Shown here: one piece after another, positions 1 to 55,576 of the stretch
How the letters are laid out: the number at the start of each line of letters is the position of its first letter
Numbering within the stretch: the first letter of the stretch is position 1
UHGV virus genome: UHGV-0320443
Direction: 5' to 3' (one strand)
Length of the DNA stretch: 55,576 nt
Source: a virus
The notes under the pieces: model-generated
Told to the model about the DNA's origin: nothing
The model's database searches: none
The model's input: the letters and a program-made list of their open reading frames with translations, nothing else
Position numbers and translations under genes: made by a program

Positions 1-651
1 AACTTCATCTTTGTCTATTGCTGGATGTAACATAAAGAATACGTGCATATCTAGCGATTTGTAGCGCTTGATAATATCTCTGATCTGATTACCTGAGATT
101 CCCCATTCCCTTACAGAAGGAACATCTGGATTCTGATCTGGTCGCTCTTGAAGAGCTTTCTGCATTACAGATTTCATATTCTTCTTTTGCAATTCGGTTA
201 CAGTATCGATCGCAACAGTAAAGTAAATTGGTACTTCAAAGTCTTCAAACTCTTCTTTAGTTTTAACACCAAAGAGAGAACCGATCTGCGCAGCTGCTTT
301 TTTCTTTTCAACTTCATCTGTAGCCAATAGATATTTGTCACGCCAAGTAGTATAGCGAACTAAGAATTCATAGAATCCTTGAATATCAGACCATTCACGA
401 ATTTCTTGATAGTCAACATTCAAACCTTCCAAAGTCAAAGTACCTTCATCGACGTCGGCAATGATAATGTCTTTTGTCATTTTGTGTTGATTTGCTGATC
501 CCAAAAAGTAAGTCTTTCCTGATCCAGGAGGTCCATAGATGATCGCTTTGATGTATCTCGCTGGAAGGATACTCGACGTATCTCTCGCAGATGAATCAGC
601 CTGCTTTACAGCGTCGTTGCTGTTTTTAATTCTTAGATTAAACTTGTTCAT
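1..651 (-). CDS. AAA-type recombination ATPase (Sak4/RecA-like); only the 5' part is inside the window
   Basis: Minus-strand reading from the ATG at 649-651 stays open to position 1. Translation MNKFNLRIKN...IYGPPGSGKTYF contains a Walker A motif. The start overlaps the upstream stop (TAATG). The ORF track missed it because it runs off the edge. Confidence 0.6.
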   Translation of the reverse strand, partial: MNKFNLRIKNSNDAVKQADSSARDTSSILPARYIKAIIYGPPGSGKTYFLGSANQHKMTKDIIIADVDEGTLTLEGLNVDYQEIREWSDIQGFYEFLVRYTTWRDKYLLATDEVEKKKAAAQIGSLFGVKTKEEFEDFEVPIYFTVAIDTVTELQKKNMKSVMQKALQERPDQNPDVPSVREWGISGNQIRDIIKRYKSLDMHVFFMLHPAIDKDEV

Positions 652-1739
652 TAATCTTCTCCTCCAATGCTTTCGGTAAATTCATCTCTTTCATCAGGTC
701 TAGCTTCGTAGTTTAATTCTAAATAAGGTTCTACGTCACCTCTCGCCTGCACAATAGAGCATGCTTCTTTGAAGTCGCAGTCCCAGCAACAATCTCTTGT
801 TGGATTAGGATAAAAACTCTGCGCTGTCAACATATCAACAGCTTCTTCAAAAATTTGTTTTTGCTGTTGAACGATCTCTGCTGGGTCACGATAAATATAT
901 TCACGTCTAAAGAACATGTTTGGTTTGTTCTTTAAGACAGTGAGAATATCTTCATAGTCAGCCGGATCAAAACCATTATCAAGAATAGCCTGCATGTATA
1001 CGTCATAAGTCGTATCAATGGCTTTGTTCTTCGACAACCCTTTGCCACTTTTCAGTACGGTAGGAACTGTTGGCACTTTCTTTTTAATTCCGTTGTAGAT
1101 AACACCTTTGACTCTTACATCGAATAATTCCTGAGCTGCCCAAACATAAGAACTTACTTGTTCATCCATTGGTAACTTATCGTCCCAATCAGAAAAACTT
1201 TTAGCTGTCTTATGCTCTAGTACCCAATAGTCACCATCAGGATCAATTACGATTCCATCGAAACGTCCATCGTAAGTAACGGGAACTTTTTTCTTTGTAA
1301 CAGGGTGTTCGACTTCAAGCTCATAGCCATCGTCTGGATCTTTAATTGGAATAGAAAACATGACTTCCATTTTGTATGGCTTAAAGGTATCTTTATCTTT
1401 ACACCATTTGGAATAATGAGATAACAAATCTTTTCCGAGTTGTTGATTCTCATCCATCTTTTCCCAATCATTTTCCCAGATAACTGCTCCTGACTCTCTT
1501 AGTCGTTTTCGTTCTTCCATAGCCCAATCGTCAAAGCTTTGCACAATGTCAATTGAACTATCCGATTCATAATACATTTGAAGAGCATGATGCACACCAG
1601 TACCTAACCAGAAAATTGAATTAGGTTTTTTAGGTTGCAGCCCACGTTGTAAGTTCGAAGCAAAATAAAATTTACGTCGACAACGTTTGAACACTCTTCG
1701 GTCTGAAGTATGAATCGCTATGCGATCATCATGAATCAT
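651..1739 (-). CDS. RecB/Cas4-like PD-(D/E)XK exonuclease with a C-terminal Cys cluster
   Basis: IDPDGD...VLEHKT matches the D...ExK nuclease core. The C-terminal CCWDCDFKEAC cysteines suggest an Fe-S cluster. RBS AGGAGG precedes the ATG at 1739. Confidence 0.65.
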   Translation of the reverse strand: MIHDDRIAIHTSDRRVFKRCRRKFYFASNLQRGLQPKKPNSIFWLGTGVHHALQMYYESDSSIDIVQSFDDWAMEERKRLRESGAVIWENDWEKMDENQQLGKDLLSHYSKWCKDKDTFKPYKMEVMFSIPIKDPDDGYELEVEHPVTKKKVPVTYDGRFDGIVIDPDGDYWVLEHKTAKSFSDWDDKLPMDEQVSSYVWAAQELFDVRVKGVIYNGIKKKVPTVPTVLKSGKGLSKNKAIDTTYDVYMQAILDNGFDPADYEDILTVLKNKPNMFFRREYIYRDPAEIVQQQKQIFEEAVDMLTAQSFYPNPTRDCCWDCDFKEACSIVQARGDVEPYLELNYEARPDERDEFTESIGGED

Positions 1740-1762
1740 CTAAATCCTCCTTTCTAAATATA

Positions 1763-1791
1763 ATTATACTCTTCTTTACAAGATAGTTCAA
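1763..1791 (-). promoter_or_regulatory. sigma-A-type promoter TTGAAC-17-TATAAT for the nuclease/ATPase genes
   Basis: On the minus strand, TTGAAC is at 1791-1786 and TATAAT at 1768-1763 with a 17-nt spacer. The RBS and the ATG at 1739 follow. Confidence 0.5.
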
Positions 1792-1793
1792 GC

Positions 1794-1831
1794 GAAAAAT
1801 AAAAACTTCTCAACAAAAGTGTTAAGAAGTT
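1794..1831 (-). terminator. rho-independent terminator after the SNF2 gene
   Basis: An 11-bp stem (AACTTCTcAAC / GTTaAGAAGTT, one mismatch) is followed on the minus strand by a U-run (plus-strand A-run 1794-1803). Confidence 0.4.
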
Positions 1832-1919
1832 TTTACGAAGGAAAAGAAAGATTCATGATCGAAAACCAACGAATGCGAAAGCAGTTCATCTACCTGATTT
1901 AATTATATAGGATAGGTAC

Positions 1920-3635
1920 TCATTTTGCAACCATCTTTTTAATTATTTCTTGAAGTGAACTCATTTCATCGATTAGATCTTGTCGCGTTGTTACGACTTC
2001 ATCGATGTATTCTTCAATCGAATTTTCTGTAATTAAGTCATAGATAATAGGATTGTTCTTTTGGCCTAGTCGATCGATACGTGCAATGGCTTGCTGGTTC
2101 TCACCAGGTACATATGATTTGTCGGCAAAGATTAAAGTATCAGCTACTTGTAAGTTTAATCCTTCCTTCATAGCCGCAATAGTACCTAACATGACTTTGT
2201 ATTTACCATTAGTGAAGTCCTGTACACGTCGTGTACGTTCATCTGCGGATCTCACTTTTCCTGTTATCATTGTATTTGTGATTTTATTTTTTGTTAACAG
2301 TTCTGCCAATAACTCAATGTACACACGACTTGAACTAAATATAACTACCTGTCTTTCAGCTTCTTCTACTATTTCAAGTATCCGATCTGTCTTGTTATTA
2401 GTAGCTATATTTGATCCTACGAGTGATGGATGCAATAGTAACTGTCTGAGTCGAGTTTCTTGTGTCATTACATTAGGCGAGACTACAAAGTTATTTTCTT
2501 CTACCTCAACAATTAGCTCCTCTCTAAATTTATCATAAAGCTTTCTTTCAGCCGAGCTAAGTTGTATTGGTATTTTCTGATAAATAACATCAGGTAGTTC
2601 AGTAAGAACATCACGTTTGTATCTTTGTATGACATAACTGTTCATCATATATCTATAGGCCTCTTTATTACGAGGTGCTATGATAGTTAAGGCATTGCTA
2701 TTTTTATTTTTAGCTTTGGCCATATAGTTTTCTTCTGTTTCATTGAATCGTTCAACAAAGCTCCAATAAGAACCAAAACGATTTTTGTCCATCAATTGCA
2801 ATAGACGAAATACCTCATTATGATTCTTATTAATCCACGTACCTGTCATGAGCACTAAGCTATTCTTTTTAAGTAACTCAATACCTCTAGATAATTGAGT
2901 TTTCTTATTTTTCAATACGTGAGCTTCATCGACAAAAACAATATCCCACTTCTGTTTAAATAGCTCAGGTAGTTTGTCAAGTGCTTTAAATCGGTTAGTC
3001 ACTTTGTCTACTCCCATTTGAAGTAGTGAGTAACTCCCAATGTAGAATCTGCTATCTTCCTGCAAGTTTTTGCGCATCTTTTCTAGGCGTTTGTAACTGG
3101 AATCCACATTGATGATTGTTGCTCGAGGATCCTCACTCCAAGCTTCTATCTCATTTTTCCAGTTACCTAGAATAGACAAAGGCCCTATGACTAAGATCTT
3201 TTTAGCTTTGATTGCATCAGCATATCCAATAGCTTCGATTGTTTTACCTGTTCCTGGATCGTTACCTAAGATTACATTTTGCATATGCATTAAAAGATTG
3301 ATATCAACCCTCTGATATGGACGCAACTTATCGTTATAACTGAGTGGTGTAACATCGTCCTTGCGCGATTTGATCTCAGCTATTTCTTTGTTTTTCTTTG
3401 CTTCTTGAGTGAACCAGTCATTGACTTCTTGGTCGATAGAAACTTCAATATTATTTTTCTTAATATAGTTCATAAAGAAAGTCATGACAACATCGTCTTT
3501 TCTGAATCTGGCAATAGCAAATTTCTTAGCTACATTTATGCCTGGTATTGCTGAAGCTAGTTTTAATAATCTACCTTGTTTCCCACTAGTGTCAACTATT
3601 TTTACCTTTGACGCTTCTAAAGATATCTTGAGCAT
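1920..3635 (-). CDS. SNF2-family DNA helicase
   Basis: Has GNDPGTGKT (motif I), VFVDEAHVLKN (DEAH box) and C-terminal helicase motifs. Length 571 aa. Confidence 0.85.
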   Translation of the reverse strand: MLKISLEASKVKIVDTSGKQGRLLKLASAIPGINVAKKFAIARFRKDDVVMTFFMNYIKKNNIEVSIDQEVNDWFTQEAKKNKEIAEIKSRKDDVTPLSYNDKLRPYQRVDINLLMHMQNVILGNDPGTGKTIEAIGYADAIKAKKILVIGPLSILGNWKNEIEAWSEDPRATIINVDSSYKRLEKMRKNLQEDSRFYIGSYSLLQMGVDKVTNRFKALDKLPELFKQKWDIVFVDEAHVLKNKKTQLSRGIELLKKNSLVLMTGTWINKNHNEVFRLLQLMDKNRFGSYWSFVERFNETEENYMAKAKNKNSNALTIIAPRNKEAYRYMMNSYVIQRYKRDVLTELPDVIYQKIPIQLSSAERKLYDKFREELIVEVEENNFVVSPNVMTQETRLRQLLLHPSLVGSNIATNNKTDRILEIVEEAERQVVIFSSSRVYIELLAELLTKNKITNTMITGKVRSADERTRRVQDFTNGKYKVMLGTIAAMKEGLNLQVADTLIFADKSYVPGENQQAIARIDRLGQKNNPIIYDLITENSIEEYIDEVVTTRQDLIDEMSSLQEIIKKMVAK

Positions 3636-4068
3636 AGCCTAACTCCTTTCCATCTCCAACAGTGTAATAGACTAGACCATGCCTGATAGCATCATAAGCA
3701 TGCCTTGAGGACACTTGTTTTTCTTTGCCAATGAAAGTATCGATATATTTATTAGTAAACATATCTTTCTGCGATGGTAATTGTTCGATGAACCTAATGC
3801 TATTTCGTCTGCACAAGTATTTGATCACGCCGATCACTTCTACTTCAGGAAATGTATCCCAAGACTTGTGTTGAGCTTTCCATGCATACAAAGCAAATTT
3901 TTCAATTATAACTAAATCAATATGAGCAGTATTCCGATGGAGCCATAAGCTCAACATATGCAAACCAGGATCCTCGAGATAAGAGAACTCACCACTATCC
4001 CGCAGTTGACCATCTTCGAATAACGCATAGCCTGTCATGTGACCTGGATCGAATGTTACGATTCTCAT
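3592..4068 (-). CDS. RuvC-like Holliday-junction resolvase
   Basis: MRIVTFDPGHMTGYALF resembles the RuvC N-terminal motif. Start re-set to the internal ATG preceded by AGGAGG; the track ORF extends to 4140. Confidence 0.5.
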   Translation of the reverse strand: MRIVTFDPGHMTGYALFEDGQLRDSGEFSYLEDPGLHMLSLWLHRNTAHIDLVIIEKFALYAWKAQHKSWDTFPEVEVIGVIKYLCRRNSIRFIEQLPSQKDMFTNKYIDTFIGKEKQVSSRHAYDAIRHGLVYYTVGDGKELGYAQDIFRSVKGKNS

Positions 4069-4140
4069 TAGTACTAACCTCCTATAAGTAAAAAATAAGC
4101 CTCCCATTACTGAGAGGCAAATTTTTAATTCAATGATCAA

Positions 4141-4647
4141 TTATTCAGCTGATTCTGCTTCAGCTTGTTTTGCAGCAGCTTTGGCAGCTTTTTCTGCTTC
4201 TTTTTGAGCTTTTGCTTCTTCACGTTCTTGTTTTTTACGAGCGCGTTCAGCTTCTTTTTCAGCTTTTTTAGCTTCACGTTCAGCACGTAAGCGTTCTTTT
4301 TCAGCTTCTTTTTCTGCTTTAGCTTTTTCGCGTTCCAAACGTTTAGCTTCTTTTTCTTCAGCTTCTTTTGCTTTTTTAGCTTCTAATTCAGGACGAACAC
4401 GTTCGTCATAAATTTCTTGAAACACTTTGCGAGCGCGATTAGCTGTTTGACGGTAGCCAGGTCCAACTTCTTCAGATACAACTTCACCGTTGTGAGTACC
4501 AATGATTTTGTAATCAGCTACTGCTTTTGTAACTGCATCAGTGTTTTCAGTTGCTTCTTGTAAAACAACTTCTGACTTAGTAACTTGTGCTACGACTTTA
4601 ACGCCATCTTTTTCGCGAGTGTAAATAACTTCAACTGTAGGTTCCAT
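4141..4647 (-). CDS. hypothetical protein with a Lys/Glu-rich coiled-coil C-terminus
   Basis: The last ~90 aa are KEAEK/ERLRAEREAKK repeats after a 75-aa N-domain. A promoter and RBS lie upstream. Confidence 0.55.
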   Translation of the reverse strand: MEPTVEVIYTREKDGVKVVAQVTKSEVVLQEATENTDAVTKAVADYKIIGTHNGEVVSEEVGPGYRQTANRARKVFQEIYDERVRPELEAKKAKEAEEKEAKRLEREKAKAEKEAEKERLRAEREAKKAEKEAERARKKQEREEAKAQKEAEKAAKAAAKQAEAESAE

Positions 4648-4703
4648 AATAAAAATCCCTCTTTCTTGTCTGTTTTATTTTATAGTGTGGATGCTCTATA
4701 AAT

Positions 4704-4732
4704 ATAATAACATAGAAAGAAGGATTTCTCAA
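4704..4732 (-). promoter_or_regulatory. promoter TTGAGA-17-TATTAT
   Basis: On the minus strand, the -35 is at 4732-4727 and the -10 at 4709-4704. Confidence 0.4.
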
Positions 4733-4790
4733 CAGGTTTTCACTTATTTGCTAAATTAATTTTTTCTAATAAAGCAGGACGTGTTTTGTA

Positions 4791-5741
4791 TTAGAGTTTG
4801 TTTTTATTCAAACGACGTTGAAGCTCTTTCACCATTTCTGATGTAGGTGCGCTTACGATGCCATCCTGAGTTGTACCAAAACGTTTTTGTAATGCTTTGA
4901 TAGTTGCTTGACCCATCAAACCATCTTGATTGATCTTCAACATTTTTTGCAATGCTCGAACAACATTGGATCCGATCAAAGTATTATCAAATTTTGCTGC
5001 ATGGATGTTTTGATTGTACTTCTGGCGGTATTGATGAGAGATCACCCCGTCTTGAGTCGTTCCAAAGTATTGTTGTAAACGTTTAGCTGTAGCAGGCCCA
5101 AAGCTTCCATCTACAGTCAATTGAGCGTAGCTAGGTTTGTTCGTTGATGGTGTACTTGGTTTACTTGGTTTGGGTTTGCTAGGAGTTGTAGGCTTAACTG
5201 GAGTAGTAGAACCAGTAGTAGCTCCGTATCCCATAACTTTCAATGCAGCGTTAACTCCAGCTTCCATTTTCTTAGCCATGATATCCATGTCTTTTTTGTT
5301 ATCAATGAATCCCCATTCAATAAGAATAGCCGATCCTACAGATGCACGAATGACATATAAATCAGTAGTAGCTTTAGCTCCACGGTTAACCCATCCAGTA
5401 TCAGCACATACAGCTGTACAAATTTCTGTTGCTAATTTCTTAGCTGCAGCATTGCCTGCATGATACCAAACTTCGAAACCATTAGCAGTACCATTAAATG
5501 CATTCAAGTGATGACTCACATGATAAGATTTACCAACAGCATTCATTTTACGAACAATGTTGTATAAGTTATCATTTGCTGTACGTCCTACATTATCTGT
5601 AGCATCAACAGCTCCTGTAGCTTTACGGAACAAGTCATGAATTTTTTGAGCCACCTCATGCTCTTTCAATCCATTACCACTAGCTCCAGGAACAATAGCA
5701 TTGTGTCCACGGTGCGAAGTTGAATTATTATATTTGACCAT
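4791..5741 (-). CDS. endolysin: N-acetylmuramoyl-L-alanine amidase (Amidase_3-like) with C-terminal peptidoglycan-binding repeats
   Basis: GHNAIVPGASGNGLKEHE matches the amidase_3 signature. Two C-terminal repeats LQ.YFGTTQDG (PG_binding_1-like) follow an S/T/P/K linker. Start re-set to MVKYNN (RBS GAGGTG); the track start is 5786. Confidence 0.8.
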   Translation of the reverse strand: MVKYNNSTSHRGHNAIVPGASGNGLKEHEVAQKIHDLFRKATGAVDATDNVGRTANDNLYNIVRKMNAVGKSYHVSHHLNAFNGTANGFEVWYHAGNAAAKKLATEICTAVCADTGWVNRGAKATTDLYVIRASVGSAILIEWGFIDNKKDMDIMAKKMEAGVNAALKVMGYGATTGSTTPVKPTTPSKPKPSKPSTPSTNKPSYAQLTVDGSFGPATAKRLQQYFGTTQDGVISHQYRQKYNQNIHAAKFDNTLIGSNVVRALQKMLKINQDGLMGQATIKALQKRFGTTQDGIVSAPTSEMVKELQRRLNKNKL

Positions 5742-5742
5742 G

Positions 5743-5994
5743 TTACTCACCTCTTCCTTCGTAGAAATAATCATCGATCTCTTCATCAGGATTGTCAGTT
5801 TTAGGACGTGGTGCTACTTTGAATTTGAATGTTTCATCTTTACCAGTAATAGTGAATTCCTTGCCTACTGTGTAAGATGGTTCTTTTCGTTGATTCATTG
5901 CATGGGCAGCATCTTGAACTGGATCGACTTCTTCTACGATTTCTGGTTTTACAACTTTGTTGTAATCTTCGATAAATTTTTCTTTGTTTCTCAT
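5743..5994 (-). CDS. hypothetical protein (83 aa) in the lysis cassette
   Basis: ORF packed tightly between the holin and the endolysin. Confidence 0.4.
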   Translation of the reverse strand: MRNKEKFIEDYNKVVKPEIVEEVDPVQDAAHAMNQRKEPSYTVGKEFTITGKDETFKFKVAPRPKTDNPDEEIDDYFYEGRGE

Positions 5995-6008
5995 GTCAAT
6001 CTTCCTTT

Positions 6009-6416
6009 CTATTCCTTAGGTAATTCGGCTGCGGGTGATTCAATCGTGATTGCTTCTTGCTCGGGTAGGACTACGGTTGTCGCTGTGTTCCAACCTTCGT
6101 TCATTCCATAGACGGCGCTTTCGATCCAGAATTGTAAATCTTTCTCTTCCACCGGAATGCCTTTGTTCTGTAAGTCAGTAGCTAACCGATTTTTTGCCTT
6201 AGCAAACTTTTCAGGACCGTCAAGATCCTGATAAAGTTGCTGGATAGCTTTAACTGCTGTATTAGCTGCTTTTTCGTAAACTTCTAATTCCTGTAATACC
6301 CCACGTCTGTCAAGATATTTTTTCAATTGAACTGAAGCGTATCCTGCGATAGCAGTAAATACTAATCCAATCAAAGAAATTAGTTGGTCCGATATAGCGT
6401 TTGCAATTGCATCCAT
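6009..6416 (-). CDS. holin (single N-terminal TM, Dp-1-holin-like)
   Basis: N-terminal hydrophobic helix LISLIGLVFTAIAGYASV followed by a charged tail. It sits two genes upstream of the endolysin. Confidence 0.5.
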   Translation of the reverse strand: MDAIANAISDQLISLIGLVFTAIAGYASVQLKKYLDRRGVLQELEVYEKAANTAVKAIQQLYQDLDGPEKFAKAKNRLATDLQNKGIPVEEKDLQFWIESAVYGMNEGWNTATTVVLPEQEAITIESPAAELPKE

Positions 6417-6769
6417 TATTGCTCTCCTCCTTTAATATTATTTAGTCGGATTAAAAAATCAACATTGTTTTTGATTGTCGTGACATTTCCACTCATCTCT
6501 TGCATGATTTTCTTTTCCTCGTTCAGTAAATCTTGTTGTCCACTAATTAGCTGTTGTTGACTACTTAGTAACTTTTGTTGATCATTAATCGTAGTCATAA
6601 AGTTATTTCTGTCAACTTTTGCCTCCTCACGCTCTTTCACCAACAACTTGAATGCCGTATAGAGAACGAATAACAGAATGAACATTACGGCAACAAACAT
6701 TACCATAAAGATTGAATCTGTACGTTGAGCCCAATCCAATATGGACTGAGCTTTGTCTACACTTTCCAT
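6416..6769 (-). CDS. XhlA-like membrane protein
   Basis: N-terminal TM (IFMVMFVAVMFILLFVLYTAF) plus coiled coil. Its position matches PBSX xhlA upstream of the holin. Confidence 0.45.
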   Translation of the reverse strand: MESVDKAQSILDWAQRTDSIFMVMFVAVMFILLFVLYTAFKLLVKEREEAKVDRNNFMTTINDQQKLLSSQQQLISGQQDLLNEEKKIMQEMSGNVTTIKNNVDFLIRLNNIKGGEQ

Positions 6770-6790
6770 AAGCTACCCTACCTTCCAGTA

Positions 6791-7027
6791 TCACCCCACG
6801 CTGCTTTCCCCTTCCGCAGGTGACTCTCCATCAGCTTCCGGTTGTTCTGGCACAGTTGGCTCTTCTGGGTCAATAGGTTCTGGCAGAGGTTCAGGATCAA
6901 CCTCAATACCTAAGATCTGATCTCGTTCTGCTGGAGTGATCCCACCTAGTTCACAAGCTTCACGGATTTGATCTGCTGTAGCCCAACCGACATCGTATGC
7001 ATATTTCCAAAAATCATATCCAAACAT
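6791..7027 (-). CDS. XkdX-family small protein
   Basis: The motif W..AY..GWAT.DQIREA...ITP.E...ILG is typical of the XkdX family. Confidence 0.55.
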   Translation of the reverse strand: MFGYDFWKYAYDVGWATADQIREACELGGITPAERDQILGIEVDPEPLPEPIDPEEPTVPEQPEADGESPAEGESSVG

Positions 7028-7362
7028 TATTGAACGCTCCCTTCTTTTAAGGCGTTAATTTCAGCTTGTTGCTTCATATCATTCAAGGCTAATTGAATAG
7101 AAGTTTTACCTACTTTTTCGCTCTCTGTAATTGTCTTAGTCACATCTGCTTGTAACTTGTCTAACACTTCAGTTACTTCTTTAGGCACAGCATCAACCCA
7201 TTGATTAGAATTCCAATCGAATTTAGGCGCATACAGTCCTTCCGGTAAAGGAACTTCTGTAAAAGGTAACATTGTTGGATAGTCTGCAGGTACTTCCCAA
7301 GGACCTTCAAAGCCTGAAACTTCTCCTGGTTTGAAAATAAGTTTTGTTGTTGTCTCTTCCAT
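7027..7362 (-). CDS. XkdW-like protein (position-based call)
   Basis: A 111-aa ORF between the fibre and XkdX, as in PBSX-like tail ends. Confidence 0.35.
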   Translation of the reverse strand: MEETTTKLIFKPGEVSGFEGPWEVPADYPTMLPFTEVPLPEGLYAPKFDWNSNQWVDAVPKEVTEVLDKLQADVTKTITESEKVGKTSIQLALNDMKQQAEINALKEGSVQ

Positions 7363-7415
7363 GATACACGTCCTCCTATAAATAAATTTATTAAATAGTC
7401 TATGACTATTTAGTA

Positions 7416-10400
7416 CTAAAAGAATGCAATGTCTTCTCCAACATAAGTTATACTAATATGGAAAATCTTGCCTGCTGATTGTTCGCCAGCATATCCGTTG
7501 ATTCCTGGATCAACCATTGTTGAGTTAGTTAGACGTCCATCAGTGTAAACATCACAGGTATATATTGTTCTACCACTAGATCGCATAATGATACCATTTC
7601 TGTTATACTTAGGTCGATAACCTTCAGGAATATTTGCCATGTGTTCCTGACCATTGGAAGGTGTGAATGTTGCAGTGTTTCTAATGGTTCCCGCTAAAGT
7701 AACAGTATCGCCATCACGAACAACTTTAGCATGCTGCCAACTAGACGTATCAGTATTGTAATCAGCCCATCCTGTAAGATAGGAAAGATTTGCTTCTGGT
7801 AAAGAAAGTCGTATAACTTTCCAAGGGCCCCAAGTACTGACACCGCTGATATTTTTACGTGTTCTCATAATACAGTTATTATCCATATCTGTATAAGTTT
7901 GAATAGCACCTACACTGCTAGGGTGAGAAATTACTTCTAAATAACCAAAGTTAGATAAATATTTAGGACCATTAGCTATTCCACTCATATACCATCTGCC
8001 GGGTTGATCAAATGAATCCCAGTTGACGGTCCCAGTTAATGGAGTAGGTTCTACGTTAGTAGCCACTTGAGCACCATTCACAGTAGGACGAGTAGTAAAG
8101 TTTTTAAGTCCTCCAACCGTTTGATTATTAGTACTGTCAATATCCTCTGACCAGGCTGACCAAATTCCATTGTGACTTTGTCGAGTATACGTCTTCATTG
8201 TACCACCACGCAGGGTTGCTCGTTGAAGAACATAATTATCAGCCCTTGCGATTGTTTCAAGGTAGTAGTAGACACCACTACCGCTGGTAGGTAGGTTTGA
8301 GGTTGCTGTAGCTTCTAGTTGGATTGTTTGGCTAGTGGTTATCTTATTTGCATCTGATGTAGTACCTAGTACTTGATCAATGTAAGGAGAGCTAAGTAAT
8401 TTCCAAGGTGACCAAGTACCATTAAATAATTGACGTTCATAAGTGTTTTGATATATACTACTAATGCGTGTAGCACGTTGATATACATAATTACCACTCG
8501 AGCCATACCTGACAACATCTGTATACCAACTTGTACTCGCTGCTCCATCAGGACTGTTTGTAGCACTAGTATTTACAATTGTTGCTGTTTCTTTAAGTGT
8601 GTTGAAATCAACTGCCATGGTGTCTACTCTTCCGTCGGACAATAGTGTAGGTATTTTGCGCCATTCACTCCAGACAGTATTAATACAAGCTCTTTGATAA
8701 GTCAAGCTGGGATCATTTGCACTCGTAATATTTTGTAGTACGTATGCTCCACCATATCGTTGAATTTTACCATAAATAGTTCCCACACCAGCAGGCACAT
8801 TTATTGGATTGATATAAACAAATTCACCACTAATTTTTTCGTTATTTAAATCTGCTCCGGTTTTACTTGCTTGATTACCATCCATCATAGCAGTTAAAAC
8901 TCTTTGCCAAGGAAGCCAGTTACTATTAATACGTTGACGTACATAAGTATAATCAGCATTACCTAGATTTAAACCCGTACGAATAGTGAGAGTTTGTTTT
9001 ACGTTAGTAAAATTGTCAAGAGGCTCATTAGTCAAATAACAAAAAGTAGTAGACGTTATATCTGGAGGAATAGTTCCTGTCATATTTCTTACTTTGTAAT
9101 TACCTTGAGCAACAAAGGTATCAATATTTAATCCCTCATAGCCTTGATATAAAGCACTATTTAAACTTTTGAAAATGTTCAATTCCATAATGTCTATACC
9201 TTGACCAGGCTCTAACCAAATAGAGAAAGCGTTACTTGCTTGCGTTTGAACAGTACCAGTATAATATCTCCAAGAATAAGAAGGATTCAATACCATGTTG
9301 TTACTCGAGCCAAAACCTATTTCAATAGGTTTAGCTACTGAAGCAAGACGTATTTTAACTTTGACATCAAACGGTTGAAATAAATCATTATCATTTATTC
9401 CCATATCTGCCATAAGCCAATAAATACGTAATCGCTCAGTGGTACTAGGATTTTTTAAACTCAAGTAACCACCGCTGATATAAGACATTTCTATTGTCGC
9501 TCCATTAAATGGTTCAGGAGTAGCAATAAAAGTTCCTGTCAGCTTAGGATCTGGGAAGACATTTTTGTGATAAAAAGGCTCATTATACTTAGTTAAGACA
9601 TCATTAGGACTTACTTGATGGCCAGTAAAAATAGTACCTTCTTGAACCATGATATCCTCAAAACGTACTAGATCAGTGACTCCTGCTGTGTCTCGTCTGG
9701 AGTAACTTAAAATTTTATACTGAGCTTCAGCAAAATTGGCTGGAGTAGTAAAAGTAGTTTCCCTTGTAATAGTGTCTCCAACTTTCAGATCTTTAAAGTC
9801 GTCTATAACAGAAGCTTCTCCGATCCAGATAGTAGGGTAGAAAGTGTTGTTTACATTGGAATACAAATTCAGCCCACCATGAGCCTTACTAGGACTGTAT
9901 AAGGCTCCACCATCTAAAGAAAGTAATCTTACAGTATACTTTGCATGGTAAGTAGTGTTGGGTTTAAACATTTTTGACGTAGCTTCTACGTTAAAAAGTT
10001 CATATCCCCAACCCCTAATTTCTACGGCATTGCCAGGAACTCTTCGACGAACCAGAGATTCAGGAGTTGTTATTAGTGATAAATCAAAGACATTTCGAGT
10101 ATTAATCTTAGCTGCATTGATTGCTGCAATTAATGTATCTAGATCAATTCTAGCTGTATTAATTTTGTTTTGCAATTCTTGTAGCTGAGTATTAATGTTT
10201 AATTTAAAAGCATCAATGTCATCTAAAGTATCTTGCATAATTAGACGAATCTGTTCCCGCAGTTGCTCAAATTCATCTACATAAAAATCAGACAAGTTTT
10301 CAATGTTAGCATCAATTAAGGATTGCTGCATTTCGAATCGGAAATATCCGAAGTCATGTGTTTTGATATTGTCAGCATTCATAGCTACAACACCAGCAAT

Positions 10401-10715
10401 AATAGTTCCGTTGAACTGTCTAATATTGTCTGGTAAGATTACGCTGACAACTCCATCTTCAGGATCTTCAGCTTGCATAGGAACAATAGTACGTCCCTTG
10501 CTAATATCTCTGTTAGGAGCCATTACCATATTAATGATAGCAAATTGTGATAAGTCAATCGGTTGATCTTCTTCATCAATCAATCGAATAATGAACTTAC
10601 CTGACTGCTTATCATAAGAGTAAAATCGTGCACCTAAGTCTGGCACATCACGTTCATCTGCGGAGAGTGCTAGGGTTAAAATTGCTCTTTTTAGATAATT
10701 CAAATCAGTTGCCAT
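7416..10715 (-). CDS. tail fibre / receptor-binding protein
   Basis: 1099 aa with an N-terminal coiled coil and S/T/N/G-rich beta-rich repeats, directly after Tal. Confidence 0.7.
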   Translation of the reverse strand: MATDLNYLKRAILTLALSADERDVPDLGARFYSYDKQSGKFIIRLIDEEDQPIDLSQFAIINMVMAPNRDISKGRTIVPMQAEDPEDGVVSVILPDNIRQFNGTIIAGVVAMNADNIKTHDFGYFRFEMQQSLIDANIENLSDFYVDEFEQLREQIRLIMQDTLDDIDAFKLNINTQLQELQNKINTARIDLDTLIAAINAAKINTRNVFDLSLITTPESLVRRRVPGNAVEIRGWGYELFNVEATSKMFKPNTTYHAKYTVRLLSLDGGALYSPSKAHGGLNLYSNVNNTFYPTIWIGEASVIDDFKDLKVGDTITRETTFTTPANFAEAQYKILSYSRRDTAGVTDLVRFEDIMVQEGTIFTGHQVSPNDVLTKYNEPFYHKNVFPDPKLTGTFIATPEPFNGATIEMSYISGGYLSLKNPSTTERLRIYWLMADMGINDNDLFQPFDVKVKIRLASVAKPIEIGFGSSNNMVLNPSYSWRYYTGTVQTQASNAFSIWLEPGQGIDIMELNIFKSLNSALYQGYEGLNIDTFVAQGNYKVRNMTGTIPPDITSTTFCYLTNEPLDNFTNVKQTLTIRTGLNLGNADYTYVRQRINSNWLPWQRVLTAMMDGNQASKTGADLNNEKISGEFVYINPINVPAGVGTIYGKIQRYGGAYVLQNITSANDPSLTYQRACINTVWSEWRKIPTLLSDGRVDTMAVDFNTLKETATIVNTSATNSPDGAASTSWYTDVVRYGSSGNYVYQRATRISSIYQNTYERQLFNGTWSPWKLLSSPYIDQVLGTTSDANKITTSQTIQLEATATSNLPTSGSGVYYYLETIARADNYVLQRATLRGGTMKTYTRQSHNGIWSAWSEDIDSTNNQTVGGLKNFTTRPTVNGAQVATNVEPTPLTGTVNWDSFDQPGRWYMSGIANGPKYLSNFGYLEVISHPSSVGAIQTYTDMDNNCIMRTRKNISGVSTWGPWKVIRLSLPEANLSYLTGWADYNTDTSSWQHAKVVRDGDTVTLAGTIRNTATFTPSNGQEHMANIPEGYRPKYNRNGIIMRSSGRTIYTCDVYTDGRLTNSTMVDPGINGYAGEQSAGKIFHISITYVGEDIAFF

Positions 10716-10727
10716 TGGGTTACCTCC

Positions 10728-12785
10728 TTAAATGGAATCTACGAATAATAAATCATCGCCTAGTTCCTTCATATTCGAGCCTAAGGTGATTGTGGATCTT
10801 ATCGGAACAAGTAAGTCCATGTTGCGCGATACAATCCTTAACTGAATCTTTTCTGGATTTCCATTAGCATCTAATTCCTCTTCATCATACAAAGTAGCCA
10901 AAGCTCTTAGGTAAGGTACTTCATGAGAGAAATAAGCATCTCCAGCTAGATTCAAAATGTTTACATCGAAAGTAAATTGTGGTGAAGCCATATCAGCTAA
11001 GCGCTCGGTAGCTCTTTTCTTTAATGATGCTGCCTTAGTAAAGCGTGAATCTGACCACAATAAATGTTTCTTAGGAGGTGTTTGACCTCTTGATGTATAC
11101 CAATCATAATTCTCTACGTAATCTTTTCCTCCATTGATCGAAGCAAAAGTTAAACCATCTTTCCCTTCGGCATGTAGGATTGTAACTACGTTTTGAGAAT
11201 TTTTCTTTCTTGTAATACTTTTTAGATTTTTTCTACGACGTATGTTGTAGTTGTAATCTAAATTAGTTGTCAATAACGAAACTGTTTTATTGACGTTATC
11301 ATAGACAAGATCTCCTCCCCATAATGAACGAACATTGTTCAAGTGGTCGATTCGGTTTTTTCTTTCTTCTACAATATAGTCGTTAGCTTCAAAGTCACCT
11401 TCAACGTTTAATACAGTCCATCCAGTTCCTGAAACCATTCGTTCCATAACTTGACGTGGCATGGCGTTCTCTATCGTAATCGGCGGCATGATAGAATCAA
11501 AGATGATGTCGTACCAAGCTGCCTCACACATGACATCGAAGACGACCCCCGATTCATTCTCTACTTGAGAAATGTCTCGTACATATAAACGATTGTAAGG
11601 TACATCATCGCCTCTGTAATGCAAGTCTACTCGATATTCATTGTCGATCCAACTAGCCTTATCACTATTCCGCAGTTGAAAATTCAGGACTTCTTGTCCA
11701 TCAGTACTATCCTGTAAATTAAGTGAAGACAAATCTTCTGAGGTTAAGATAACTGTTAAGTTGTCATTGTTATCATAAACTCTAGGTTCTGTAATTAGAC
11801 CAGTTAATTCAGGGACATTGTCTAACATAATGCGATCAAACGATACAAAGCTAGGTCCTGTAGGATCAACAGGTTCTACAGTTACTAATAATTGAACATA
11901 TGTGTTAGCTGGACTTACAAGAGTACCTGATTCACTAATTGGTTCCCAAGAAGAGAACGTAGATCCATCTGCGGAAGATCGCGAGAAAACTGTAGTGACG
12001 GCATTTGTTGATGCTCCGTTTACAGTCAAGTGAGCGTCAGATATCTTTGCCACTGAGTTTAACAATGGCGATAAATAAGTACCTTGAGTACTTCCTTCAG
12101 TTAATGTTAAAGTTCCATTATCGACAGACAAGTCAGATATCATAACACTTCTTGTCTCAAGATAAAATCTGACAATATCTTGACTTGGATTAGCTACATC
12201 TTCTAAATAAAGTTTTTTCAAATTACCTTTGAAGTAATTATTCTTACCATCACTACCAAAGATTAAAGTATCTTGATTTGCTAAGACATCTTTAAGTGAA
12301 AATACTTTTGTTTCATCATTGACAACTAGTGTAGCAAAGTTGGAATAGTTATTGATAATCAAAGATACGTAATATTCTTTGTTTACTTCCATGATGTGGA
12401 AAGGTCCTTCTAAAGTCTTTCCTTCAATTTCAAGATAAACTGATCCGCTTTGCATGTATACAGCGAATTTATTTGTCTTGAATAAATACTGTGGAGCTAT
12501 TCCCATCTGATTAAAAGTGAAAACTCCACCAATAGTAAAGTTCACAACATTTTCCCAAATAGCTTTATCTATTACGTAATGAGTCCCGTTAATAGTATTT
12601 CCACAAGGTTCTGTATGTTCGACTATAGGGTTACCAACTAACTTACCTTCAAAGCCATGACCTGAATCATCTTTGAAAGTTTCATTGACTAAAGTCCAGT
12701 TAGCTCTTGTGTTTCTGCCATTTACTGGTCGTGCTCCGATGTAAGAATTAATGTCATATAAGATTGGCGCTACCATTATTCCCAC
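10728..12785 (-). CDS. tail-associated protein Tal (baseplate hub, gp27-like N-domain)
   Basis: 685 aa, located between Dit and the fibre. Confidence 0.65.
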   Translation of the reverse strand: MGIMVAPILYDINSYIGARPVNGRNTRANWTLVNETFKDDSGHGFEGKLVGNPIVEHTEPCGNTINGTHYVIDKAIWENVVNFTIGGVFTFNQMGIAPQYLFKTNKFAVYMQSGSVYLEIEGKTLEGPFHIMEVNKEYYVSLIINNYSNFATLVVNDETKVFSLKDVLANQDTLIFGSDGKNNYFKGNLKKLYLEDVANPSQDIVRFYLETRSVMISDLSVDNGTLTLTEGSTQGTYLSPLLNSVAKISDAHLTVNGASTNAVTTVFSRSSADGSTFSSWEPISESGTLVSPANTYVQLLVTVEPVDPTGPSFVSFDRIMLDNVPELTGLITEPRVYDNNDNLTVILTSEDLSSLNLQDSTDGQEVLNFQLRNSDKASWIDNEYRVDLHYRGDDVPYNRLYVRDISQVENESGVVFDVMCEAAWYDIIFDSIMPPITIENAMPRQVMERMVSGTGWTVLNVEGDFEANDYIVEERKNRIDHLNNVRSLWGGDLVYDNVNKTVSLLTTNLDYNYNIRRRKNLKSITRKKNSQNVVTILHAEGKDGLTFASINGGKDYVENYDWYTSRGQTPPKKHLLWSDSRFTKAASLKKRATERLADMASPQFTFDVNILNLAGDAYFSHEVPYLRALATLYDEEELDANGNPEKIQLRIVSRNMDLLVPIRSTITLGSNMKELGDDLLFVDSI

Positions 12786-13606
12786 CTCGAATTCGGATAT
12801 ATTTGAATAGATAAGTATCGGTTAAAAGATAGTGGATCATAACCAGTTAGTGTTACGTCATAAGTTGTCTCCGGTAAAAAATGAGGGAATACAGTACTTA
12901 CAAACGGCAACGCGTTCTGTCTACGACCATCCGCACGATCAAAGAAAGCTGTCGATCTTCGGCAGTCGATCGTAAGGGTATCTCCTTCTTGTAAAGTATA
13001 ATTAGTAGGCAAATCAATTACGAACTGCTTGTCGTAATCATTTAGTTGAGAAATATTGAATGTCAACTGAGTTAAGTTATGTCCTTGAATAACAATTGTT
13101 GGGAATGTTTCAGCTAGACCAATATTAGCAACTGTTGTGCTCAAATTCTTATTATCAATAATTCCGGGTGTCTCACCTACGTCATACATGAAGGGGTCGT
13201 TTACTTTCATTTCTAAAGTAAAATAACCTTGAGATACTAACATATTCATATCTTGCTGACCACCACGTCTAACAGCTAAGTAATATTTATCAGGTTCTAA
13301 GTCGGATATGAGTCGTTTTGCTTTTTGTCTAGGAGATAACCAAGCAGCAATTCTATGACGTTTTTGTCGTAAATCGGCTTCATTCTTTGCATGTAATACT
13401 AGTTCGAATTGTAATGAAATTGGATCTAATCCTAAAAAGTCACTATACGTTTCATCCGATCTTAAAGCATTATCATCAGCTGTTCGTGATCCAGACAAAA
13501 TTGGTATAGGTGATTTTAATAACCACATATCAAAATCTCGACCTGAATGTAACCCGTCATAAGTAAAGCCGAATGTGTCTTTTGGTAATAATCCAGTGAT
13601 TCGCAT
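12776..13606 (-). CDS. distal tail protein Dit
   Basis: 276 aa, immediately downstream of the tape measure gene. Confidence 0.6.
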   Translation of the reverse strand: MRITGLLPKDTFGFTYDGLHSGRDFDMWLLKSPIPILSGSRTADDNALRSDETYSDFLGLDPISLQFELVLHAKNEADLRQKRHRIAAWLSPRQKAKRLISDLEPDKYYLAVRRGGQQDMNMLVSQGYFTLEMKVNDPFMYDVGETPGIIDNKNLSTTVANIGLAETFPTIVIQGHNLTQLTFNISQLNDYDKQFVIDLPTNYTLQEGDTLTIDCRRSTAFFDRADGRRQNALPFVSTVFPHFLPETTYDVTLTGYDPLSFNRYLSIQIYPNSRWE

Positions 13607-13624
13607 ACGCCCACTCCTTTCTTA

Positions 13625-13645
13625 TATTATTATACTATATAACAA
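13625..13645 (-). promoter_or_regulatory. TATAGTATAAT promoter element (minus strand) ahead of Dit
   Basis: The plus-strand ATTATACTATA at 13629-13639 is the reverse complement. The identical 11-mer recurs at 23437-23447. Confidence 0.35.
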
Positions 13646-13651
13646 AGAAAC

Positions 13652-13681
13652 GGTCCCTACCTTTAATTAGGTAGGAACCAC
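13652..13681 (-). terminator. hairpin with T-run just after the TMP stop (attenuator or terminator)
   Basis: GGTTCCTACC-taattaaa-GGTAGGGACC has one mismatch. On the minus strand it is followed by GTTTCTTTGTT. Confidence 0.3.
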
Positions 13682-16600
13682 AATTCCTCGAGCTTTATTT
13701 CGATTTGTTAAGTTTTGTTGAAGCTGTCTTGCTAATGTTGAAACACTTTCTGTAGTAGTCATATTAGCTTGTCCAACTAATGGTCCGTAGAAATTGTAGT
13801 ACATATAGTTGCTTGCACCTTGTTGGATCCTACTTTCAAAATCAATGTCTGAGTTAATACCTGTAATGGCAGTTTTTAGATTGTCATATAAGGTAGAAAC
13901 ATCTGGATTGATATAGAACGTGTCCATTAAGTTCTCAGCTAATTTGTCTGCTGCGCTAATTGCTTCTTGTTCTCCGTCAGTAATACCTAAAGCTAAACCT
14001 CTTGAGAACATGATACCAATTTCTTTCCGAGCTCTTCTTGATGGTGATTTGACTTGCAACTTACTCTTCGCTGCAGCAAGGGCTTCTTGAGCTACTGCCA
14101 TAGCAGCACCTGTAATAGCTCCCGCACCACCTCGAATACCTGAAGCAATACCAGATGAAGTATTGTAACCGACATCATACCATCCACCAACACTAGAGTA
14201 ACCACTCTTGGCTGCACTAGCATTTCCTGAACCGGCAGATCTCATGTCGCTATCTCCACTAGATACACCACTAGCAGCACTGGCAGTAATCTCTTCCCCA
14301 GCAGATCTTGCTCCAGATTTACCATTCTTAATTTCGTTAGAATAGTCTTTAGCTTGTCGCTTACCTGTATCAGGGAAGTACTTACTCTTCGAATCAATAC
14401 CGTCAATAACTGTTCCAGACAAGTATTTACCAGCTTCATCAAAGTCACCTGACTTCAATGCTGTGATAAAGTCTTTCTGACCTTTATCCCCGTTCTTAAA
14501 CATATCAGGAGGTAATTTTTGAATGATACCAATAATCTCATCATTCACCATTGCTGCGGCACCTTCGTAGTCACCATTTTGAATAGCTGTTACAAAGTTC
14601 TGTGCTGCATCTCCACCTTTGATTGCCATGACTTGAGCGAAGCCACCCATTGCGTCTTCAATCAAACCTGTCTTAGAAACAAATGCTGTATACAATGCTG
14701 CCAACTGAACATCTGACAATTCACCCATTGCAGAAATACCTTGTCCCCAAGATTCAGCTGTTAACGTACCATTGTTAGCCATCAATTCAATCATTTGACT
14801 ACCCCAAGCTGCAAGGTTTTCTTTCATGATATTGTTTTGATTGATTTGTTCATCAATCTGAATTTGATAGTTAGCTTTTTCAGTTTCATTAGAAGCTTCC
14901 CGTTTAGCTTTACGAAGCTCTTCTAAAGCATTTTCTCCTTCTTCAAGGGCTGTTGCTCTTTCTGCATATGCAGATTTTAGAACCTCGATAGCTGTTTGCT
15001 GTTCTTGGGCGGCTAATTCTTCACCTGATTGAATACGCAACAATTGTGCTTGGACATACAATTCATTCTGAGTAGCTAATTCTTGTCGAATTGCTTCAGT
15101 TTGTTGTTGTAATAATTCACGTTGTTGTTCAGTTAATTCAGTACCGTCAGCCCACTGATTGCTCTTCAAGATAGAATTGTAATCGCTGTAAGTAGCTAAT
15201 AGCAACTCATTATTTCCTTGAATAGCTTTGACGTATTCTTCATTAGCTTGTTGTAAAGCTTGAAGTCGTTCTTCACCCGACAATTGTTCAGCTGCGGCTA
15301 TTGCTTCTGTCGCTTTCTGCGATGCTGCCGCCGATTGCTCTTGATACGTTGCATACAGATCAGCCACGTTTTGTAAGAACTTCTTGGTTTGATCAGATAA
15401 TGCTTCGCCTGTTGCATCAACTGTGTTCATCAAGTTTTCAGTTACAGCTGTGCTTGCTTTTTCAAGTGAAGACGCTGTAGCTTCTGATGCCGTGTTGATA
15501 TTGGTTAACATATTCTCAAACTCATTGTTACTTACTTTAAATGTCTTAGTTACTTTCTCTGTAGCTTCGGCTGTTTTACCCATATTCTTATAAGTATTAA
15601 TTAAAGCAGAATTTGCAGGGTCAAAAGCACTTGCAATGTTCTTACCAACACCTTTGACATTGTCTACTAATGCGGCAGAACGTTCTTTGACTGCATCGAA
15701 GTTACCTACCATAGCAAAGCCAATAATTTCAACAGCATTAGATACTGCCATGAAAGCATTTAACAAGGCCATAGCTAGATTGATCGTAATACGAATGATA
15801 TCCGCAGTTGCTGCCAATGATGATATAAATGTATACCACACGGCAGCCCCTATGATCTCTACTACACCTTTCAGTATATCTACAAGAGGTTTCCAGGCAT
15901 TCGTGTTACTCTCAACAGTATTTCCTATTTGTGAGAAAGTATCTTTTATTGCATTCCAGAAACTAGATAATAGTTCCCTTACTTGGTAAGTGTTTTCATA
16001 GAAAGCTAAAGCCATAGCACCTAATGCTGCGATCACTACCGCAACAACTGCTGCAATAGTTCCTAATCCAACTACAGCTCCTCCTGTTGCTCCTCCGAGT
16101 GCAGTCATTCCTGAGCCAGCAGATCCTAATGCTTTTCCAAAGAATGGAAGACCAGATCCACCAGTCATTAAAGCGCCCATCTTAGTAGCAAAAGGTGATA
16201 GACCATTAGTAACAGAAAAGCGAAGTGCTTTAGAAAATGTTGGCAGAGTTTTACCACCAATGATTAACATCGGTCCACCAATAGTAGCTAATGCTGCAGC
16301 CACCATTGCTGACTTTGCAATGAACATTTGTGTTTCTTCATCTAGATTAGCAAAACCATTAGCCATTTTTTCTAAGGCTTGAATAAACGGCTCTGCTGAA
16401 TCAATGATCTCAGATAAAGCCTGTTTGAATACATCACCAACAGTGATTGCCATATCATAGAATCTGTTTTTCAACATCTGAACTTTGGAGTCAAATGTTT
16501 CATAACGTTTATCAGCTTCTGCAGTTAAGGCAGCATTTTCACGCCATGCTTTGTTAGACATTTCTACAGCATCGTTAAATAATTGTTGAGCCCCACCGAC

Positions 16601-17767
16601 ACGAAGCAAGGTATCCCGCAGACGAATTTCTTTGATTCCCATGTCATCAAGTAAGTTGATTGCAGTTGTACCTTTCTCTTCGGCGTGACCTAATCCTTCA
16701 ACGAAGGCTGCGATAGCACCTGTAGCATCTTCTTCAAATGCTTTCTTAAATTGTTCTGCTGACATGCCGGCAATATTAGCAAAGTCTTCTAAGTTCTTAG
16801 AGTTCTTAATTACGTTGTTCAACTCATCAGAAGTCATACCAATACTTTGAGCTAAGCCGTTAAAGTCAGATGAAGCATTCGCAGACATTAATTCTAAGTC
16901 ACGAATACTCATTCCTGTTTTTTCTACAACTTCTCTAGCAGGTTCTAAACCAGTAGAGGTAGCTACTTGCATGTTGATCATTGCTTTAGAGAAAGCAGAT
17001 CCACCCATTTCAGCTTTGATACCTAATGAAGTTAATGCCGTAGAGATACCCAATACATCAGCTTCCGAAAGACCTATTTGATCTCCGGCCGCTGCCAGAC
17101 GTAATCCCATGTTAACGATTTCAGTTTCTGTTGCAGCAAAGTTGTTACCTAATGCTACGATGGATGAACCTAATCGTCCTACATCATTACTACTAGTACC
17201 CATAATGTTTGAGAATCTAGCTAAGGCCGTTGCAGCCTCTTCAGCACTCATATTAGTAGATACACCAAGCTTGATCATTGTCTCTGTAAAGCTGGACACG
17301 TCTTCTGTTTTGATACCTAACTGACCAGCAGCCTCAGCTACTCCTGCAATTTCAGAAGCTGTAGCTGGAGTTACTTTAGCTAAGTTACGTAAACTTTGTT
17401 CTAAATCATCATAAGATAGAACGACATTTCCGTTTGAGTCCTCTACTTCATCTACTGTTTTCTTGACACCAGCAAAAGCCGTTTCCCAATCAGCAGCAGC
17501 AGTAACAAGTCCTTTAATACCTAAAGAAGCCGTAGCACCGACCGCAGTCATTACTGTACCAATCTGAACCATTGCTTGGCCGACCTTTTCAGTAGTTTTC
17601 TGGGCCGCTTTTACGGCTTTATCGTATTCTTCTCTTTGTTTTTGAGCTGACTCTTGAACTTTCTGATCAGCTTGATTGAACATTGCATTAGCACTATTCA
17701 AATCGCTTTGCAGAGTATCAAGTTTTAACCTCATTTCAGCATAAATGGAACCTAAGTTAGTAGCCAT
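13667..17767 (-). CDS. tail tape measure protein
   Basis: 1366 aa, coiled-coil-rich with central hydrophobic segments, and downstream of the chaperone pair. Confidence 0.85.
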   Translation of the reverse strand: MATNLGSIYAEMRLKLDTLQSDLNSANAMFNQADQKVQESAQKQREEYDKAVKAAQKTTEKVGQAMVQIGTVMTAVGATASLGIKGLVTAAADWETAFAGVKKTVDEVEDSNGNVVLSYDDLEQSLRNLAKVTPATASEIAGVAEAAGQLGIKTEDVSSFTETMIKLGVSTNMSAEEAATALARFSNIMGTSSNDVGRLGSSIVALGNNFAATETEIVNMGLRLAAAGDQIGLSEADVLGISTALTSLGIKAEMGGSAFSKAMINMQVATSTGLEPAREVVEKTGMSIRDLELMSANASSDFNGLAQSIGMTSDELNNVIKNSKNLEDFANIAGMSAEQFKKAFEEDATGAIAAFVEGLGHAEEKGTTAINLLDDMGIKEIRLRDTLLRVGGAQQLFNDAVEMSNKAWRENAALTAEADKRYETFDSKVQMLKNRFYDMAITVGDVFKQALSEIIDSAEPFIQALEKMANGFANLDEETQMFIAKSAMVAAALATIGGPMLIIGGKTLPTFSKALRFSVTNGLSPFATKMGALMTGGSGLPFFGKALGSAGSGMTALGGATGGAVVGLGTIAAVVAVVIAALGAMALAFYENTYQVRELLSSFWNAIKDTFSQIGNTVESNTNAWKPLVDILKGVVEIIGAAVWYTFISSLAATADIIRITINLAMALLNAFMAVSNAVEIIGFAMVGNFDAVKERSAALVDNVKGVGKNIASAFDPANSALINTYKNMGKTAEATEKVTKTFKVSNNEFENMLTNINTASEATASSLEKASTAVTENLMNTVDATGEALSDQTKKFLQNVADLYATYQEQSAAASQKATEAIAAAEQLSGEERLQALQQANEEYVKAIQGNNELLLATYSDYNSILKSNQWADGTELTEQQRELLQQQTEAIRQELATQNELYVQAQLLRIQSGEELAAQEQQTAIEVLKSAYAERATALEEGENALEELRKAKREASNETEKANYQIQIDEQINQNNIMKENLAAWGSQMIELMANNGTLTAESWGQGISAMGELSDVQLAALYTAFVSKTGLIEDAMGGFAQVMAIKGGDAAQNFVTAIQNGDYEGAAAMVNDEIIGIIQKLPPDMFKNGDKGQKDFITALKSGDFDEAGKYLSGTVIDGIDSKSKYFPDTGKRQAKDYSNEIKNGKSGARSAGEEITASAASGVSSGDSDMRSAGSGNASAAKSGYSSVGGWYDVGYNTSSGIASGIRGGAGAITGAAMAVAQEALAAAKSKLQVKSPSRRARKEIGIMFSRGLALGITDGEQEAISAADKLAENLMDTFYINPDVSTLYDNLKTAITGINSDIDFESRIQQGASNYMYYNFYGPLVGQANMTTTESVSTLARQLQQNLTNRNKARGIVVPT

Positions 17768-17791
17768 GGATTTACCTCCTTTCTAAGTTAA

Positions 17792-17998
17792 TTAGAGGAA
17801 ATCAGGCACATTACCCTTTTGTGGTGCGTCAGGTAAGTCAAGTTTTTCCCCATCAGATAATCGCTGTACTATAATAGTACAAGCTGAGTCAAGATCATAA
17901 GCAGTTGTTTGACTCAGCCCTGGGAAAAAGTCGCTAGGACGACAACTCCATGTTCTAGCATTAGCTATTAGCATCGTCATCTGGGCTGGATCCTTCAC
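17792..17998 (-). CDS. gpT-like C-terminal extension, probably read as a G-T fusion by +1 frameshift
   Basis: Its frame is open through the end of the G ORF. The CCC_UUU_C heptamer on the minus strand (plus 17999-18005) allows +1 re-pairing to CCU_UUC. There is no convincing independent RBS or start. Confidence 0.4.
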   Translation of the reverse strand: MKDPAQMTMLIANARTWSCRPSDFFPGLSQTTAYDLDSACTIIVQRLSDGEKLDLPDAPQKGNVPDFL

Positions 17999-18467
17999 GA
18001 AAGGGTAACATCGATAATGTATCCCCCATAGCCCATTGGAAAATAGCCATTTTTTGACTCTGCAAAAGATCGATGCCTTTTTCTTTAAATTCAGCAGCAG
18101 AAGGTCTAACTAAAGCTTTGTAAGCAACTTTGTCAACCATTTCCAGCATACGATCAGCAGTTTCTTGGTCGTTATTAATTTGATCTTCAAGTTCTTTAGC
18201 AACTTCGTCAAATTTTTCTTTGTCTTCGAATAATTCGTTAGCTGCCCCTTGAAGAGATGTGTTAGCTTGGAACATACCTTCTCTAGCTAATTCAACCATG
18301 TCCACCTGCCGGACCATAACTGTCATTGTTTGACCTTTACGAAATGATGGAATGTCTAAAGGTTCACCTTCGTTTACCATTTCAAAAATTTCGTCAATAC
18401 TTACAATATGCTTACCTTCTTTGCGCATATTTTTGATTTCATTAATTACCGTCTTGTTGTCGCTCAT
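17961..18467 (-). CDS. tail assembly chaperone (gpG-like)
   Basis: A 168-aa acidic protein directly upstream of the TMP. It overlaps the next ORF in a different frame. Confidence 0.6.
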   Translation of the reverse strand: MSDNKTVINEIKNMRKEGKHIVSIDEIFEMVNEGEPLDIPSFRKGQTMTVMVRQVDMVELAREGMFQANTSLQGAANELFEDKEKFDEVAKELEDQINNDQETADRMLEMVDKVAYKALVRPSAAEFKEKGIDLLQSQKMAIFQWAMGDTLSMLPFREGSSPDDDANS

Positions 18468-18481
18468 TATACTAATCCTCC

Positions 18482-19114
18482 TTAAGAAATTTCTGCTGGT
18501 GTAACTGCCTCTGTTGGAAGAGCATCCACGAGTTTTTTACGAACAGCAGGGATATTTGTTTTGGTGTTTTCTGAACCAGTGATAGTAAAGGCTTCAGCAG
18601 CCCATGTTTGATCTGCAAAGGACATGTTAGGAACAGTACCTGTACAGTTAGGACTTGTTACACATAAGTAACCATCCTTACGTCCACCACTTGTGTAGTT
18701 AGAAACGAAAATGTCGATTTGGAATGGAACCCGATCATCGGATTCAGCCATCATAGGCGCATCCCAACCAACAGCTTTTGTAACTGCATCAGGTTCTACA
18801 CCAGTAGTTTCGGTGATTAATTTACCACCAGCAATGATTGTTGACAACTGAGCATCGAAACGCGCATCAGTGAAACCAATCGAAACACCCGTAATTTTAG
18901 AATCTTCTTGCAACGTTACCAAAATACGATCTCCGCCACGTAAGTTATCAGATTCAGCATCTGACATTGTAGCTTCAACAGTAGCTTCCTGAGATGTATC
19001 CACCCAGTATTTTTCTGGAGTAGATGGAAGAGAACCATCAGCGTTTAAAACTGTGATAAGAGCTCCCCGGACACCTCGTAGGTAACCAGTTTTAACTTGT
19101 TCTTGACGAGCCAT
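18482..19114 (-). CDS. major tail protein
   Basis: 210 aa, immediately upstream of the chaperone pair. Confidence 0.6.
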   Translation of the reverse strand: MARQEQVKTGYLRGVRGALITVLNADGSLPSTPEKYWVDTSQEATVEATMSDAESDNLRGGDRILVTLQEDSKITGVSIGFTDARFDAQLSTIIAGGKLITETTGVEPDAVTKAVGWDAPMMAESDDRVPFQIDIFVSNYTSGGRKDGYLCVTSPNCTGTVPNMSFADQTWAAEAFTITGSENTKTNIPAVRKKLVDALPTEAVTPAEIS

Positions 19115-19115
19115 G

Positions 19116-19508
19116 TTAGTTCCTCCTTGTTCTAGCCTCGAATCTAATCGGGCCGTTAGTTATTTTGTTTAACGTTTGATCTAAATAAAAATCACTAATC
19201 ATAGTGACTTTGTAATCAACAAAGCCTTGTTCAAAAGTGTCATTATAAGGAACATCTAATGCTAAGGCTTTGATCAATTGATCCGTAGCTTCTTCTATGC
19301 GACTGAAATCTCCTGGTTCGTCATAGATGTAACAGTTCAATCTATTAATGTAAGCACCAGGCGTAATGTCTTCACCTTGGTTAGGAGATATAACCATGTA
19401 AAAATCCTCTTGCTCATCTGGATTGACTGTGTATGGTTGATAAATCTTATTCTCTAAAATAGGAATGTTTGCTCTACAATGTCGAATCAGTTCCTGGATC
19501 AAAGTCAA
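19116..19508 (-). CDS. tail terminator / neck protein (start uncertain, possibly TTG)
   Basis: The track ORF begins with TTG right after an in-frame TAG. There is no good RBS and it overlaps the upstream ORF by 35 nt. Confidence 0.4.
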   Translation of the reverse strand: MTLIQELIRHCRANIPILENKIYQPYTVNPDEQEDFYMVISPNQGEDITPGAYINRLNCYIYDEPGDFSRIEEATDQLIKALALDVPYNDTFEQGFVDYKVTMISDFYLDQTLNKITNGPIRFEARTRRN

Positions 19509-19701
19509 CCACCTCTACTGCCATTCCAGAACGCACTAACGAATTCACAAGTGACTCCGGCAGATGATCAAGGGACTGACCACGTTTAACCTGAAACTCG
19601 ACTTGTGGATCAGAGTCAGTTGCACGATAGTAATGTACTGAAGTTACTAACGCTTTAATCTGAGGCTTTTTAGTTTTTGTAGTGTCTTTAGGTTTTACCA
19701 T
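19474..19701 (-). CDS. hypothetical neck-region protein (75 aa)
   Basis: Strong RBS AAAGGAGG 9 nt before the ATG. Confidence 0.45.
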   Translation of the reverse strand: MVKPKDTTKTKKPQIKALVTSVHYYRATDSDPQVEFQVKRGQSLDHLPESLVNSLVRSGMAVEVVDFDPGTDSTL

Positions 19702-19716
19702 TTTTGCTTACCTCCT

Positions 19717-20055
19717 TTAATTGCTATTCCAAATTCTTTGATACTCTTGAAACATGCCTGGCGTTAAAGCATTCATGGTAGGATCGAGAATGGCGAACCG
19801 CCCTCCATGATCTCTTTCCAAGTATACTCCGTAGTAAGGCATTTGTGCTAATACAACAACAATCTCTTTTGAATTTACTTCAGAGGAACCAGTCAATTGA
19901 TTTCTGGCGTCACCTGTTCTGTCTGTCCAAGGAGCATTTGCTTTTGCATAAGTTTCTAATGCTTGTGCATGTTGTGCTGCTTTACTTGCAAGCTGATCAA
20001 TTTTACTATTGATATGCTTGTTAAGATTTTGATTTACTTCGACCGATCCAGGCAT
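19717..20055 (-). CDS. head-tail joining / tail completion protein
   Basis: Size and position in the neck cluster. Confidence 0.4.
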   Translation of the reverse strand: MPGSVEVNQNLNKHINSKIDQLASKAAQHAQALETYAKANAPWTDRTGDARNQLTGSSEVNSKEIVVVLAQMPYYGVYLERDHGGRFAILDPTMNALTPGMFQEYQRIWNSN

Positions 20056-20430
20056 TTATTCCACCTTCTTCAAATAACATTGGTAAGAAGCAATTTGGCC
20101 TTCAGCAAAAGTAGGAATGATCCCTTCGATTGAAAAGTTACCAACTGAGCATTTAAAGGAATCACTTATGTTTGAAGTAGCTTTGACGTCCGCATCCCAC
20201 GGAGCTAGCATAATATAGTCCGCTTCAATGGCTTTACCACCAATAACAACAGTTTTTTGAGGTGTTCCTAATAGATAAATACGTACGGTTTGAGCTGGGA
20301 GCGTAGTAGATACAGTACTAAGACCTCCACCATCATTCCGCTTCTTCTCCGAACGTACAATCTCAATTTGAATAGGATCCATATTAATGTGAGTTGAAGC
20401 ATCGGCACGTCTTTGTTCTAAGCTAATCAC
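20056..20430 (-). CDS. head closure protein
   Basis: Size and position in the neck cluster. Confidence 0.4.
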   Translation of the reverse strand: MISLEQRRADASTHINMDPIQIEIVRSEKKRNDGGGLSTVSTTLPAQTVRIYLLGTPQKTVVIGGKAIEADYIMLAPWDADVKATSNISDSFKCSVGNFSIEGIIPTFAEGQIASYQCYLKKVE

Positions 20431-20828
20431 CAGTCCATACCCATATGATCTTGAGTCAACCTTGAAATGTCTACCGATCTAGGACCGCATTTGCGACCTT
20501 TTTCACCTGCGGGTGTAGCTCTCACCATTCGTGCAGGACTTGCTTTGTCAGAATAGAATTGGTACATCTTCATAAAGTAAGCGTAGGCATCTTCGGGACT
20601 TGAGTAGTTGTAAGATTCGGCTCCAACTGAATAAGAAGTTGTAGCACTGGGATTCACACTAGCCGCCTTTTGTAACCAGAAATCGGCGGCTGTGCGATAC
20701 ATATTCCCATGAAATTCTTTTAACCTTGACTCAATTTCTTCGTCAGTAAATACAAATGGCGTAGAAGTATCCCCAATCATACGACGTAGTCTAGCGATTT
20801 CTGTAGGGTTAGTTTCTTGTGTAGCCAT
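20427..20828 (-). CDS. head-tail connector / adaptor protein
   Basis: Directly after the MCP, 133 aa, Tyr/Phe-rich. Confidence 0.45.
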   Translation of the reverse strand: MATQETNPTEIARLRRMIGDTSTPFVFTDEEIESRLKEFHGNMYRTAADFWLQKAASVNPSATTSYSVGAESYNYSSPEDAYAYFMKMYQFYSDKASPARMVRATPAGEKGRKCGPRSVDISRLTQDHMGMDW

Positions 20829-20841
20829 TTATATAACCTCC

Positions 20842-21882
20842 TTAGGCTGTTGGCAAAGTAATTTTTTGAACGTTGTCATCGATCGCGATATAAGCACCAC
20901 GACGAGTACGAGCAACTACTTGAGCTTCGATCAAACGAGACAAGTCAGCTAATGCAGAATCAATTCGCAAGCCGTGTTTAACAAATTCAATCAAACCACG
21001 TTTTGGACGAATTAAGAATGCAGTACCTTTTGGCACACCTTCGTAAGTGTATTGTTTTTTACCAACAGTTGTTTCCCAACCATCGTAGAAAATAACTTCG
21101 TTGATACCAGTTACACCAGGGAAAGGAGTAGCTCCTACAGTGTAGTTAGCAAAAGCAGCTTCGATTTGAACTTGGTCTTCTGAGCTAGCTAATAGCACAG
21201 TACCGGCACGATGATCTTTACGAGATGCAGTTAAAGCCGCATTCAATGTAGCGATCGTATTACGTTCTAAAGCAAAGTCACCAGTAAAAGTAGTAACCGC
21301 AGATGTTTGGTTAGCTGCTGGGTATTCATTGTATTTAATGATTGGGCCTAAGTGTAAGTCATTCAACAAAGCGTTGTAAGCTTCACCAAAAGCTTCATTC
21401 AATACTTGCATACCAAATTGTTCGTTGTAAAGAACCATATCTTCAGTGTATTCAAAACCTGCCGCGAATGCAGTCAAGCGAGTTGCAGGACCTTTTTCAG
21501 CAGATAATGCACCGAATTTGATTTCTTCACCTTCTTGCCATTCAGTAAAGATAACGTTACCGCGTTGAGCGAATGTAGCGTCAATCAATTTTGGCAATGT
21601 AGAATCTTCGATTGTACGGTAGATAGATTTGTAAAGCAATGGAACTTGCTCACGACCTAAATCTACATCCAATACGACTTTACGTAAAAGATCTTCAGCT
21701 CCTTGAGGAGATGTTAACATTTCACCTAAAGGTTTTGTGAATTCAATTGTTTCCATTTCCCCATTTACTACTTCAGATTCGGCAACGAATTCTTTACCAG
21801 CAATTGAGAAAGGTAATTCTTTTTTATAACTTTGTCCAGCCTTTGCAGCTAACAAAGTATCATGACTTGTAATTTTAACCAT
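20842..21882 (-). CDS. major capsid protein (HK97 fold)
   Basis: 346 aa, following the scaffold and a small head protein. Composition is typical of an MCP. Confidence 0.7.
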   Translation of the reverse strand: MVKITSHDTLLAAKAGQSYKKELPFSIAGKEFVAESEVVNGEMETIEFTKPLGEMLTSPQGAEDLLRKVVLDVDLGREQVPLLYKSIYRTIEDSTLPKLIDATFAQRGNVIFTEWQEGEEIKFGALSAEKGPATRLTAFAAGFEYTEDMVLYNEQFGMQVLNEAFGEAYNALLNDLHLGPIIKYNEYPAANQTSAVTTFTGDFALERNTIATLNAALTASRKDHRAGTVLLASSEDQVQIEAAFANYTVGATPFPGVTGINEVIFYDGWETTVGKKQYTYEGVPKGTAFLIRPKRGLIEFVKHGLRIDSALADLSRLIEAQVVARTRRGAYIAIDDNVQKITLPTA

Positions 21883-21906
21883 TGACTATTTCCCTCCAAT
21901 CTTTTC

Positions 21907-22254
21907 TTAACCCTGAGGTAAAAGAATTCCCCAAGTTACACCATTTGCATCACTTTTTTCAGTTACTCGCAAGTAAGCTGGATCAGCCGGAACTTCTTCT
22001 GCTGCAGCCGCAGCTACTTGGAATTTACCTGCTGAAGTGTAAGTAATTAAATCTCCTACTTGTGCTGTTAAGCCTTCTTCAGAAAATTCATATTCAGCTT
22101 GCTCAATGTTGATAACCATGTTATCCCCATTCAAAGCGTTACCAATTACGAATCCGTGGAAGCCATTAACAACTGCGAAATCACCATCGTTATAATCTTT
22201 GTCGGCTACAACTTTGACGGATTTACCATCAGACACCTTTGTACGAATTGCCAT
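21907..22254 (-). CDS. small head protein (decoration-like)
   Basis: Start re-set to MAIRTKV, preceded by AAGGAGG. Lies between scaffold and MCP. Confidence 0.4.
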   Translation of the reverse strand: MAIRTKVSDGKSVKVVADKDYNDGDFAVVNGFHGFVIGNALNGDNMVINIEQAEYEFSEEGLTAQVGDLITYTSAGKFQVAAAAAEEVPADPAYLRVTEKSDANGVTWGILLPQG

Positions 22255-22267
22255 GTTTGTTTCCTCC

Positions 22268-23401
22268 TTAATATCCAATCGAACGTTTTACTTTACGTAC
22301 GTTGGTTGATTTTTTGCTATTGCGGTTGTCTTTTCCACCACCAAAGCTTTGATCAGTCATCAAAGTATCGAAGACATTTTTGATTGATTCTTTGCCTAAG
22401 TAAGTATCCATTTCACCTACAATAGCTTCTTTGTCAGTTCCTTCAAAGTGGAACATTTCTGCAGCTAATTTTTGTGCTGCTTCGTTGTTAGGAATTTTTT
22501 CTTTGATGACCTCATCGATCAATTCCTCTTGTGTTTTATCTTCTCCGCCTTCTGGATCAGCTTTAAGCTTTTCTAGGGCGGCATCGATTTCTTCTTGTGA
22601 ACTTTCTGCTGTGACTCCCAATTGAGATAAGAGGTGCTCAAGATTTTCAGGAATTCGGTTAGTGTTATCTTCTTTTCCTTTGTCATCGTCCTCACCCTTC
22701 TTGTCTTCTGGGATTAGCGCAGCAAATTCTTCAGGAGTAATTTCTCCTGCATCTAACTTAGCTTTTAATTCTGCTAACAATTGCTCTTTGTCCATAGGTT
22801 CTTCATCCTCCTTCATTTCGCCTTTGATCTGTACATCAATTAATTGTGTAGGCATTCCTGGTCTACCAAGTGGCGTCCAGTCAATACTTAATAAGTCACA
22901 ATCAACTACCTGTGTTTCTCCGGCTACTTTTTTAAGTTGCATTTTTCCAAAGATCGAAACTTCCTTAATTCGTTTAGATTTAATCCAACGACGTAAGTCC
23001 TTTTCTTTCGGATCCACGTAACCTCTGAAGAAGCCTGCTTGTTTTGATTCGTCATAGATAGCTCCGATCCAGTGAGTAGCAGGATCTAAGAATTCGGTTG
23101 AAACATTCTCGGCTTTCTGATGACCTTTAAATCCCGCAGCCGTTCTATCAGCTACTTGATTTACAATCGACTTAATTGCCTCCACTGTGTAATTCCATCC
23201 GCGTTTTGATTTAGACGCAGGAATCTCAACCACTACTTCCATAGGATGTTCATCTCCAGCAGTCAATGCTTCATAATCTACTGCTTGAGACACTGGAATA
23301 GAATTGACATCTACTTGTGATATCGTAACAGGGTCACTTTGGATTTCTCCAGCGATCGTTGCGCCATCACGGTACTTTTCTAGAAATTCTTTTAAATCCA
23401 T
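22268..23401 (-). CDS. scaffolding protein (possible N-terminal protease-like domain)
   Basis: C-terminal half is K/E/D-rich helical (ELKAKLDAGEITPEEF...). It sits upstream of the MCP. Confidence 0.55.
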   Translation of the reverse strand: MDLKEFLEKYRDGATIAGEIQSDPVTISQVDVNSIPVSQAVDYEALTAGDEHPMEVVVEIPASKSKRGWNYTVEAIKSIVNQVADRTAAGFKGHQKAENVSTEFLDPATHWIGAIYDESKQAGFFRGYVDPKEKDLRRWIKSKRIKEVSIFGKMQLKKVAGETQVVDCDLLSIDWTPLGRPGMPTQLIDVQIKGEMKEDEEPMDKEQLLAELKAKLDAGEITPEEFAALIPEDKKGEDDDKGKEDNTNRIPENLEHLLSQLGVTAESSQEEIDAALEKLKADPEGGEDKTQEELIDEVIKEKIPNNEAAQKLAAEMFHFEGTDKEAIVGEMDTYLGKESIKNVFDTLMTDQSFGGGKDNRNSKKSTNVRKVKRSIGY

Positions 23402-23432
23402 TTTCTCACCTCCCTCGAATAATCTATCCTAA

Positions 23433-23452
23433 GATAATTATACTATAATTGC
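23433..23452 (-). promoter_or_regulatory. TATAGTATAAT promoter element ahead of the scaffold gene
   Basis: The plus-strand ATTATACTATA at 23437-23447 is the reverse complement. Downstream on the minus strand are the RBS GGAGGTGAG and the ATG at 23401. Confidence 0.4.
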
Positions 23453-23472
23453 TAGGTACCGTCACTAAATAA

Positions 23473-23501
23473 ATAATAAAAAAGAAGACCCGAAGGTCTT
23501 C
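23473..23501 (-). terminator. rho-independent terminator
   Basis: GAAGACC-cgaa-GGTCTTC stem (23484-23501) followed on the minus strand by a U-run (plus-strand A-run 23474-23482). Confidence 0.55.
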
Positions 23502-23503
23502 AA

Positions 23504-23632
23504 TTATTTTTTCACAGGAGCATATGGTTTACCATAGCTAGGCGTATCAGTTCCGCGTTTACCTGCTTGAACAATTCCTTTTACATCTGTTTTCTTTTTG
23601 CTCTCATTTGGCTTGTTAGTGTACTTAGGCAT
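23504..23632 (-). CDS. small basic protein (about 42 aa)
   Basis: Manual read: GGAGGTGAACACTC then ATG, giving MPKYTNKPNESKKKTDVKG...PVKK, and ending at the terminator. Below the track's size cutoff. Confidence 0.4.
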   Translation of the reverse strand: MPKYTNKPNESKKKTDVKGIVQAGKRGTDTPSYGKPYAPVKK

Positions 23633-23652
23633 GAGTGTTCACCTCCTTAAAA

Positions 23653-25149
23653 TTATGGTGTAAAGGTTTTAGAACCTGTGAAGTATTGTCCACCAGTGTA
23701 TCCAGTTATAGATCCAATAGTTGTCATATCTCCATAGGCTGTAACATAAGATGAGGTGATATTAATACCATTAGTGTTATTAGCACCCCACAAATTACCG
23801 ATACGAAATGTTGTTGAGAATCCACATAGTACAGCTGTCTTAGCATTAGCTACATAGTTGTTATACATAGCTCCAATAGAACTGTGGATAACAATATTAG
23901 CATTCCAATCAGCAATGTTTTTTGTATTAGTTGCAAATCGGCATCTATCGATAGCAATATATCCTGAACGGTCAGCATATAAGGAAGCTCTTGAATAACT
24001 TGTCTGATCTACTCCACCAGTATTAACAATGTTAGCTGAGTTAGCAGGATCAACAAAAGTAATACAACGTAATCCAATATAACCACGAAAATCTCGAAAG
24101 GCTATCTGTCTAATTTTAACAGGTGAGTCAGTAGTTTGTACATTGTAATCAGCAGGAACACCTAAAGAATTAAATTCTACTGAACGCCAGAAGCGACCAA
24201 ATAATCTAATGTCTTCCATATAAGTACCAGCTTTAATATTAAAGATAACATTCCATGGAAGAAAATAAGGTAGATAATCAACAGCTCTTTGAATAGTTCT
24301 AAAAGGCTTCGCCTCAGTTCCATCCGCAGTCGAATCATTGCCTTCTGTACTACTAATATAAATAGTAATAACATTATCAGCCTCAGATAACCTACGATAG
24401 ATATCATGCAACTCGCTAGCTAAACTATCTATGTTACCTTGTATAGTACCCATCTGAGCTACTAATGCATTATAGTCTGCATCGATACGAGCTTTCAGAT
24501 TTGCTTTAGCTAGTCCATCACTAGTAGCAGTTCTAGCATTGGTAACTTCAGTAGTTAAAGTAGCTAGATTATTTTGTAATAAAGCTACAGCACTAGATAA
24601 TTGCGCGGCAGTATCTCCATCTAAGTAAGTTTGTACGTTATTCCACCAAGCCATAAAATCATTAAACAATTGATCTTTACGAAGCTCAGCATCAGCATAA
24701 AGGTCTACAAACTTGGCACGCAGTGTTTCAAAGTCATGAATATAAAATTCTTGTTCAGCAACAGTCACACGATCGATTAATGATTGCTCAATTTGGAATG
24801 AGAATATAATAGAACCGATTCGTCCTTGAGTATCAGCTACAGTCAGTTGCCCTAATGCTTTACCTGGATGTCGTAAGACTGCTTTAGGTAATGAATAAGT
24901 AATCTTACCAGTTTGAAGATTTATGGCAGCTGGATCAGACATTTGGAATTTAGATTCGTCTTCAGTAGTAACAACAAAGAAATGATCTAATCCTTCTACG
25001 GCAATTCTTTTCTTAGTAGAAGCATCAATTAAAGTAAAGGCAAAATCAACAGCATTCCAGTCACCTGAAAAGACTTTAATGTTTGTTGGTCCTACTTTGT
25101 TAATGACATTATCGATTTCCAAAGTCATGTCAATACGCTTAGTTACCAT
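23653..25149 (-). CDS. beta-helix (pectate-lyase fold) virion protein with an N-terminal domain and a coiled coil
   Basis: GNDSTADGTEAKPFRTIQRAVDYLP is the classic N-cap motif of right-handed beta-helix proteins. The C-terminus is N/G/T-rich and repetitive. A coiled coil spans about aa 170-250. Confidence 0.5.
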   Translation of the reverse strand: MVTKRIDMTLEIDNVINKVGPTNIKVFSGDWNAVDFAFTLIDASTKKRIAVEGLDHFFVVTTEDESKFQMSDPAAINLQTGKITYSLPKAVLRHPGKALGQLTVADTQGRIGSIIFSFQIEQSLIDRVTVAEQEFYIHDFETLRAKFVDLYADAELRKDQLFNDFMAWWNNVQTYLDGDTAAQLSSAVALLQNNLATLTTEVTNARTATSDGLAKANLKARIDADYNALVAQMGTIQGNIDSLASELHDIYRRLSEADNVITIYISSTEGNDSTADGTEAKPFRTIQRAVDYLPYFLPWNVIFNIKAGTYMEDIRLFGRFWRSVEFNSLGVPADYNVQTTDSPVKIRQIAFRDFRGYIGLRCITFVDPANSANIVNTGGVDQTSYSRASLYADRSGYIAIDRCRFATNTKNIADWNANIVIHSSIGAMYNNYVANAKTAVLCGFSTTFRIGNLWGANNTNGINITSSYVTAYGDMTTIGSITGYTGGQYFTGSKTFTP

Positions 25150-25202
25150 TCCTCAGGCCTCCTTTTAGTTTTCTTACTTATATTATATAGGAAGTAGCCC
25201 AT

Positions 25203-25502
25203 TTAATCACTTTCTTTTAGCCCAATAACTGCAGCTTTTAAAGTAAGAATACCTGGCTCTCCTACTCGTCCTTCAATGTAGCCTAATTCTAAAATTTCTA
25301 AGTCTAAGAGAGACCCAAGTAAATGGTCTCTCATATGTTGACTTACATTGATCTTATCTGAAGGTAATTCCGTGATTCTTTTAGGAGCATTCGCGGGAGT
25401 TTGCGATGGATCTACATCCCAGAATTCTTCTGGAACTGCCATCATTCCTCGCGGTAGACGCTCTTTTTCATCGTCTAATAAACCTCTATCAGTCCTTGGC
25501 AT
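25203..25502 (-). CDS. hypothetical protein (99 aa)
   Basis: ORF overlapping the portal start by 14 nt. Confidence 0.4.
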   Translation of the reverse strand: MPRTDRGLLDDEKERLPRGMMAVPEEFWDVDPSQTPANAPKRITELPSDKINVSQHMRDHLLGSLLDLEILELGYIEGRVGEPGILTLKAAVIGLKESD

Positions 25503-27147
25503 TACGTTTCGCGTCCCTTCTTTGCTGTCTTGCTTGACTAACTGTCAAACCTGCGGTATCTTCATCTGCGGGATCTGTGTTGTCTTCGCTGTTAGCGTCC
25601 GTATTATCCTTCTCAACGTAAGGATCTGCTACACTGTTCAGGAATTCAATACCTTTCTTAATACGGCTTAACTCACTTTGACCGTCTTCACCCGTGTATT
25701 TACCCATGTAAGTAGGCATTACACTGTACAAGTAGTTGATTGCTGTCTCAACAGATACGAATTTCTTCTCAATACCCATTGCAAAAGCGTTAACCAACTG
25801 TGTTACAGCAGTACTTTCAGTCATAACATCGCGTTCTACTATAGCAGGCCACGTAATGTCTGTGTCATAATCTTCGATGACCGTACCTTCAATGAAGCTA
25901 CTTGCGTTGTACATATACAAATACATGCGCGCTAGCAGGATAAAGTCCGGCTCAAACATGTCTCGCTTCTTAGCTACTTTCTTAATCATAGGGGTCATCT
26001 GTTCTTTTACACTAGCTTTAGCACTATTGACTGCGTTACCGAAGACAAATTCAGGTGTTTGAGTCACATCTACTAAGCTCATGAACAAATAATCCAATAA
26101 TTTTGAACTATCTGTCATTGTACTGGTTGCTTGGCTCAATTCAATAGTATCATCGGCGTTCCCCGTGATCAAAATCTCCGTGCCTTGCAAATTAATGTTA
26201 GCACTTTCGCCTTCAGCTAAGCTTTCCACGTCAATACCAAAGTTAATATTCAAGAATTCAGTCACATCGGCTACGTTCATGATCATTTTAGGAGCGGAAT
26301 GGAGTTTATTATTGATCATTGAGTTAGACATTACATCATGGTATGCTTTAATGTAAGGTAATGCTGCTTCAATCTCTGAGTGTCCATATAATTCAGCTGG
26401 CTCTGCGTCATTTCTAAAGTGAATAATGTTAACAAAGCCCCATTTATTACGTTCTTGTCTAGGGTGCTGTTCATCGAACTCTTTATATTGTAGTGGCACG
26501 TCATTGCCATCGAAGTAAGTCTCAATCTTATCTGGCAAAATGGTCTCTACTATAATATATTCCCGGTCATCGCCATTCTTATCTGTGTACTCAACACTTG
26601 TTGTTACACGAAAGCCAATAGGGTTTCCCGTATCTGTGTCTAATACTCGGGTTACACTTTCTGGTGTTAGTACTTCAATAATAATATCTTTTCCACCGTT
26701 AGTATACAATTGGGCGTATGGGTGCTCTTTACGACTCAAACGTACATAACAATCAGCGTCCCGTAAACAATGACTGACAATCTTTTGGATCTCATCTTTG
26801 TTTCGTCTACGGAAGTCATCCAATAAAGACTGAGCACTTTCATCGTTGCTCTTCCAACTCGGAATGCCAATAAATCCTACTGTTGTATCAATAATAGGTT
26901 TTAATAATCCGGCACCTAAGTAATAATCCTCATTGGTATTATAATACAATTCTTTTGTCAGTTGGTAATTGGTTTTGCTTACATTCAACTTGTAGGTATC
27001 AATTCGTCCATGTAATCCTTTCCAAGGCCATCTTGTTTCTCTTAGGCCGCCAGAAAACATTTCTCCAACTACTTGTGTCCAACTTCTCTTTTTCTTTTGT
27101 GGTGTAGTTTCTTTTCTTAACCCACCAACGTAAATCGGCTCTGTCAT
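25489..27147 (-). CDS. portal protein
   Basis: 552 aa, directly downstream of TerL, with an acidic C-terminal tail. Confidence 0.8.
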   Translation of the reverse strand: MTEPIYVGGLRKETTPQKKKRSWTQVVGEMFSGGLRETRWPWKGLHGRIDTYKLNVSKTNYQLTKELYYNTNEDYYLGAGLLKPIIDTTVGFIGIPSWKSNDESAQSLLDDFRRRNKDEIQKIVSHCLRDADCYVRLSRKEHPYAQLYTNGGKDIIIEVLTPESVTRVLDTDTGNPIGFRVTTSVEYTDKNGDDREYIIVETILPDKIETYFDGNDVPLQYKEFDEQHPRQERNKWGFVNIIHFRNDAEPAELYGHSEIEAALPYIKAYHDVMSNSMINNKLHSAPKMIMNVADVTEFLNINFGIDVESLAEGESANINLQGTEILITGNADDTIELSQATSTMTDSSKLLDYLFMSLVDVTQTPEFVFGNAVNSAKASVKEQMTPMIKKVAKKRDMFEPDFILLARMYLYMYNASSFIEGTVIEDYDTDITWPAIVERDVMTESTAVTQLVNAFAMGIEKKFVSVETAINYLYSVMPTYMGKYTGEDGQSELSRIKKGIEFLNSVADPYVEKDNTDANSEDNTDPADEDTAGLTVSQARQQRRDAKRNAKD

Positions 27148-27158
27148 ATTAGTCCTCC

Positions 27159-28847
27159 TTAATGTAGCCTAATGCTTCGTAAAGCGGCTCCCTCTTTTGC
27201 TGTCATTCTCCGTGCAGGTCTATTACCAATAGTTCTTAACAAAATTTCACAAGCATCCAATACGTCATCGTGGTCTACATCTGGGTAACTAATAAATTCA
27301 CTAATGAAGTCTTGGTTATCTGGGTGTACCCAAATTCTACGTGTTTCAAAATGGACTCCTAGAGCCTCAATACGAGCGATCTTCGCCCCATCCCCCATAG
27401 TAGTAGGGATCTGCTTAATCGGCAGCTGAGCACTAATGGCTGTAGCAGCTTGCGCTAAAGCTTTTTGGTATTGAACTGCTTCTATCCCAATCAAGATTGG
27501 TTTGTAGCGTTCATTGTACTCTTGAATCAATCGCAATTGTTCCGTCAATGTAACTCTGGCTTTAAATGTTTCTATAATAAACAAGCGCTGGCTCTTATGG
27601 TGCCAACCACCTACTTGAATACAGAAGAAGTCACTATCACCACTTTCCAATCGTCCGATATAATCCTTATCAGCGATCGCCGGGTCAATCCCTATATAAA
27701 AACTAAGCTGTTCAAATGGTGGGAGTGTTACCTCGTAACCACTTTGAGCAGTTCTACCATAGTAATTCAACCAAGCTGGATTTAACAATCTACCGGTTTG
27801 TGCATTCCGATTGTTCTGGAATAGCTTTTCAAATTTAACTGCTCCAACTGTTCGTTTCTTAGCCATCAACCGTTCGTAAGGCCAGCGTTGGCTTAGTGTG
27901 GTGTGAGTGCTTTCATCTAATGCTTTAATGTGTACATAAGTAAACTCTTCACTCTCGGATAAGACACAATACAAATCTAAGCGACTTTGTAAGGTACCAA
28001 CCATAGCACATTTTCCGCCTTCAACCAAACGGCTAATTACCATTTCTGTAAACCAGTTGTAAATGCTTTCCCTAGTATTGACTGTTTGGCTATTAGTTAA
28101 GTCCAAAATATCATCACATATAATAATATCTAAACGTGCTCCGTTAATAGCGCCCCCGGCTCCTAAGAATTGAAAGGTTGGGTCTTTCGTTTGTCTATCT
28201 TTATCCCGCACTACATATCCTTCAGCCTGTGTCCACTTCTCATTAAAATCAGGCATCAAATATTCACCAAAATCTTCGTGCAGGCGATCATTGTGCTCAA
28301 TGTGCCACATCAAGCGTCGACCAAATCGTTCTGCTTGTCGAGCAGTTCGTGAAAAAATACCCATCCGAATATTTCTATCATTAATTAAATTCCACAAAGG
28401 AAACACTTCACTAATCCAAGTACTCTTCCCATGCTCAATCGGAATGTGTACAATGGTCTGAGCACTTTCCATAACTGCTTGCATCAGTAGGTATTGATAA
28501 TCCTCAGCATCCGTGTTCCATTGTTTATTATAAGGTCTCAGATAATACTCAGCAAATATAACTGGGTTAGCTCTAGCTAACTTGACCCTAGTCTCCTTAG
28601 GCAATTGTTCCATCTTATCCCGGAACTCAACTGCGGATGGTTTTAGTAATAACCGCGGAACGCGTAAATACTTTGCCATTACCTGCTGTACTAAGAAATT
28701 GTCACTTTCAGCCCTAATCTCATCTGTAATCTCATAATCGAAATCGACGGAGTCGACCTCCTCAAGGTTACCTTCGATCAACTGTAACTTGGGCTTATTA
28801 GAATCGCGGACCTTCTCACCATAATATTTATGTACCACGTCTCTCAC
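27159..28847 (-). CDS. terminase large subunit
   Basis: ATPase motifs HIPIEHGKST and DIIICDD, plus a C-terminal RNaseH-like nuclease region (GIDPAIADKD). GTG start. Confidence 0.85.
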   Translation of the reverse strand: MRDVVHKYYGEKVRDSNKPKLQLIEGNLEEVDSVDFDYEITDEIRAESDNFLVQQVMAKYLRVPRLLLKPSAVEFRDKMEQLPKETRVKLARANPVIFAEYYLRPYNKQWNTDAEDYQYLLMQAVMESAQTIVHIPIEHGKSTWISEVFPLWNLINDRNIRMGIFSRTARQAERFGRRLMWHIEHNDRLHEDFGEYLMPDFNEKWTQAEGYVVRDKDRQTKDPTFQFLGAGGAINGARLDIIICDDILDLTNSQTVNTRESIYNWFTEMVISRLVEGGKCAMVGTLQSRLDLYCVLSESEEFTYVHIKALDESTHTTLSQRWPYERLMAKKRTVGAVKFEKLFQNNRNAQTGRLLNPAWLNYYGRTAQSGYEVTLPPFEQLSFYIGIDPAIADKDYIGRLESGDSDFFCIQVGGWHHKSQRLFIIETFKARVTLTEQLRLIQEYNERYKPILIGIEAVQYQKALAQAATAISAQLPIKQIPTTMGDGAKIARIEALGVHFETRRIWVHPDNQDFISEFISYPDVDHDDVLDACEILLRTIGNRPARRMTAKEGAALRSIRLH

Positions 28848-28914
28848 CTCTCTTTATTCTTCTACTCTATTATACCCTACAATGCAGATAGTTGGTAGTA
28901 TTATTTGTGTGTAT

Positions 28915-29065
28915 TCGGGAGACCTCCGAAGGACCCAATGGGAGAAGAGGGGGTAAATTGTATATTTTTGGTGCAAAGACCTGCGCCCTCGCCGGCGTAA
29001 GTGCCCCGCACAAGTTTTTCAGGGGGGGTCGAACTTTGGCTTGAGGCAGCCCCCACTCAGCAGAC
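28915..29065. other. GC-rich non-coding patch (candidate cos/packaging or other cis element)
   Basis: Local GC is far above the window's background. Contains the GCCGGC palindrome and a G7/C5 inverted run. The two track ORFs here lack any RBS. Confidence 0.35.
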
Positions 29066-29089
29066 CAACTCATCCAAACTTTATTTTCA

Positions 29090-29257
29090 GGCTCACCTAA
29101 CTTTTAGTTTCAACTCAACCAAACAATTAATTCAAGTCAGCCCTAGCTTGTGTGTGTGGCGAGCGTGTGTGGTATGTTCGGCCCACCTAACTCTACTATC
29201 CATCTACACTAACAATCTATTATAGTCTACCAGACAATATAGTTAGGCTCACCTAAC
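29090..29257. repeat. three dispersed copies of GGC(T/C)CACCTAAC
   Basis: Copies at 29090-29101, 29170-29181 and 29246-29257, spaced about 80 and 76 bp. Confidence 0.55.
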
Positions 29258-29538
29258 ATTAGCTAGAGTTGATTGAGTCAATCATACTTGACAGTCTAGT
29301 TAGATTAATAATGACAAACGATTTAAATGGATCCACAATGCAAAACGATTTAGAATGTGCATTGCGAATGCATTGGTACTTACTTACCTAGACTGTCTAG
29401 ACTTATTAAGACTATCAATACTTACTTACTTATCCAACCTAGCTACACTCTATACTTATATACTATCATAGTCTATCTATAACTTACCAGGGACAAAAGG
29501 CCCAGCTAAACTTTCCAGGGAAGAAAGAAACATTTTGC

Positions 29539-29573
29539 GGGACATTACTGGCAAGCCGTAGTATAATAAATAT
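29539..29573 (+). promoter_or_regulatory. promoter P1 of the plus-strand island
   Basis: GGGACA-17-TATAAT (-10 at 29562-29567). Shares a 24-nt element GGCAAGNNGTAGTATAATWAATAT with P2. Confidence 0.45.
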
Positions 29574-29631
29574 AGAGATAAGAGTTAGTAAGTAAGTTCC
29601 AAGCCAAGTTAAAAACTTTTAAACAAAGTTC

Positions 29632-29666
29632 GTGCCAAGGCAGGCAAGGTGTAGTATAATTAATAT
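29632..29666 (+). promoter_or_regulatory. promoter P2 of the plus-strand island
   Basis: GTGCCA-17-TATAAT (-10 at 29655-29660). The RBS AGAGGAGAG and the ATG at 29692 follow. Confidence 0.45.
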
Positions 29667-29691
29667 ATAATAAAGAAGAGGAGAGATTCAC

Positions 29692-29898
29692 ATGACAAGA
29701 TCAAGCAAGCAAAAATATTTATTCGTAAGTTTAACAATCAAAAGCTTGTCGGAGGAAATTGACAATTTATATGAAGCTTACTATAACTGGGACATTGATT
29801 ACGATCGTGATCAAATTGCAAAAGTTGTTGAGGAAAAAGAGTTGAAGTTGGAAGAATTAATTGCAGAGCGCAAAGCAATCTTGAGAGGAGAATTATAA
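29692..29898 (+). CDS. hypothetical protein (68 aa)
   Basis: Good RBS. First gene after P1/P2. Confidence 0.5.
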   Translation: MTRSSKQKYLFVSLTIKSLSEEIDNLYEAYYNWDIDYDRDQIAKVVEEKELKLEELIAERKAILRGEL

Positions 29899-30344
29899 TG
29901 AAAACAACATTAAACAATGGCTTGGTCGTAGAGGTTCCTAACACTCGTACAAAGGTTAAAGAGATCGAAATGGTAGCAAAAGTAATTAATGTGGACGTTG
30001 ACAATTTAAATCGTAAGGAAGCTTTGGAAGTAGTTAAGAGCGAATTAGATAAACACCAACGAGTGCTTCTTCTAAATGCTCCAGCTAAGAAGGAAGTTAA
30101 ATTAAGCCCAGCGCAATATAAAAAGCAATTGTCATTAGCGAAATGGGCTAATCAAGATTATGTCGCAGAAGCAGTTGAAGCTTATAACAATGGAGAAATT
30201 TCAAAGTCAGAAGCAATTCGACAATTACATTTCTTGAACGTACCAAATAACTTCATTGCAAAATTAGTCGGAGCTCGTTACCAAATGGTCTTCAACGTAT
30301 TGGATCGCATGGAAGATGCAATGTCAGAAATGCAAGAATTTTAA
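29898..30344 (+). CDS. putative DNA-binding protein (N-terminal HeH/SAP-like motif, C-terminal HTH)
   Basis: PNTRTKVKEIEMVAKV (Rho_N/SAP-like) and ...NFIAKLVGARYQMVFNVL (HTH). It is a paralogue of the minus-strand ORF 35343-35873. Confidence 0.5.
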   Translation: MKTTLNNGLVVEVPNTRTKVKEIEMVAKVINVDVDNLNRKEALEVVKSELDKHQRVLLLNAPAKKEVKLSPAQYKKQLSLAKWANQDYVAEAVEAYNNGEISKSEAIRQLHFLNVPNNFIAKLVGARYQMVFNVLDRMEDAMSEMQEF

Positions 30345-30411
30345 TTGATAGAGAGGCTCAACAGAGCTTGAGCTTCTCCAATGAATTAAAATTTAAATAA
30401 AGAAAGAAGAG

Positions 30412-30843
30412 ATGAAAATGAAAAAATTAATCTTGCCAGCGAGCATCTTGCTCAACATAATGTTACTAGCGAGCGTCAACAGCTTGAGAAATTCAGCTGC
30501 GGAAGCTCAACAGGAACCGAAGGTCGTCACTAAAACTGAGTACGTGACCAAGGAAGTGGAAGTGCCAGTTTATTACGAAAAGGAAGTTGACTCGGGCGAG
30601 CACATTATTGAAAACGACAAAGTGAAAATTGAATACTTCGATCTAGATGATGGAGGCTTTGACATTCTATTCACAGCAAAAGAAGATTACAACGTGCTTC
30701 CAGTATTCACTCGCACAGATGACAAATTTTATCGCGACGCATATTTCACAGGAATGCAAAAGAACTTAGCAGAGATTCACGTAGACAACATGAACGAATT
30801 AAGTCCAGAGTTGAATTGGGACTTTAGCTGGGACAACGAATAA
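30412..30843 (+). CDS. secreted or membrane-anchored protein
   Basis: N-terminal signal/anchor MKMKKLILPASILLNIMLLASVNS with no lipobox Cys. RBS GAAAGAAGAGATG precedes it. Confidence 0.55.
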   Translation: MKMKKLILPASILLNIMLLASVNSLRNSAAEAQQEPKVVTKTEYVTKEVEVPVYYEKEVDSGEHIIENDKVKIEYFDLDDGGFDILFTAKEDYNVLPVFTRTDDKFYRDAYFTGMQKNLAEIHVDNMNELSPELNWDFSWDNE

Positions 30844-30900
30844 TAAAAAGAGAGGCCTGGGTCGGAGTTAATCCGGCTCAGAGCTAAGGAGGAAATTAAA

Positions 30901-31104
30901 ATGTTAACACACACTGAAAAGAAAAATATGACGATCGTAAGATCGATTGGGCAATATATTGTAGAGCATACTAAGGATCAACAAGGCTTCGAAGATTATC
31001 TAGAAGATGAAATGTTCCTTCGCGATTGCCGAGAGCTATTGCAAATGGCAGAAGAAATGCAAGCAGAGCGTGAATCGAAATTGGAGGAGAGCGAATATGA
31101 ATAA
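30901..31104 (+). CDS. hypothetical protein (67 aa)
   Basis: RBS AAGGAGG before the ATG. Confidence 0.5.
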   Translation: MLTHTEKKNMTIVRSIGQYIVEHTKDQQGFEDYLEDEMFLRDCRELLQMAEEMQAERESKLEESEYE

Positions 31105-31405
31105 GCGGGAGATTTACTTTAAAGCGCTCGAGGCAATTAAACCGGAAGAGCTGGTTTGGAAGAGCTACGAAGAAAATGAAATCTTGAAATGGGAATGGGC
31201 AGGTGCAAGAGGAGATTCGATCGGAGGGAAATTATTCTTCCGAATCGATCCTGTGACCAATGTCTTCGCCATGATGGGAATGGAAATTATAAATGGGTCG
31301 AACATTGATCGAGAGCCGATCTATATGACCATGATCGAAATTGAAGAACGGTCCCGAAATATGGACACGATCATAAAGTACCTGCTAGAATATATGGGGG
31401 CCTAG
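31097..31405 (+). CDS. hypothetical protein (102 aa)
   Basis: Start re-set to MNKREIYF (GGAGGAGAG RBS, ATGA overlap with the upstream stop). The track ORF starts at 31007. Confidence 0.5.
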   Translation: MNKREIYFKALEAIKPEELVWKSYEENEILKWEWAGARGDSIGGKLFFRIDPVTNVFAMMGMEIINGSNIDREPIYMTMIEIEERSRNMDTIIKYLLEYMGA

Positions 31406-31420
31406 GGCCTCCTTTTTTAT
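31396..31420 (+). terminator. rho-independent terminator closing the plus-strand island
   Basis: GGGGGCCTAGGGCCTCC palindrome followed by TTTTTTATT. Confidence 0.5.
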
Positions 31421-31432
31421 TGCTGTCAAATT

Positions 31433-31595
31433 GGGCCAAAAGTACCGGGTAAGCCTCGGGCCAAAATGCCCAGGTTAAGTTGGTAGGAAATGCCCAAAAA
31501 AGAGGTTCACCGAAGAAGAGGTCCAAAAGGCCCGTAGAGGGTACAAAAGGATTAAATTGCAGGCATAGTACGGGACAAAGTTACCGAAAAAGCCC
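31433..31595. repeat. iteron-like array of GG(N)CCAAAA(G) units
   Basis: At least six units (GGGCCAAAAG, GGGCCAAAATG, GCCCAAAAAAG, GGTCCAAAAGG, GGTACAAAAGG, CCGAAAAAGCC) in an intergenic region between convergent transcription units. Confidence 0.5.
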
Positions 31596-31769
31596 TGAGT
31601 TCATTGGTCAAGTAGTTCTGTGCCTAAGTTCTTCTTCTTCAACCTATTTCTACTGATTCTTATTAAATCAACGTATATCTCGCTCTACAAGGTTGAATCG
31701 AGAGATCGCCACAATTAATGTCGGAGATACTTATCGCGCGTCAAATCGCTTAAGAGACACAAAAAGGAT

Positions 31770-31801
31770 AAGAAAAAACACATCCAAGTATCAGATGTGT
31801 T
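31770..31801 (-). terminator. rho-independent terminator after the 239-aa gene
   Basis: AACACATC-caagtatca-GATGTGTT stem followed by a U-run on the minus strand. Confidence 0.5.
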
Positions 31802-31808
31802 TACGTAG

Positions 31809-32528
31809 TTATTCTTCAATTGGTTCTGCGGGTTTCGGGGTTAGGATATTATTGATCTCATCCAGCATGTTCAAACTTGAAGAGGAAATCTCAGAAGTGT
31901 TTTGAGTTGAATCTGCTGTTTGATTCACTTGAACTGCTCCATTGCCATTAATGCTTATTCCTACGCCTGGATTTGTTTTAGCTGGCTCGTCCATTTTCAT
32001 CGCAGTACTAACTAAACTTGACAATGCATCGATAGCTTCAGTGAACGTAACCAAGTCGACATTATTGACATCGATCTTAGTTAAAATGACTTCTTGCATT
32101 TTTGGAATTAAATCTGACCAAATCGAATTCATTACCATCGTCTTATTTGCTGCGATCGTTTGTTGCAATTGGGTCAAAGCTAACTCTGTTTGATTGACAT
32201 CAATTATCGCCTGCGGAATATCGTTGCCAACTCTTGTCTCGGCTTTTTGCAATGCATTTTGAACTTTGTTTTCCTCAGGCTCTTCGAAATATTCTAAGAT
32301 CCAAGGAAGCATTTCTTTATGCCTCGAAATTTGCTTTGGCGTAAGTTTTAAATTTTTCTTACCAGCGAACTCAATAATTTCTTTATAAGTTCTACCCGCT
32401 TGAATCATCCCATTAATATCTTTCATAAAGCCCGAATTGGCTATGCCAGAAGTGTTTAAGTAACGTGCGACTTTAAGCTTCTCTTTTTCAATATCTCGGA
32501 ATTGATTATCTAGGTCGTTTTGCTTCAC
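31809..32528 (-). CDS. hypothetical protein (239 aa)
   Basis: GTG start with AAGGAGG RBS, and its own promoter and operator-like repeats upstream. Confidence 0.5.
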   Translation of the reverse strand: MKQNDLDNQFRDIEKEKLKVARYLNTSGIANSGFMKDINGMIQAGRTYKEIIEFAGKKNLKLTPKQISRHKEMLPWILEYFEEPEENKVQNALQKAETRVGNDIPQAIIDVNQTELALTQLQQTIAANKTMVMNSIWSDLIPKMQEVILTKIDVNNVDLVTFTEAIDALSSLVSTAMKMDEPAKTNPGVGISINGNGAVQVNQTADSTQNTSEISSSSLNMLDEINNILTPKPAEPIEE

Positions 32529-32577
32529 CTTTAGTTACCTCCTTCTTTGCATACCTTCGGTACAATCTTATATTCCT

Positions 32578-32606
32578 ATTATAAAGTATCTCCAAAAATT
32601 AAGCAA
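32578..32606 (-). promoter_or_regulatory. promoter TTGCTT-17-TATAAT
   Basis: On the minus strand, the -35 is at 32606-32601 and the -10 at 32583-32578. Confidence 0.5.
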
Positions 32607-32639
32607 CACGATAAGTACCTTGGATAGGCATTGTATAAT

Positions 32640-32708
32640 GCGATTTAAAGCGATTTAAAGCTTATCAACATAGATATATGACTCTTATGTTTAATAAGTT
32701 TAAATCGC
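32640..32708. repeat. operator-like decamer GCGATTTAAA: two tandem direct copies plus one inverted copy
   Basis: Copies at 32640-32649 and 32650-32659 (direct) and 32699-32708 (inverted), just upstream of the promoter. Confidence 0.5.
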
Positions 32709-32714
32709 TTTATA

Positions 32715-33032
32715 TTAGCGCATATTCATAGTTAATTTAACAACAGTTCTGGCAATTAGCTTAGTTCGCTCTAAAGCTTCGACATATTGACCTGATTTAA
32801 TTAAAGGCTCAATAGCAGATGTAAAAATATCCATCTCCGAATAATTAGGTTCACGCCCAATATTATGAATGCAGTGATTGGTAAACAATATCGTCAACTG
32901 CTTTCTCATATATCTGTGATCTAACCAGGTACAAATTTTATCAACTAATGGTTGTAATGCTAGCAAGGACAAAACTAAAAGTAGTCCAGTAATGAAAATC
33001 GTTTGAACTATAGTTTCGGCTATGCCCGTCAT
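32715..33032 (-). CDS. small membrane protein
   Basis: N-terminal TM helix IVQTIFITGLLLVLSLLAL. Confidence 0.45.
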   Translation of the reverse strand: MTGIAETIVQTIFITGLLLVLSLLALQPLVDKICTWLDHRYMRKQLTILFTNHCIHNIGREPNYSEMDIFTSAIEPLIKSGQYVEALERTKLIARTVVKLTMNMR

Positions 33033-33484
33033 AATATAACTTCACCATTTCGATCTGATTTTTTGCAAGCCACTACGATCGCTTCAACAAAAGCAATTAA
33101 GCCAGGAATAAGCGTCCAGCAGAAAACTAAGTACAAAATACCTAAGCCAGTTTTTCCAGAATAGAATTTATGAGCACCTAAGCCACCTAAGAATAAAGCT
33201 AGCAAAACATAAACTACTTTGTTAACCCTTTTTTGACCAATTGCATTGTAAGCTCCGCCATTGCGATTGTTATCTAAAACGACGTGATCTCCTTCATCAG
33301 AGAAATAGACAATGACGCGATCTTCCAATTCAAAGTCTTTAACCCGTTTTGGACCTACTTGAACAAATTGAACGCCACCTGAATCAAAAGCTACTTTCAA
33401 AGTGCCTTGAACAAAACTCGATCCAACAATAACTCCTGTTTCTGGTGCCCGTCCTGCAATATAATTATTTCCTGCTTTTTCCAT
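33029..33484 (-). CDS. TM2-domain membrane protein with an N-terminal beta-rich domain
   Basis: C-terminal VYVLLALFLGGLGAHKFYSGKTGLGILYLVFCWTLIPGLIAFVEAI matches the TM2 domain (GxxGxHxFY). Confidence 0.55.
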   Translation of the reverse strand: MEKAGNNYIAGRAPETGVIVGSSFVQGTLKVAFDSGGVQFVQVGPKRVKDFELEDRVIVYFSDEGDHVVLDNNRNGGAYNAIGQKRVNKVVYVLLALFLGGLGAHKFYSGKTGLGILYLVFCWTLIPGLIAFVEAIVVACKKSDRNGEVIL

Positions 33485-33686
33485 AATATACCTCTCCTTT
33501 GATTTCTTCTATATGCATAATTTCTGTTACTGGAAATGGATTATCTTTCTTGAGCATTCGAATCGCTTCCTTCTTGTCACGAGCAACAATATGATCAGCG
33601 TTTAAAACCTCGGTTAAAGAAGAATCGATTCGACTGCGGGATTCCTTGAAGACTAAACTGAATCTAGGCATTTTGCTTGTCCACAA
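33465..33686 (-). CDS. hypothetical protein (73 aa)
   Basis: ORF only. Overlaps its neighbours by 20 nt. Confidence 0.35.
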   Translation of the reverse strand: MWTSKMPRFSLVFKESRSRIDSSLTEVLNADHIVARDKKEAIRMLKKDNPFPVTEIMHIEEIKGEVYYGKSRK

Positions 33687-33945
33687 AATTCATCAGACTT
33701 TTAATTCCACGACCTCGCTCTTTTGTCTTTCTTTCGATCCAAGTGCCTGTCGATGACCAAAAGTCAACTACTACGCCATTTTCGCAGGCAATAACGATTT
33801 GGTAAGTATTTGGATGTACTTCGAAATCATACTCTTTGCCTTCAAAAGTTTTCATTGCATTGGTAAAATATTTTTCACTTCTGTTTTGCTTTTCTTCCTT
33901 TAAGATAGGTTTGACATCACGCCAGTATTCTCCCAATTCACTCAT
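33664..33945 (-). CDS. hypothetical protein
   Basis: Start re-set to MSELGEYW (GGAGGG RBS). Confidence 0.4.
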   Translation of the reverse strand: MSELGEYWRDVKPILKEEKQNRSEKYFTNAMKTFEGKEYDFEVHPNTYQIVIACENGVVVDFWSSTGTWIERKTKERGRGIKSLMNFVDKQNA

Positions 33946-33949
33946 GTAA

Positions 33950-34123
33950 TTACCCTCCACTCATAATTGCATCTCTGACCACCGGGTCGCGATACATCAT
34001 TTTAATTTCTAATTGCAATGAATCGATCCGAGCCTTTTGACTAACCACGGCCAAAGACATAACACTCGAAGTAATCAGAGCCAAAACCAACATTACCAAA
34101 ATGGCTACCTTCTTCTTATTCAT
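33950..34123 (-). CDS. small membrane protein (about 57 aa)
   Basis: Manual read: AGGAGAGAAAA then ATG, giving MNKKKVAILVMLVLALITSS.... Missed by the track because of size. Confidence 0.35.
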   Translation of the reverse strand: MNKKKVAILVMLVLALITSSVMSLAVVSQKARIDSLQLEIKMMYRDPVVRDAIMSGG

Positions 34124-34334
34124 TTTTCTCTCCTAACCAAGGAACATCAATCTCATAGAAAATTTCCCTATTGTATTTGCGTCTACCAGTAATTTTAATA
34201 ATCGGTGGTAAAATATTTCTAGCTTCGATAGCACTGATGAAGTTTTTAGATTCTGCCTCCTGCTCTTCTTTGCTAAGTCTATTGTACCAATCTGATTGCT
34301 TTCGGGACATATGATAACTACCCTTAATTTTCAT
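34116..34334 (-). CDS. hypothetical protein (72 aa)
   Basis: ORF in a tightly packed operon. Confidence 0.4.
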   Translation of the reverse strand: MKIKGSYHMSRKQSDWYNRLSKEEQEAESKNFISAIEARNILPPIIKITGRRKYNREIFYEIDVPWLGEKNE

Positions 34335-34780
34335 TAGCTCTCACCCAAATCATCTGCGGGGTTTTCTTCGATTAGTCGGAAGCGTTTGCCGTCGAACTCG
34401 ATAATTTCACTTTCCGGATCTTTAAATCTTCTGACACGCTCTGGAAACATCTTAATTGCCTGATCATAAGATAAAATACATACAAAGAAAATACCACCAA
34501 ATTCAAGCGCTGCTTGAAAACTGTCTCTTCCGTAAGGTCTAATCTTACAAGCCTTTCTGTCAAAGAAAGGTAATTTTTCCATTGCATAAGCAAGTATGCT
34601 GGCTTCAAATATGAACTTAGGAGTAGATTCCATTTTATCCAATGTACTTGAACTAACAGTAGTGATTGTCGGAGCATTAATTGATATCTGATAAACGCCT
34701 AAGTCATCCAATAAGGTACCTAATGTGTTGAGATCAGTTACTGCTCTTTCAATAGTTTCTTTCATTTGGTCGTTTGTCAT
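34334..34780 (-). CDS. hypothetical protein (148 aa)
   Basis: ORF with ATGA overlap to the downstream gene. Confidence 0.45.
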   Translation of the reverse strand: MTNDQMKETIERAVTDLNTLGTLLDDLGVYQISINAPTITTVSSSTLDKMESTPKFIFEASILAYAMEKLPFFDRKACKIRPYGRDSFQAALEFGGIFFVCILSYDQAIKMFPERVRRFKDPESEIIEFDGKRFRLIEENPADDLGES

Positions 34781-34795
34781 TTAAATCTCTCCTTC

Positions 34796-35362
34796 TTAAT
34801 TTTCATCGTCGCCCAGATCAAAGTCTGGATCGCGATAAGCAATATCAATTTGCCTATTACCTACTTGATGCACTTCGAATTCGGCAGTATCTAAAATATT
34901 CACCTCAGCTTTATAAACACCCATCGAATTGTCATTGATATATAAATTAGCCAAATTGTCTAATTGCTTGTAGTATGGTATGTTTGTTTCCATCATTTCA
35001 TCTTTATATGGCTTGGTAACAATGATAATCAAATTGCCGATCTTCTTAAAGTCCAAAGGATGATTATGCGATATGATACTAATCATATAAGCATTTTGAG
35101 TCGGATTAGATAAACACTCTACAGTCAGGTTATTAAATTGCTTTGTAAAGCGCTCTAAGTCCTTATCAATGGTTTCGCTACTTTCATTAAGGCCTTCAAC
35201 AGATTGGTCAGGAACAACAGTATCGACTTCTTTTGGAGTGTCTTCTTTCTTGTCGGAAAATAAAGCAATTCCTACAAAGAAAGCGATCGCAGCCCCAATA
35301 GCTAAGATAAACATAATCAACAAGATAACATCAAACACGCTTTCAATCATCATCTTTCTCAT
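34796..35362 (-). CDS. membrane-anchored protein (188 aa)
   Basis: N-terminal TM helix VILLIMFILAIGAAIAFFVGIALF. Confidence 0.45.
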   Translation of the reverse strand: MRKMMIESVFDVILLIMFILAIGAAIAFFVGIALFSDKKEDTPKEVDTVVPDQSVEGLNESSETIDKDLERFTKQFNNLTVECLSNPTQNAYMISIISHNHPLDFKKIGNLIIIVTKPYKDEMMETNIPYYKQLDNLANLYINDNSMGVYKAEVNILDTAEFEVHQVGNRQIDIAYRDPDFDLGDDEN

Positions 35363-35873
35363 CTCCTATAATGTCTTCTAGCTCATCAGCTAGTTTTTCC
35401 ATTCTATATTTGGTGTAGACTTGATAAACATATTGATAACGAACATCCATCAATGAAGCGATTGTAGATCTATCAAATTTCTCGCTAGCCAATAATAATC
35501 GAATACGTGCTGCTTTTGTCATCTTGTCATTATGAATGATTTCGTTGACCCAATCTTCTTCAGCAGCTTTTGCAACTTTGTCATTTACACTTGGTTTCTT
35601 TTCCTTTGCTTTCTTTGGAGCTTTTTCTTTCTTAGGTTTCAGCTCCTCTTTGACTTCCTCTTTCTTAGTCAAATCAATTTCTTCAACCGGTACTGAACTA
35701 TAATCTTTTTGTAACCGAGCAATTTCTTGACCAATACGATCAAATAAAACTCCTCTTGAACCAGATGAATCAATTCCTAATGCTTCAGCTAGCTCTTTTA
35801 ATTCGCTAGCTTTCGTACGTGTGTTTGGGTAGTTGAATGTTTTGCCTCCAGCATTGATAGTTTTCTTTGCCAT
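35343..35873 (-). CDS. putative DNA-binding protein (HeH/SAP-like N-terminus, K-rich linker, C-terminal HTH)
   Basis: PNTRTKASELKELAEALGI and ...STIASLMDVRYQYVYQVY. Paralogue of the plus-strand 29898-30344 protein. Confidence 0.5.
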   Translation of the reverse strand: MAKKTINAGGKTFNYPNTRTKASELKELAEALGIDSSGSRGVLFDRIGQEIARLQKDYSSVPVEEIDLTKKEEVKEELKPKKEKAPKKAKEKKPSVNDKVAKAAEEDWVNEIIHNDKMTKAARIRLLLASEKFDRSTIASLMDVRYQYVYQVYTKYRMEKLADELEDIIGDEKDDD

Positions 35874-35875
35874 GA

Positions 35876-36214
35876 TTAATCTTCCTCTCCATTTCTTATA
35901 TATTTATTATCTACTAAATACACCAAATATGACAGGGCAGCTAGTCGTTTGTAAATTTCATATTCCAATTGTAAATCTTCAATCTCTCGATTCTCTCGAA
36001 GATCTATTTGATAGTTAACAATAACGGCTTGTAAGGAATCGAAAAATCCGATCCAATTGTGACTATCTAACTCAGCGATCATCGTATGAAATAAATCAGG
36101 CGTGCTTAGCTCTGTTTCTTTAAAAATTGCTTCTACAGTAGTGTCTAAGTCAAAATCATGATTGGTAGCTTCCTCCGCAATAATTTGACTAATGATACTT
36201 GACATAAAAATCAT
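35876..36214 (-). CDS. hypothetical acidic protein
   Basis: ORF only. The true start is probably the second ATG (MSSIIS). Confidence 0.45.
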   Translation of the reverse strand: MIFMSSIISQIIAEEATNHDFDLDTTVEAIFKETELSTPDLFHTMIAELDSHNWIGFFDSLQAVIVNYQIDLRENREIEDLQLEYEIYKRLAALSYLVYLVDNKYIRNGEED

Positions 36215-36416
36215 TCCTTCCTTTATCTTATATATTTATTATATATTAGACTTGACTGCATTGACAGGGCCACGACGTATATATGCAAAAATAAAAGGTT
36301 ACGATTTTCTTACGATGATTTTTAGTACCTAATAAATATATGAAAAGATAATGGGTATTCTCTCATAATCATGCAGAAGAAAGCGATCGATTTTTAGATC
36401 CATCTATAACTCTCGG

Positions 36417-36835
36417 TTAATTTAATTTAAGTTAATAAAACATGCTTTTCTTAACCAGTAGTTCGAACTTTCGGTTAAGAAAAGCATTAAAAAGTAAATG
36501 AAATTAATCGTGTCAATCCTTCTACATAGTGTCAAAAATTGTTTTTATATAATTTATTTATTTATTATTATTTTTTAGTCCTCCCCTAATATATATTATA
36601 TTATACAGCAAAATCAAGCAGTGGGCAATACGTCCAATTGATTTTTGAAGTGAGTTACTAATCCTCCACGTTTGCAAAAAGGACGGCAGACAATCGTAAA
36701 GGGAGGGGCGTCTCGCTGGTCTCATACTACAAGGGCTCTTGGTTTAATAATATTTAATAAAGCAATAAAAAAGCAACCAAAAGTTCGAACTTTCAGTTAC
36801 TTTTCCATATGATTATTAACTTAAATTAAATTAAA
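36417..36835. repeat. pair of about 20-bp AT-rich inverted repeats (TTAATTTAATTTAAGTTAA / TTAACTTAAATTAAATTAA) bounding a 400-bp non-coding segment
   Basis: Arms at 36417-36436 and 36815-36835. The same arms recur at 54267-54280 and 54442-54459. Confidence 0.55.
36442..36487. promoter_or_regulatory. perfect 15-bp-stem hairpin with a palindromic loop (AGTTCGAACT); a second AAAGTTCGAACTTT palindrome lies at 36779-36792
   Basis: ATGCTTTTCTTAACC / GGTTAAGAAAAGCAT flanking the loop agtagttcgaactttc. Confidence 0.5.
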
Positions 36836-36883
36836 TAGATATATAGGGAGTGACCTGTTTCTGCGTGTCTCTTCTTCCGATAT

Positions 36884-37102
36884 TTAATGGATGCCATCGA
36901 GAATCATAGCTTTACCTACTTCTAGCATTCCAACCAAGTGGAAAGTACCTTCTTGACTATAAAAAATTTCTACTTCATCAGAAGGACGCTGAACTACGAT
37001 ACATATTTGCTCAAAATCTTTTGCTTGATCCAATACCCAAGCTAAGAACTCCTCGTTAGTTTGTCCTCTCGCTTTCTTTCTCTTTAAGTCTTTAAAATCC
37101 AT
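36884..37102 (-). CDS. hypothetical protein (72 aa)
   Basis: ORF only. Confidence 0.4.
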   Translation of the reverse strand: MDFKDLKRKKARGQTNEEFLAWVLDQAKDFEQICIVVQRPSDEVEIFYSQEGTFHLVGMLEVGKAMILDGIH

Positions 37103-37123
37103 TTGATCCCCTTCTTTAAATGA

Positions 37124-37555
37124 CTAAGTATAGTCAAACACACTTTTACCTAATTGATGTGACTTGACTATCTCGTAGACAAAGTCTTGCATTAGCTTAT
37201 CATTGGTCTCAGCATCTTTAGGAATTCCGCCATAAACCTGGATATGCCTCTTGACCAAGTTCAATACACTTACGTAACTATAAGGTACCTTCTTGGTGAT
37301 CACTTCACAAGCTCGGAGTAATCTAACAACTACTTCCTTATGCAGGCCTAATTGCGCGAAAGCGAGTATATTACCCATCTCTTCCGCAGATGAATATTTC
37401 TCTTCTGTCTCCACATTTTCAACGCCGAGTATCTGACCACACAAAGGTAGATCAGAAACTATTGACACTGCTGTTTCTTTATCTTTGGCAAATACTGTAG
37501 TTTCTCTTACATCATTTAAGGCATTGATATAAGTTACTTTGAATTGTTTAGCCAT
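37124..37555 (-). CDS. hypothetical protein
   Basis: Start re-set to MAKQFKV (AGGAG RBS). Confidence 0.45.
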   Translation of the reverse strand: MAKQFKVTYINALNDVRETTVFAKDKETAVSIVSDLPLCGQILGVENVETEEKYSSAEEMGNILAFAQLGLHKEVVVRLLRACEVITKKVPYSYVSVLNLVKRHIQVYGGIPKDAETNDKLMQDFVYEIVKSHQLGKSVFDYT

Positions 37556-37574
37556 GTTAAACACTCCTATAATG

Positions 37575-38138
37575 TCAATAACCATTCTTCTGACGATCGA
37601 TATTCTCTTGCCATTTCTTATGATAGGCCTTCGTAATTTCATCTGCGGAAAGATTCATCATCTCGCCTAATTGCATGAAAGATACCCAAGACATTGCTAA
37701 GCATTTCATATCAGCCATAAGCCCTGCGGTCGTAATGAATGAAGTTAGTCGATTTACCATCGAAATAAACAGAGCATTTTTCGCGGAACTATCTCGAAGC
37801 GTGTATTGATCCAAAGGTCTACGAACCTCAACAAGCTCCGCTATTCTATTCGTAATTTTGTATGTGGGTGAACCATCCTCTAACTGATTAAAAATACTTA
37901 GGTAGAAGTGAATACAGTCAACATATTCTTCGACCAAAGTTTCCTTAGGCTCTTGATTCAGAGACCAGACTTTAAACCAACGAGCATCGTTAGCCATTTC
38001 AGCAAGCTCTACAACCAGAGCAGTTACAGTATTGACTAGACGCTGTTCACGCGTCCAGACAATACCATGTTGTTCAATTACCATATCATCTAATGCTCGC
38101 TGCTTTGTACGTAAGTCTTGAATATTAATTTCTAGCAT
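37575..38138 (-). CDS. all-alpha NTP pyrophosphatase (dimeric dUTPase / MazG-like)
   Basis: LVVELAEMANDAR and EEYVDCIHFYLSIF resemble the dUTPase_2 ExxE / ExxDxxHF motifs. Confidence 0.45.
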   Translation of the reverse strand: MLEINIQDLRTKQRALDDMVIEQHGIVWTREQRLVNTVTALVVELAEMANDARWFKVWSLNQEPKETLVEEYVDCIHFYLSIFNQLEDGSPTYKITNRIAELVEVRRPLDQYTLRDSSAKNALFISMVNRLTSFITTAGLMADMKCLAMSWVSFMQLGEMMNLSADEITKAYHKKWQENIDRQKNGY

Positions 38139-38140
38139 AT

Positions 38141-38725
38141 TTAAATTCCTCCACGTTTCAAGTTTGAATATTGTTCCGCCATTGTATTTAAAACTTCAGC
38201 GTTTTCTTTATCGCCCATCTTAGTTAACTGAGCTGCGATTACAGTCATCATATCCCCAATGTGTCCTACTACCATTTTACCTTCAGTGATCATGTTATTG
38301 ATGACTGCCCAATCAAAGTGAACTGTTGGTCCATCATCAATTTGAATGAAAGCTCCTGTGTCATATAATGCAGTGACAACTCCCCCATAGAACTTATCAT
38401 TATGAGCTCCTGATTGGTAAAATAAAGATGTTCCTTCGTCGATCAGATTTTTGTTATCTTTGATTTTATCTGGTCGAGTTGATTTCTTACCTGACCCTTG
38501 AGTACGTTGCTTTCTTTCTTTAGGAGCACTAGCTGGTTGCGACTCTGCCCAATTATCCCACACATCTGGATCAATCATTCGTTTGCCTGTAGTTTCATCT
38601 ACTGGGGCATCCTGTTTACGAATAGCTGCATTTATCTTTTGTGGTGAATTAAATCGAGCAATTCCTGCCTCCTCGTTGTGTTTAGCAAATTGTGCTACCG
38701 TCATTAGTTCTGCCATCTCAATCAT
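38141..38725 (-). CDS. hypothetical protein (194 aa)
   Basis: ORF only. Confidence 0.45.
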   Translation of the reverse strand: MIEMAELMTVAQFAKHNEEAGIARFNSPQKINAAIRKQDAPVDETTGKRMIDPDVWDNWAESQPASAPKERKQRTQGSGKKSTRPDKIKDNKNLIDEGTSLFYQSGAHNDKFYGGVVTALYDTGAFIQIDDGPTVHFDWAVINNMITEGKMVVGHIGDMMTVIAAQLTKMGDKENAEVLNTMAEQYSNLKRGGI

Positions 38726-38791
38726 TCCTCTCTCTTATTTATACTTTAATTATACGCCAGATTGACGGACTTGTCGAGGGCAAAAACCTAA

Positions 38792-39469
38792 TTAATCACC
38801 AAGTTTTTGTTCAATGTTTTGAGACACAGCTAGCATCATATGGGCAGACATTTCAGCAATATCATCTATAGCTCCCTCAGGATTATTAAGATTATTTTGA
38901 AAAGCGAGATCGGTGATAATATCCGCAAGAGCGTGAACAATTCCATCCATATCCATCATGCAAGTAACATTCCGAGCCGCGTTGTAACTGCCTTCTTCTT
39001 CATTTGATTCTGTCATATGAGATTCAAAATAGAGACAGCTGTGACCAACTACGTTTAAGAAGTTCTTTTCAAATCCTGACTCTTCTTCTAGCTCTTCGCG
39101 ATTGTTTTCATAAGCCTGCATTTGTTTATCTGCTTTGGATAGATTGAAGAAATCGTCTACCGAATCAAAGGTACGATCAGGGAATACGCGTAATACAAAG
39201 CCTTTGTGAGATTCTTCCAATACGACATACTCACCTACAGTAGCTGTATGACATTGGTAATTTTTAGTTTCACCATAACCATCTGGATATAACTTGATAT
39301 TAATTACATCCAAATCATCTGGATTTTCTGATACCACATAGTCAGATTTAGAAAAGGCCTGCGATAGTAACATCTTGACATTTTCCAATGACTCCGTAAT
39401 GTTGCTGCCTACATGATGAACCATGTAAGCTTTTGGTCGTGAAGTAATTCGTTCGATATTATATTTCAT
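38792..39469 (-). CDS. hypothetical protein (225 aa)
   Basis: ORF only. Confidence 0.45.
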   Translation of the reverse strand: MKYNIERITSRPKAYMVHHVGSNITESLENVKMLLSQAFSKSDYVVSENPDDLDVINIKLYPDGYGETKNYQCHTATVGEYVVLEESHKGFVLRVFPDRTFDSVDDFFNLSKADKQMQAYENNREELEEESGFEKNFLNVVGHSCLYFESHMTESNEEEGSYNAARNVTCMMDMDGIVHALADIITDLAFQNNLNNPEGAIDDIAEMSAHMMLAVSQNIEQKLGD

Positions 39470-39471
39470 GA

Positions 39472-40464
39472 TTATAAACCTAGCCCTTTCATTTCTTCTA
39501 AAAGTTCTTTCATGACAGGATCACTGTCAGCAACTTTTTCAAACAATGCCATCTTATTAGCTTCTTCATAACGAGCTTGTGCTTTAGCAAACAATTCTTG
39601 CTTCTTAGCAATATTGATCAACAGCTTTTCATTGAAAGCTTGTTGCTCTTCATAAGAGTCGATGCCTACAATGAATTTGGTACCTAATTTTCGATCTTCT
39701 AACTGCTTACTCGCTACCAAACCAATTTCGTAAGTTCTATAAGAATCTACACTAGGTACTACAGCAAACAGCGTCTTTCCAGATTCTAACAAGGCCTTAA
39801 CTTCTGGCTCCATATTGGTAGGTACTACATACTCATATAGTTTTGATCCTGATGATTTTGAAAATTTTACATTGATTGATTTCATGTTTGTTCCTCCTAA
39901 GATATTTTTTATAATATGATCTGGTACTTTAACGCCGTTTGCAGTCAGTTGTTCAACTGCGGATGTCACTTCACTGTCTGTAGGACACTCTTTCTTAATG
40001 AAAGGTGTATCTGGTAGCACTTCATAGCCCAACTCCTTCTTGAGTAGAAATCGATGATAAATATTTTCGTCCAGATAATTATTGACATAGGTGCGACTAA
40101 TATAGGTATAAGGAGTGTTACGCTGCAATATCCTTTCTATCCTTGATCCGAAAACATGATCTAGCTCTCCATAATAGTGTAACACAGCTCCAGCTATCTC
40201 TAAAAGAGCAGTAACTGGTCCTGTATATAAAAACCTTGTTTCTTGATACTTATTAAAACCAGCATCTTCGACCATGTTAGCTAAGCGCTTTCTTTCCTTC
40301 TTTGTAATGTTACTACTAATTGATCTCCACATATACTTATTCAAAAGATCATTGTAATACTTAGCTAGAGGTAACACCTTTGCAGTGAATAGATCATTTA
40401 CAAAGAGGCTAAATGTCGGACTCTCTAGCATCCGATCAGGTGTAGTTTTTTCTTTAGTCATCAC
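39472..40464 (-). CDS. hypothetical protein (330 aa)
   Basis: ORF only. Confidence 0.5.
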   Translation of the reverse strand: MMTKEKTTPDRMLESPTFSLFVNDLFTAKVLPLAKYYNDLLNKYMWRSISSNITKKERKRLANMVEDAGFNKYQETRFLYTGPVTALLEIAGAVLHYYGELDHVFGSRIERILQRNTPYTYISRTYVNNYLDENIYHRFLLKKELGYEVLPDTPFIKKECPTDSEVTSAVEQLTANGVKVPDHIIKNILGGTNMKSINVKFSKSSGSKLYEYVVPTNMEPEVKALLESGKTLFAVVPSVDSYRTYEIGLVASKQLEDRKLGTKFIVGIDSYEEQQAFNEKLLINIAKKQELFAKAQARYEEANKMALFEKVADSDPVMKELLEEMKGLGL

Positions 40465-40763
40465 TCTTCCTCCTTACCAAAATATCTATCTCGCATAGAG
40501 TCCATCATATTAGAAATGTCTTGTTGGACTTCAGCAGCAAAAATGTCATCTGCTTTAACTAGTTCGTTTAATGTCAGATTAGCATTTCTTAAATGAGTAA
40601 TAACTTGTTCGGCAACCTCTTGTGAATTTACATCAACTTCGTCCCGGAACCTACGATAGATAACACCCTCGGCACTTATCAAATGAAATACTTCTCCATG
40701 GTTAGTAATATCAGCAACTTCTACTACCTGGTCAGTTATTTTGTCAATCACTCTCATTGTCAT
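40461..40763 (-). CDS. hypothetical protein (100 aa)
   Basis: ORF only. Confidence 0.4.
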   Translation of the reverse strand: MTMRVIDKITDQVVEVADITNHGEVFHLISAEGVIYRRFRDEVDVNSQEVAEQVITHLRNANLTLNELVKADDIFAAEVQQDISNMMDSMRDRYFGKEEE

Positions 40764-40969
40764 CGTCTTTGCTCCCTTCTTTCTTGTTGAATAATTTCAT
40801 CCTCCTCGGCCACAATAGAAAGAAAATTTCCTACTGCGAAGATACCTATCAAACCAAAAGCAATACGAATATCTACATGTCCCAAATAAGCAATTACAAT
40901 TGAAATTAGTGCTGCCTGCATTGTGTGTTTTGAATCTCGACGAAGTTTCTTTCTTGTCATATGAATCAT
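40760..40969 (-). CDS. small membrane protein
   Basis: Start re-set to MIHM/MTRKK near the RBS GAGAGGAA. TM helix AALISIVIAYL...GLIGIFAVGNFL. Confidence 0.35.
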   Translation of the reverse strand: MIHMTRKKLRRDSKHTMQAALISIVIAYLGHVDIRIAFGLIGIFAVGNFLSIVAEEDEIIQQERREQRR

Positions 40970-41145
40970 TCCTCTCTTTATCTTATACATTAATAATATA
41001 ATAGAATGCTTCTCCAATCCAGGGACAACGCAAAAGAAAAGCATCTTATCCAAACTAATGAATAAGATGCTTCTCAAGAAGGTTAGCATTCTTGAACGAC
41101 CACAAGACGCTACCTTAATTATAACTGGTCACACGTCATTAGTCA

Positions 41146-43713
41146 CTACCAATCTGTATCCATTACTGAGTTTAGATTTCCTGATTTGTCTTCATATAAT
41201 ATATCACCATTGTCAGCTACTTGCATCTCATATAGTTCTCCCCATGAAGGCCCTATTTCAGCATCCGCTAAGAAAGGCACTTCAGTATCTAATAGGACAC
41301 TAGCAGCTACTGGCATATAAGTTTGATGAATAATATATACTAGTCTAATTATTTCAGGATCTTTTTTCACCTCAGCAATTACAGAGTCATGTACCGTATT
41401 GACTAAGCGAGCAACTGTTTCGCCATACATTTCATTTAAGACTTCGATCTCTTCTTCAATACGACATACTGACCAAACCATACAGTCAGACGCTTCAGAT
41501 TGAATTGGGAAGTTAACAGCCTCGTTTTGTAGTCCATTTTTATTAGTATCAGTTACTAAGCCGAATGGACGAATTCTTCCTACAGGTGTTTCAAATACTC
41601 TACCTTCCAATGGATCTTGACGACGCTCTTCCATCCACTTTCTAGTTAATGGTTGTGGAGCATACCAGTCTTCAATCAATTGTTCAGCTTCTTTAATACT
41701 CATGCTATGTTCTGCTGCCAAAGTATAGGCACTGCGTCCATAAGGAATACCGAAGTTTACAGCCTTAGCTCGAACACGTTGTTCTTTAGTAAAGTTCGGT
41801 CCAAATAATTGAATAGAGATCTCATCATGTAAATCGGAACCTTTGTAGTAAACACCTTGTAACCAAGGGTCTCCCCCTTCAACAGACAAGACACGTAGCT
41901 CTGCTTGAGAGTAGTCATGCTGCATCAATACAAATCCATCCTCAGCATCAAAGATATTTTTAATGTCTGATTGTCGAGGAATATTATGGAAGTTCGGATC
42001 CGCAGATGATAATCGGCCTGTCTCTGTTCCATGAAGTTTAAAGGTTGTATGAGCTCGGTCAGTATCTTTATCGATGATCTTGTCAATGCCTAAGATGTAA
42101 GTGGAGTACATTTTCTTATCCTTCGCATAACTCAGTTTAGCATCGATAAATTGGATTGCATTGACATCCGTAAGTCTTTCCTTGTATATATTGAGGGAAT
42201 CAGCATCGGACGAGATCTTCTTCTTTTTGATAATAGGCTTGAGTTGCCAAACGTGAAACAACAAGAACCGAATATGCATGTAACTATTTGGATTAAATGT
42301 TTTCGGTACTTTAGTAGGTCCAGGCTGTTTCTTGCCTGCAGCCCTACCTTTCTTCAACCATTCATCATATTTAGATTTATCAGCCCAACGAGCATATTCA
42401 ACAGGATCCCAACCAGAAAGATTAGCTTTCTCTACTAAGTCCTCAAATAGTTTTTCTAGTCGTGGACCATATTCTGCTTTAAGTCTTTCAATATGCTCAC
42501 GATTGGTGTGGTGTCCATTGATTTCCATATGCATGTAATATTCACTAGCATCCATCAATAGATCTAGCTCTTTCTGAATCTTACGTCCACGCTTAACTTC
42601 TTCATCAAAGAAAGGTTTCATAGCATGATAGACTCTGAAAGTAGCATCTGTATCGACACCTTGATATTTGTACAAGATTGGTCTAGGAATATCAGCAAAG
42701 CTTTCTTTTACATATTTATGAGCGTGATGTTCCCACGGCTCGAAATTACAAAACTCAATAGCTACTTGTTCTAAGTCATGAGTACCTTTACGTACATCTA
42801 AACAATAATGATAAAGCATTGTATCAATGTCTGTTCTAGCACGAATACCATATTGAGCTCGGAAGAACTTATTATCAAACTTACCATTATGATAAAGCCA
42901 GGTAATATTTTTTGACTCGATAGTTGCTTTTAAATCATCATAGATAGATTCATCAAGAATTATTTCTTCAGGAATGACATATGATTCTCCTTCCTTATAA
43001 GTAAAGCCTTGACAAAGTAGTTTATCTTTTTTAAAATCAAATCCTCGAGTCTCAATATCACTCGCGACAATTCTTTTGTCCTTACGTAAAAATTGCAAGA
43101 ATGCTTTGGTCTTTTCTACGGTTGGTAACACGTATACTTTCGTCTGCGGAGCCTCGTTTTGTAAGCCCTTCTCACGTTGGATTAATCGTAAGGCCTTGTC
43201 TAGGTCGAGCAACCACGTTTGAAAAGTATTAGGTGATGTAGCTACATACTTTGGATGGAAAGTTAAAATCGTGTAGGCATTTAAACGACCATCCCATTTC
43301 CATTTACCTCGACCTTCCATAACACCAGCTTTGGTGATAGCTAATGATTTGCCTGCAGCATTCCCTAAAGCAATAATAACTTTTGGTTTAGCTCTACGTA
43401 AAACAGATTCCAACATCGGTCTGTAAGCAGAGATCTGCGAAGCAGTGGGTTCCTTCTCTGTATACATGTCAGTCGCATAAGTATAAAATATTCTTAGGTC
43501 CTTGATTGGCTTATCCAAAACTTCATTTAAATTATGCTGTACCATTTTAATGACTTTCTTGAATAAAACAGCAGCAGAAGCCTGAAAAGGCTCCTGTGCA
43601 TATATTTCTGTTAAAGTAGGTGAATCTCCAACTACAACTACGTCATACTCTTCTTTAGGTAAAACAGTTCTGAGTCGTTGTGCTTTTAGCTCTATTGGAG
43701 GCATGACAACCAC
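41146..43713 (-). CDS. family-A DNA polymerase with an N-terminal UDG-family-4-like domain and a 3'-5' exonuclease domain
   Basis: DYSQAELRVLS is Pol A motif A. 855 aa. The N-terminal roughly 200 aa show UDG-like features (VVGDSP...TFHPKY). Confidence 0.8.
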   Translation of the reverse strand: MVVMPPIELKAQRLRTVLPKEEYDVVVVGDSPTLTEIYAQEPFQASAAVLFKKVIKMVQHNLNEVLDKPIKDLRIFYTYATDMYTEKEPTASQISAYRPMLESVLRRAKPKVIIALGNAAGKSLAITKAGVMEGRGKWKWDGRLNAYTILTFHPKYVATSPNTFQTWLLDLDKALRLIQREKGLQNEAPQTKVYVLPTVEKTKAFLQFLRKDKRIVASDIETRGFDFKKDKLLCQGFTYKEGESYVIPEEIILDESIYDDLKATIESKNITWLYHNGKFDNKFFRAQYGIRARTDIDTMLYHYCLDVRKGTHDLEQVAIEFCNFEPWEHHAHKYVKESFADIPRPILYKYQGVDTDATFRVYHAMKPFFDEEVKRGRKIQKELDLLMDASEYYMHMEINGHHTNREHIERLKAEYGPRLEKLFEDLVEKANLSGWDPVEYARWADKSKYDEWLKKGRAAGKKQPGPTKVPKTFNPNSYMHIRFLLFHVWQLKPIIKKKKISSDADSLNIYKERLTDVNAIQFIDAKLSYAKDKKMYSTYILGIDKIIDKDTDRAHTTFKLHGTETGRLSSADPNFHNIPRQSDIKNIFDAEDGFVLMQHDYSQAELRVLSVEGGDPWLQGVYYKGSDLHDEISIQLFGPNFTKEQRVRAKAVNFGIPYGRSAYTLAAEHSMSIKEAEQLIEDWYAPQPLTRKWMEERRQDPLEGRVFETPVGRIRPFGLVTDTNKNGLQNEAVNFPIQSEASDCMVWSVCRIEEEIEVLNEMYGETVARLVNTVHDSVIAEVKKDPEIIRLVYIIHQTYMPVAASVLLDTEVPFLADAEIGPSWGELYEMQVADNGDILYEDKSGNLNSVMDTDW

Positions 43714-44510
43714 TCCTTGACTCTTTTAATGTTATTGTCTTCCAACTTTTCAAATCGTGATCCGATCTCGTGATGACGATGATCAGCACTACCAGGTGTT
43801 CTTGCTTGCGAATGACGAGGATCTTCTCTGAAGTCACGTCCATGCATTGCTTCCCAGTTTGGAAGAACAGAGTCAACCGAGCGAACATATTCAGCTACGT
43901 CAGGTTCAAATAAGAAGTCCATTGTAGACCAAGCACCTAATAAATGAATTTCTTTCCCAAGAGCTTTAGTTTCTTGTAGTAGATTGTTTTGCAATAATGC
44001 TCGCAGAATGAAATTACGACTATAGCCATCAGAGCCTTTTAAAGTACTAGTCACTTTAGGAATACCAATAGTATCAATTCGTGGTTCTTGTAATAATGTA
44101 GCATAGCAAGATAAGAATTCTTCTACATTAGCTCCTTGGGCAACAGCCATGAATTTATAAGGAGCATCATAATGTTTTTCTAATGCAGCAAAAGTTCTTT
44201 GCAATGACTCTTTTTTACGAGTAAAGGCATCTGGTAAAATAACTTCATCAGCACCAATAATTCCAGCAGCTTCTAATACTAAATCCATGTTCATAGCTTT
44301 CTTACCCATTTCAATCAAGCTATTATCTAAGATAATAAATTCTTTGTTAAAGTCCTTACGAGCTTTATAGGCCTTAGCATAAAATTTATCTTCAGCCAAT
44401 ACTAAGTGAGTAAGCGCCATTTGAATGCCATCAGAGTAATCCAATGATTGTTGCATCTTGAAAGGATCCATATGTCCGAATAAAGGTATGTTAGCGAATT
44501 TGATAGTCAT
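43692..44510 (-). CDS. dpdA: DpdA-like tRNA-guanine-transglycosylase-fold protein (candidate DNA 7-deazaguanine transglycosylase)
   Basis: 272 aa with ILDNSLIEMG and HLLGAW segments that resemble the TGT DSGG and LGxG regions. It sits inside the que gene neighbourhood. Confidence 0.4.
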   Translation of the reverse strand: MTIKFANIPLFGHMDPFKMQQSLDYSDGIQMALTHLVLAEDKFYAKAYKARKDFNKEFIILDNSLIEMGKKAMNMDLVLEAAGIIGADEVILPDAFTRKKESLQRTFAALEKHYDAPYKFMAVAQGANVEEFLSCYATLLQEPRIDTIGIPKVTSTLKGSDGYSRNFILRALLQNNLLQETKALGKEIHLLGAWSTMDFLFEPDVAEYVRSVDSVLPNWEAMHGRDFREDPRHSQARTPGSADHRHHEIGSRFEKLEDNNIKRVKEWLSCLQ

Positions 44511-45066
44511 AGATAGGTTGTCCTCCGGTTTCGATTTGATCTAAAGCAATTGCAAGCATACTTGCTGCAGTCATGTGTGAGCTATTTAGTTGAAGTACAG
44601 GAACTCCAGCGGCTCTTAGAATAGCCATATATTTTCGGTACTGGCCTAAGATATCTTCGATTTGATCAATGCCCACAACTTCTTCTTTCTCAGCAATAAA
44701 GCGTCGAGCAATATCATATACAGTAGCTTCGCAGTAGATAAACAATGGTTTAGTTTCAACTAACCAGTCAAAGATTTCACTAAACTGATCTATCAATTCA
44801 CTTGAAGGAGTACCTGCCATAACATGACTGTAAACTAATTCCTCTGGATAATTGAATCGATCCATTAAGAAACTTTTGTTATGAGAATCACAACGGTAGA
44901 TAATTGCATGAGCTGTATTGATAGCTTCTTCAGTACTTTTAGGTAGATCACCTTTATGATACTTATAATCACTATCTGCTAATGCTGTTGTCAAACCTTT
45001 AATCAATGTCGACTTACCTGTTTTGTCACAACCTGTTACAATAATATTAGAATACTTCTTCTTCAT
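44491..45066 (-). CDS. P-loop nucleotide kinase (thymidylate-kinase / dNMP-kinase-like)
   Basis: IIVTGCDKTGKSTL matches the TMK-type P-loop. Start re-set to MKKKYSN (AGGAGA RBS). Confidence 0.45.
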   Translation of the reverse strand: MKKKYSNIIVTGCDKTGKSTLIKGLTTALADSDYKYHKGDLPKSTEEAINTAHAIIYRCDSHNKSFLMDRFNYPEELVYSHVMAGTPSSELIDQFSEIFDWLVETKPLFIYCEATVYDIARRFIAEKEEVVGIDQIEDILGQYRKYMAILRAAGVPVLQLNSSHMTAASMLAIALDQIETGGQPIYDYQIR

Positions 45067-45367
45067 CTGTGCTATCTCCTGACTTTTCTTCTTCTTTCTC
45101 AAAAGGGACTCCCATAAGGACAATACATTCTCCAGCAAAGTCTATCACTCTCCCAATATATTGCTCGTTTTCTTCATTTAAATTGACTTTGCCTCCAACA
45201 TTATAGCTAGCGTCAGTTGAGATAATACGTACTTCCTCACTAGTTGATCCTTGTAGAATTCTGATTAATTCTTCCCGGTCAAAAACAGTTTCTTTACCAA
45301 ACATATTTTTTCTTGCAGGTCTTTCGATGTTGTAAGTATCTAAGCGTTTTGTAAATTTTTCAATCAA
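45047..45367 (-). CDS. hypothetical protein (106 aa)
   Basis: ORF only. Confidence 0.4.
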   Translation of the reverse strand: MIEKFTKRLDTYNIERPARKNMFGKETVFDREELIRILQGSTSEEVRIISTDASYNVGGKVNLNEENEQYIGRVIDFAGECIVLMGVPFEKEEEKSGDSTDEEEVF

Positions 45368-45647
45368 AACTAACTCCTCCTTCGGTTGATTGTAATCCTT
45401 TAACTAAAGTAGCATACTCAGCCCTGTCTTGATTAAGTTGTTGTTGTAAGGCTTCAGCTAAAATATTTGATCTTAGTTTACCGCCAAAGACAGTATAAAA
45501 ATTCATACCTTTAGGATGTCTTCGCTGCATATGAACTTTGATATCAATATCTTCACTTTTAAATGTTTCATCATCTAAAGCTTTTTCGATATCTTCCATT
45601 CTAATACTTATCTCACGTAATCTTTCCAGAATAGCTAATTGACTCAT
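45360..45647 (-). CDS. hypothetical protein (95 aa)
   Basis: ORF only. Confidence 0.4.
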   Translation of the reverse strand: MSQLAILERLREISIRMEDIEKALDDETFKSEDIDIKVHMQRRHPKGMNFYTVFGGKLRSNILAEALQQQLNQDRAEYATLVKGLQSTEGGVSFD

Positions 45648-46472
45648 TTAATCTGCCTCCTTATCTTTTGCCGTCAACCATTCATCTGCGGAGCCTAATT
45701 CGTTTCGCTCGTAAAGCTCTGCGTGTTTACGATCCCATACATCATCTAGGTTGATATTAAAGTTACGAGCTAGCTTGGTAATGTAGATCATTACATCTAC
45801 TAACTCATCTTGAAGATTGTTCCATTCATGTTCTGACCAGCCATCACGAATTAGTTTCTTACAACTGTTAGCTACTTCACCGGCTTCACCAGAAATACAC
45901 ATGGACATGTAAGCTAGATCTTGCATCTTAGCTCCATCAATTGGTTGCTCTGGATTGTAATCAGCTAGCTTGTCCATCAAGGTAACATCATTCATCATGT
46001 CAGTAAAAGTTAATTGATTAGGACGGTGTAAGTCTACAAACTTTTCAGGCTTTTGTGAAAAAGCTCTTATGTGTTGGAAGCCAGCAAAATCTAAATAGTT
46101 ACGATAGAATTCACCAACTTGATCTGGATTAATTCGTTCGTCAAAATAATCAGCCAAGCTAAAGGTAGGTGCTTCAATTGTTTCTCTAGCGTCCGATAAA
46201 GTCTTTGACCAGTCCCAAATTAAATATGCTGCATAGCCTTGTAAGGTAGTAAAGATAGCGTACGCTGATTGTTTTGTCTCTTCGATCGCTTTCATAGACA
46301 TTGTACTGAATCGATACCCTAAAGTACGTTGAATTAGTACAGGATAGTTACGAGGATTAATTCTCATTGAAATAGTTACACTATCCAATAATAGGCCTTC
46401 AGTTACCATTTCCTCGTACAGTCCTTTAATTCCTAAGTTTCGCAATCGATCTGACCATTGGTTTTGTTTCAT
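45648..46472 (-). CDS. MazG-like NTP pyrophosphohydrolase with an N-terminal extension
   Basis: The C-terminal GEAGEVANSCKKL...EHEWNNLQDELVDVMIYI matches the MazG E..E...E..D core. Confidence 0.5.
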   Translation of the reverse strand: MKQNQWSDRLRNLGIKGLYEEMVTEGLLLDSVTISMRINPRNYPVLIQRTLGYRFSTMSMKAIEETKQSAYAIFTTLQGYAAYLIWDWSKTLSDARETIEAPTFSLADYFDERINPDQVGEFYRNYLDFAGFQHIRAFSQKPEKFVDLHRPNQLTFTDMMNDVTLMDKLADYNPEQPIDGAKMQDLAYMSMCISGEAGEVANSCKKLIRDGWSEHEWNNLQDELVDVMIYITKLARNFNINLDDVWDRKHAELYERNELGSADEWLTAKDKEAD

Positions 46473-46494
46473 AATTTCTTTTCCCTCCGTTGTA

Positions 46495-46527
46495 AGAATA
46501 AAATAAGTATAGCTGGTTGCTATACTT
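46495..46527 (-). terminator. hairpin plus T-run after folE (operon terminator)
   Basis: AAGTATAGC-aacca-GCTATACTT (9-bp perfect stem) followed by TATTTTATTCTT on the minus strand. Confidence 0.4.
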
Positions 46528-46562
46528 ATATTATATGTTATTTAAATGATTTTGAATAGGTA

Positions 46563-47273
46563 CTACTTCATACTTAATAATGAAAGTAATTCCTGTTTTG
46601 CTGAAGCGTTCGCTGCAAAGACTCCTCTAACTGCAGATGTTGTAGTTGTTGCTCCACGTTTATGTGCGCCTCGGCCACACATGCAGTAATGCTCTGCGTT
46701 AATAATAACGGCAGATCCGATTGGTTGTAATACATCTTCAATGGCGTCAATGACTTCCGTTGTAAGTTTTTCTTGAACTTGGAATCGTTTTGCATATCCA
46801 TCCAATGTTCTAGCGAATTTGCTAAGCCCAGCAATTTTATTTGAAGGAATGTAGGCAATGCTAGCTGTTCCGAAAAACGGAGCAAAGTGGTGCTCACACA
46901 TAGAGTTGAATGGAATGTCTTTGATAAGGACAATGTCTCGGCCGTTAACGTTAGCTTCAAAATCTTTGAGCAAGTGTTGCTTAGGGTCTTCGCCATATCC
47001 CTCTGTGTACTCAAGGAAGGCTTTAAGCACTCGGAAGGGCGTCTCTTGTAATCCATCACGTCTAAAATCATCTCCACATATAGAAATTAAAGCATGCAAT
47101 CCTTGTAAGGCAACATCAATAGGATTATCATGATCTTTATCAGCACGCATTTCTGATACCGTAGGAAAATCATAAGCAGCCTCTTTAGGTAATCTTGGGC
47201 GGATTAATGCTTCCAGTTTTTCCTCTTGTTCCTTAGTTAATAAATTGTCTTTAAAAATATTCTCTACTGTCAT
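46563..47273 (-). CDS. folE: GTP cyclohydrolase I
   Basis: MCEHHFAPFFG active-site motif. Start re-set to MTVENIF (GAGGAG RBS). Confidence 0.8.
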   Translation of the reverse strand: MTVENIFKDNLLTKEQEEKLEALIRPRLPKEAAYDFPTVSEMRADKDHDNPIDVALQGLHALISICGDDFRRDGLQETPFRVLKAFLEYTEGYGEDPKQHLLKDFEANVNGRDIVLIKDIPFNSMCEHHFAPFFGTASIAYIPSNKIAGLSKFARTLDGYAKRFQVQEKLTTEVIDAIEDVLQPIGSAVIINAEHYCMCGRGAHKRGATTTTSAVRGVFAANASAKQELLSLLSMK

Positions 47274-47277
47274 GTAA

Positions 47278-48123
47278 CTATACTCCTCTCGCATTTGCAT
47301 ATACTAGTGTGTGTAATTGTGGTAATGGACGTACGTTGTTAAAGTCGGGATCTTCTAGAACTTTATCCCATAGCCAATGTAGCTTCTCTAATAACCGTTC
47401 CGATACATCACCTGCGGAAGTAGAGTCTTCGTTTCCTACTGATACGTACATTGGTTGAGTTCCGCACTTATCTTCATAACGTTTCACTACTGTCCGAGCA
47501 TATTCGAAATCTTCATCATTAAAGATAACTACTTTCATAGTCCAGTTAACGTTATTTTCATTCAAGCGATCGACAATTTTGTCAAGTACTCGCCAATTAG
47601 TTTTCATTAGTGAACTAGGTGGTTTAGGACTCATTACAAAGTCATCAATGTGTACGAACCAATCCTGCCAGTTCACTCCTTGTGTTTCGACAGAGAATTT
47701 GAATTCATGTTCTTGTTTCATAATCCGAATAAATTCAGCCATCTCTTCGCCTACTAGAGAAGGGTTTCCTCCAGTCAGAGTGATATGCTTACAATTAGTT
47801 CCTCCACTAGAAAGAGCTAATACTTTTTGTTCTAGTTCACGTGGAGTGATCCATTCAGGTTCTTGAGATCCATCCCAAGTAAATTTAGAGTCACACCATG
47901 AACAACTATATTGGCAGAAGGCGGTACGAACAAAAATAGTCTTTTGTCCGATAACCATACCTTCACCTTGAATCGTAGGACCAAAACATTCCATGTAAGG
48001 AATTAAACCTTTACGTTTTTCCATCTTTAATCGATCAGGTCTATAATTTTTAGGACTTTCATTATAGGCTTCGATCTTTTCTTTCAACTTTGGGTTGCTA
48101 ATGTTTTGAGTACTAGGTTTCAT
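47278..48123 (-). CDS. queE: 7-carboxy-7-deazaguanine synthase (radical SAM)
   Basis: FGPTIQGEG...AFCQYSCSWCDSKFTW shows the CxxxCxxC cluster and QueE N-terminal signature. Confidence 0.8.
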   Translation of the reverse strand: MKPSTQNISNPKLKEKIEAYNESPKNYRPDRLKMEKRKGLIPYMECFGPTIQGEGMVIGQKTIFVRTAFCQYSCSWCDSKFTWDGSQEPEWITPRELEQKVLALSSGGTNCKHITLTGGNPSLVGEEMAEFIRIMKQEHEFKFSVETQGVNWQDWFVHIDDFVMSPKPPSSLMKTNWRVLDKIVDRLNENNVNWTMKVVIFNDEDFEYARTVVKRYEDKCGTQPMYVSVGNEDSTSAGDVSERLLEKLHWLWDKVLEDPDFNNVRPLPQLHTLVYANARGV

Positions 48124-48132
48124 AATGTCCTC

Positions 48133-48690
48133 CTAATCAATCATGACTTCATCTGGATCATATTCAATTCCTTTGTGTTTGTGGATAGCATAAACCACAA
48201 GAGCACCAATACCTTGAAGAACTGTTTTAACAATAATTTGTCCGATGATAGCATTAGGTACTTGATCCCAAGTTAAAACACCCATTCCTAAAGGTGATAG
48301 ACCTATCAAGACAAAGATAGAACTGTCAATTGTTCCACCAAACAAACCACTAACAAAGATTCGTACGTACATTGGTTGCTTCAATCGAGTATAAACTTCG
48401 GTGTCCATTGATTCGGAAAAGATGAATGAGATCGCAGAAGCGAAGACCACCCATAAAGTATCCCCTAAGAAAGCAGAAACAATAGCGCTCAAGATCAACG
48501 CAGCTACAATAATTGAATAAGTCTTCTTACGTCCAAATTTGTTTTGAACTAAGTCACGAAGGATAAAAGTAAATCCGATAAAGAAAGTTCCAAACGGTAC
48601 AAAGAAAGGCCCGAATGCTACTGGTGCGAAAGTTGCTGTTACTACGTTTGCTGCTGTGATCCCTAATAAGTATAAAAGTATTCTAATCAT
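48133..48690 (-). CDS. yhhQ: YhhQ-family (DUF165) membrane transporter, putative 7-deazaguanine precursor importer
   Basis: 185-aa multi-TM protein with the YhhQ-like start ...ANVVTATFAPVAFGPFFVPFGTFF...ILRDLVQNKFG. Embedded in the que operon with 4-nt overlaps. Confidence 0.55.
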   Translation of the reverse strand: MIRILLYLLGITAANVVTATFAPVAFGPFFVPFGTFFIGFTFILRDLVQNKFGRKKTYSIIVAALILSAIVSAFLGDTLWVVFASAISFIFSESMDTEVYTRLKQPMYVRIFVSGLFGGTIDSSIFVLIGLSPLGMGVLTWDQVPNAIIGQIIVKTVLQGIGALVVYAIHKHKGIEYDPDEVMID

Positions 48691-49214
48691 TTTTGTTCTC
48701 CATTCGTAGTTAGATTGAAATTAGTATCCATAAAGTTTTCGCCATCAAAGAACACAACATTTTCGAACATGTTTTCACTGATAGATAAAATACTTTTGAA
48801 CATGTAGTTGCGATAGTCGTCACGATGAATCATAGCAGAACCAGTAGGCGTCTCCCATAAAGCAACTCGCCATACAGGTAGATCATGTTTATGACACCAC
48901 CACATAATGAACAAGGCCATATTTTCCGCAGTCGTCCTAAAGCCAAAGCGAACAAATTTTGTATCGATAGATTCCATAACTGGTTCATTGCCTTGAGCTA
49001 AGAATGCATGATCTAAATGATCTAGCAATGGTTTGATCTTTTCTTTAACATCAGTAAAGTCCATTACCATACCACTTGACGACCCACGATGCTCTAATTC
49101 GCCTTTCATTGATACTTGTAATTTGTAAGTATGGCCATGCACATTAGCACATTTACCATTATGTCCTACTAGTTGGTGAGCTGAATCAAAGGTAAATTCT
49201 TTTGTGATTATCAT
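48687..49214 (-). CDS. queD: 6-carboxy-5,6,7,8-tetrahydropterin synthase
   Basis: TKEFTFDSAHQL...CANVHGHTYKL contains the QueD/PTPS motifs. The start overlaps the queC stop (TAATG). Confidence 0.8.
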   Translation of the reverse strand: MIITKEFTFDSAHQLVGHNGKCANVHGHTYKLQVSMKGELEHRGSSSGMVMDFTDVKEKIKPLLDHLDHAFLAQGNEPVMESIDTKFVRFGFRTTAENMALFIMWWCHKHDLPVWRVALWETPTGSAMIHRDDYRNYMFKSILSISENMFENVVFFDGENFMDTNFNLTTNGEQK

Positions 49215-49954
49215 TAGAATAATCCTCCTTGATAAGCATAAGATTGACAACCTGCCCAATCAATATAGTTTTCATATTTAACTGGATCTACAATATGATT
49301 GTATTTGAAAGCATTAACACGATCAATACATGTACCACAATGACCACATTGATCTTCATGCCCTTCGTAACAAGAACGAGTCAAGTGTAAAGGAGCGCCT
49401 AATTCTAATCCTAAAGTAACTACACCAGCTTTGTTTTTCATTAATAGAGGAGCATCAAGATTTACTTTATGTCCTGAGCCTGCAAAGATCGCACGATCCA
49501 TTGCTTTGTAAAATTCTGGAGTACAGTCCGGATAAGCTGAACCAGCTGCATCATCTGAATGAGCTCCATAAACAACTTTGCTAGCACCAATGCTATATGC
49601 ATATGCTGCGGCTTGACTTAACATTAAACCGTTTCGGAAAGGAACATATGAATCAACAGTACCTTCACCATTTTCTTCAATAATTTCTGCATAGCTCTTA
49701 TGAGATAATTCTCCATTGCCTTTAAGCAAAGTGCTATCACTCTTTGAAAACAGCTGCGGATCTACTGTTAGTACTACGTGCTCCACGCCATATTCTTTTG
49801 CTACGTTTTTTGCATTCTCGATCTCATTGTCATGTTTTTGACCATAAGAAAAAGACAGTGCGTGGACATTATCAGGTCCTACTTTCTTTACACTGTCTGC
49901 CAAACACACCGTGGAGTCCAAGCCACCACTTAATAATACTACTACTTTTGTCAT
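49214..49954 (-). CDS. queC: 7-cyano-7-deazaguanine synthase
   Basis: VVLLSGGLDSTVCLA PP-loop and C-terminal CGHCGTC zinc motif. Start re-set to MTKVVV (GAGGA RBS). Confidence 0.85.
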   Translation of the reverse strand: MTKVVVLLSGGLDSTVCLADSVKKVGPDNVHALSFSYGQKHDNEIENAKNVAKEYGVEHVVLTVDPQLFSKSDSTLLKGNGELSHKSYAEIIEENGEGTVDSYVPFRNGLMLSQAAAYAYSIGASKVVYGAHSDDAAGSAYPDCTPEFYKAMDRAIFAGSGHKVNLDAPLLMKNKAGVVTLGLELGAPLHLTRSCYEGHEDQCGHCGTCIDRVNAFKYNHIVDPVKYENYIDWAGCQSYAYQGGLF

Positions 49955-50581
49955 ATTCCTTTTCCTCATTTCATTTTTTATTTTATCCTGGTGGTTTGTT
50001 TCACCAGTCTAACTGGACCGGAGAGGAATCGCACCTCTCAATTAACTAAAGTAATATATGAGCGCTCACTACATTACCGTCGATCCAAAAAGAAAAACTA
50101 AATAGAAACCGTTACCTGAGAGAGATGTTGGGAGCTCATACCGCGAATTTGTGTTTTGTGATGAGTATGAGACTTATTTTTTAGAAAAAACTCAGGAGAG
50201 CTCCCTTGAGCGGATTTATTACACGGGACTAAAGCTCTACCGTGATCAGTCTTTCCTGACAGCCAATAACTACTGCACACTTGTACTCAATGTGATGCGG
50301 TGAGCAAGTTATACGAGCTTGCTCCATTGATGCAAATGCGACATACAACTTTATTTATTATTCGTACAACAAATGACTTTTCCCCAACGCGCTTGAGTTG
50401 ATTAATCATTTATTTTGTAGAGAGTTTTCCCAGTAACGATTTCATATTTAGTTTTCAATGTTGCGCACTATGATTGAAAAAGTTGAATTTCATGTATTTG
50501 ATTGAGACAGAAAGGCAAAGTTAGTCAACCAGAGTGTTACGCGAACTTAGTTATTTGATGGCCATCATTTAACTATACTTA
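49955..50581 (-). ncRNA. long structured 5' leader / candidate regulatory RNA of the que operon
   Basis: About 600 nt between a good promoter and queC with no credible ORF, GC above background and several stable hairpins (for example 50021-50039, 49988-50007, 50130-50205). Confidence 0.3.
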
Positions 50582-50610
50582 ATTATAACATATAATCATC
50601 ATGACCTCAA
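50582..50610 (-). promoter_or_regulatory. promoter TTGAGG-17-TATAAT directly after the primase stop
   Basis: On the minus strand, the -35 is at 50610-50605 and the -10 at 50587-50582. Confidence 0.45.
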
Positions 50611-50625
50611 CGGGCGAAATTCGTG

Positions 50626-53595
50626 TTATTTCATTTTAATGATTTGTAGAATCTCGTCCTCACGCTTCGACCGGAACTCCCGCAGTTGTTCATTCCATTT
50701 ATGAGTGACTCGATACACACTAGAGTTACCACCAGTATGAACGTAAATGATTTGCAAGTCAATCATGATCTTAATAGTTGCCTTAGCTTCTTCTGTATCA
50801 ATATTAAGTGTTTCTTCCAATGTCTTAGAAGTAAAGCTACCTTTGATAGAATCAACAATATTGACAACTTCTGAATTGATATGGAAGAAACGGAAAATTT
50901 TCTTCTGATCGTCTCCAGTAACAATATGACGACGTTGTTCGTCTTTAGCCATTGCTCGATAGCCTAATGTAGGATTGCTATAAATCTTTTCTAAGAAATT
51001 AGCTACGAATTCTACATGCTCCGATTTGACAATGACTTTTTCATATGTCTCATCAGTACTAAACAATCTTGCAGCACAGGCTACAGCAAGTCGACTTAAT
51101 TTAACTTTCATTGAGTTACGTTCTACAATAGATAAAGATGACCCATCATATTCGCGACCCATATTGGAAGCTTCTTTTAATAATCGACTATAAGCTTCAG
51201 CAGTAAATTCTACCTTATCATTTTCAGGTGTCAAGTAACCTTTAGCATTTCTTGACCAAGCCCACATAATTAATCGTTGACATAAGTCCTTAGTATATTT
51301 AACTGGTCCTTTAGGTAAATGAGATGTGTCTCTATTAATGATAGATTCATCGACCTCATCACGTCCAACTCCCATAGCAAAATCAAAACGAGCGATATCC
51401 TCAGACCGTCCTACTAAATCGATAATTGCTTTAGCACCGTATGGATAGTCCTTCATGTGTTTAGCACCATTACCTACACGAGGGTTAGAAATCCAAATTG
51501 ATCTTGTCCTAGCATATGCCTGACCAATCTTAGCTTTATTGATTTCTACGATACCACGAGAACGCATAGAAGACATAGCACCAAAGTCATCTTTAGATAA
51601 TCCAGATGCTTCATCTAAAATTAATAACTTACGATCGTTCTGTGGAAACTTACCCCAGGTGATTGTCCATTGATCATTACCCATTTGTTGTACAGTTCCT
51701 GTTAAACCTGTCAAACGAGTGTTCTCAACTTCAATCATATCTCCAGCTTGATAATATTCAGCCATGTACTCAGCTGTCTCAGATTTACCAGTACGTGGAT
51801 CTCCAATAGTTAACAATTCTAACCAGCCACGAGCCTGCAATTTATTATCTAAATGGAAACGCAATACAGAATGATATACCAAATCATAAGCAATGACTAA
51901 TTCTTTCCTGTCCCAGATACGAGTGTAAAGTTCTAAGTCGCTAGCAATTTCATACATCTTGTCTTCCACAGTTTGATCATCTGCGGGTTGAAAGATCTTG
52001 AGCTCTTCGATTTCTTCGGGTGTAGGTTTAAAGGCATCCATCTCTTCACGTATCGGTGTAGCCTTGGTAACTAGGTAAGCTACGTAACCCATGTCAGGAT
52101 CTGATGTACGCAATGCTTGCAATTTGTACACTCGGTTAGAAGTAACTGACTCCCTTGGCTTGTCATAAACATGGTAAGCTCTTTGTACATCAACTGAATC
52201 ATCACTAATGGTTCTGGAGAATTTTTCTACACTAGGACCAATATGCAATACTTCAATGTTGTAAGACTCAATTTCTTCAAACTTGTACATGTTATTATTC
52301 TTAGGTACACCTAAAGCTTCTTTCAATAACATTTCTCGTTTGTCATCGCTGACACCGGCAAATTTCATTGTGTCTCGAGTGATCTCAAAATTAATATCAA
52401 AGCCTTCTTTTAATTGCTTTTCAGTTAGACTACGTAGTACACATTGTCTACCAGGTACTAATTCAGGGTCATAATAATCAACAGACACTCGTAGTACTTT
52501 TGGTGCAGTAAAGATATTAGAACTTCGCCCAATAATCATAGCTTCGATCTCAATAGCTTTGTTATTGAATGCTGGATTGTAAGTTGCCTCACTAAGGCTT
52601 GTAGGAATAAATTCTGATTCTGCTAATGTACCTTTGTTGAGTTCTTTTAAATCTTCTTCAACAGTAGGGACAAATAATTTAGACTTAGTAAGTACTTCAT
52701 CATAGAAGTCATCTTTAGTTTTTCCTAGCTCAACAATAAAGTCAGTAAAATCTATATGTGGTTGAGGGTACTCACAAATCCGAACTTCGGCAGCTACCTC
52801 ACGTAAGTTTAATGCCTCACGTTCAGCACCTGATCTACCAGCATCGTCACCGTCGTAACAAATAAATACTTTCTTATCTCTAAAGTAGTGATCCATACAA
52901 CCACCCTTAGGCCATTGTCCAGCACCACCAGTTTGTGTGATTGAAGGAATGCCTAATTGTCTAGCTAATGCTGCATCGGTCTCACCTTCGAATATAACGA
53001 CCCAACCGACATTAATGAAGTCATGATCTAAAGGCCACAGATAAGATTTCGTATATGCATTCTTAGTATTAATAAATTTTGCTTTCTTAGCACCCATGCG
53101 ATACTTTCTTATATTAATAAGTTTTCCATCTAATGAATAAACAGGTATTGTATAACGCTGTGTGTCCGGATCATATCCTATTTGTCTTTGCTTGATTGTG
53201 TTTAAAGTAAATCCGCGTTTATTCATAAATTTTTCTAGGAATTTAGGGTGTTGAAGTAATGTTTGATGATATTCTTCAGCTATCGATTCATCCATAGGAA
53301 ACGCGAGTTTTCCTTTGCGTTCGAATTGCTGTTGTAGCTTAATTGATTCACCAAGAGGGAAATCATACCATTCTACTAACCAAGCAGCGATATCACCTCC
53401 GCCACCATTTTGTCCTGCATCACAGGCTTTACAGTTCCATAATCCGGTAGATAAATTTATATGCATTGAAGGGGTAGTGTCTCCGTGAAAAGGACAACAA
53501 ACTGCTACTTCTTCGTCTCCATCCATCGGCATCGGAAGTCCTGGTATATAGTCCTGATAAAATCGTCTATACTTGAACTTTGTTTCTTCTGCCAT
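50626..53595 (-). CDS. bifunctional DNA primase (zinc-finger + TOPRIM) / helicase
   Basis: CCPFHGDTTPS...CKAC (CHC2 zinc finger), VVIFEGETDA...FICYDGDDAGRSG (TOPRIM) and the C-terminal P-loop GDPRTGKS. 989 aa. Confidence 0.8.
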   Translation of the reverse strand: MAEETKFKYRRFYQDYIPGLPMPMDGDEEVAVCCPFHGDTTPSMHINLSTGLWNCKACDAGQNGGGGDIAAWLVEWYDFPLGESIKLQQQFERKGKLAFPMDESIAEEYHQTLLQHPKFLEKFMNKRGFTLNTIKQRQIGYDPDTQRYTIPVYSLDGKLINIRKYRMGAKKAKFINTKNAYTKSYLWPLDHDFINVGWVVIFEGETDAALARQLGIPSITQTGGAGQWPKGGCMDHYFRDKKVFICYDGDDAGRSGAEREALNLREVAAEVRICEYPQPHIDFTDFIVELGKTKDDFYDEVLTKSKLFVPTVEEDLKELNKGTLAESEFIPTSLSEATYNPAFNNKAIEIEAMIIGRSSNIFTAPKVLRVSVDYYDPELVPGRQCVLRSLTEKQLKEGFDINFEITRDTMKFAGVSDDKREMLLKEALGVPKNNNMYKFEEIESYNIEVLHIGPSVEKFSRTISDDSVDVQRAYHVYDKPRESVTSNRVYKLQALRTSDPDMGYVAYLVTKATPIREEMDAFKPTPEEIEELKIFQPADDQTVEDKMYEIASDLELYTRIWDRKELVIAYDLVYHSVLRFHLDNKLQARGWLELLTIGDPRTGKSETAEYMAEYYQAGDMIEVENTRLTGLTGTVQQMGNDQWTITWGKFPQNDRKLLILDEASGLSKDDFGAMSSMRSRGIVEINKAKIGQAYARTRSIWISNPRVGNGAKHMKDYPYGAKAIIDLVGRSEDIARFDFAMGVGRDEVDESIINRDTSHLPKGPVKYTKDLCQRLIMWAWSRNAKGYLTPENDKVEFTAEAYSRLLKEASNMGREYDGSSLSIVERNSMKVKLSRLAVACAARLFSTDETYEKVIVKSEHVEFVANFLEKIYSNPTLGYRAMAKDEQRRHIVTGDDQKKIFRFFHINSEVVNIVDSIKGSFTSKTLEETLNIDTEEAKATIKIMIDLQIIYVHTGGNSSVYRVTHKWNEQLREFRSKREDEILQIIKMK

Positions 53596-53615
53596 ATCTT
53601 ACTTTCCTCCGTCGT

Positions 53616-54188
53616 TTAATTTGCTGGGTCGTATTCATACAAGCACTCATTACATTGCCATGTACCGTCGCCATAATCTAAAATGTCATTGCTATTACAC
53701 TTAGGACAAAAGTCAGGCGCTTCGAGAGGTTCATCTGCGGATGTGGTCTCAGAGATGGCCGTAGGCTCGGGTTGAGGCTCTATATCAAAGACAGGGCTGG
53801 CAACATCTAAGTGCTCAGCTTCTTCAACGGTAGATGAAATGTCTTCAATAGTTTTAGTAGTGTCAAAGAACGTAGCGCCATTGTAATTAATTGATAAATT
53901 ATCACTAATTAAATCAGCAACGAAACGAGGAAGAAATTCATGTAGGCATCCTGCCCAAAACTTATCTTCAATCAGTTCTAATTGTTTCTCAGAAATAACT
54001 ACACCAATATGCACAGGTGTGAAATCAGCACGTTCGGTATTCAAATTTAATTCTCGAACTATTTGAGATACTCGTGCTGGGGTAATATCTAATTCTTCAG
54101 AAATTTGTTTTTGATTAAAACCTTCGTCGTACAGCCTCGCGACATCTTTGTATTTCTGAATCTTAGGGTGAACATTATTCTCGCTCAT
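53616..54188 (-). CDS. putative transcription regulator: sigma-70-region-4-like HTH plus C-terminal zinc ribbon
   Basis: GFNQKQISEELDITPARVSQIVREL (HTH) and CPKC...CNEC. Confidence 0.5.
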   Translation of the reverse strand: MSENNVHPKIQKYKDVARLYDEGFNQKQISEELDITPARVSQIVRELNLNTERADFTPVHIGVVISEKQLELIEDKFWAGCLHEFLPRFVADLISDNLSINYNGATFFDTTKTIEDISSTVEEAEHLDVASPVFDIEPQPEPTAISETTSADEPLEAPDFCPKCNSNDILDYGDGTWQCNECLYEYDPAN

Positions 54189-54540
54189 GAAAAATCTCCT
54201 TTATTAAAAAATAATTAGAAAAAGAAAGAAGAGACAAATTAATATCTCTTCTATATTATACACCTATTTAATTTAATTTACAATAATTTTTTTGCGATTA
54301 ATTAAATATAATTAAATATAATTATATATTTTTTCTCTTCATAGACTTTCCTATCTATAATTATATATCATTAAAATAGCAATAGCAACAAGTTTTTTCA
54401 TGACAACTATTTATGGGTGTTTAATTTTTTATATGGAAATCAACTTAAATTAAATTAACTAGAGTTGAGGAAAGAGATACAAAAAATATTCTTCTTCTTT
54501 TAAAAAACATACTATCATTATAATGTTTAAAGAAAGCAAA

Positions 54541-54570
54541 TAAAAAACCCCTATCTTTACGATAGAGGTT
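54541..54570 (-). terminator. rho-independent terminator after the 169-aa gene
   Basis: CCTCTATC-gtaaa-GATAGGGG stem followed by UUUUUU on the minus strand. Confidence 0.5.
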
Positions 54571-54577
54571 CACTTTT

Positions 54578-55087
54578 TTATTCCACTTCAAATGGTAAAT
54601 CTGCTTCTAAGCTAGGTGCATCAGCTAAAGAAGTATCTTCTCCGCTTGGTGCTTGTTCAGCTGTTGGATCGAAATCTTCATCAGCTAACTTAGCATTCTT
54701 AACTACGTTTTGTAGTTCGTCTTGATAAGTCCGAGTTCCCAAAGTAATTTTAACTACTTTACCGATCAAGTCTGATGGTGAGAATTCAAAACCAGGTGCG
54801 TTCAATTCTTCTGTTGTCCAAATGTCAGTAGCTACTAATAAACCTTTCAAGCTAAACAAAGCTTTTGGTGAATAAGAGTAGTTAGAAAACACACGACGAT
54901 TGCGAGCGCTGTTACCATTTTTGTCATGACCATCTAAAATGTTAAATTGAATTGACAAATAAGGATATTGCTTACCTTCTTTTTCCTCTGCTTCGAAAAT
55001 TGATGCGTGATATGTTCCTGCTGGCAATGCCTCAAAACTCATATCCTCTACTTCTGAAAAATTAAAACCCATTGCGACCATGTACAA
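54578..55087 (-). CDS. hypothetical protein (possible ssDNA-binding or annealing-associated protein partnering the Sak4-like ATPase)
   Basis: 169-aa ORF with an acidic C-terminal tail (DLPFEVE), positioned by synteny only. Confidence 0.35.
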   Translation of the reverse strand: MYMVAMGFNFSEVEDMSFEALPAGTYHASIFEAEEKEGKQYPYLSIQFNILDGHDKNGNSARNRRVFSNYSYSPKALFSLKGLLVATDIWTTEELNAPGFEFSPSDLIGKVVKITLGTRTYQDELQNVVKNAKLADEDFDPTAEQAPSGEDTSLADAPSLEADLPFEVE

Positions 55088-55186
55088 TTCCTCCTCTAAT
55101 TTGGTAGATAAATTAGCTCAATGAGCATCCAACTAAATGAGCTAATTTAATTATAACTTAGTATTAGCTATATTGCAACGATTATT

Positions 55187-55576
55187 TTAAACAGGTGCGT
55201 CTGAATCTATTTTGGCATCGTCCTGAGATTTTGGCTCTTCTTTTGGAGCTTCTTTCTTAGGTGTTTCTGCCTTAGGCTCTGCATGCTCAACCATTTTTTC
55301 TTTTGGCTTAGCCATAGTAGATAATTTCTTCTTACGAAGATTCTCAATAAGATCGAACATCTTAGGAATAGTAGGCATAGATAGTCCTTTTCCTAGAGCA
55401 CCAGAACGATCTTTCAATGCGGTATGTTGTCCAAATGGTTGCACATATAGATTGTTGGCGAACTCGCCAGTCTCTTTATCAACCGTAGCAGACATATAAC
55501 CAACGATATCGACATAGCCAGGAACTTCAGGAGCTAGTTTACCTGGAAGTGATGGTAATTGAGTTACTGTTCCCAT
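55187..55576 (-). CDS. hypothetical protein; the 5' end may lie beyond the window
   Basis: The ORF reaches the window edge and its C-terminus is K/E/P-rich. Confidence 0.35.
   Translation of the reverse strand: MGTVTQLPSLPGKLAPEVPGYVDIVGYMSATVDKETGEFANNLYVQPFGQHTALKDRSGALGKGLSMPTIPKMFDLIENLRKKKLSTMAKPKEKMVEHAEPKAETPKKEAPKEEPKSQDDAKIDSDAPV

Follow-up and report, generated by a model that had tools for sequence, protein, structure and literature searches.

The window, the whole 55,576-nucleotide stretch of virus genome UHGV-0320443 that was analysed, carries in its head module a gene for a 498-aa protein, referred to below as the fibre protein. The ORF list confirms the coordinates described earlier, and the gene order is portal, fibre, scaffold-like, decoration and MCP. 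The features of this region are:

25489..27147, minus strand: portal gene, upstream neighbour of the fibre gene (phrog_104, E=4e-18)
25203..25502, minus strand: p99, a 99-aa ORF that opens the cassette and shares 14 nt with the 3' end of the portal gene
25158..25164, minus strand: ribosome-binding site AAGGAGG, 8 nt upstream of the fibre ATG, read from the sequence
23653..25149, minus strand: fibre gene, 498 aa; an ORF with Pfam and PHROG matches, kept in sister genomes
23504..23632, minus strand: p42, a lysine-rich 42-aa ORF with its own ribosome-binding site, directly 3' of the fibre gene; last gene of the cassette
23478..23501, minus strand: intrinsic-terminator-like hairpin (GAAGACC-UUCG-GGUCUUC plus a U tract), from a terminator scan
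23437..23465, minus strand: promoter-like site (GTGACG, 17 nt, TATAAT), a scan match at 10 of 12 positions, ahead of the scaffold-decoration-MCP genes
22268..23401, minus strand: scaffold-like gene, downstream neighbour of the fibre gene (phrog_3219, E=4e-88)
21907..22278: decoration gene (phrog_122)
20842..21882: MCP gene
20427..20828: 133-aa ORF just after the MCP gene, 99-100% conserved

The fibre ORF is a real gene under purifying selection, since four sister genomes have it in the same place, with dN/dS values of 0-0.24. Its ribosome-binding site is strong. The portal shares 32-45% identity with the portals of BSP7, Youna2, phiCD27 and BalMu-1, and the scaffold-like gene is syntenic in all relatives with the gene that lies between the gp7-like gene and the decoration gene. 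On position alone, the 133-aa ORF downstream of the MCP gene can be called a probable head-tail connector, and the ORF at 20056..20430, which also comes just after the MCP gene, is a presumed connector as well. The small genes on either side of the fibre gene have no Pfam or PHROG family match. Whereas p99 is 97-98% conserved in the sister genomes, it was found in none of the other loci and not in IMG/VR; p42 is a called gene in every sister contig and is 95-100% identical among them. The hairpin beyond p42 (minimum free energy -11.6 kcal/mol, z=-3.7) is invariant in five genomes and, as a predicted terminator, closes a unit composed of terL, portal, p99, fibre and p42. The intergenic region with the promoter-like site is 99-100% conserved. 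Promoter-like and terminator-like sites are not more numerous in the region than in shuffled sequences, and among the scanned regulatory sites only the conserved intergenic hairpin and promoter were taken seriously.

Next to the portal, SPP1-type phages encode a minor head protein, and the initial annotation was right to place the fibre gene in that slot. Across 80 related head-module loci, a gp7/MuF-like gene follows the portal wherever the locus extends far enough, and the same order occurs in phiCD27, BalMu-1, BSP7 and Youna2. The fibre phage lacks this gene and has the clade-specific cassette p99-fibre-p42 in its place. A search of the window by tblastn with four gp7-like proteins yielded no relocated copy, and the best E-value of a gp7-family HMM against all six-frame ORFs of the window was 0.11, at a site other than the fibre gene. 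SPP1 gp7 and Mu F thus share with the fibre protein a genomic slot directly downstream of the portal, but their domain content and evolutionary behaviour are wholly unlike, and the fibre protein has no sequence or profile homology to gp7/MuF. The interval between portal and scaffold is a hotspot for cargo insertion, which in relatives includes ThyX, Rho_N, ParB-Dam, an IS transposase and an ATLF-like protein, and the position of the fibre gene is therefore a weak guide to its function. None of the 80 related loci gave a BppU_N or gp19-like match or had another baseplate fibre at this position. We suggest that the cassette was inserted into the hotspot and displaced a gp7/MuF-like gene; the position of the fibre gene would then reflect where new DNA is tolerated and not the site of the protein in the particle.

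Three parts can be distinguished in the fibre protein:

24700..25149, minus strand: aa 1-150, BppU_N domain, an Ig-like anchor of the ring-forming kind (Pfam PF10651, E=3e-16)
24376..24699, minus strand: aa 151-258, alpha-helical coiled-coil stalk (helices, heptads), where the gp19-like homology starts
23656..24375, minus strand: aa 259-498, head formed by a right-handed beta-helix, with an N-cap motif of the DUF1565 type (AlphaFold2, Foldseek)

Residues 6-147 match BppU_N (PF10651) at 59.8 bits (cut-off 23.1) over profile positions 3-140 of 142. This domain had escaped the initial annotation. A first full-length AlphaFold model had a pLDDT below 50 in the N-terminal domain; hence aa 1-162 were modelled again with a trimmed alignment, giving a pLDDT of 82. 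The predicted anchor is an Ig-like beta-sandwich followed by a helix and can be superimposed on solved BppU_N domains. Foldseek matched it to chain P of the baseplate of Brochothrix phage NF5 (E=5e-13, TM 0.70/0.73), to BppU of Lactococcus phage TP901-1 (E=2e-9) and to FibL. With FibU of Staphylococcus phage 80alpha, the sole clear sequence match of the anchor in the PDB (phmmer), it aligns at TM 0.82-0.83, rmsd 2.3 Å and 27-28% identity. Among solved structures, the modelled anchor is closest to ring proteins of the baseplate, namely NF5 and FibU, followed by FibL and TP901-1 BppU.

A coiled coil had been proposed within the N-terminal 250 or so residues. It is present, but spans only about aa 140-258, and aa 1-150 are the BppU_N domain. 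Helices in the AlphaFold2 model cover aa 140-175, 179-205 and 218-256, and the heptad signal exceeds the 95th percentile of shuffles at aa 221-260. The C-terminal beta-helix, for which structure prediction and a Foldseek search had been recommended, was recovered by both approaches: the predicted fold is a right-handed beta-helix with pLDDT >90 over aa 260-480, and Foldseek matches of this domain include pectin methylesterases, GH136, DFA-IIIase, CBA120 TSP2, and tail fibres of Bacillus and Staphylococcus phages. The N-cap motif GNDSTADGTEAKPFRTIQRAVDYLP (aa 269-293) aligns with the start of Pfam DUF1565 at 16.1 bits, which is below the cut-off of 20.3 and concerns the N-cap only, and no curated beta-helix family (Beta_helix, Pectate_lyase_3, DUF1565) was matched above threshold. 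Identity to the Foldseek-matched enzymes is 9-14%. The only nearly invariant columns in the family alignment are G277, Y310 and G487, and no conserved acidic pair was seen. The head is the variable part of the protein and presumably binds a ligand or acts as an enzyme.

The stalk and head together resemble a known protein family. PHROG 4577 (phrog_4577, 'tail protein') matches aa 158-471 with E=2.9e-40 over profile positions 15-318 of 340, and representatives of the gp19 family, each some 340 aa long, can be aligned to aa 150-493 with 28-34% identity. Because aa 1-150 are a BppU_N domain and aa 150-498 are homologous to this family, the fibre protein is a fusion in which BppU_N is joined to a protein like A118 gp19. 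The gp19 proteins of Listeria phages A118 and A500 ('pectin lyase fold', PHROG 4577), to whose family aa 150-498 show 27-35% identity, have the same layout of coiled coil, N-cap motif and beta-helix. Members of that family are about 340 aa long and lack BppU_N; their genes immediately follow Tal and precede the gene of a separate BppU_N protein, whereas the fibre protein has 498 aa, with BppU_N fused to it, and is encoded between portal and scaffold. In A118, gp19 and gp20 are both reported to bind Listeria cells (review, PMC9863714).

All detectable homologues of either half of the fibre protein with visible genomic context sit in tail modules. The best remote homologue (P0005) lies in the order TMP-Dit-Tal-P0005-BppU_N protein. 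Another (P0055), which combines a BppU_N-like domain and a beta-helix as the fibre protein does, immediately follows Tal. KLEB27-1, NF5, phi105 and a Bacillus prophage have homologues of the N-terminal domain, and these are likewise tail-module proteins. A word-indexed homology search returned only four close homologues of the full protein and only one for a profile of the N-terminal domain, and the gp19-like and BppU_N relatives became visible only by exhaustive search of representatives. Megablast of 12 kb around the fibre gene against cultured phages gave no match, and no prophage with the fibre, which would have been a clue to the host, turned up among 185,579 species genomes.

The tail module of the fibre phage itself contributes two relevant genes:

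12776..13606, minus strand: Dit (distal tail protein), a candidate docking platform (Pfam Sipho_tail and SPP1_Dit, phrog_33)
7416..10715, minus strand: second BppU_N protein, 1099 aa, at the canonical post-Tal position (phrog_257, phrog_3285)

Pfam BppU_N matches the 1099-aa protein with E=1e-8 over aa 10-156. This protein is the primary receptor-binding protein of the phage and likely a partner or neighbour ring of the fibre. Its N-terminal domain is 21% identical to that of the fibre protein. An origin of the fibre anchor by duplication of this domain was considered and rejected, given that foreign tail proteins reach 33-40% identity to the anchor.

The halves of the fibre protein have evolved very differently. 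In four relatives the anchor (aa 1-150) is 99.3-100% identical, with 30 synonymous changes and one non-synonymous change (omega ~0), while the beta-helix is 65-92% identical, with a dS of 0.46-1.25 compared with 0.04-0.28 for the backbone. Such a conserved anchor with an exchanged tip is the signature of a receptor-binding protein. The 1099-aa tail protein has the same pattern, its first 200 aa being 94-98% conserved and the rest 23-68%. Across the sister phages, the divergence of the fibre tip did not clearly co-vary with that of the 1099-aa protein. Dit (95-97.5%) and the N-terminus of Tal (92-93%) are both less conserved than the fibre anchor.

This pattern bears on whether the fibre protein belongs to the virion at all. 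One option is a soluble depolymerase or a factor that binds the cell wall and is freed at lysis; another is an internal or ejected protein that takes over the function of gp7/MuF. Some phage beta-helix enzymes work as free proteins, the fibre gene occupies the gp7/MuF slot, and gp7-like ORFs in related loci are often extended (1.7-2.9 kb, compared with about 1.0 kb in phiCD27, BalMu-1, BSP7 and Youna2). However, neither tblastn nor the family HMM detected homology to gp7/MuF, and no signal peptide or toxin domain was matched in Pfam or PHROG. A strictly conserved oligomerising anchor would be purposeless in a soluble enzyme, and exchange of a receptor-binding-type tip is not expected of an internal protein. 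The earlier idea of an injected protein thus clashes with a mode of evolution that is typical of exposed receptor-binding proteins, and we consider a non-virion role very unlikely.

We anticipate instead, with good confidence, that the fibre protein serves as an accessory adhesion fibre, anchored in the virion through a ring around the tail axis. It would act as a trimeric secondary receptor-binding protein, possibly a depolymerase, and the functional class named in the initial annotation, a glycan-binding or depolymerase-type fibre, appears reasonable. In this model the BppU_N domains (aa 1-150) would oligomerise into a ring around the tail axis, the coiled-coil stalk of about 110 residues would link this ring to the head domain, and the beta-helix, as a homologue of A118 gp19, would contact cell-wall glycopolymers.

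Where in the virion such a fibre attaches is a separate question. The initial annotation had proposed, from gene position, a head fibre displayed on the capsid, that is, trimers on hexamers, pentamers or quasi-threefold sites as in phi29 gp8.5 or P68. The gene does lie in the head module, near portal, scaffold, decoration and MCP, and there is a weak PHROG match to a 'head protein' (phrog_1220, E=0.002). That match covers only aa 138-259 and is confined to the low-complexity coiled coil. The anchor is a BppU_N domain, which forms rings and does not bind capsids: in every solved case among the matches listed it makes rings on the tail or neck axis and no capsid contacts. No phi29 or P68 head fibre is among the Foldseek PDB matches listed, and a dedicated decoration protein (phrog_122) is already available for the capsid. 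Attachment to the capsid shell is therefore highly improbable.

The baseplate is the site we favour, although only tentatively, with chances somewhat below even. The fibre would form an upper peripheral ring there, stacked on or beside the ring of the 1099-aa BppU_N protein around Dit and the tail tube (gene at 18482..19114), comparable to 80alpha FibU on FibL. From the tail tip it could bind host surface polysaccharide or teichoic acid reversibly and with low affinity, supplementing the main receptor-binding protein. FibU (gp68, the upper baseplate fibre, PDB 6V8I), the closest solved match of the anchor by TM-score, is not essential and docks on the ring made by FibL, and the N-terminal domains of FibU and FibL are 21% identical (PMC7048315). 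Like the fibre protein, FibU is an accessory BppU_N protein beside a primary one, with N-terminal pairs that are about 21% identical in both phages, and its anchor is followed by a fibrous stalk. The stalk of FibU is, however, collagen-like and ends in a C-terminal knob of unknown fold, in contrast to the coiled coil and beta-helix found here, and its gene lies in the tail module and not in the head module.

Several observations run counter to a baseplate location. The fibre gene is co-oriented with terL and portal, upstream of the closing terminator and far from the tail genes. The neck passage structure (NPS) of TP901-1 is also anchored by BppU_N, so the domain does not specify the baseplate. 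In its conservation the fibre anchor exceeds Dit, the N-terminus of Tal and the N-terminal domain of the 1099-aa protein, and resembles the 133-aa ORF after the MCP gene.

The fibre could alternatively form a collar at the neck, with a BppU_N ring at the junction of portal and adaptor and beta-helix whiskers that aid the first reversible adsorption; in this form the initial idea of a fibre near the head survives as a rival to the baseplate model. TP901-1 NPS (ORF51), experimentally a neck structure, has BppU_N at aa 7-141 (E=9e-29), and TP901-1, too, has two BppU_N proteins, one in the baseplate and one at the neck. The NPS is an elongated, non-essential trimeric fibre with a distal carbohydrate-binding part, and its N-terminal domains were modelled as a FibU-/BppU-like ring on the adaptor (PMC10747895). 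It thus shares with the fibre protein a BppU_N domain, an elongated stalk and a distal module, but it has 667 aa and a C-terminal DUF7013 that the fibre lacks, its gene is at the end of the tail module, and its N-terminal profile is less similar to the fibre than that of BppU. This last difference is not decisive, with BppU only slightly better in hhalign (82% probability for TP901-1 BppU and 44% for NPS). As the NPS gene itself is a tail-module gene, gene position and virion position are uncoupled in the very phage that serves as precedent.

Neck whiskers of other phages offer a parallel in gene order. The Sf14 whiskers are encoded by gp30 and gp31, which follow directly on gp29, the portal gene, and precede the genes for decoration and capsid proteins (PMC11821841), a placement similar to that of the fibre gene. 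Sf14 and Bas63 are, however, myophages of Gram-negative hosts, with whiskers that are separate small dimeric proteins and not a trimer of fused coiled coil and beta-helix. A Bas63 connector chain (9mt4_G) was among the Foldseek matches to the N-terminal domain (E=2e-6), but with TM 0.50 and 13% identity it is much more distant from the anchor than FibU (TM 0.82) and NF5 (E=5e-13). A neck position would agree with the fibre gene being within the portal transcription unit, with an anchor conserved at 100% like the presumed connector (the 133-aa ORF after MCP, 99-100%), and with the canonical baseplate slot being taken already by the 1099-aa BppU_N protein. On the other hand, the family to which the C-terminal half belongs has its genes in baseplate modules, the fibre gene lies in a cargo hotspot, and a fibre of ~20-25 nm at the neck would be ~200 nm from the tail tip, as estimated from a TMP of 1366 aa at ~0.15 nm per residue. 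Overall, a neck collar is possible but rather unlikely. The same doubtful standing applies to the idea that p99-fibre-p42 is a collar system in a Bacillus-type siphophage, which took the gp7/MuF slot and perhaps a portal-proximal role, with p99 or p42 as an adaptor or chaperone.

The fibre protein is of a familiar kind in an unusual genomic place, its parts being typical of the tail tip or neck. It shows that direct fusion of the BppU_N 'ring adaptor' to a beta-helix of the A118 gp19 type is possible, and that the gene for such a fibre can sit outside the tail module, at the cost of the otherwise universal gp7/MuF gene. If the neck location were true, the phage would have a neck fibre whose tip is a beta-helix of the A118 gp19 type, i.e. 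a receptor-binding module recruited to the head-tail joint, and structures of the NPS type would be known from a new phage lineage and with a new tip domain. Engineering of host range could make use of the sharp recombination boundary near aa 150, a natural swap point between an invariant anchor and a freely exchanged tip. For annotation, determinants of host range can hide in head modules, and the virion site of a BppU_N protein is not told by the position of its gene.

The siphophage genome of about 55.5 kb carries nearly all of its genes on the minus strand. We refer to the 498-aa ORF between the portal and scaffold-like genes as the fibre, to the ORFs flanking it as p99 and p42, and to the three together as the cassette.

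Late genes of the window phage
27159-28847 (-), TerL
25489-27147 (-), portal
25203-25502 (-), p99, a 99-aa ORF overlapping the portal stop by 14 nt
23653-25149 (-), fibre, 498-aa ORF with a strong RBS
23504-23632 (-), p42, a 42-aa ORF with its own RBS, directly 3' of the fibre gene
22268-23401 (-), scaffold-like protein
21907-22278 (-), decoration protein
20842-21882 (-), MCP
after the MCP and before the tail tube, several small ORFs, presumed head-tail connector proteins
18482-19114 (-), tail tube
between tail tube and TMP, chaperone
13667-17767 (-), TMP
12776-13606 (-), Dit
10728-12785 (-), Tal
7416-10715 (-), 1099-aa protein with a BppU_N domain (E=1e-8)
after the 1099-aa protein, holin and endolysin

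Genes for a GTP cyclohydrolase and for QueE-like and QueC-like proteins are clustered at 46563-49969 (-), pointing to 7-deazaguanine DNA modification. The genome also encodes a MazG-like pyrophosphatase (45648-46472), a family A DNA polymerase (41146-43713) and a primase-helicase (50626-53595). No integrase was found among the subset of window ORFs scanned, which fits a virulent lifestyle. Between TerL and a 239-aa ORF (31809-32528) the run of minus-strand genes is broken by a short plus-strand ORF block (29692-31405, +) with reversed GC skew, whose gene content differs among sister genomes.

Based on sequence and structural models, we predict that the fibre is an accessory fibre for adhesion, anchored by BppU_N and tipped with a beta-helix of the A118 gp19 type. 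The BppU_N domain spans aa 6-147 (Pfam E=3e-16, 59.8 bits vs a cut-off of 23.1), and 80alpha 'Fiber Upper' gp68, through its N-terminal domain, gives the sole clear sequence match in the PDB. Modelled separately (AlphaFold2, mean pLDDT 82), aa 1-162 fold into an Ig-like sandwich with a helix after it. Foldseek matched this model to NF5 baseplate chain P (E=5e-13, TM 0.70/0.73) and 80alpha FibU (27-28% identity, rmsd 2.3 A, TM 0.82-0.83), with 80alpha FibL and TP901-1 BppU also among the best matches; chain 9mt4_G of the Bas63 connector structure is more distant (E=2e-6, TM 0.50). The initial annotation had placed a coiled coil in the N-terminal ~250 aa. This holds for aa ~140-258, where helices are predicted and the heptad signal exceeds that of shuffles, but not for the residues assigned to BppU_N. 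The ORF and the quoted motif (aa 269-293) had been described accurately, and structure prediction and Foldseek bore out the beta-helix: aa 259-498 are modelled as a beta-strand-rich domain (pLDDT > 90) that resembles pectin methylesterases, GH136, DFA-IIIase and CBA120 TSP2, as well as tail fibres and tailspikes of Bacillus and Staphylococcus phages. No curated beta-helix sequence model passed its threshold for the fibre (DUF1565, 16.1 bits vs a cut-off of 20.3), and no catalytic residues were assignable in the beta-helix.

An exhaustive HMMER search over 1.84 billion representatives returned 417 relatives, none of which, outside the fibre's own cluster, covers it at full length. The best remote matches, proteins of ~340-350 aa aligning to aa 150-493, are the Listeria A118/A500 gp19 family (phrog_4577, E=3e-40); further matches are restricted to aa 1-160. 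Around the gene for the best gp19-like relative (P0005) the order is TMP-Dit-Tal-P0005-BppU_N protein. The closest relatives of the anchor domain (a Bacillus prophage protein, KLEB27-1 gp20, NF5 gp18 and phi105 gp20) are all products of tail-module genes, and the gene for P0055, a metagenomic protein of similar architecture (BppU_N-like plus beta-helix), lies directly after Tal. The fibre is a fusion, a gp19-like beta-helix protein with its own BppU_N anchor, whereas canonical phages of this type encode the two proteins in separate, adjacent baseplate genes.

The fibre gene occupies the same place in all four sister genomes compared, among which TerL, portal, scaffold and MCP share 97-99% protein identity and backbone dS is 0.04-0.28.

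Divergence of the fibre among sister genomes
aa 1-150, anchor: 99.3-100% protein identity; 30 synonymous changes and 1 non-synonymous; dS 0.04-0.12
aa 151-258, stalk: 84-94% protein identity; dS 0.33-0.69
aa 259-498, beta-helix: 65-92% protein identity; dS 0.46-1.25

Omega for stalk and tip is 0.07-0.24, and therefore the gene is expressed and under constraint. The sequence beyond ~aa 150 has had its own, deeper history, suggesting that alleles were exchanged by recombination. The 1099-aa protein follows the same pattern in the sister phages (first 200 aa 94-98% identical, remainder 23-68%). Externally exposed receptor-binding proteins classically evolve in this way, keeping the anchor and swapping the tip; a protein that is internal or not part of the virion, such as the injected one proposed in the initial annotation, seems very unlikely.

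The distal 900 aa of the 1099-aa protein are mosaic, its length being 1022 or 1099 aa among sister phages, and the next gene, a 111-aa ORF (7027-7362), gives a faint YomQ_N-like match. The decoration protein (minus strand) is 88-93% identical among sister phages vs 98.6-99.7% for the MCP, consistent with surface exposure. In one sister genome (L015 15997-21488 vs window 13667-19114) the tail tube (92%), chaperone (75%) and TMP (83%) are far more diverged than its head genes, a sign that its tail module is recombinant; the fibre anchor is still 100% identical there.

p42 is followed by a terminator hairpin (-11.6 kcal/mol, z=-3.7) and, beyond it, a promoter-like site; the 126 nt that include both (23395-23520) are nearly invariant in five genomes, with synonymously diverged flanks. 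Because these elements are conserved 3' of p42, the fibre gene is probably a member of the terL-portal transcription unit, insulated from the capsid genes.

The portal gene of phiCD27 and BalMu-1 is followed by a gp7/MuF-like 'head morphogenesis' gene and then by scaffold, decoration and MCP; BSP7 and Youna2 keep the gp7-like gene and add ThyX, a Rho_N protein and small ORFs between portal and scaffold. Purpose-built family HMMs were run on 80 IMG/VR loci with related portals: a gp7-like gene follows the portal in every one of these loci that reaches past it, and no BppU_N or gp19-like match occurs in any of the 80. Among the other cargo seen between portal and scaffold are a ParB-Dam methyltransferase, an IS transposase and an ATLF-like protein. 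Unlike those loci and the four cultured relatives named above, the window has no detectable gp7/MuF-like gene anywhere. Neither p99 (searched in Pfam, PHROG and IMG/VR) nor p42 (no family match) has relatives beyond the sister genomes; p42 is lysine-rich (MPKYTNKPNESKKKTDVKGIVQAGKRGTDTPSYGKPYAPVKK), 95-100% identical in these genomes, and may help to assemble the fibre or be a small, basic component of the virion. Since the window lacks a gp7-like gene and p99 and p42 are confined to sister genomes, the clade-specific cassette has taken the place of gp7 in a known insertion hotspot.

The gp7/MuF-like ORFs are ~1.0 kb in phiCD27, BalMu-1, BSP7 and Youna2 and 1.7-2.9 kb in many related loci (L040 2817-5366, L061 4092-6920, L101 5722-8616 and others), suggesting that MuF there carries cargo or toxin domains at its C-terminus. 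BSP7_027 (L008 13904-15670), a 588-aa beta-helix 'tail spike' (phrog_2234, E=8e-78) encoded between the tail tube and chaperone genes, is a second out-of-place fibre gene in this phage lineage and is unrelated to the fibre in sequence.

Other phages offer precedent for a ring at the baseplate and for a collar at the neck. In TP901-1 and 80alpha, BppU_N assembles around Dit or the tube as a dodecameric (plus six) ring (PMC7048315, PMC11830787). The domain also occurs in the experimentally defined neck passage structure of TP901-1 (Pfam E=9e-29), and a published model puts the N-terminal domains of that protein on the adaptor as a collar (PMC10747895). Bas63 has Ig-like collar rings bearing whiskers, and Sf14 has two neck whisker sets, with whisker genes directly 3' of the portal gene (PMC11821841). 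We tentatively favour a FibU-like upper ring at the baseplate, because the relatives found by sequence for both halves, like the best structural ones, are all baseplate components, because the two BppU_N domains of the phage (21% identity) mirror the FibL/FibU pair, and because the hotspot locus strips most weight from gene position. The head fibre of the initial annotation survives in part, as a BppU_N ring at the head-tail joint; this neck collar is somewhat unlikely, and would accord with the portal transcription unit, the two BppU_N proteins of TP901-1, the Sf14 gene order and an anchor whose conservation exceeds that of Dit, the Tal N-terminus and the 1099-aa N-terminal domain. Attachment to the capsid shell itself is highly improbable. 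Placed at the baseplate or not, the fibre stands out in being a fusion and in having displaced the head-module gp7/MuF gene, and a neck collar, if true, would raise its significance.

Follow-up and report, generated by a model that had tools for sequence, protein, structure and literature searches.

In the window, by which we mean the whole stretch of 55,576 nucleotides that was analysed (UHGV-0320443), a 165-base non-coding stretch with seven same-direction (plus-strand) copies of a 14-base motif sits exactly between two convergent intrinsic terminators (Table 1). One of these ends a plus-strand cassette of small genes and the other ends the minus-strand gene for a putative small terminase (terS). 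The array is found in the interval that separates terS from the gene for the large terminase (terL), at a distance of 213 nt downstream of terS. The initial annotation had placed repeats at 31433–31595 and described them as a non-coding array in a convergent gap between two terminators. This description was confirmed: both terminators are present, the gap contains no ORF longer than 58 aa, and seven units can be counted when two weaker ones, at 31572 and 31583, are included.

The genome to which this region belongs is that of a siphophage of about 55.6 kb, complete and circularly assembled, which is of the Bacillus type and apparently virulent. The same sequence was found in independent ENA and Logan assemblies (55,631 and 55,606 nt). 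Its relatives are the Bacillus subtilis phages BSP7/BSP19/BSTP5-12 and the Weizmannia phage Youna2, with TerL identities of 68–70%, and Youna2 has been reported to be virulent (PMC10468668). Nearly all genes are carried on the minus strand, with a structural and lysis block at roughly 4–28.8 kb and a block for replication and nucleotide metabolism that encodes a family A DNA polymerase (41.1–43.7 kb), a 989-aa primase-helicase (50.6–53.6 kb), an SSB-like protein and an exonuclease, and that also holds a QueC/QueD/QueE/FolE set of 7-deazaguanine genes. No tRNA or tmRNA genes were found, and no integrase or recombinase was present among the ORFs scanned, which represent part of the genome's ORFs. 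The literature on Youna2 and the BSP phages contains no packaging or terminus data, and searching IMG/VR with TerS or TerL alone resulted in no match.

Genomic context of the array

The ORF downstream of which the array lies was categorized as a putative small terminase on the basis of its full-length homology to the gene that overlaps terL in the relatives. This terL-overlapping homologue is encoded immediately upstream of terL in BSP7, Youna2, two relatives from IMG/VR, and a more distant relative from Logan. In the phage studied here, terS and terL are 2.96 kb apart, and the DNA that separates them is absent from every relative examined. A search of the PDB with a TerS profile gave no match, and the model that AlphaFold built from the TerS sequence alone was of too low confidence to be used (pLDDT 39.9). 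The lineage-specific insertion of about 3 kb contains, in order, a control region, the cassette, the cassette terminator, the array, a spacer, and the terS terminator. The control region includes a GC-rich island that contains a G7 run and GGCTCACCTAAC in three copies; the predicted folding of the island (28905–29075) is poorer than that of shuffled sequence (z = +1.1 and +1.5), suggesting that it is not an obvious RNA gene.

The cassette encodes proteins for which no homologues were found in phage databases, and neither ORF102 nor ORF148 had a meaningful homologue in the phage database searched. ORF148 is, within the phage itself, a paralogue of ORF176 (E = 2e-6), and ORF176 matches the SAP domain at 21.1 bits, short of the threshold of 23.9. 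Searches of Pfam and PHROG gave no significant match for ORF148, which occurs in all lineages and has an HTH-like C-terminus that hardly varies. The content of the cassette varies by strain, with extra ORFs of 58, 69, 79 and 87 aa and with gain or loss of the 68-aa ORF. One solitary copy of the array motif, unit x, is located upstream of the first cassette promoter (P1) and not over it, at a distance of 35 nt from the -35 hexamer. With unit x upstream of P1 and the array beyond the end of the cassette, the motif brackets the cassette.

Table 1. Coordinates of features in and around the terS–terL gap (window positions)
Feature	Coordinates	Strand	Description
terL	27159..28847	-	Large terminase; start at 28847
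Control region	28848–29691 (844 nt)		Non-coding; strongly conserved
Unit x	29490..29503	+	Solitary perfect dyad GGGAC-AAAA-GGCCC, 1.9 kb from the array
P1, P2	29539..29660	+	Tandem sigma-A-like promoters of the cassette; GGCAAGnnGTAGTATAAT twice
Accessory cassette	29692..31405	+	Five small ORFs: 68, 148, 143, 67 and 102 aa
Cassette terminator	31396..31419	+	Intrinsic; 7-bp GC stem (31396–31412) and T6
u1	31433..31446	+	Perfect dyad GGGCC-AAAA-GTACC; invariant in 12/12 sequences covering u1
u2	31458..31471	+	GGGCC-AAAA-TGCCC, 1 mismatch
u3	31491..31504	+	Degenerate, TGCCCAAAAAAGAG; 1 mismatch to GGNCCAAAA
u4	31520..31533	+	Perfect dyad GGTCC-AAAA-GGCCC
u5	31540..31553	+	Left half-site only, GGTAC-AAAA-GGATT
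u6	31572..31585	+	GGGACAAAG; GGGAC-AAAG-TTACC, 1 mismatch to the half-site pattern
u7	31583..31595	+	ACCGAAAAAG; degenerate ACCG-AAAAA-GCCC, overlaps u6; invariant among strains
Spacer	31601..31775 (175 nt)	.	Conserved and non-coding, from the array to the terS terminator; 2.9% divergence
terS terminator	31768..31802	-	Intrinsic; 12-bp stem (31802–31776) and T-run
Putative terS	31809..32528	-	239 aa; stop codon at 31809

Units of the array

The refined unit is a 14-bp imperfect dyad (inverted repeat) of the form GGKMC-AAAR-GKMCC, and the copies in the array were graded as two perfect (31433 and 31520), three near-perfect, and two degenerate. Searching with GGNCCAAAA at no more than one mismatch resulted in matches at 31433, 31458, 31491, 31520 and 31540, on the plus strand only. 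The exact sequence GGNNCAAAA occurs 12 times in 111 kb (both strands), with four of these copies inside 108 bp of the array and one at 29490. None of 300 first-order Markov genomes reached even three GGNNCAAAA copies per 120 bp on the same strand, against the four that were observed. When GGKMCNNNNGKMCC was searched with up to one mismatch, nine matches were recovered versus 2.7 expected, a number that none of 100 shuffles reached, and seven of the nine fall in the two non-coding flanks of the plus-strand cassette. AAAA-centred dyads with two or fewer mismatches number six genome-wide, every one of them in the array or at 29490. In a genome-wide scan for clustered 8-mers that was blind to the motif, only a coding tandem repeat at 4.1–4.4 kb ranked above the array, which was the top cluster of the non-coding regions.

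The resemblance between copies is not confined to the core. Unit x and u2 are similar over about 24 of 34 positions, suggesting that the ancestral unit was longer and that the copies arose by duplication, and u1/u2 and u2/u3 are also similar beyond the core. A tandem array is no longer detected by TRF. The DNA of the intergenic and control regions was searched against 50,697 phage records with no relevant match, and two scans of metagenomes with the conserved array sequence likewise gave none. No promoter-like site was identified within 31406–31808.

Two structural properties that had been proposed for the array, A-tract phasing at multiples of the helical repeat and bent DNA, were not borne out. 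The units are spaced by 25, 33, 29, 20, 32 and 11 bp, and a Rayleigh test for helical phasing at periods of 10–11.5 bp gave p-values of 0.05–0.86. Curvature as predicted by a wedge model corresponds to an end-to-end ratio of 0.91–0.92, which is only the 17th–20th percentile of the genome. The base composition of the array is 49% GC (51% AT) versus 38% GC for the genome. Avoidance or enrichment of GGCC restriction sites was considered separately and dropped, as 51 sites were observed genome-wide versus 70 expected and the sequence is thus not strongly avoided.

Conservation among strains

Further strains were recovered by searching with the cassette protein ORF102. The resulting comparison set consists of about 10 distinct intergenic haplotypes from independent metagenomes and unrelated samples, and the layout of terS, array, cassette and terL is identical in all of the haplotypes. 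The intergenic region evolves 2–5 times slower than flanking synonymous sites. Compared with strain L111, 3.6% of the array and 2.9% of the spacer differ versus 12–21% of flanking third codon positions; by Fisher's test, p is 7e-5 when the array is taken by itself and 1e-7 when the entire intergenic region is taken. Compared with strain L006, the corresponding values are 6.5%, 2.9% and 10–15%, with p = 0.06 in the test of the array and 1e-4 in that of the entire intergenic region. This lower divergence than at third codon positions shows that the intergenic region is under purifying selection. The part from 31688 to 31808 is almost invariant among strains.

The variation within the array was then considered unit by unit. 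In all sequences compared, the dyads of u1 and u4 are perfect, and the sole polymorphism in u4, C31523A, changes GGTCC to GGTAC and retains the consensus. At positions 3–4 of the units, variants mostly stay within the K/M alphabet (GGGCC/GGTAC and GGTCC/GGTAC), with one sequence having a C at 31460; in u2 these positions, which are the degenerate K/M positions, toggle between GC and TA or CA. Most strains carry A31498T in u3, and about half carry A31545G in u5. In u6, T31581G creates a perfect dyad (GTACC) in seven of 12 sequences, and G31580A restores the A4 centre in two others. Variable columns make up 10 of 94 within units versus 16 of 70 between them (p = 0.05). Among the inter-unit stretches, the 11 nt that separate u1 from u2 have been exchanged almost entirely in two strains without any change in length, and 31472–31490 is invariant. 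Unit x is identical in the window, L006, L111 and L112, even though the 15 nt that directly precede it differ in L111. Outside this lineage, BSP7, Youna2, L009, L010 and L108, whose TerS proteins are only 30–35% identical to that of this phage, have no comparable non-coding cluster and contain scattered background matches only.

A candidate operator-like cluster

The clustering, dyad form, conservation pattern, position and lineage-specific context of the units point to a group of binding sites, maintained by selection, for one DNA-binding protein that is sequence-specific, probably dimeric, and tied to the inserted cassette. We give this explanation, which we prefer, a probability of roughly 0.4. 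Judged from its sequence, the array presents repeated 14-bp dyad sites with conserved positions, as would be expected of an operator cluster, in which sites are 14–17 bp long. Its isolation between two good terminators is also expected for an element that acts at the level of DNA. Because no promoter-like site was found in 31406–31808, the array does not appear to be a classical operator that overlaps a promoter; this counts against the preferred explanation, as does the position of unit x upstream of P1 and not over it. The proposal in the initial annotation of a non-coding, cis-acting array recognized by a protein is supported in its general form by the clustering and the purifying selection; the specific options offered with it fared less well.

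In the proposed mechanism, each full site would correspond to the 14-bp imperfect inverted repeat, and the strong sites would number two to three, the other four to five being weak or half sites. Together, the cluster and the strong site x near the cassette promoter bracket the cassette. A phage protein may occupy the cluster cooperatively, a possible candidate being ORF148, which is SAP-like at its N-terminus and HTH-like at its C-terminus. The bound cluster could loop to the promoter-proximal site and so exert auxiliary-operator control of the cassette, as lambda OL–OR does, or it could form a nucleoprotein block that insulates the convergent transcription units of the cassette and terS. The invariance of 31472–31490 suggests that the recognized unit may exceed 14 bp or that other factors may bind. 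The asymmetric A4 centre is the same way round in all copies, something that a symmetric site for a dimer would not need and that counts against the preferred reading. That the element is carried by one lineage only counts against it as well.

If the array is indeed such a binding-site cluster, it would offer a compact case that is amenable to experiment: a cassette of accessory genes, probably for host interaction, would be present with its own operator system in a virulent phage of the Bacillus type, and the insertion of this cassette between terS and terL would have uncoupled their ancestral translational overlap. The conserved 14-bp dyad would then provide a direct handle on an uncharacterised phage DNA-binding protein, and the strain series would provide natural site variants. 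If the array instead serves packaging, it would show where the pac or terminal region lies in the unstudied BSP7/Youna2-like group. Under either reading the advance is incremental and not field-changing; most likely, the array is a phage control element of a rather ordinary sort.

Alternative explanations

Functions in packaging and in replication are possible but less likely than a binding-site cluster. As a packaging element, the array would be recognized by TerS (in the manner of pac or cosB) or would represent T7-type repeats flanking a terminal repeat in the terS–terL gap. The location of the array between terS and terL is what keeps a pac or terminase site, one of the options of the initial annotation, under consideration, and known pac and cos regions carry sets of short direct repeats; that of SPP1 contains three such sets along with bent DNA (PMC4737164). 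The left end of T7 has irregularly spaced CCTAAAG units in the same orientation, of which GGACCTAAAGTTCC and GGTACCTAAAGCCC resemble units of the array, and the strongly conserved 844-nt control region nearby, with its G7 run and three GGCTCACCTAAC repeats, would also suit a role in packaging. The best matches of TerL among solved structures are T7 gp19 (4bij, E = 1e-5) and a large-terminase entry, 8dgc, which we take to be from a T7-like phage, but the similarity to T7 is weak and covers only about 90 ATPase residues. The predicted curvature of the array is ordinary, unlike that of the bent SPP1-type pac, and an extra copy of the motif lies at a promoter 1.9 kb away. Moreover, the array is within DNA that is absent from all relatives, and since relatives with overlapping terS and terL lack this DNA, it cannot be the ancestral pac or ori of the group. 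Overall, we consider a packaging element unlikely. A further step down in probability is the idea that the roughly 3 kb of DNA between terS and terL represents the physical ends of the genome or a concatemer junction, with the GGNCCAAAAG array and the GGCTCACCTAAC repeats as counterparts of the T7 SRL and SRR arrays that surround a terminal repeat. Genome ends are not visible because all assemblies are circular. Were this correct, the packaging and entry end would have moved into the middle of the terminase operon, and a strongly promoted cassette of orphan genes would enter the cell first. Rather improbable is an origin or auxiliary origin, in which the 989-aa primase-helicase or a different initiator would bind the iterons and the copy at 29490 would serve as a further site. 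The repeats do share one orientation and lie in a transcription-free zone, the second copy about 2 kb away recalls P4 ori and crr, and the phage has its own primase-helicase and family A DNA polymerase. Against an origin, which the initial annotation had listed among its options, are the irregular spacing without significant phasing and the GC-rich composition of the array without an adjacent AT-rich unwinding element, given that AT content peaks at 70% per 60-nt window in 31406–31808 and that about 10% of genome windows reach this value. The replication genes that were identified are more than 9 kb away, with terS and orphan cassette ORFs as the neighbours instead, and the element is missing from relatives that have an orthologous primase-helicase. 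A much better candidate for an origin is 54190–54580, which is up to 93% AT, contains TAATTAAATA three times, and is located between the SSB-like gene on one side and the HTH gene (53616–54188) and primase-helicase gene on the other, in a position syntenic with a gap in BSP7. A partition site, likewise listed, is disfavoured: the phage is apparently virulent, and no parA/parM/tubZ-type NTPase or centromere-binding protein gene was identified among the neighbouring and scanned ORFs.

Three further explanations were also weighed. The array could be the relic of a tandem duplication of a unit of roughly 25–33 bp, carried along with the inserted DNA and decayed to the point of having no function, which would fit the similarity of u1/u2, u2/u3 and x/u2 beyond the core, the failure of TRF to detect a tandem array now, and a divergence from L006 that is only marginally under the synonymous rate (6.5%, p = 0.06). 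A relic would not be expected to show the low divergence from L111 (3.6% versus 12–21% at flanking third codon positions, p = 7e-5), and the perfect dyads do not vary across the haplotypes while substitutions preserve or improve the consensus, leaving this explanation a low probability. Recombination sites at the boundaries of an exchangeable cassette, with x and u1–u7 recognized by a recombinase, are highly improbable. Same-orientation copies do flank the cassette on both sides, and recombinase sites at both ends would explain why cassette gene content differs between strains; however, the ORFs scanned include no integrase or recombinase, genes are gained and lost inside the cassette and not at the motif copies, and seven copies at one end versus one at the other match no known att or res layout. 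The smallest probability was assigned to a structured noncoding RNA, or other element acting as RNA, composed of GGGCC-AAAA-GGCCC mini-hairpins transcribed from either strand. The plus strand can form a long imperfect hairpin at 31431–31497, in which 95% of alignment cells stay paired. In a covariation check by RNAalifold and pair counting, carried out on four and on nine haplotypes, however, no covariation was seen: none of 43 pairs had a compensatory change among the nine haplotypes, variation was one-sided and broke pairs in about half of the cases, and the inner GGGC/GCCC stem was lost in the majority haplotype. The folding energy is also not unusual (z = -1.67 for the plus strand and +0.5 for the minus strand), folding of the whole gap likewise gave no significant z-score, and Rfam gave no match at the gathering threshold or at E ≤ 1. 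As the gap is flanked by two terminators and contains no promoter-like site, an element that acts as DNA is a better reading than one that acts as RNA.

Comparison with known systems

Several characterized phage and plasmid elements resemble the array in part. In lambda, OL and OR each contain three imperfect dyad operators that overlap promoters and engage in long-range looping. The array shares with them imperfect dyads of 14–17 bp that are unequal in strength and spacing, partner sites about 2 kb apart that bracket a small block of genes, and the best conservation at the strongest sites. It differs in having about seven sites at one end and one at the other, all in one orientation, and in overlapping no recognisable promoter; the binder and the looping are predicted ones here. 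In the temperate Bacillus phage phi105, the repressor operators are 14-bp asymmetric direct repeats that control the immunity region. Here too, the phage is of the Bacillus type and the units are 14 bp long and in the same orientation, with some far from the main promoter region, whereas the phage looks virulent and the motif sequences are unrelated. Iteron origins, such as lambda ori, plasmid iterons, and P4 ori/crr, are similar in that direct repeats of one orientation lie in non-coding DNA, and the distant copy recalls P4 crr, but the irregular spacing, the GC-rich and lineage-specific nature of the array, and the lack of a DUE and of an adjacent initiator gene set it apart.

The likeness to T7 SRL and SRR is one of repeat form. 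Both consist of irregularly spaced, same-orientation cores of the CC(T/A)AAAG type in non-coding DNA next to early promoters, and the T7 units GGACCTAAAGTTCC and GGTACCTAAAGCCC resemble GGTCCAAAAGGCCC and GGGCCAAAAGTACC of the array. In T7, over 15 copies occupy the first 350 nt of the left end, inside and beyond the terminal repeat at the physical end, compared with seven here; the present phage is a siphovirus related to T7 only by the weak TerL ATPase match, and its units have dyad character. The pac region of SPP1/SF6 (boxes A, B and C) offers a parallel from Bacillus phages, with sets of short direct repeats near terS that are candidates for TerS recognition (PMC4737164). The SPP1 pac spans promoters and the start of terS and depends on intrinsically bent DNA (PMC4737164), whereas the array is downstream of terS, beyond the terS terminator, and is not predicted to be bent.

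A repeat of the form GGN-CCA-AAA could in principle encode a collagen-like Gly-Pro-Lys protein. This coding reading was rejected for the array because the units do not share one open frame: they are in different frames, and the frames contain stops. A search of IMG/VR with the gapped repeat pattern identified 93 loci of collagen-like coding sequence, with 89 of the 107 matches being open GXY repeats.

Organization of the terminase locus

In the lineage of this phage, the genes for the putative small terminase (terS) and the large terminase (terL) are separated by 2.96 kb (28848–31808); the two genes overlap in all relatives examined (BSP7, Youna2, L009, L010, and L108). The TerL encoded in the window also carries an N-terminal extension of ~40 amino acids that is absent in the relatives. 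Next to terL lies a non-coding control region of 844 nt, which differs by only ~1.5–3% from strain to strain and holds divergent promoters, with terL transcribed in one direction and a cassette of small orphan ORFs in the other. In addition to the elements listed in the table, the TACTTACTTAC and AATGNCAAACGATTTA motifs are each repeated within this region, and shuffled sequence folds better than its GC-rich island. The control region is a candidate cos/packaging site or complex regulatory region. The circular L113 assembly (ENA ERZ28648238 scaffold_38; 55,631 nt) starts, by coordinate arithmetic, at window position ~28847, where terL begins and borders the control region. The start points of other assemblies are at positions unrelated to that of L113, and the start of L113 at this position may be due to chance or to pipeline rotation.

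Features of the terminase locus and of other regions in the window
Feature	Position	Location
terL	27159–28847	
Control region	28848–29691	next to terL
GC-rich island with G7 run	28915–29060	control region
Three GGCTCACCTAAC repeats	29086–29257	control region
Imperfect inverted repeat, 34 nt	29269–29302 / 29385–29418	control region
ORF148	29898–30344	cassette
Hypervariable patch	31447–31461	u1–u2 spacer and left half of u2
Hypervariable patch	31598–31608	directly 3′ of last array unit
terS	31809–32528	
TAAAGCGATT tandem repeat, 2.6 copies	32636–32661	conserved 186-nt region upstream of terS
ORF176	35343–35873	early region
AT-rich non-coding region	36215–36883	
AT-rich intergenic region	54190–54580	

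Variation in the cassette and in the array region

The gene content of the cassette differs among strains L006, L111, L114–L116, L120, and L122 (equivalents of window positions 29692–31100). ORFs of 148, 141–144, 67, and 102 amino acids are constant in every strain, and additional ORFs of 58, 69, 79, 87, and 68 amino acids are gained or lost between strains; the cassette resembles a turnover hot spot for accessory genes. An N-terminal PNTRTK...SAP-like motif occurs in both ORF148 and its paralogue ORF176, as does an HTH-like segment, RYQxVxxV, at the C-terminus; both are candidate DNA-binding proteins. In and around the array of seven motif copies (u1–u7), the non-coding DNA is conserved except for two short hypervariable patches.

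Other features of the genome

A full set of 7-deazaguanine (queuosine-precursor) genes, encoding a FolE-like GTP cyclohydrolase, QueE, QueD, and QueC, was found at 46563–49969 and suggests that the phage DNA carries a modified guanine; BSP7 likewise has such a set. A DpdA-type transglycosylase was not identified, and the 330-amino acid ORF at 39472–40464 is without a family match. Both window ends (1–650 and 55187–55576) fall inside a single ORF encoding a P-loop NTPase with the Walker A motif GPPGSGKT, which fits a circularised assembly.

The intergenic region near the window end is very AT-rich (mean 80%, maximum 93%), contains three copies of TAATTAAATA, and is flanked by an SSB-like gene on one side and by HTH and primase-helicase genes on the other; BSP7 has a syntenic gap. 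This region is a better candidate for an early promoter or a replication origin, the latter a role raised for the array in the initial annotation, than is the array itself. The second AT-rich non-coding region (670 nt) contains a ~27-nt motif twice (AACCAGTAGTTCGAACTTTCGGTTAAG and AACCAAAAGTTCGAACTTTCAGTTAC), with the copies ~320 nt apart, as well as several short AT tandem repeats.

Follow-up and report, generated by a model that had tools for sequence, protein, structure and literature searches.

By sequence comparison, the window (the whole stretch of 55,576 nucleotides analyzed here, a 55.6-kb siphophage genome whose distant kin are Weizmannia phage Youna2 and Bacillus phage BSP7) carries two loci that are real, strongly conserved, paralogous non-coding cis-acting modules. 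The module, which consists of inverted arms, an internal promoter, a G-rich box and an A+T tract, was found in five lineages (the window, L002, BSP7, L033 and Youna2; nine loci in total) and at the same two syntenic places in all four lineages that could be tested for both, the L033 sequence spanning locus 2 only. The distance between the loci is about 17.8 kb in the window and 19.9-21.7 kb in Youna2, BSP7 and L002. We tentatively propose that they are paired, transcription-activated replication origins with initiator-binding arms, an interpretation that we hold with slightly less than even confidence. Paired origins or regulator-binding elements had been suggested in a first-pass annotation of this DNA; the pairing stands as a recurring two-locus architecture in five lineages, and the function is what we infer from it.

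The phage group of BSP7, BSTP and Youna2, whose hosts are B. subtilis and W. coagulans, is poorly studied. The literature on Youna2 mentions no origins, repeats or promoters, and nothing was found for BSP7. Comparison of the DNA of locus 1 (36100-37000) and of the 24.6 kb around it with 50,697 phage records gave no match by DNA similarity, and the lineages were therefore compared through their proteins. A primase profile recovered one true clade member from IMG/VR and one Youna2-like contig (L029) from JGI metagenomes, and the SAP-domain neighbour gene used as a query against IMG/VR recovered nothing. Exact-protein look-ups of the 112-aa and DUF669 ORFs gave no match, probably because gene callers picked different start codons. 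Variability was scored among 93-95%-identical relatives. GC skew is uninformative as an origin indicator in the window because nearly all of its genes are co-oriented.

Locus 1 lies in a 669-bp gap (36215-36883) between two minus-strand genes, which encode a 72-aa protein (36884-37102, on the stop side) and a 112-aa protein (35876-36214, on the ATG side). Its downstream arm, IR-L (36417-36438, plus strand), and its upstream arm, IR-R (36813-36834, minus strand; TTAATTTAATTTAAGTTAATAA, four tandem TTAAK pentamers), face inward and form a perfect 22-nt inverted repeat, which weaker complementarity lengthens to about 90 nt. They had been described as 20-bp repeats bounding the gap; the repeats are indeed perfect and slightly longer than that, but they enclose a 418-bp segment and not the entire gap. 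At locus 2, the arms IR-L (54268-54286, plus strand; TTAATTTAATTTAcaATAA) and IR-R (54440-54458, minus strand; TTAATTTAATTTAAGTTGA, one mismatch) face inward in the same way and span 191 bp, with IR-L overlapping the -35 element and spacer of the downstream promoter P2. The full arms of the window hold about four tandem TTAAK pentamers each, and the weaker locus 2 arm holds two to three. With up to three mismatches allowed, the motif TTAATTTAATTTAAGTTAA has four independent sites (36417+, 36834-, 54268+ and 54458-) compared with 0.18 expected, a count attained in 0 of 100 dinucleotide-preserving shuffles, so that the recurrence of the arms at a second locus in the same inverted layout, as first noticed, is borne out.

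Both locus 1 arms have zero variable columns among the relatives. Between lineages the arm sequences are wholly different and are built of short iterated units; those of Youna2, BSP7 and L033 (GGAAAGGAGTGTAAAGTTCAAAA and similar) are not AT-rich low-complexity DNA and have the same four-site layout. The arm-to-arm distance at locus 2 is nearly constant, at 185-200 bp in four of the five lineages. Judged by eye, neither the arms nor the hairpin loops contain a convincing match to a DnaA box or a Spo0A box.

Equivalents of a sigma-A-type internal promoter, Pint, were predicted at all nine loci examined (promoters and transcription start sites are consensus predictions throughout). In the window, Pint is predicted on the minus strand at 36600-36628 (TTGCCC-17-TATAAT, overlapped by TTGATT-18-TATATT at 36617-36588) and at 54360-54388 (TTGCTA-17-TATAAT), in each case with 10 of 12 consensus matches and a perfect TATAAT, 20-30 bp upstream of the A+T tract. 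The window genome has about ten intergenic gene-strand matches to such consensus promoters. At about +1, Pint is followed at nine of nine loci in the five lineages by a G-box, GGGGAAGtCTAt, with the consensus rGGGGAAGtCTAt; the minus-strand copies of the window are GGGGAGGACTAA (36575-36586, locus 1) and AGGAAAGTCTAT (54341-54352, locus 2). The idea that the G-box is a general promoter feature was rejected on finding its promoter-context occurrences confined to the two loci, in a test that is partly circular because the PWM was trained on the same sites.

Downstream of Pint and the G-box, the modules of the clade have an A+T tract of 30-55 bp with 80-97% A+T. The tracts of the window, at 36530-36574 in locus 1 (7% GC) and 54290-54336 in locus 2 (9% GC), are candidate DNA-unwinding elements. 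According to computed nearest-neighbour stability, no other 40-mer of the window genome is less stable than the locus 2 tract (z = 4.7), and the locus 1 tract comes second (z = 4.4). The tracts likewise rank first and second in BSP7, L002 and the more distant L032, first in L033, and first and fourth in Youna2. The locus 1 tract has zero variable columns among the relatives. Between lineages only the A+T content is conserved, and both sequence and strand polarity vary, the tract being A-rich in the window, T-rich in Youna2 and (TA)n in BSP7, L033 and L002. The tracts therefore fit a role in DNA melting better than a role as RNA.

Locus 1 has 3.1% variable columns among the relatives compared with 11.2% in the flanking genes, which is 3.6-fold less (Fisher p = 4e-13). 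The ORFs of 37-55 aa inside the gap gave no family matches. In the 55-aa ORF (36558-36725), five of the six substitutions seen among relatives change codon position 1 or 2; the ORF was rejected as coding on this pattern, and the region is non-coding, in agreement with the original description. Rfam returned no hits for the whole window at the gathering score and, with E up to 10 allowed, only chance-level hits (E of 1 or more) for 36150-36950, and no conserved RNA element was found with it at the loci beyond the G-box. A GC-richer core at 36630-36740, also reported before, lies directly upstream of Pint, with 47% GC compared with 30% in the whole gap and 38% in the window. It has 2.2% variable columns, and a GC-rich block occupies the equivalent place in locus 1 of Youna2, BSP7 and L002. 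A tRNA-like nature of the core (GGTTCGATC in BSP7) was considered and rejected, as it has no T-arm fold and the ARAGORN scan of the window found neither tRNA nor tmRNA.

Locus 1 has two hairpins. Hairpin A (36443-36488, minus strand) has the perfect 15-bp stem that was seen at the outset, formed by ATGCTTTTCTTAACC and GGTTAAGAAAAGCAT at 36443-36457 and 36474-36488 (-22.3 kcal/mol, z = -6.8). Followed by GUUUUAUU and with zero variable columns among the relatives, it is the predicted terminator of the Pint transcript. Hairpin B and its U-run (36765-36808, minus strand) were identified in a terminator scan as the intrinsic terminator of the upstream operon; because of G-U pairs the hairpin is more stable on minus-strand RNA (-19.1 kcal/mol) than on the plus strand (-6.1). 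Its apex is the 14-bp palindrome AAAGTTCGAACTTT, which had been taken to be duplicated; a single perfect copy exists (36780-36793), whereas the copy at 36458-36471 matches at 12 of 14 positions, with AGTTCGAACTTT as the common part. On these features, both hairpins are gene-strand (minus) intrinsic terminators. An earlier proposal of anti-termination sites thus gains no specific support: the hairpins are ordinary terminators, and the search for conserved RNA elements found none besides the G-box. The Pint transcript of locus 1 is accordingly predicted to be about 150 nt long, non-coding and terminated, with no start codon after its Shine-Dalgarno-like G-box; clear termination after Pint at locus 1 was found in the window and L002 only. 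Outside the arms, the promoter P2 of locus 1 (36238-36267, minus strand; CTGTCA-18-TATAAT) is predicted to drive the 112-aa gene, and a near-duplicate of this promoter is found at 35936-35906.

Locus 2 forms the head of an operon within a replication and recombination module that includes an SNF2 helicase, a PD-(D/E)XK nuclease, AAA_24 and DUF669. A predicted terminator after the DUF669 gene (54542-54568, minus strand; -14.8 kcal/mol, then a U-run) insulates it from upstream transcription, and analogous terminators lie upstream of the locus in BSP7, L033, L002 and L032. Its P2 (54255-54283, minus strand; TTGTAA-17-TATAAT), which is followed by a 5' stem-loop at 54227-54252, is predicted to drive the two genes that come immediately after locus 2 in every lineage. 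A mini-ORF after the G-box of locus 2 was rejected as a gene, its ATG being missing in the relative L037.

The first gene of this operon, which precedes the primase gene in all lineages, encodes a 190-aa protein (53616-54188, minus strand) with an HTH of the sigma region-4/LuxR type and a C-terminal CxxC...CxxC zinc ribbon. The HTH resembles those of NarL, FliA region 4 and KorA, every match being under the curated cut-offs. The gene had been called sigma-like, but with only this HTH and the zinc ribbon its product is, from its domain content, not a full sigma factor. We consider the protein a candidate for binding the arms. The class of its recognition helix correlates with the class of the arms, a correlation that depends in essence on a single evolutionary change, with phylogeny as a confounder; in L032 the protein is without the HTH and the locus without inverted arms. 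However, the HTH is the most conserved part of the protein, which would be unexpected if the DNA that it binds is replaced entirely between lineages and counts against a role as arm binder. The second gene encodes a 989-aa fusion of a DnaG-type primase (Zn finger and Toprim) with an MCM-family AAA+ helicase (50626-53595, minus strand), a candidate for the helicase loaded at the loci. The helicase matches archaeal and eukaryotic MCMs only, SaPI Rep not being matched by sequence, and the fusion protein is least conserved in a few stretches that include its C-terminal ~100 aa.

If the loci are origins, the terminator would shield each module from upstream transcription, the opposed iterated arms would flank a sigma-A promoter firing in the direction of the genes, and the Pint transcript would start with the G-rich box and enter the A+T tract at once. 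We suggest that a phage protein would first bind the arms, the candidate being the HTH/Zn-ribbon protein, perhaps along with the variable C-terminal part of the primase::MCM fusion. Transcription from Pint would then open the tract, where the G-rich 5' RNA may nucleate an R-loop, and the primase-MCM helicase would be loaded there. Because the downstream arm of locus 2 overlaps the operon promoter, arm binding there would also autoregulate the HTH-primase operon. Locus 1 might itself fire as a second origin. Another possibility, as proposed for SPP1 oriR, is a fork-stall site, bound by the initiator, at which replication switches to the recombination-dependent mode. The non-random arms, the syntenic modules, the least stable tracts, the low variability and the adjacency of replication genes argue, at a strength that leaves us a little short of even confidence, for origins. 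Against them, consensus promoters like Pint are common in the window genome, and Pint of locus 2 could be the first of two tandem operon promoters.

By analogy, modules read as origins would resemble those of SaPIs, SPP1 (oriL/oriR), T4 (oriF/G) and the lactococcal phage c2. SaPI origins consist of an AT-rich region flanked by oppositely oriented penta- or hexanucleotide iterons and are bound by self-loading Rep helicases of the MCM clade, fused to a primase in the PriRep of SaPI5 (PMC9371898, summarising Ubeda 2007 and 2012). In the modules described here, opposed, lineage-specific iterons similarly flank a central AT-rich region, and locus 2 adjoins the operon of an MCM-family helicase fused to a primase (the 989-aa protein), a fusion also found in SaPI5 PriRep. 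They differ in that they lie upstream of the helicase operon, whereas the SaPI ori lies downstream of rep; in having an internal promoter and a conserved G-box and in occurring twice per genome; in that the foremost candidate for binding is a separate HTH/Zn-ribbon protein; and in that the helicase is not detectably similar in sequence to SaPI Rep.

The two origins of SPP1 comprise repeats and an AT-rich unwinding element (PMC6316719). In this Bacillus siphophage, as here, two regions (about 13 kb apart in SPP1, about 18-22 kb here) have repeats in common along with the AT-rich unwinding element, and one copy lies in a long intergenic segment between transcription signals while the other is at the initiator gene. 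The SPP1 repeats, by contrast, are direct, oriL lies within gene 38, no internal promoter or G-box has been described there, and the gp38 initiator, gp39 loader and DnaB-type gp40 helicase are unrelated to the proteins found here. Without homology to gp38, gp39, gp40 or the ori, the modules are an analogue of the SPP1 system and not a member of it.

The T4 origins oriF(uvsY) and oriG(34) consist of a promoter and a downstream unwinding element and use an R-loop primer (PMC3016281). As in T4, the promoters of the modules stand directly before an A+T-rich tract whose exact sequence is immaterial, several origins per genome would be present, and a part in priming or opening the origin is proposed for the transcript, the R-loop here being a supposition. 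The primary origin of T7 is likewise a promoter with a downstream unwinding element. Flanking inverted iteron arms are not known from the T4 and T7 origins, and the T4 promoters are MotA-dependent, whereas the promoters here look purely sigma-A-like. In lactococcal Ceduovirus (c2-type) phages, the ori is a non-coding region that lies between two promoters, PE1 and PE2, the first of which gives a non-coding transcript (PMC7150918). The likeness to c2 lies in this non-coding region bounded by early promoters, in a transcript (that of PE1) implicated in initiation, and in unrelated sequences occupying one place in different phage lineages. Unlike the modules, the c2 origin is single, lies where divergent early and late modules meet, can replicate plasmids when phage proteins are absent and has no described inverted iteron arms.

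Beyond these likenesses, it can be speculated, at a probability we consider low, that siphophages of this Bacillus type use a composite origin not described before, in which inverted, fast-evolving sites symmetrically load an MCM primase-helicase, the conserved G-rich 5' RNA (GGGGAAGUCUAU) made from a host-RNAP promoter nucleates an R-loop in the adjacent unwinding element, and the whole is duplicated. Symmetric loading would follow archaeal, eukaryotic and SaPI logic, and an R-loop in an unwinding element that of T4, ColE1 and c2. In such a design, the two copies might bracket the whole ~18-22-kb replication and nucleotide-metabolism module.

The main alternative, which we consider rather unlikely, is that the loci are transcription-control modules, in which the arms are operators and a regulator, for example the LuxR/sigma-region-4-like HTH protein, bridges or loops 190-420 bp and switches Pint and P2; the AT tract would merely be a leader or UP-like DNA, and the arrangement would be comparable to the early-late switch by p4 and p6 in phi29. 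In phi29, p4 sites flank the A2c, A2b and A3 promoters, the early and late promoters are divergent, and the origins lie at the genome ends and are protein-primed. The resemblance is that a Bacillus phage has inverted-repeat sites for protein binding distributed along about 200 bp of intergenic DNA that contains promoters. Each locus does mark an operon boundary, where terminator, module, P2 and genes follow one another; IR-L of locus 2 covers P2 elements, the neighbouring gene encodes the NarL/FliA/KorA-like HTH, and helix class tracks arm class. A dual role is also conceivable, as in the autoregulated Rep genes of iteron plasmids. Such control, however, leaves unexplained why in every lineage a tract of genome-lowest stability, conserved in composition only, lies downstream of Pint, a feature without known counterpart in phi29, and why the non-coding Pint transcript of locus 1 ends before any gene. 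Moreover, P2 lies 75-150 bp outside the arms in Youna2, L002 and locus 1 of the window, and a switch would have no divergent or late promoter as its target, since the genes flanking the loci are co-directional.

We regard it as improbable that Pint serves a small-RNA gene, whose short non-coding product (~150 nt at locus 1, from the G-box to Hairpin A) would act in trans on phage or host mRNAs, with the arms incidental or regulatory. Locus 1 has the layout of such a gene (a promoter, ~150 nt and a strong terminator), the 5' sequence is kept in all lineages, and the region is strongly conserved. Outside the 12-nt G-box, however, the sequence and the purine/pyrimidine bias of the transcript body differ between lineages, the (UA)n and A-rich bodies do not fold stably, Rfam gives no match, locus 2 has no terminator before the downstream gene, and the G-box resembles a Shine-Dalgarno sequence and not an anti-Shine-Dalgarno seed.

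Inverted repeats around a promoter-bearing segment, in two copies per genome, could also suggest a mobile or invertible element, either a MITE with terminal inverted repeats (miniature mobile elements had been among the first suggestions) or a promoter-carrying switch flipped by a site-specific recombinase. This is very improbable, as the positions are syntenic in all lineages while the arms are lineage-specific, target-site duplications were not found, the interior orientation is constant in all metagenomic relatives (five contigs for locus 1 and four for locus 2) and in all lineages, and no transposase, integrase or invertase family was detected in a profile scan of 30 window ORFs or is annotated in the Youna2 and BSP7 records. 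Functionless chance similarity of AT-rich low-complexity intergenic DNA, which the (TTTAA)n-like window arm in a 38%-GC genome might suggest and which the first-pass annotation had named as grounds for discarding its own proposal, is refuted by the shuffles, by the invariance of the arms among diverged relatives and by the non-AT-rich equivalents in Youna2, BSP7 and L033, and we give it almost no credence.

The modules mark cis elements for replicon building and for engineering of the BSP7, BSTP and Youna2 phage group, and they correct the annotation of small ORFs in these gaps. With different arms and a conserved G-box and geometry, the five lineages form a ready set for specificity swaps. 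If the modules are transcription switches, they would still show where the early programme is regulated and what the HTH/Zn-ribbon protein probably targets. If the origin interpretation is true, these phages would provide a tractable bacterial-virus system in which a primase-fused MCM-type helicase is recruited to a compact, duplicated origin that unites initiator-binding inverted repeats with transcription-driven opening.

The window (55,576 bp, 38% GC) carries nearly all of its genes on the minus strand and looks like a complete siphophage genome. It is identical to the metagenomic contig ERZ28648238 scaffold_38 (55.6 kb) over the stretches compared, and a DNA-level comparison with phage records found no match to it. 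The nearest named relatives by DNA polymerase (59% amino acid identity) are Weizmannia phage Youna2 and the Bacillus subtilis phages BSP7, BSP19, and BSTP5/8/10/12. On the minus strand, genes for an SNF2 helicase, a PD-(D/E)XK nuclease, AAA_24, and DUF669 precede an intergenic module at about 54268-54458 (locus 2), which is followed by an HTH/Zn-ribbon gene, a DnaG-primase::MCM helicase gene, queC/queD/Vut_1/queE/folE, and the family-A DNA polymerase gene. A dUTPase_2 gene and a 72-aa gene then lead to the gap at 36215-36883 (locus 1), small genes, and the terminase-to-tail-to-lysis genes. The polymerase is a single 855-aa ORF in the window and is annotated as two pieces in Youna2 and the BSP7 group (L001, L012), with intervening ORFs in some records, a split which suggests an intron or intein-like insertion in these relatives.

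All the features described in the first-pass annotation of the two loci are present, with small corrections. The inverted repeat of locus 1 is perfect and 22 nt long (36417-36438/36813-36834), but it encloses 418 bp rather than bounding the whole 669-bp gap. Its arms do recur at locus 2: a 19-mer with ≤3 mismatches has four independent sites, two per locus and all inward-pointing, against 0.18 expected, a count reached in 0/100 shuffles. The 15-bp stem at 36443-36488 (hairpin A) is perfect as described, whereas only one copy of the supposedly duplicated 14-bp palindrome is perfect (36780-36793), the second, in the loop of the other hairpin, matching at 12/14 positions. The GC-richer core (36630-36740) has 47% GC versus 30% for the gap. 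The gap is non-coding, as had been proposed, because its ORFs lack family hits and 5/6 substitutions among relatives in a 55-aa ORF fall at codon positions 1 or 2.

Following its genes as they are transcribed, locus 1 consists of the stop of the 72-aa gene, the upstream arm IR-R, terminator B, the GC-rich core, a predicted internal promoter, Pint (36628..36600, minus, TTGCCC-17-TATAAT), a G-rich box near its +1 (G-box, GGGGAGGACTAA, 36586..36575, minus), a 45-bp AT tract (7% GC), a pair of TTGACAC boxes, terminator A, the downstream arm IR-L, and a 200-nt leader with a predicted promoter, P2 (CTGTCA-18-TATAAT), before a 112-aa gene. This promoter-plus-leader unit is duplicated (36268-36228 and 35936-35896, minus; GCCCTGTCA-N18-[T/G]ATAATAAATATATAAGA), one copy standing before the 112-aa gene and one before a SAP-domain gene, and the gene strand of the window has just three CCTGTCA sites. 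Locus 2 runs from the DUF669 gene through a terminator, arm IR-R, a predicted Pint (TTGCTA-17-TATAAT), a G-box (AGGAAAGTCTAT), a 47-bp tract of 9% GC, arm IR-L, P2, and a 5′ stem-loop to the HTH and primase::MCM genes; its IR-L overlaps the −35 element and spacer of the predicted P2 (TTGTAA-17-TATAAT). The HTH-primase operon transcript predicted from P2 begins with this stem-loop (54227-54252, minus; ~10 bp, −12.6 kcal/mol, then UUCUUUU), which could be a 5′ stabiliser or attenuator. In the close relative L037, both substitutions within it lie in the loop or on its margin; one of them changes a terminal U-G pair to U-A, and the remaining stem is unchanged.

The two hairpins of locus 1 are terminators on the gene strand. 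Hairpin B (36765-36808) folds with −19.1 kcal/mol in minus-strand RNA versus −6.1 kcal/mol in plus-strand RNA because several pairs are G-U, and is followed by UUUUUUAUU; only the minus strand has GUUUUAUU after hairpin A (−22.3 kcal/mol). Each sits just within an arm and both share the apical sequence AACCnnnAGTTCGAACTTTCrGTTA, indicating a true inverted duplication of ~90 nt.

The comparison of sequences across lineages is what we consider decisive. Youna2 has an entirely different 23-mer, GGAAAGGAGTGTAAAGTTCAAAA, in exactly four copies forming two inward-facing pairs, one in a 665-bp non-coding gap and one spanning 188 bp between the DUF669 gene and homeodomain-like and primase genes. Arm motifs likewise mark two loci in the window (TTAATTTAATTTAAGTT), BSP7 (ATGAAAGAAAATG-type), and the IMG/VR contig L002 (AAAAGTGAATTT), and locus 2 only in the short Logan contig L033 (AAAGGAAAGAAACGGAAAGT); in every complete genome, no multi-copy word family present in both orientations is longer than the arm motif. 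The arms are arrays of short units, namely TTAAK pentamers in the window, GTGAAT in L002, and G[GT]AAAG or TGAAAG hexamers in Youna2, L033, and BSP7. The interior order is the same in 9/9 loci: a predicted sigma-A-type promoter, a G-box (consensus rGGGGAAGtCTAt, 6-8 nt after the −10 element), and 30-55 bp of 80-97% A+T. The exception in spacing is locus 1 of the window, where the G-box is 14 nt from TATAAT and 1 nt from an overlapping TATATT. At two loci of the distant lineage of L032 and L038, whose primase is 36-37% identical, the promoter and AT tract are kept together with an element resembling the G-box; direct AT-rich repeats replace the inverted arms, and the small protein lacks an HTH.

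Across 8 kb, the close relatives L004-L006 are 93-95% identical; among them, 3.1% of columns vary within the 669-bp gap compared with 11.2% in nine flanking genes (Fisher p = 4e-13), with zero changes in either locus 1 arm, hairpin A, or the AT tract. Conservation of locus 2 is about that of its neighbouring genes, and the ATG after its G-box is lost in L037, which excludes a leader peptide there.

Ranked by nearest-neighbour duplex stability in 40-bp windows, least stable first, the AT tracts are #1 (54297, z = 4.7) and #2 (36538, z = 4.4) in the window, #1 and #2 in BSP7, L002, and L032, #1 and #4 in Youna2, and #1 in L033 and L038. Base composition alone is conserved between lineages: read on the gene strand, the tracts of the window are rich in A, those of Youna2 and L002b are rich in T, and BSP7, L033, and L002b have (TA)n. 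This argues that the tract may act by DNA melting rather than at the RNA level. Both ends of the linear GenBank record of BSP7 (L011/L012) lie within the (TA)n tract of its locus 1; since sister phages are differently permuted, they are probably an assembly break at low-complexity sequence and not a physical end. In L032, an RNase H (PF00075) gene (21395-21961) lies immediately upstream of the second AT-tract locus, a position that may be suggestive given that R-loops are processed at T4-type origins; the scanned window ORFs gave no match to an RNase H family.

Immediately downstream of locus 2 is the gene for a 190-aa protein. This carries an HTH of LuxR/NarL or sigma region-4 type and, at its C terminus, a CxxC...CxxC zinc ribbon, every domain match being below curated cut-offs. 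It is the fastest-evolving protein of the module (20-31% identity). Two classes of its recognition helix occur in step with the arm classes, ISESxVSxxKK with GAAAG-core arms (Youna2, BSP7, L033) and TPxRVSQxVR with AATT-type arms (window, L002), a pairing that is only suggestive because it amounts to about one evolutionary co-change. The following gene encodes a DnaG-type primase fused to an MCM-family AAA+ helicase, which matches archaeal and eukaryotic MCMs at E ~5e-8; the C-terminal ~100 aa of the fusion are poorly conserved.

Between this gene and queC lies a non-coding gap of ~650 nt (49970-50625, minus) with its own predicted promoter (TTGAGG-17-TATAAT, 50610..50582) and a highly structured predicted RNA (606 nt, −162 kcal/mol, z = −5.4) for which Rfam gave no match even when E values up to 1 were allowed; L037 has this gap, and Youna2, BSP7, and L032 lack it (≤ ~170 nt there). 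The 7-deazaguanine gene set beyond it is full (46563-49969, minus: QueC, PTPS/QueD, radical-SAM QueE, GTP cyclohydrolase I) and includes a Vut_1 (YhhQ-like) transporter gene; scanned ORFs neighbouring the cluster gave no TGT/DpdA-like match. An asymmetric motif, CCGCAGNNGA, has 25 dispersed sites in the window versus 0.30 expected from dinucleotide shuffles, for example 2239-2248(−), 4000-4009(+), 10654-10663(−), 37384-37393(+), 37639-37648(−), and 53731-53740(−). The sites are intragenic, in reading frames that differ between lineages, which points to a DNA-level signal; they alternate strictly in strand at 1-26 kb, and neither locus holds a site or marks an orientation switch. The hexamer CCGCAG is enriched 3- to 6-fold in Youna2, BSP7, and L002, with the same downstream context. 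A link of CCGCAGNNGA to the 7-deazaguanine DNA-modification genes, to nicking, or to priming is possible.

Inverted short-repeat arms, a minimally stable AT tract, an adjacent primase::MCM gene, and two copies with the same arms together give the loci, by analogy, the appearance of replication origins. Among described systems, the nearest are the SaPI origins, where Rep helicases of the MCM clade, which load themselves and are primase-fused in SaPI5, bind penta- or hexanucleotide iterons placed in opposite orientation on the two sides of an AT-rich region (PMC9371898), and SPP1 oriL and oriR, two loci with repeats and an unwinding element, one of which occupies a long intergenic segment; stalling of forks at oriR has been proposed to set off the change to concatemeric replication (PMC6316719). 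An internal promoter that would fire into the tract has counterparts in T4 oriF and oriG, where a promoter and a downstream unwinding element yield an R-loop primer (PMC3016281), and in the c2-type ori, which is non-coding, lies between PE1 and PE2, and has a PE1 transcript that is likewise non-coding (PMC7150918). From this combination and these parallels, we propose that the loci may be transcription-activated, initiator-bound twin origins, and that binding at the locus 2 arms would in addition make the initiator operon autoregulated. What is directly observed is the anatomy of the sequence, its conservation and synteny, the ranking by stability, and the genes nearby; from these we infer promoter activity, a start site, protein binding, melting, R-loop formation, and initiation at the loci.

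The main alternative, that the loci are purely regulatory operator or switch modules, seems to us rather unlikely, and such a role could coexist with origin function. That each module is a small-RNA gene is quite improbable: the layout of locus 1 would fit, but the transcript body is not conserved. Miniature mobile elements, raised in the first-pass annotation, or an inverton are rejected given the fixed orientation, syntenic positions, lack of a recombinase match among scanned ORFs, and absence of target-site duplications. Chance similarity is excluded by the shuffles and by Youna2's own four-copy arm motif.

In the literature found on these phages and in their GenBank records, the elements of the loci go unmentioned. 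Read as an origin, each locus would join iteron arms in inverted orientation to a host-type promoter between them, a conserved G-box, and an unwinding element, a new combination present in two copies that bracket the replication module. The comparative pattern is clean and testable, and the function we infer from it bears on MCM-helicase loading in a bacterial virus.

Follow-up and report, generated by a model that had tools for sequence, protein, structure and literature searches.

How does a 7-deazaguanine base come to stand in place of guanine in phage DNA, by exchange in the finished polymer or by way of a modified nucleotide that is then polymerised? The question is raised by a locus in the virus genome UHGV-0320443, whose whole analysed stretch of 55,576 nucleotides is called here the window. 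Whether entry precedes or follows replication was a matter of debate in 2019, when a modified-dGTP route was raised for Campylobacter phages (PMC6884629); the initial annotation of the locus was thus mistaken in calling such a route undescribed. The debate was closed in 2023 on the sole argument that a DpdA homologue occurs in every such phage, with no DpdA3 successfully assayed.

Organisation of the gene cluster

Positions 41,146 to 46,472 very probably constitute the distal half of a single transcription unit, which forms a DpdA3-type cluster for 7-deazaguanine replacement in DNA (Table 1). The cluster opens with queC, after a primase/MCM helicase gene (50626-53595), and the products of queC, queD, yhhQ, queE and folE would make or import preQ0 (or the amide ADG). 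The YhhQ-type transporter also matched TIGR00697 (2.1e-13, 50.6 bits), slightly under the cut-off of 50.95 bits. The hairpin upstream of the MazG-like gene is a possible attenuator or terminator, and the one after polA, with its T tract, is the likely end of the transcription unit. The kinase gene overlaps dpdA3 by 20 nt and dpdA3 overlaps polA by 13 nt; as read from the sequence, dpdA3 is translationally coupled to polA. The kinase starts at the ATG at 45066 after AGGAGA, rather than at an upstream TTG, and the likely PolA start is the ATG at 43704 after AAGGAG. The 95-aa and 106-aa ORFs had no match in Pfam or PHROG; the other DpdA3 loci contain no homologue of the former and no significant homologue of the latter. 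Also, the dUTPase_2-family protein encoded 3 kb downstream is a possible accessory of the module.

Table 1. Features of the cluster and its surroundings, with positions in the window
Feature	Position	Strand	Evidence
QueC, 7-cyano-7-deazaguanine synthase family	49214..49969	-	PF06508 1.7e-58
QueD, 6-carboxytetrahydropterin synthase, PTPS family	48687..49259	-	PF01242 2.3e-30
YhhQ/Vut_1-type queuosine-precursor transporter	48133..48690	-	PF02592 4.2e-17
QueE, 7-carboxy-7-deazaguanine synthase, radical SAM	47278..48123	-	TIGR03365 2.8e-84, over cut-off
FolE, GTP cyclohydrolase I	46563..47300	-	PF01227 1.8e-60; NF006826 1.6e-61
Palindromic hairpin, 11-bp stem	46503..46529	.	folE / mazG-like intergenic gap; terminator-like scan
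MazG-like all-alpha NTP pyrophosphatase	45648..46472	-	phrog_229 match
95-aa ORF, lineage-specific	45360..45647	-	
106-aa ORF, TTG start, lineage-specific	45047..45367	-	
Thymidylate-kinase-like P-loop nucleotide kinase, 191 aa	44491..45066	-	
DpdA3-family transglycosylase-fold protein, 272 aa	43692..44510	-	
Family-A DNA polymerase, N-terminal UDG-like domain and 3'-5' exonuclease domain	41146..43704	-	
Hairpin, 17-bp stem, then T tract	41036..41075	-	directly after polA; terminator-like scan
Second all-alpha NTP pyrophosphatase, dimeric dUTPase_2 family	37575..38138	-	PF08761 4.4e-32

The initial annotation had recognised the que genes, the MazG-like gene, the kinase and PolA, but overlooked the DpdA3-type gene among them and placed DpdA beyond the module. 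A DpdA-family transglycosylase sits within the module, so the route is not DpdA-independent. By analogy with phiST, CP220 and immuto_2-6A, most or all G in the virion DNA is predicted to be replaced, by dPreQ0 or dADG; preQ0 or ADG is predicted rather than 7-deazaguanine because QueC and the YhhQ transporter are present and DpdL is absent.

Proteins of the distal half

The 272-aa protein is a minimal TIM barrel of the TGT/DpdA-type (beta/alpha)8 fold, and its best structural match is DpdA, the DNA preQ0 insertase. D62, D94, H189-L-L-G192 and D213 are invariant in its family, the three aspartates (in LDNS, LPD and RSVD, respectively) being unchanged across 42 sequences. Their order and spacing, compared without superposition, are like those of Asp95/Asp130/Asp256 of DpdA (PMC10164549), and hhalign against a single E. 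coli Tgt sequence failed. The 42-sequence family alignment matched phiST CGPG_00065, the founding DpdA3 member (PMC10516641), with a probability of 99.7% (hhalign, E 1.9e-25, 204 columns), the family HMM matched phiST and MA9V-3 at 8e-33, and the family member P0046 led to phiST by tblastn (5e-11). DpdA3 is a bare barrel of 225-270 aa with ~55 residues after the putative nucleophile; the 9g DpdA (317 aa) and bacterial DpdA (413 aa) are both longer, and in the latter a 128-residue insertion, Ins8, makes much of the DNA-binding surface (PMC10164549). The DpdA3-like family comprises more than 4,000 protein clusters. Insertion of 7-deazaguanine into DNA is biochemically undemonstrated for every DpdA3 (PMC10516641).

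The MazG-like protein matched the PHROG family phrog_229 'MazG-like pyrophosphatase' (1.8e-13) with a catalytic domain at about residues 168-266, and stayed below the Pfam MazG threshold (PF03819, 18.4 bits, cut-off 22, residues 189-250 only). It carries the acidic motifs ExxE ... ExxD (SGEAGEVAN ... QDELVDVMIY), whose acidic residues we take to be the MazG metal ligands on the helical core. Its N-terminal ~165 aa matched only locus L003 by jackhmmer, L003, L006 and L066 have full-length homologues in the corresponding place, and profile searches gave no match to PF18909 or MazZ.

The kinase carries a P-loop, a DR(Y/F/H) motif and an NMP-kinase fold, which is of the mononucleotide/nucleoside-kinase type and not of the polynucleotide-kinase type. 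Its family is fused to MazG in the protein P0074, and in a phage without que genes (L065) it is paired with a MazG gene, the pair adjoining a thymidylate-synthase homologue and PolB. In PolA the domains PF00476 (225 bits), PF01612 (63.6 bits) and PF03167 (46.7 bits) all exceed their cut-offs, and the UDG-like domain contains motifs that we read as GDSPT and HPKYV. No specificity determinants are assignable in the MazG-like protein, and substrate specificity is not readable from sequence for it, the kinase or PolA.

DpdA3 loci and related systems

The window and 42 related loci, 43 DpdA3 loci forming 30 lineages at 60% identity, were surveyed with family profiles built from DpdA3 loci. A nucleotide-metabolism gene adjoins dpdA3 in 24 of the 30 lineages, although this adjacency may in large part be inherited within a few phage lineages and amount to ~7 independent associations rather than 24. 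In 19/30 lineages dpdA3 has a kinase-type gene no more than 60 bp away. These genes fall into four sequence groups: kinA (TMK-like), kinB (AAA_18, including phiST CGPG_00066), kinC (TMK-like, phrog_2107) and DUF3310, labelled 'nucleotide kinase' by PHROG, whose kinase activity is unproven because only part of T7 gp1.7-type profiles is covered. An NTP pyrophosphatase (MazG, dUTPase_2, PRA-PH or dCTP-deaminase/dUTPase-like) occurs within 5 kb in 22/30 lineages. Within the same distance the 43 loci contain QueC (29), FolE (22) and Vut_1 (19), and their DpdA3-like genes accompany que genes or the transporter.

Several loci go further. The gene adjoining dpdA3 in L022 and L036 has PF18909 (70-73 bits), with a MazG gene just upstream; PF18909 is the N-terminal domain of a dATP/dGTP diphosphohydrolase, accessory and not catalytic. 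At least 3 proteins (P0022/L005, L029, P0176) join DpdA3 to a nucleoside 2-deoxyribosyltransferase domain with its catalytic Glu motif retained, and such an enzyme is encoded by a separate gene neighbouring dpdA3 in L003 and L013. Characterised deoxyribosyltransferase relatives act on free nucleosides or nucleotides. Clusters L007 and L037 contain a phosphoribosyltransferase gene. An adjacent kinase or deoxyribosyltransferase was found in 0/17 DpdA1 control loci, a small and phylogenetically narrow set, and no kinase or NTPase was found near dpdA3 in the clade L038-L044 or in L020.

The co-occurrence with que genes in relatives suggested by the initial annotation was borne out: kinase, DpdA3 and PolA genes stand in a row, usually accompanied by one of MazG type, in BSP7, Youna2, Cellulophaga phage phiST and many metagenomic phages. 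The gene order of phiST is that of the window, namely queD-queE-folE, MazG-like, (DpdL), the P-loop kinase CGPG_00066 and DpdA3, then a small ORF and the polymerase (position from PMC10516641). The window differs by its QueC and YhhQ transporter, the lack of DpdL, a TMK-like instead of an AAA_18-type kinase, the 165-aa N-terminal extension of MazG and a UDG-exo-PolA polymerase. CGPG_00066 was treated as unknown, with no homologues reported in other deazaguanine phages (PMC10516641).

The closest isolated phages are the Bacillus phage BSP7 group (MH707430) and Weizmannia phage Youna2 (OM293949), with no nucleotide-level match to the window found; the phage of the window is similar to siphoviruses of Firmicutes. 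They share with it primase/MCM, queC, queD, queE, folE, small ORFs, the kinase, a DpdA3 homologue (33-37% identity) and PolA. In their records dpdA3 and the kinase gene are labelled hypothetical or inconsistently named. They lack MazG at the folE-kinase position, and their PolA has about 670 aa against 852 aa in the window; in each, a small separate gene annotated as polymerase comes after polA.

DpdA1/DpdA2 (9g, CAjan, VH7D) and bacterial DpdA/DpdB/DpdC share with the window the superfamily, the fold, the preQ0 genes and a similar location close to a DNA polymerase gene. Unlike DpdA3, DpdA1, DpdA2 and bacterial DpdA are shown to act on DNA, replacing up to roughly 30% of G and in some cases within a sequence context. 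The window genes suggest the logic of the T4 hmC pathway (gp56 dCTPase, gp42 dCMP hydroxymethylase, gp1 dNMP kinase) and of the Z-genome cluster (MazZ, PurZ, DatZ, DpoZ), with an NTP pyrophosphatase, an enzyme that changes the base, a dNMP kinase and a polymerase of the phage. The base-changing enzymes are not homologous, the folds being TGT in the window, thymidylate-synthase in T4 and PurA in Z-genome phages, where MazZ supplies dGMP to PurZ (PMC8342488). MazZ-type and MazG genes adjoin dpdA3 in some loci. The resemblance to Z-genome phages first proposed for the locus is limited to this logic; PurZ (PurA homologue) and DatZ (HD dATPase) domains are absent from the 30 window ORFs scanned.

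Route of the modified base into DNA

We tentatively favour, at slightly under an even chance, installation of the 7-deazaguanine base before polymerisation, by a pathway each step of which we infer. The MazG-like enzyme would convert dGTP to dGMP, which would lower the competing canonical triphosphate and supply substrate. DpdA3 would work by the double displacement typical of TGT, Asp213 being the nucleophile and Asp62 the acid/base, and would put the 7-deazaguanine base in place of guanine on a free deoxynucleotide, not on DNA. The adjacent TMK-like kinase would phosphorylate the modified dNMP to the diphosphate, the host nucleoside-diphosphate kinase would yield the triphosphate, and the phage PolA would polymerise it. 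Such a pathway would follow the T4 and Z-genome (MazZ, PurZ) logic, with a TGT-fold enzyme at the base-changing step. DpdA3 itself could, again at slightly less than even odds, be a base-exchange enzyme of deoxynucleotides (dGMP or dGTP) rather than a DNA-modifying enzyme. To our knowledge, all other complete base replacements in phage DNA (hmC, hmU, dU, Z) proceed via the dNTP pool. Against the nucleotide route, phage replication modules commonly contain kinases and MazG proteins, and the characterised TGT/DpdA-family enzymes that we know of act on polynucleotides, or on protein (Cap10), and none on a free nucleotide. In favour of the nucleotide route, all three tested DpdA3 phages showed 100% replacement, against at most about 30% for other DpdA types, and the ADG nucleoside was seen in cytoplasm from cells infected with CP220 (PMC10516641). 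The nucleotide-level route first proposed for the locus is partly supported, by gene context and fusions, but its premise of a DpdA beyond the module was wrong.

The discoverers of DpdA3 concluded that it is a post-replicative DNA transglycosylase (PMC10516641). PolA would then use ordinary dGTP and DpdA3, perhaps at the fork beside PolA, would swap guanine in the polymer, the MazG-like protein and kinase being general-purpose enzymes of dNTP supply, pool sanitation or guanine recycling to GTP for FolE. This is a serious possibility, though we place it somewhat below an even chance. The superfamily of DpdA3, its structural match to a DNA insertase and the order of its invariant aspartates all speak for it, the lineages L038-L044 cope without a nearby kinase or NTPase, and a phosphoribosyltransferase with a kinase is also compatible with guanine recycling. 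Insertion of preQ0 into DNA is shown for the DpdA1 of phage 9g, where the neighbourhood is folE-dpdA-(clamp)-polymerase too (PMC10516641), so closeness to the polymerase does not discriminate between the two models. However, exchange in the polymer leaves unexplained at least 4 unrelated types of nucleoside/nucleotide enzyme beside dpdA3 and the deoxyribosyltransferase fusions; the barrel is bare where DpdA has Ins8, full context-free replacement by base flipping at each G would be without precedent, and DpdA3 showed no activity in the E. coli test system of the authors (PMC10516641).

Both activities might also be combined, most of the modified base entering via the nucleotide pool (by a deoxyribosyltransferase-like or other enzyme and the kinase) and DpdA3 only replacing residual misincorporated G in DNA. 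This would reconcile the DNA-enzyme ancestry of DpdA3, its nucleotide-enzyme neighbourhood and the 100% replacement (PMC10516641), and the fusions would hold both activities in a single protein. We consider it improbable: it is a more complex model that lacks direct support, and the window ORF scans revealed no deoxyribosyltransferase or other maker of a modified nucleotide besides DpdA3. Far less likely still, the que genes would merely raise host queuosine-tRNA, as earlier proposed for phages with preQ0 genes and no recognised DpdA (PMC6884629), the DNA being unmodified and the 272-aa protein an unrelated TIM barrel. Here the DpdA3 homologue is present and coupled in translation to polA, DpdA3-like genes occur together with que genes or the transporter in the 43 loci, and DNA was modified in every tested DpdA3 phage (PMC10516641).

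In the window and the 42 related loci DpdA3, unlike DpdA1, is habitually beside or fused to enzymes of free nucleotides. This association is unrecorded in the published analysis and reopens the question in testable form. Should the nucleotide route prove wrong, this is the cluster of another DpdA3 phage. Should it prove right, it would be a first both for pre-replicative entry of 7-deazaguanine into DNA and for a free nucleotide as substrate of a TGT-fold enzyme; the pathway would hold for the whole DpdA3-like family and account for complete replacement in DpdA3 phages only. It would also provide an enzymatic way to 7-deaza-dGTP analogues and to fully substituted DNA, which many restriction enzymes, and perhaps some CRISPR nucleases, fail to cut, and sequencing and annotation practice for such phage genomes would change.

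Gene content and order of the DpdA3 cluster

Every long ORF of the window between 36 and 54 kb lies on the minus strand. In the direction of transcription, a primase/MCM-type helicase gene comes first, followed by queC, queD, the gene of a YhhQ/Vut_1 precursor transporter, queE and folE, and then by six ORFs encoding a 274-aa MazG-like protein, two small proteins (95 and 106 aa), a P-loop protein, a 272-aa protein and a family-A polymerase. Because of the start overlaps (20 nt between the 272-aa gene and the kinase stop, 13 nt between polA and the 272-aa gene), the ribosome-binding sites and the hairpin after polA, these genes look co-transcribed and translationally coupled. The palindrome between folE and the mazG-like gene could be an attenuator that sets the base-synthesis genes apart from those running from mazG-like to polA. 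No significant mutual similarity was seen among the 95-aa ORF, the 106-aa ORF and their positional counterparts in relatives.

Positions of the features discussed, in the window and in the loci compared
Feature	Location	Strand	Remark
PDDEXK nuclease	651-1739		replication-module gene
dUTPase_2	37575-38138		dimeric; 4.4e-32; 3 kb beyond polA
Five ORFs downstream of polA	38141-41089	-	109, 100, 330, 225 and 194 aa
Nominal 109-aa ORF	40760-41089	-
Hairpin	41036-41075		17-bp stem and T tract, directly after polA
polA	41146-43704	-	ATG at 43704, ribosome-binding site
UDG-like domain of PolA	43200-43704	-	residues 1-170
dpdA3	43692-44510	-	ATG at 44510, ribosome-binding site
Kinase	44491-45066	-	ATG at 45066, ribosome-binding site
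Palindrome	46503-46529		perfect, 11 bp; in the 90-nt folE/mazG-like gap
Primase/MCM-type helicase	50626-53595	-	first in transcription direction
DUF669	54578-55087		replication-module gene
Kinase remote homologue	L065:6001-6956		phage without que genes
phiST CGPG_00066	L009:7520-7999		immediately upstream of DpdA3
MA9V-3 kinase	L010:8528-8998
PF18909 genes	L022:7449-7961; L036:7531-7935		abutting dpdA3
Deoxyribosyltransferase fusions	L005:10001-11125 (P0022); L029:7992-9128
Marine T4-like cluster	L007:9535-15056
L038-L044 clade	e.g. L040:6374-7021		RNase_T/DnaQ-type exonuclease gene inside the que cluster

The 272-aa protein had no Pfam match, and none of its 65 homologues was annotated. H35, D62-N63-S64, E67, D94, P151, H189-L-L-G192 and D213 are invariant across the family, one member of which matches Cellulophaga phage phiST exactly at CGPG_00065, the protein named DpdA3 by Cui et al. 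in 2023 (PMC10516641). Alignment of the family with CGPG_00065 by hhalign had a probability of 99.7% (E 1.9e-25). Searches of PDB sequences by phmmer and profiles gave nothing meaningful, hhalign of the family with one E. coli Tgt sequence gave no match, and Pfam detected no TGT or DpdA domain among 30 ORFs of the window. The link of this protein to TGT/DpdA is visible only via structure prediction and phiST DpdA3, and the cluster is of the DpdA3 type.

The P-loop protein carries the PHROG label thymidylate kinase (8.9e-11). A profile built from seven homologues retrieved 67 proteins, many with Pfam PF02223, and the family shares an invariant P-loop GxDxxGKST and a DRF motif. As judged from its sequence, this kinase is a member of a family active on free nucleosides or nucleotides. 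The MazG assignment concerns only the C-terminal ~100 residues of the 274-aa protein, with a Pfam score (18.4 bits) under the 22-bit cut-off, a PHROG match (phrog_229, 1.8e-13) and the acidic motifs GEAGE...DELVD; the N-terminal 165 aa had no family match and detectable similarity to the DpdA3 locus L003 only. The prediction of a family-A polymerase (~852-855 aa) is solid, the PolA, 3'-5' exonuclease and N-terminal UDG-superfamily domains all being over Pfam cut-offs. The UDG-like domain has the motifs GDSPT and HPKYV, where family-4 UDGs have motifs like GEAPG and HPSPLS.

The initial annotation was therefore confirmed in part. It had rightly recognized a TMK-like kinase and a family-A polymerase with a UDG-like N-domain. 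Its placement of PolA between folE and a DpdA-like gene was wrong, because the DpdA3-family profile found no second DpdA3-like ORF in all six frames of the window, and because the 330-aa ORF beyond polA, considered as this DpdA-like gene, is unlike the DpdA3 family and has neither a Pfam domain nor a homologue among GenBank phages. The real order is folE, mazG-like, two small ORFs, kinase, dpdA3, polA.

None of the five ORFs downstream of polA had a significant Pfam match; the 100-aa ORF matched phrog_21268 (2.3e-9), a PHROG of unknown function. The hairpin falls inside the nominal 109-aa ORF, which may be no real gene or may start further downstream. A dUTPase_2 gene was also detected in this region, which brings the phage's enzymes of the all-alpha NTP pyrophosphatase superfamily to two.

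The window looks like a complete siphovirus genome of ~55.6 kb, similar in size to BSP7 (55,455 bp), with an Amidase_3 lysin and SPP1-type tail genes. Its replication-module genes (PDDEXK nuclease, DUF669, HTH protein, primase) are split between both ends, so that, compared with the loci L011-L013, where the modules are contiguous, the sequence appears to be circularly permuted. Megablast of the interval 41146-46472 against GenBank phages returned no match; a 99%-identical DpdA3 protein (P0001) is found on a 45-kb metagenomic contig.

Nucleotide-metabolism genes at DpdA3 loci

We compared 43 loci with a DpdA3-like gene (the GenBank phages BSP7, Youna2, phiST and MA9V-3, homologue-bearing assemblies and 30 IMG/VR contigs), which form 30 lineages at 60% identity. 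Neighbors were scored with profiles whose seeds were genes of DpdA3 loci bearing Pfam or PHROG tags. Of the three experimentally characterized DpdA3 phages, the analysis covered the neighborhood in phiST and the first 50 kb of the 177-kb CP220 genome, which held no ORF matching the DpdA3 profile.

The co-occurrence expected for a nucleotide-level route was observed, though not in every lineage. A nucleotide-metabolism gene of any kind abuts dpdA3 in 24 of the 30 lineages. A kinase-type gene lies within 60 bp in 19 lineages and an NTP pyrophosphatase (MazG, dUTPase_2, PRA-PH or dCTP-deaminase/dUTPase-like) within 5 kb in 22. On the other side, the L038-L044 clade has only queC-folE-queD-exonuclease-queE-dpdA3-polA with no nearby kinase or NTPase, and BSP7 and Youna2 have no MazG at the position of the window's mazG. 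Much of the adjacency is by common descent, and we count roughly seven independent associations.

The kinase-type genes fall into four sequence groups: the TMK-like type of the window, an AAA_18 type, a second TMK-like type in marine T4-like contigs, and short DUF3310 proteins with the PHROG label nucleotide kinase, after T7 gp1.7, which cover gp1.7-type profiles in part only. CGPG_00066 of phiST belongs to the AAA_18 group (29.8 bits, above cut-off), and its pairing with DpdA3 recurs in Chryseobacterium phage MA9V-3; the 2023 paper gave it as unknown, without homologues in other deazaguanine phages (PMC10516641). That paper (PMC10516641) also placed phiST DpdA3 between the polymerase and the genes of the CDG pathway, accompanied by a MazG/dUTPase-like gene; we likewise saw the latter alongside DpdA3.

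Other loci bring further enzymes next to DpdA3. At L022 and L036, a separate MazG gene lies ahead of the gene that abuts dpdA3; the latter matches PF18909 (70-73 bits), the N-terminal and not the catalytic domain of MazZ-type dATP/dGTP diphosphohydrolases. In P0022, L029 and P0176, a DpdA3-like barrel is fused to a C-terminal nucleoside 2-deoxyribosyltransferase (PF05014) that retains the catalytic motif DSGTMAEIG (DSGTxxE), and L003 and L013 encode this enzyme in a gene of its own near dpdA3. A YhhQ transporter takes the place of folE, queD and queE in every one of these loci. The marine T4-like contigs L007 and L037 carry queD, dpdA3, a TMK-like kinase, queC, queE, an ORF, a phosphoribosyltransferase (PF00156), folE, a PRA-PH-type pyrophosphatase and PolB; the phosphoribosyltransferase could make a nucleotide from the free base or from guanine that has been released.

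Within the window's kinase family, P0074 (324 aa) is fused to a MazG domain, and P0081, P0088, P0094 and P0104 (~300 aa) to the UDG-superfamily domain that the window carries on PolA instead. In L065, the kinase homologue is followed by MazG-like, thymidylate-synthase homologue and PolB genes, a classic setting for pre-replicative pyrimidine replacement. The kinase-MazG pair may be a cassette accompanying different dNMP-modifying enzymes.

As a control, we took phage 9g and 17 related DpdA1 loci, a narrow set with the layout folE-dpdA-(clamp)-polymerase. None had an adjacent kinase or deoxyribosyltransferase, and only two had MazG within 5 kb. Nucleotide-enzyme neighbors therefore separate DpdA3 from DpdA1 loci. 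Polymerase nearness (within 60 bp of dpdA3 in 17 of 30 lineages) does not, because the DpdA1 loci share it. Neither the isoelectric point nor the zinc motif of TGT helped to tell DNA from small-molecule substrates, as the pI of 9g DpdA1 is similar and it also lacks CxCxxC...H.

Level of 7-deazaguanine insertion

DpdA3, first described in 2023, is the only DpdA type linked to complete G replacement (phages CP220, phiST and immuto_2-6A), the remaining types reaching about 30% at most (PMC10516641). We tentatively favor, at a little short of an even chance, a route at the nucleotide level. MazG would convert dGTP to dGMP, DpdA3 would exchange the base on the free deoxynucleotide via TGT chemistry, the TMK-like kinase would make the diphosphate and host NDK the triphosphate, and PolA would incorporate it; the substrates of every step are those that we infer. 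This preference comes from the neighborhood and fusion data, from the context-free replacement of 100% of G, from the failure of the DpdA3 tests attempted in E. coli (PMC10516641), and from the minimal length of DpdA3, in which the putative nucleophile is followed by ~55 residues, compared with the 128-residue DNA-binding Ins8 of DpdA (PMC10164549). The 2023 study also reported that cells infected with CP220 contain the ADG nucleoside, a 7-deazaguanine-type compound, in their cytoplasm (PMC10516641).

According to the published reading, DpdA3 swaps G in already synthesized DNA, and the kinase and MazG would be general nucleotide-supply or recycling enzymes. We consider this plausible as well, if slightly less probable. 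A free nucleotide is not known as the substrate of any TGT-family enzyme, which counts against the nucleotide-level route. The interpretation in the initial annotation is partly supported, in that nucleotide enzymes recur beside DpdA3; its layout was not, nor was the route "undescribed", as a route via modified dGTP had already come under discussion in 2019 for Campylobacter phages (PMC6884629).

In the accessible literature, we did not find a record of this conserved linkage of DpdA3 to nucleotide enzymes, a paper tying DpdA3 to kinases or MazG, or a demonstration of a nucleotide-level 7-deazaguanine route. Searching 1.84 billion representative proteins with a profile gave 4,216 DpdA3-like clusters at E <= 1e-10, so the mechanistic question concerns a large family. 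The conserved link makes this question, how 7-deazaguanine is inserted, directly testable.
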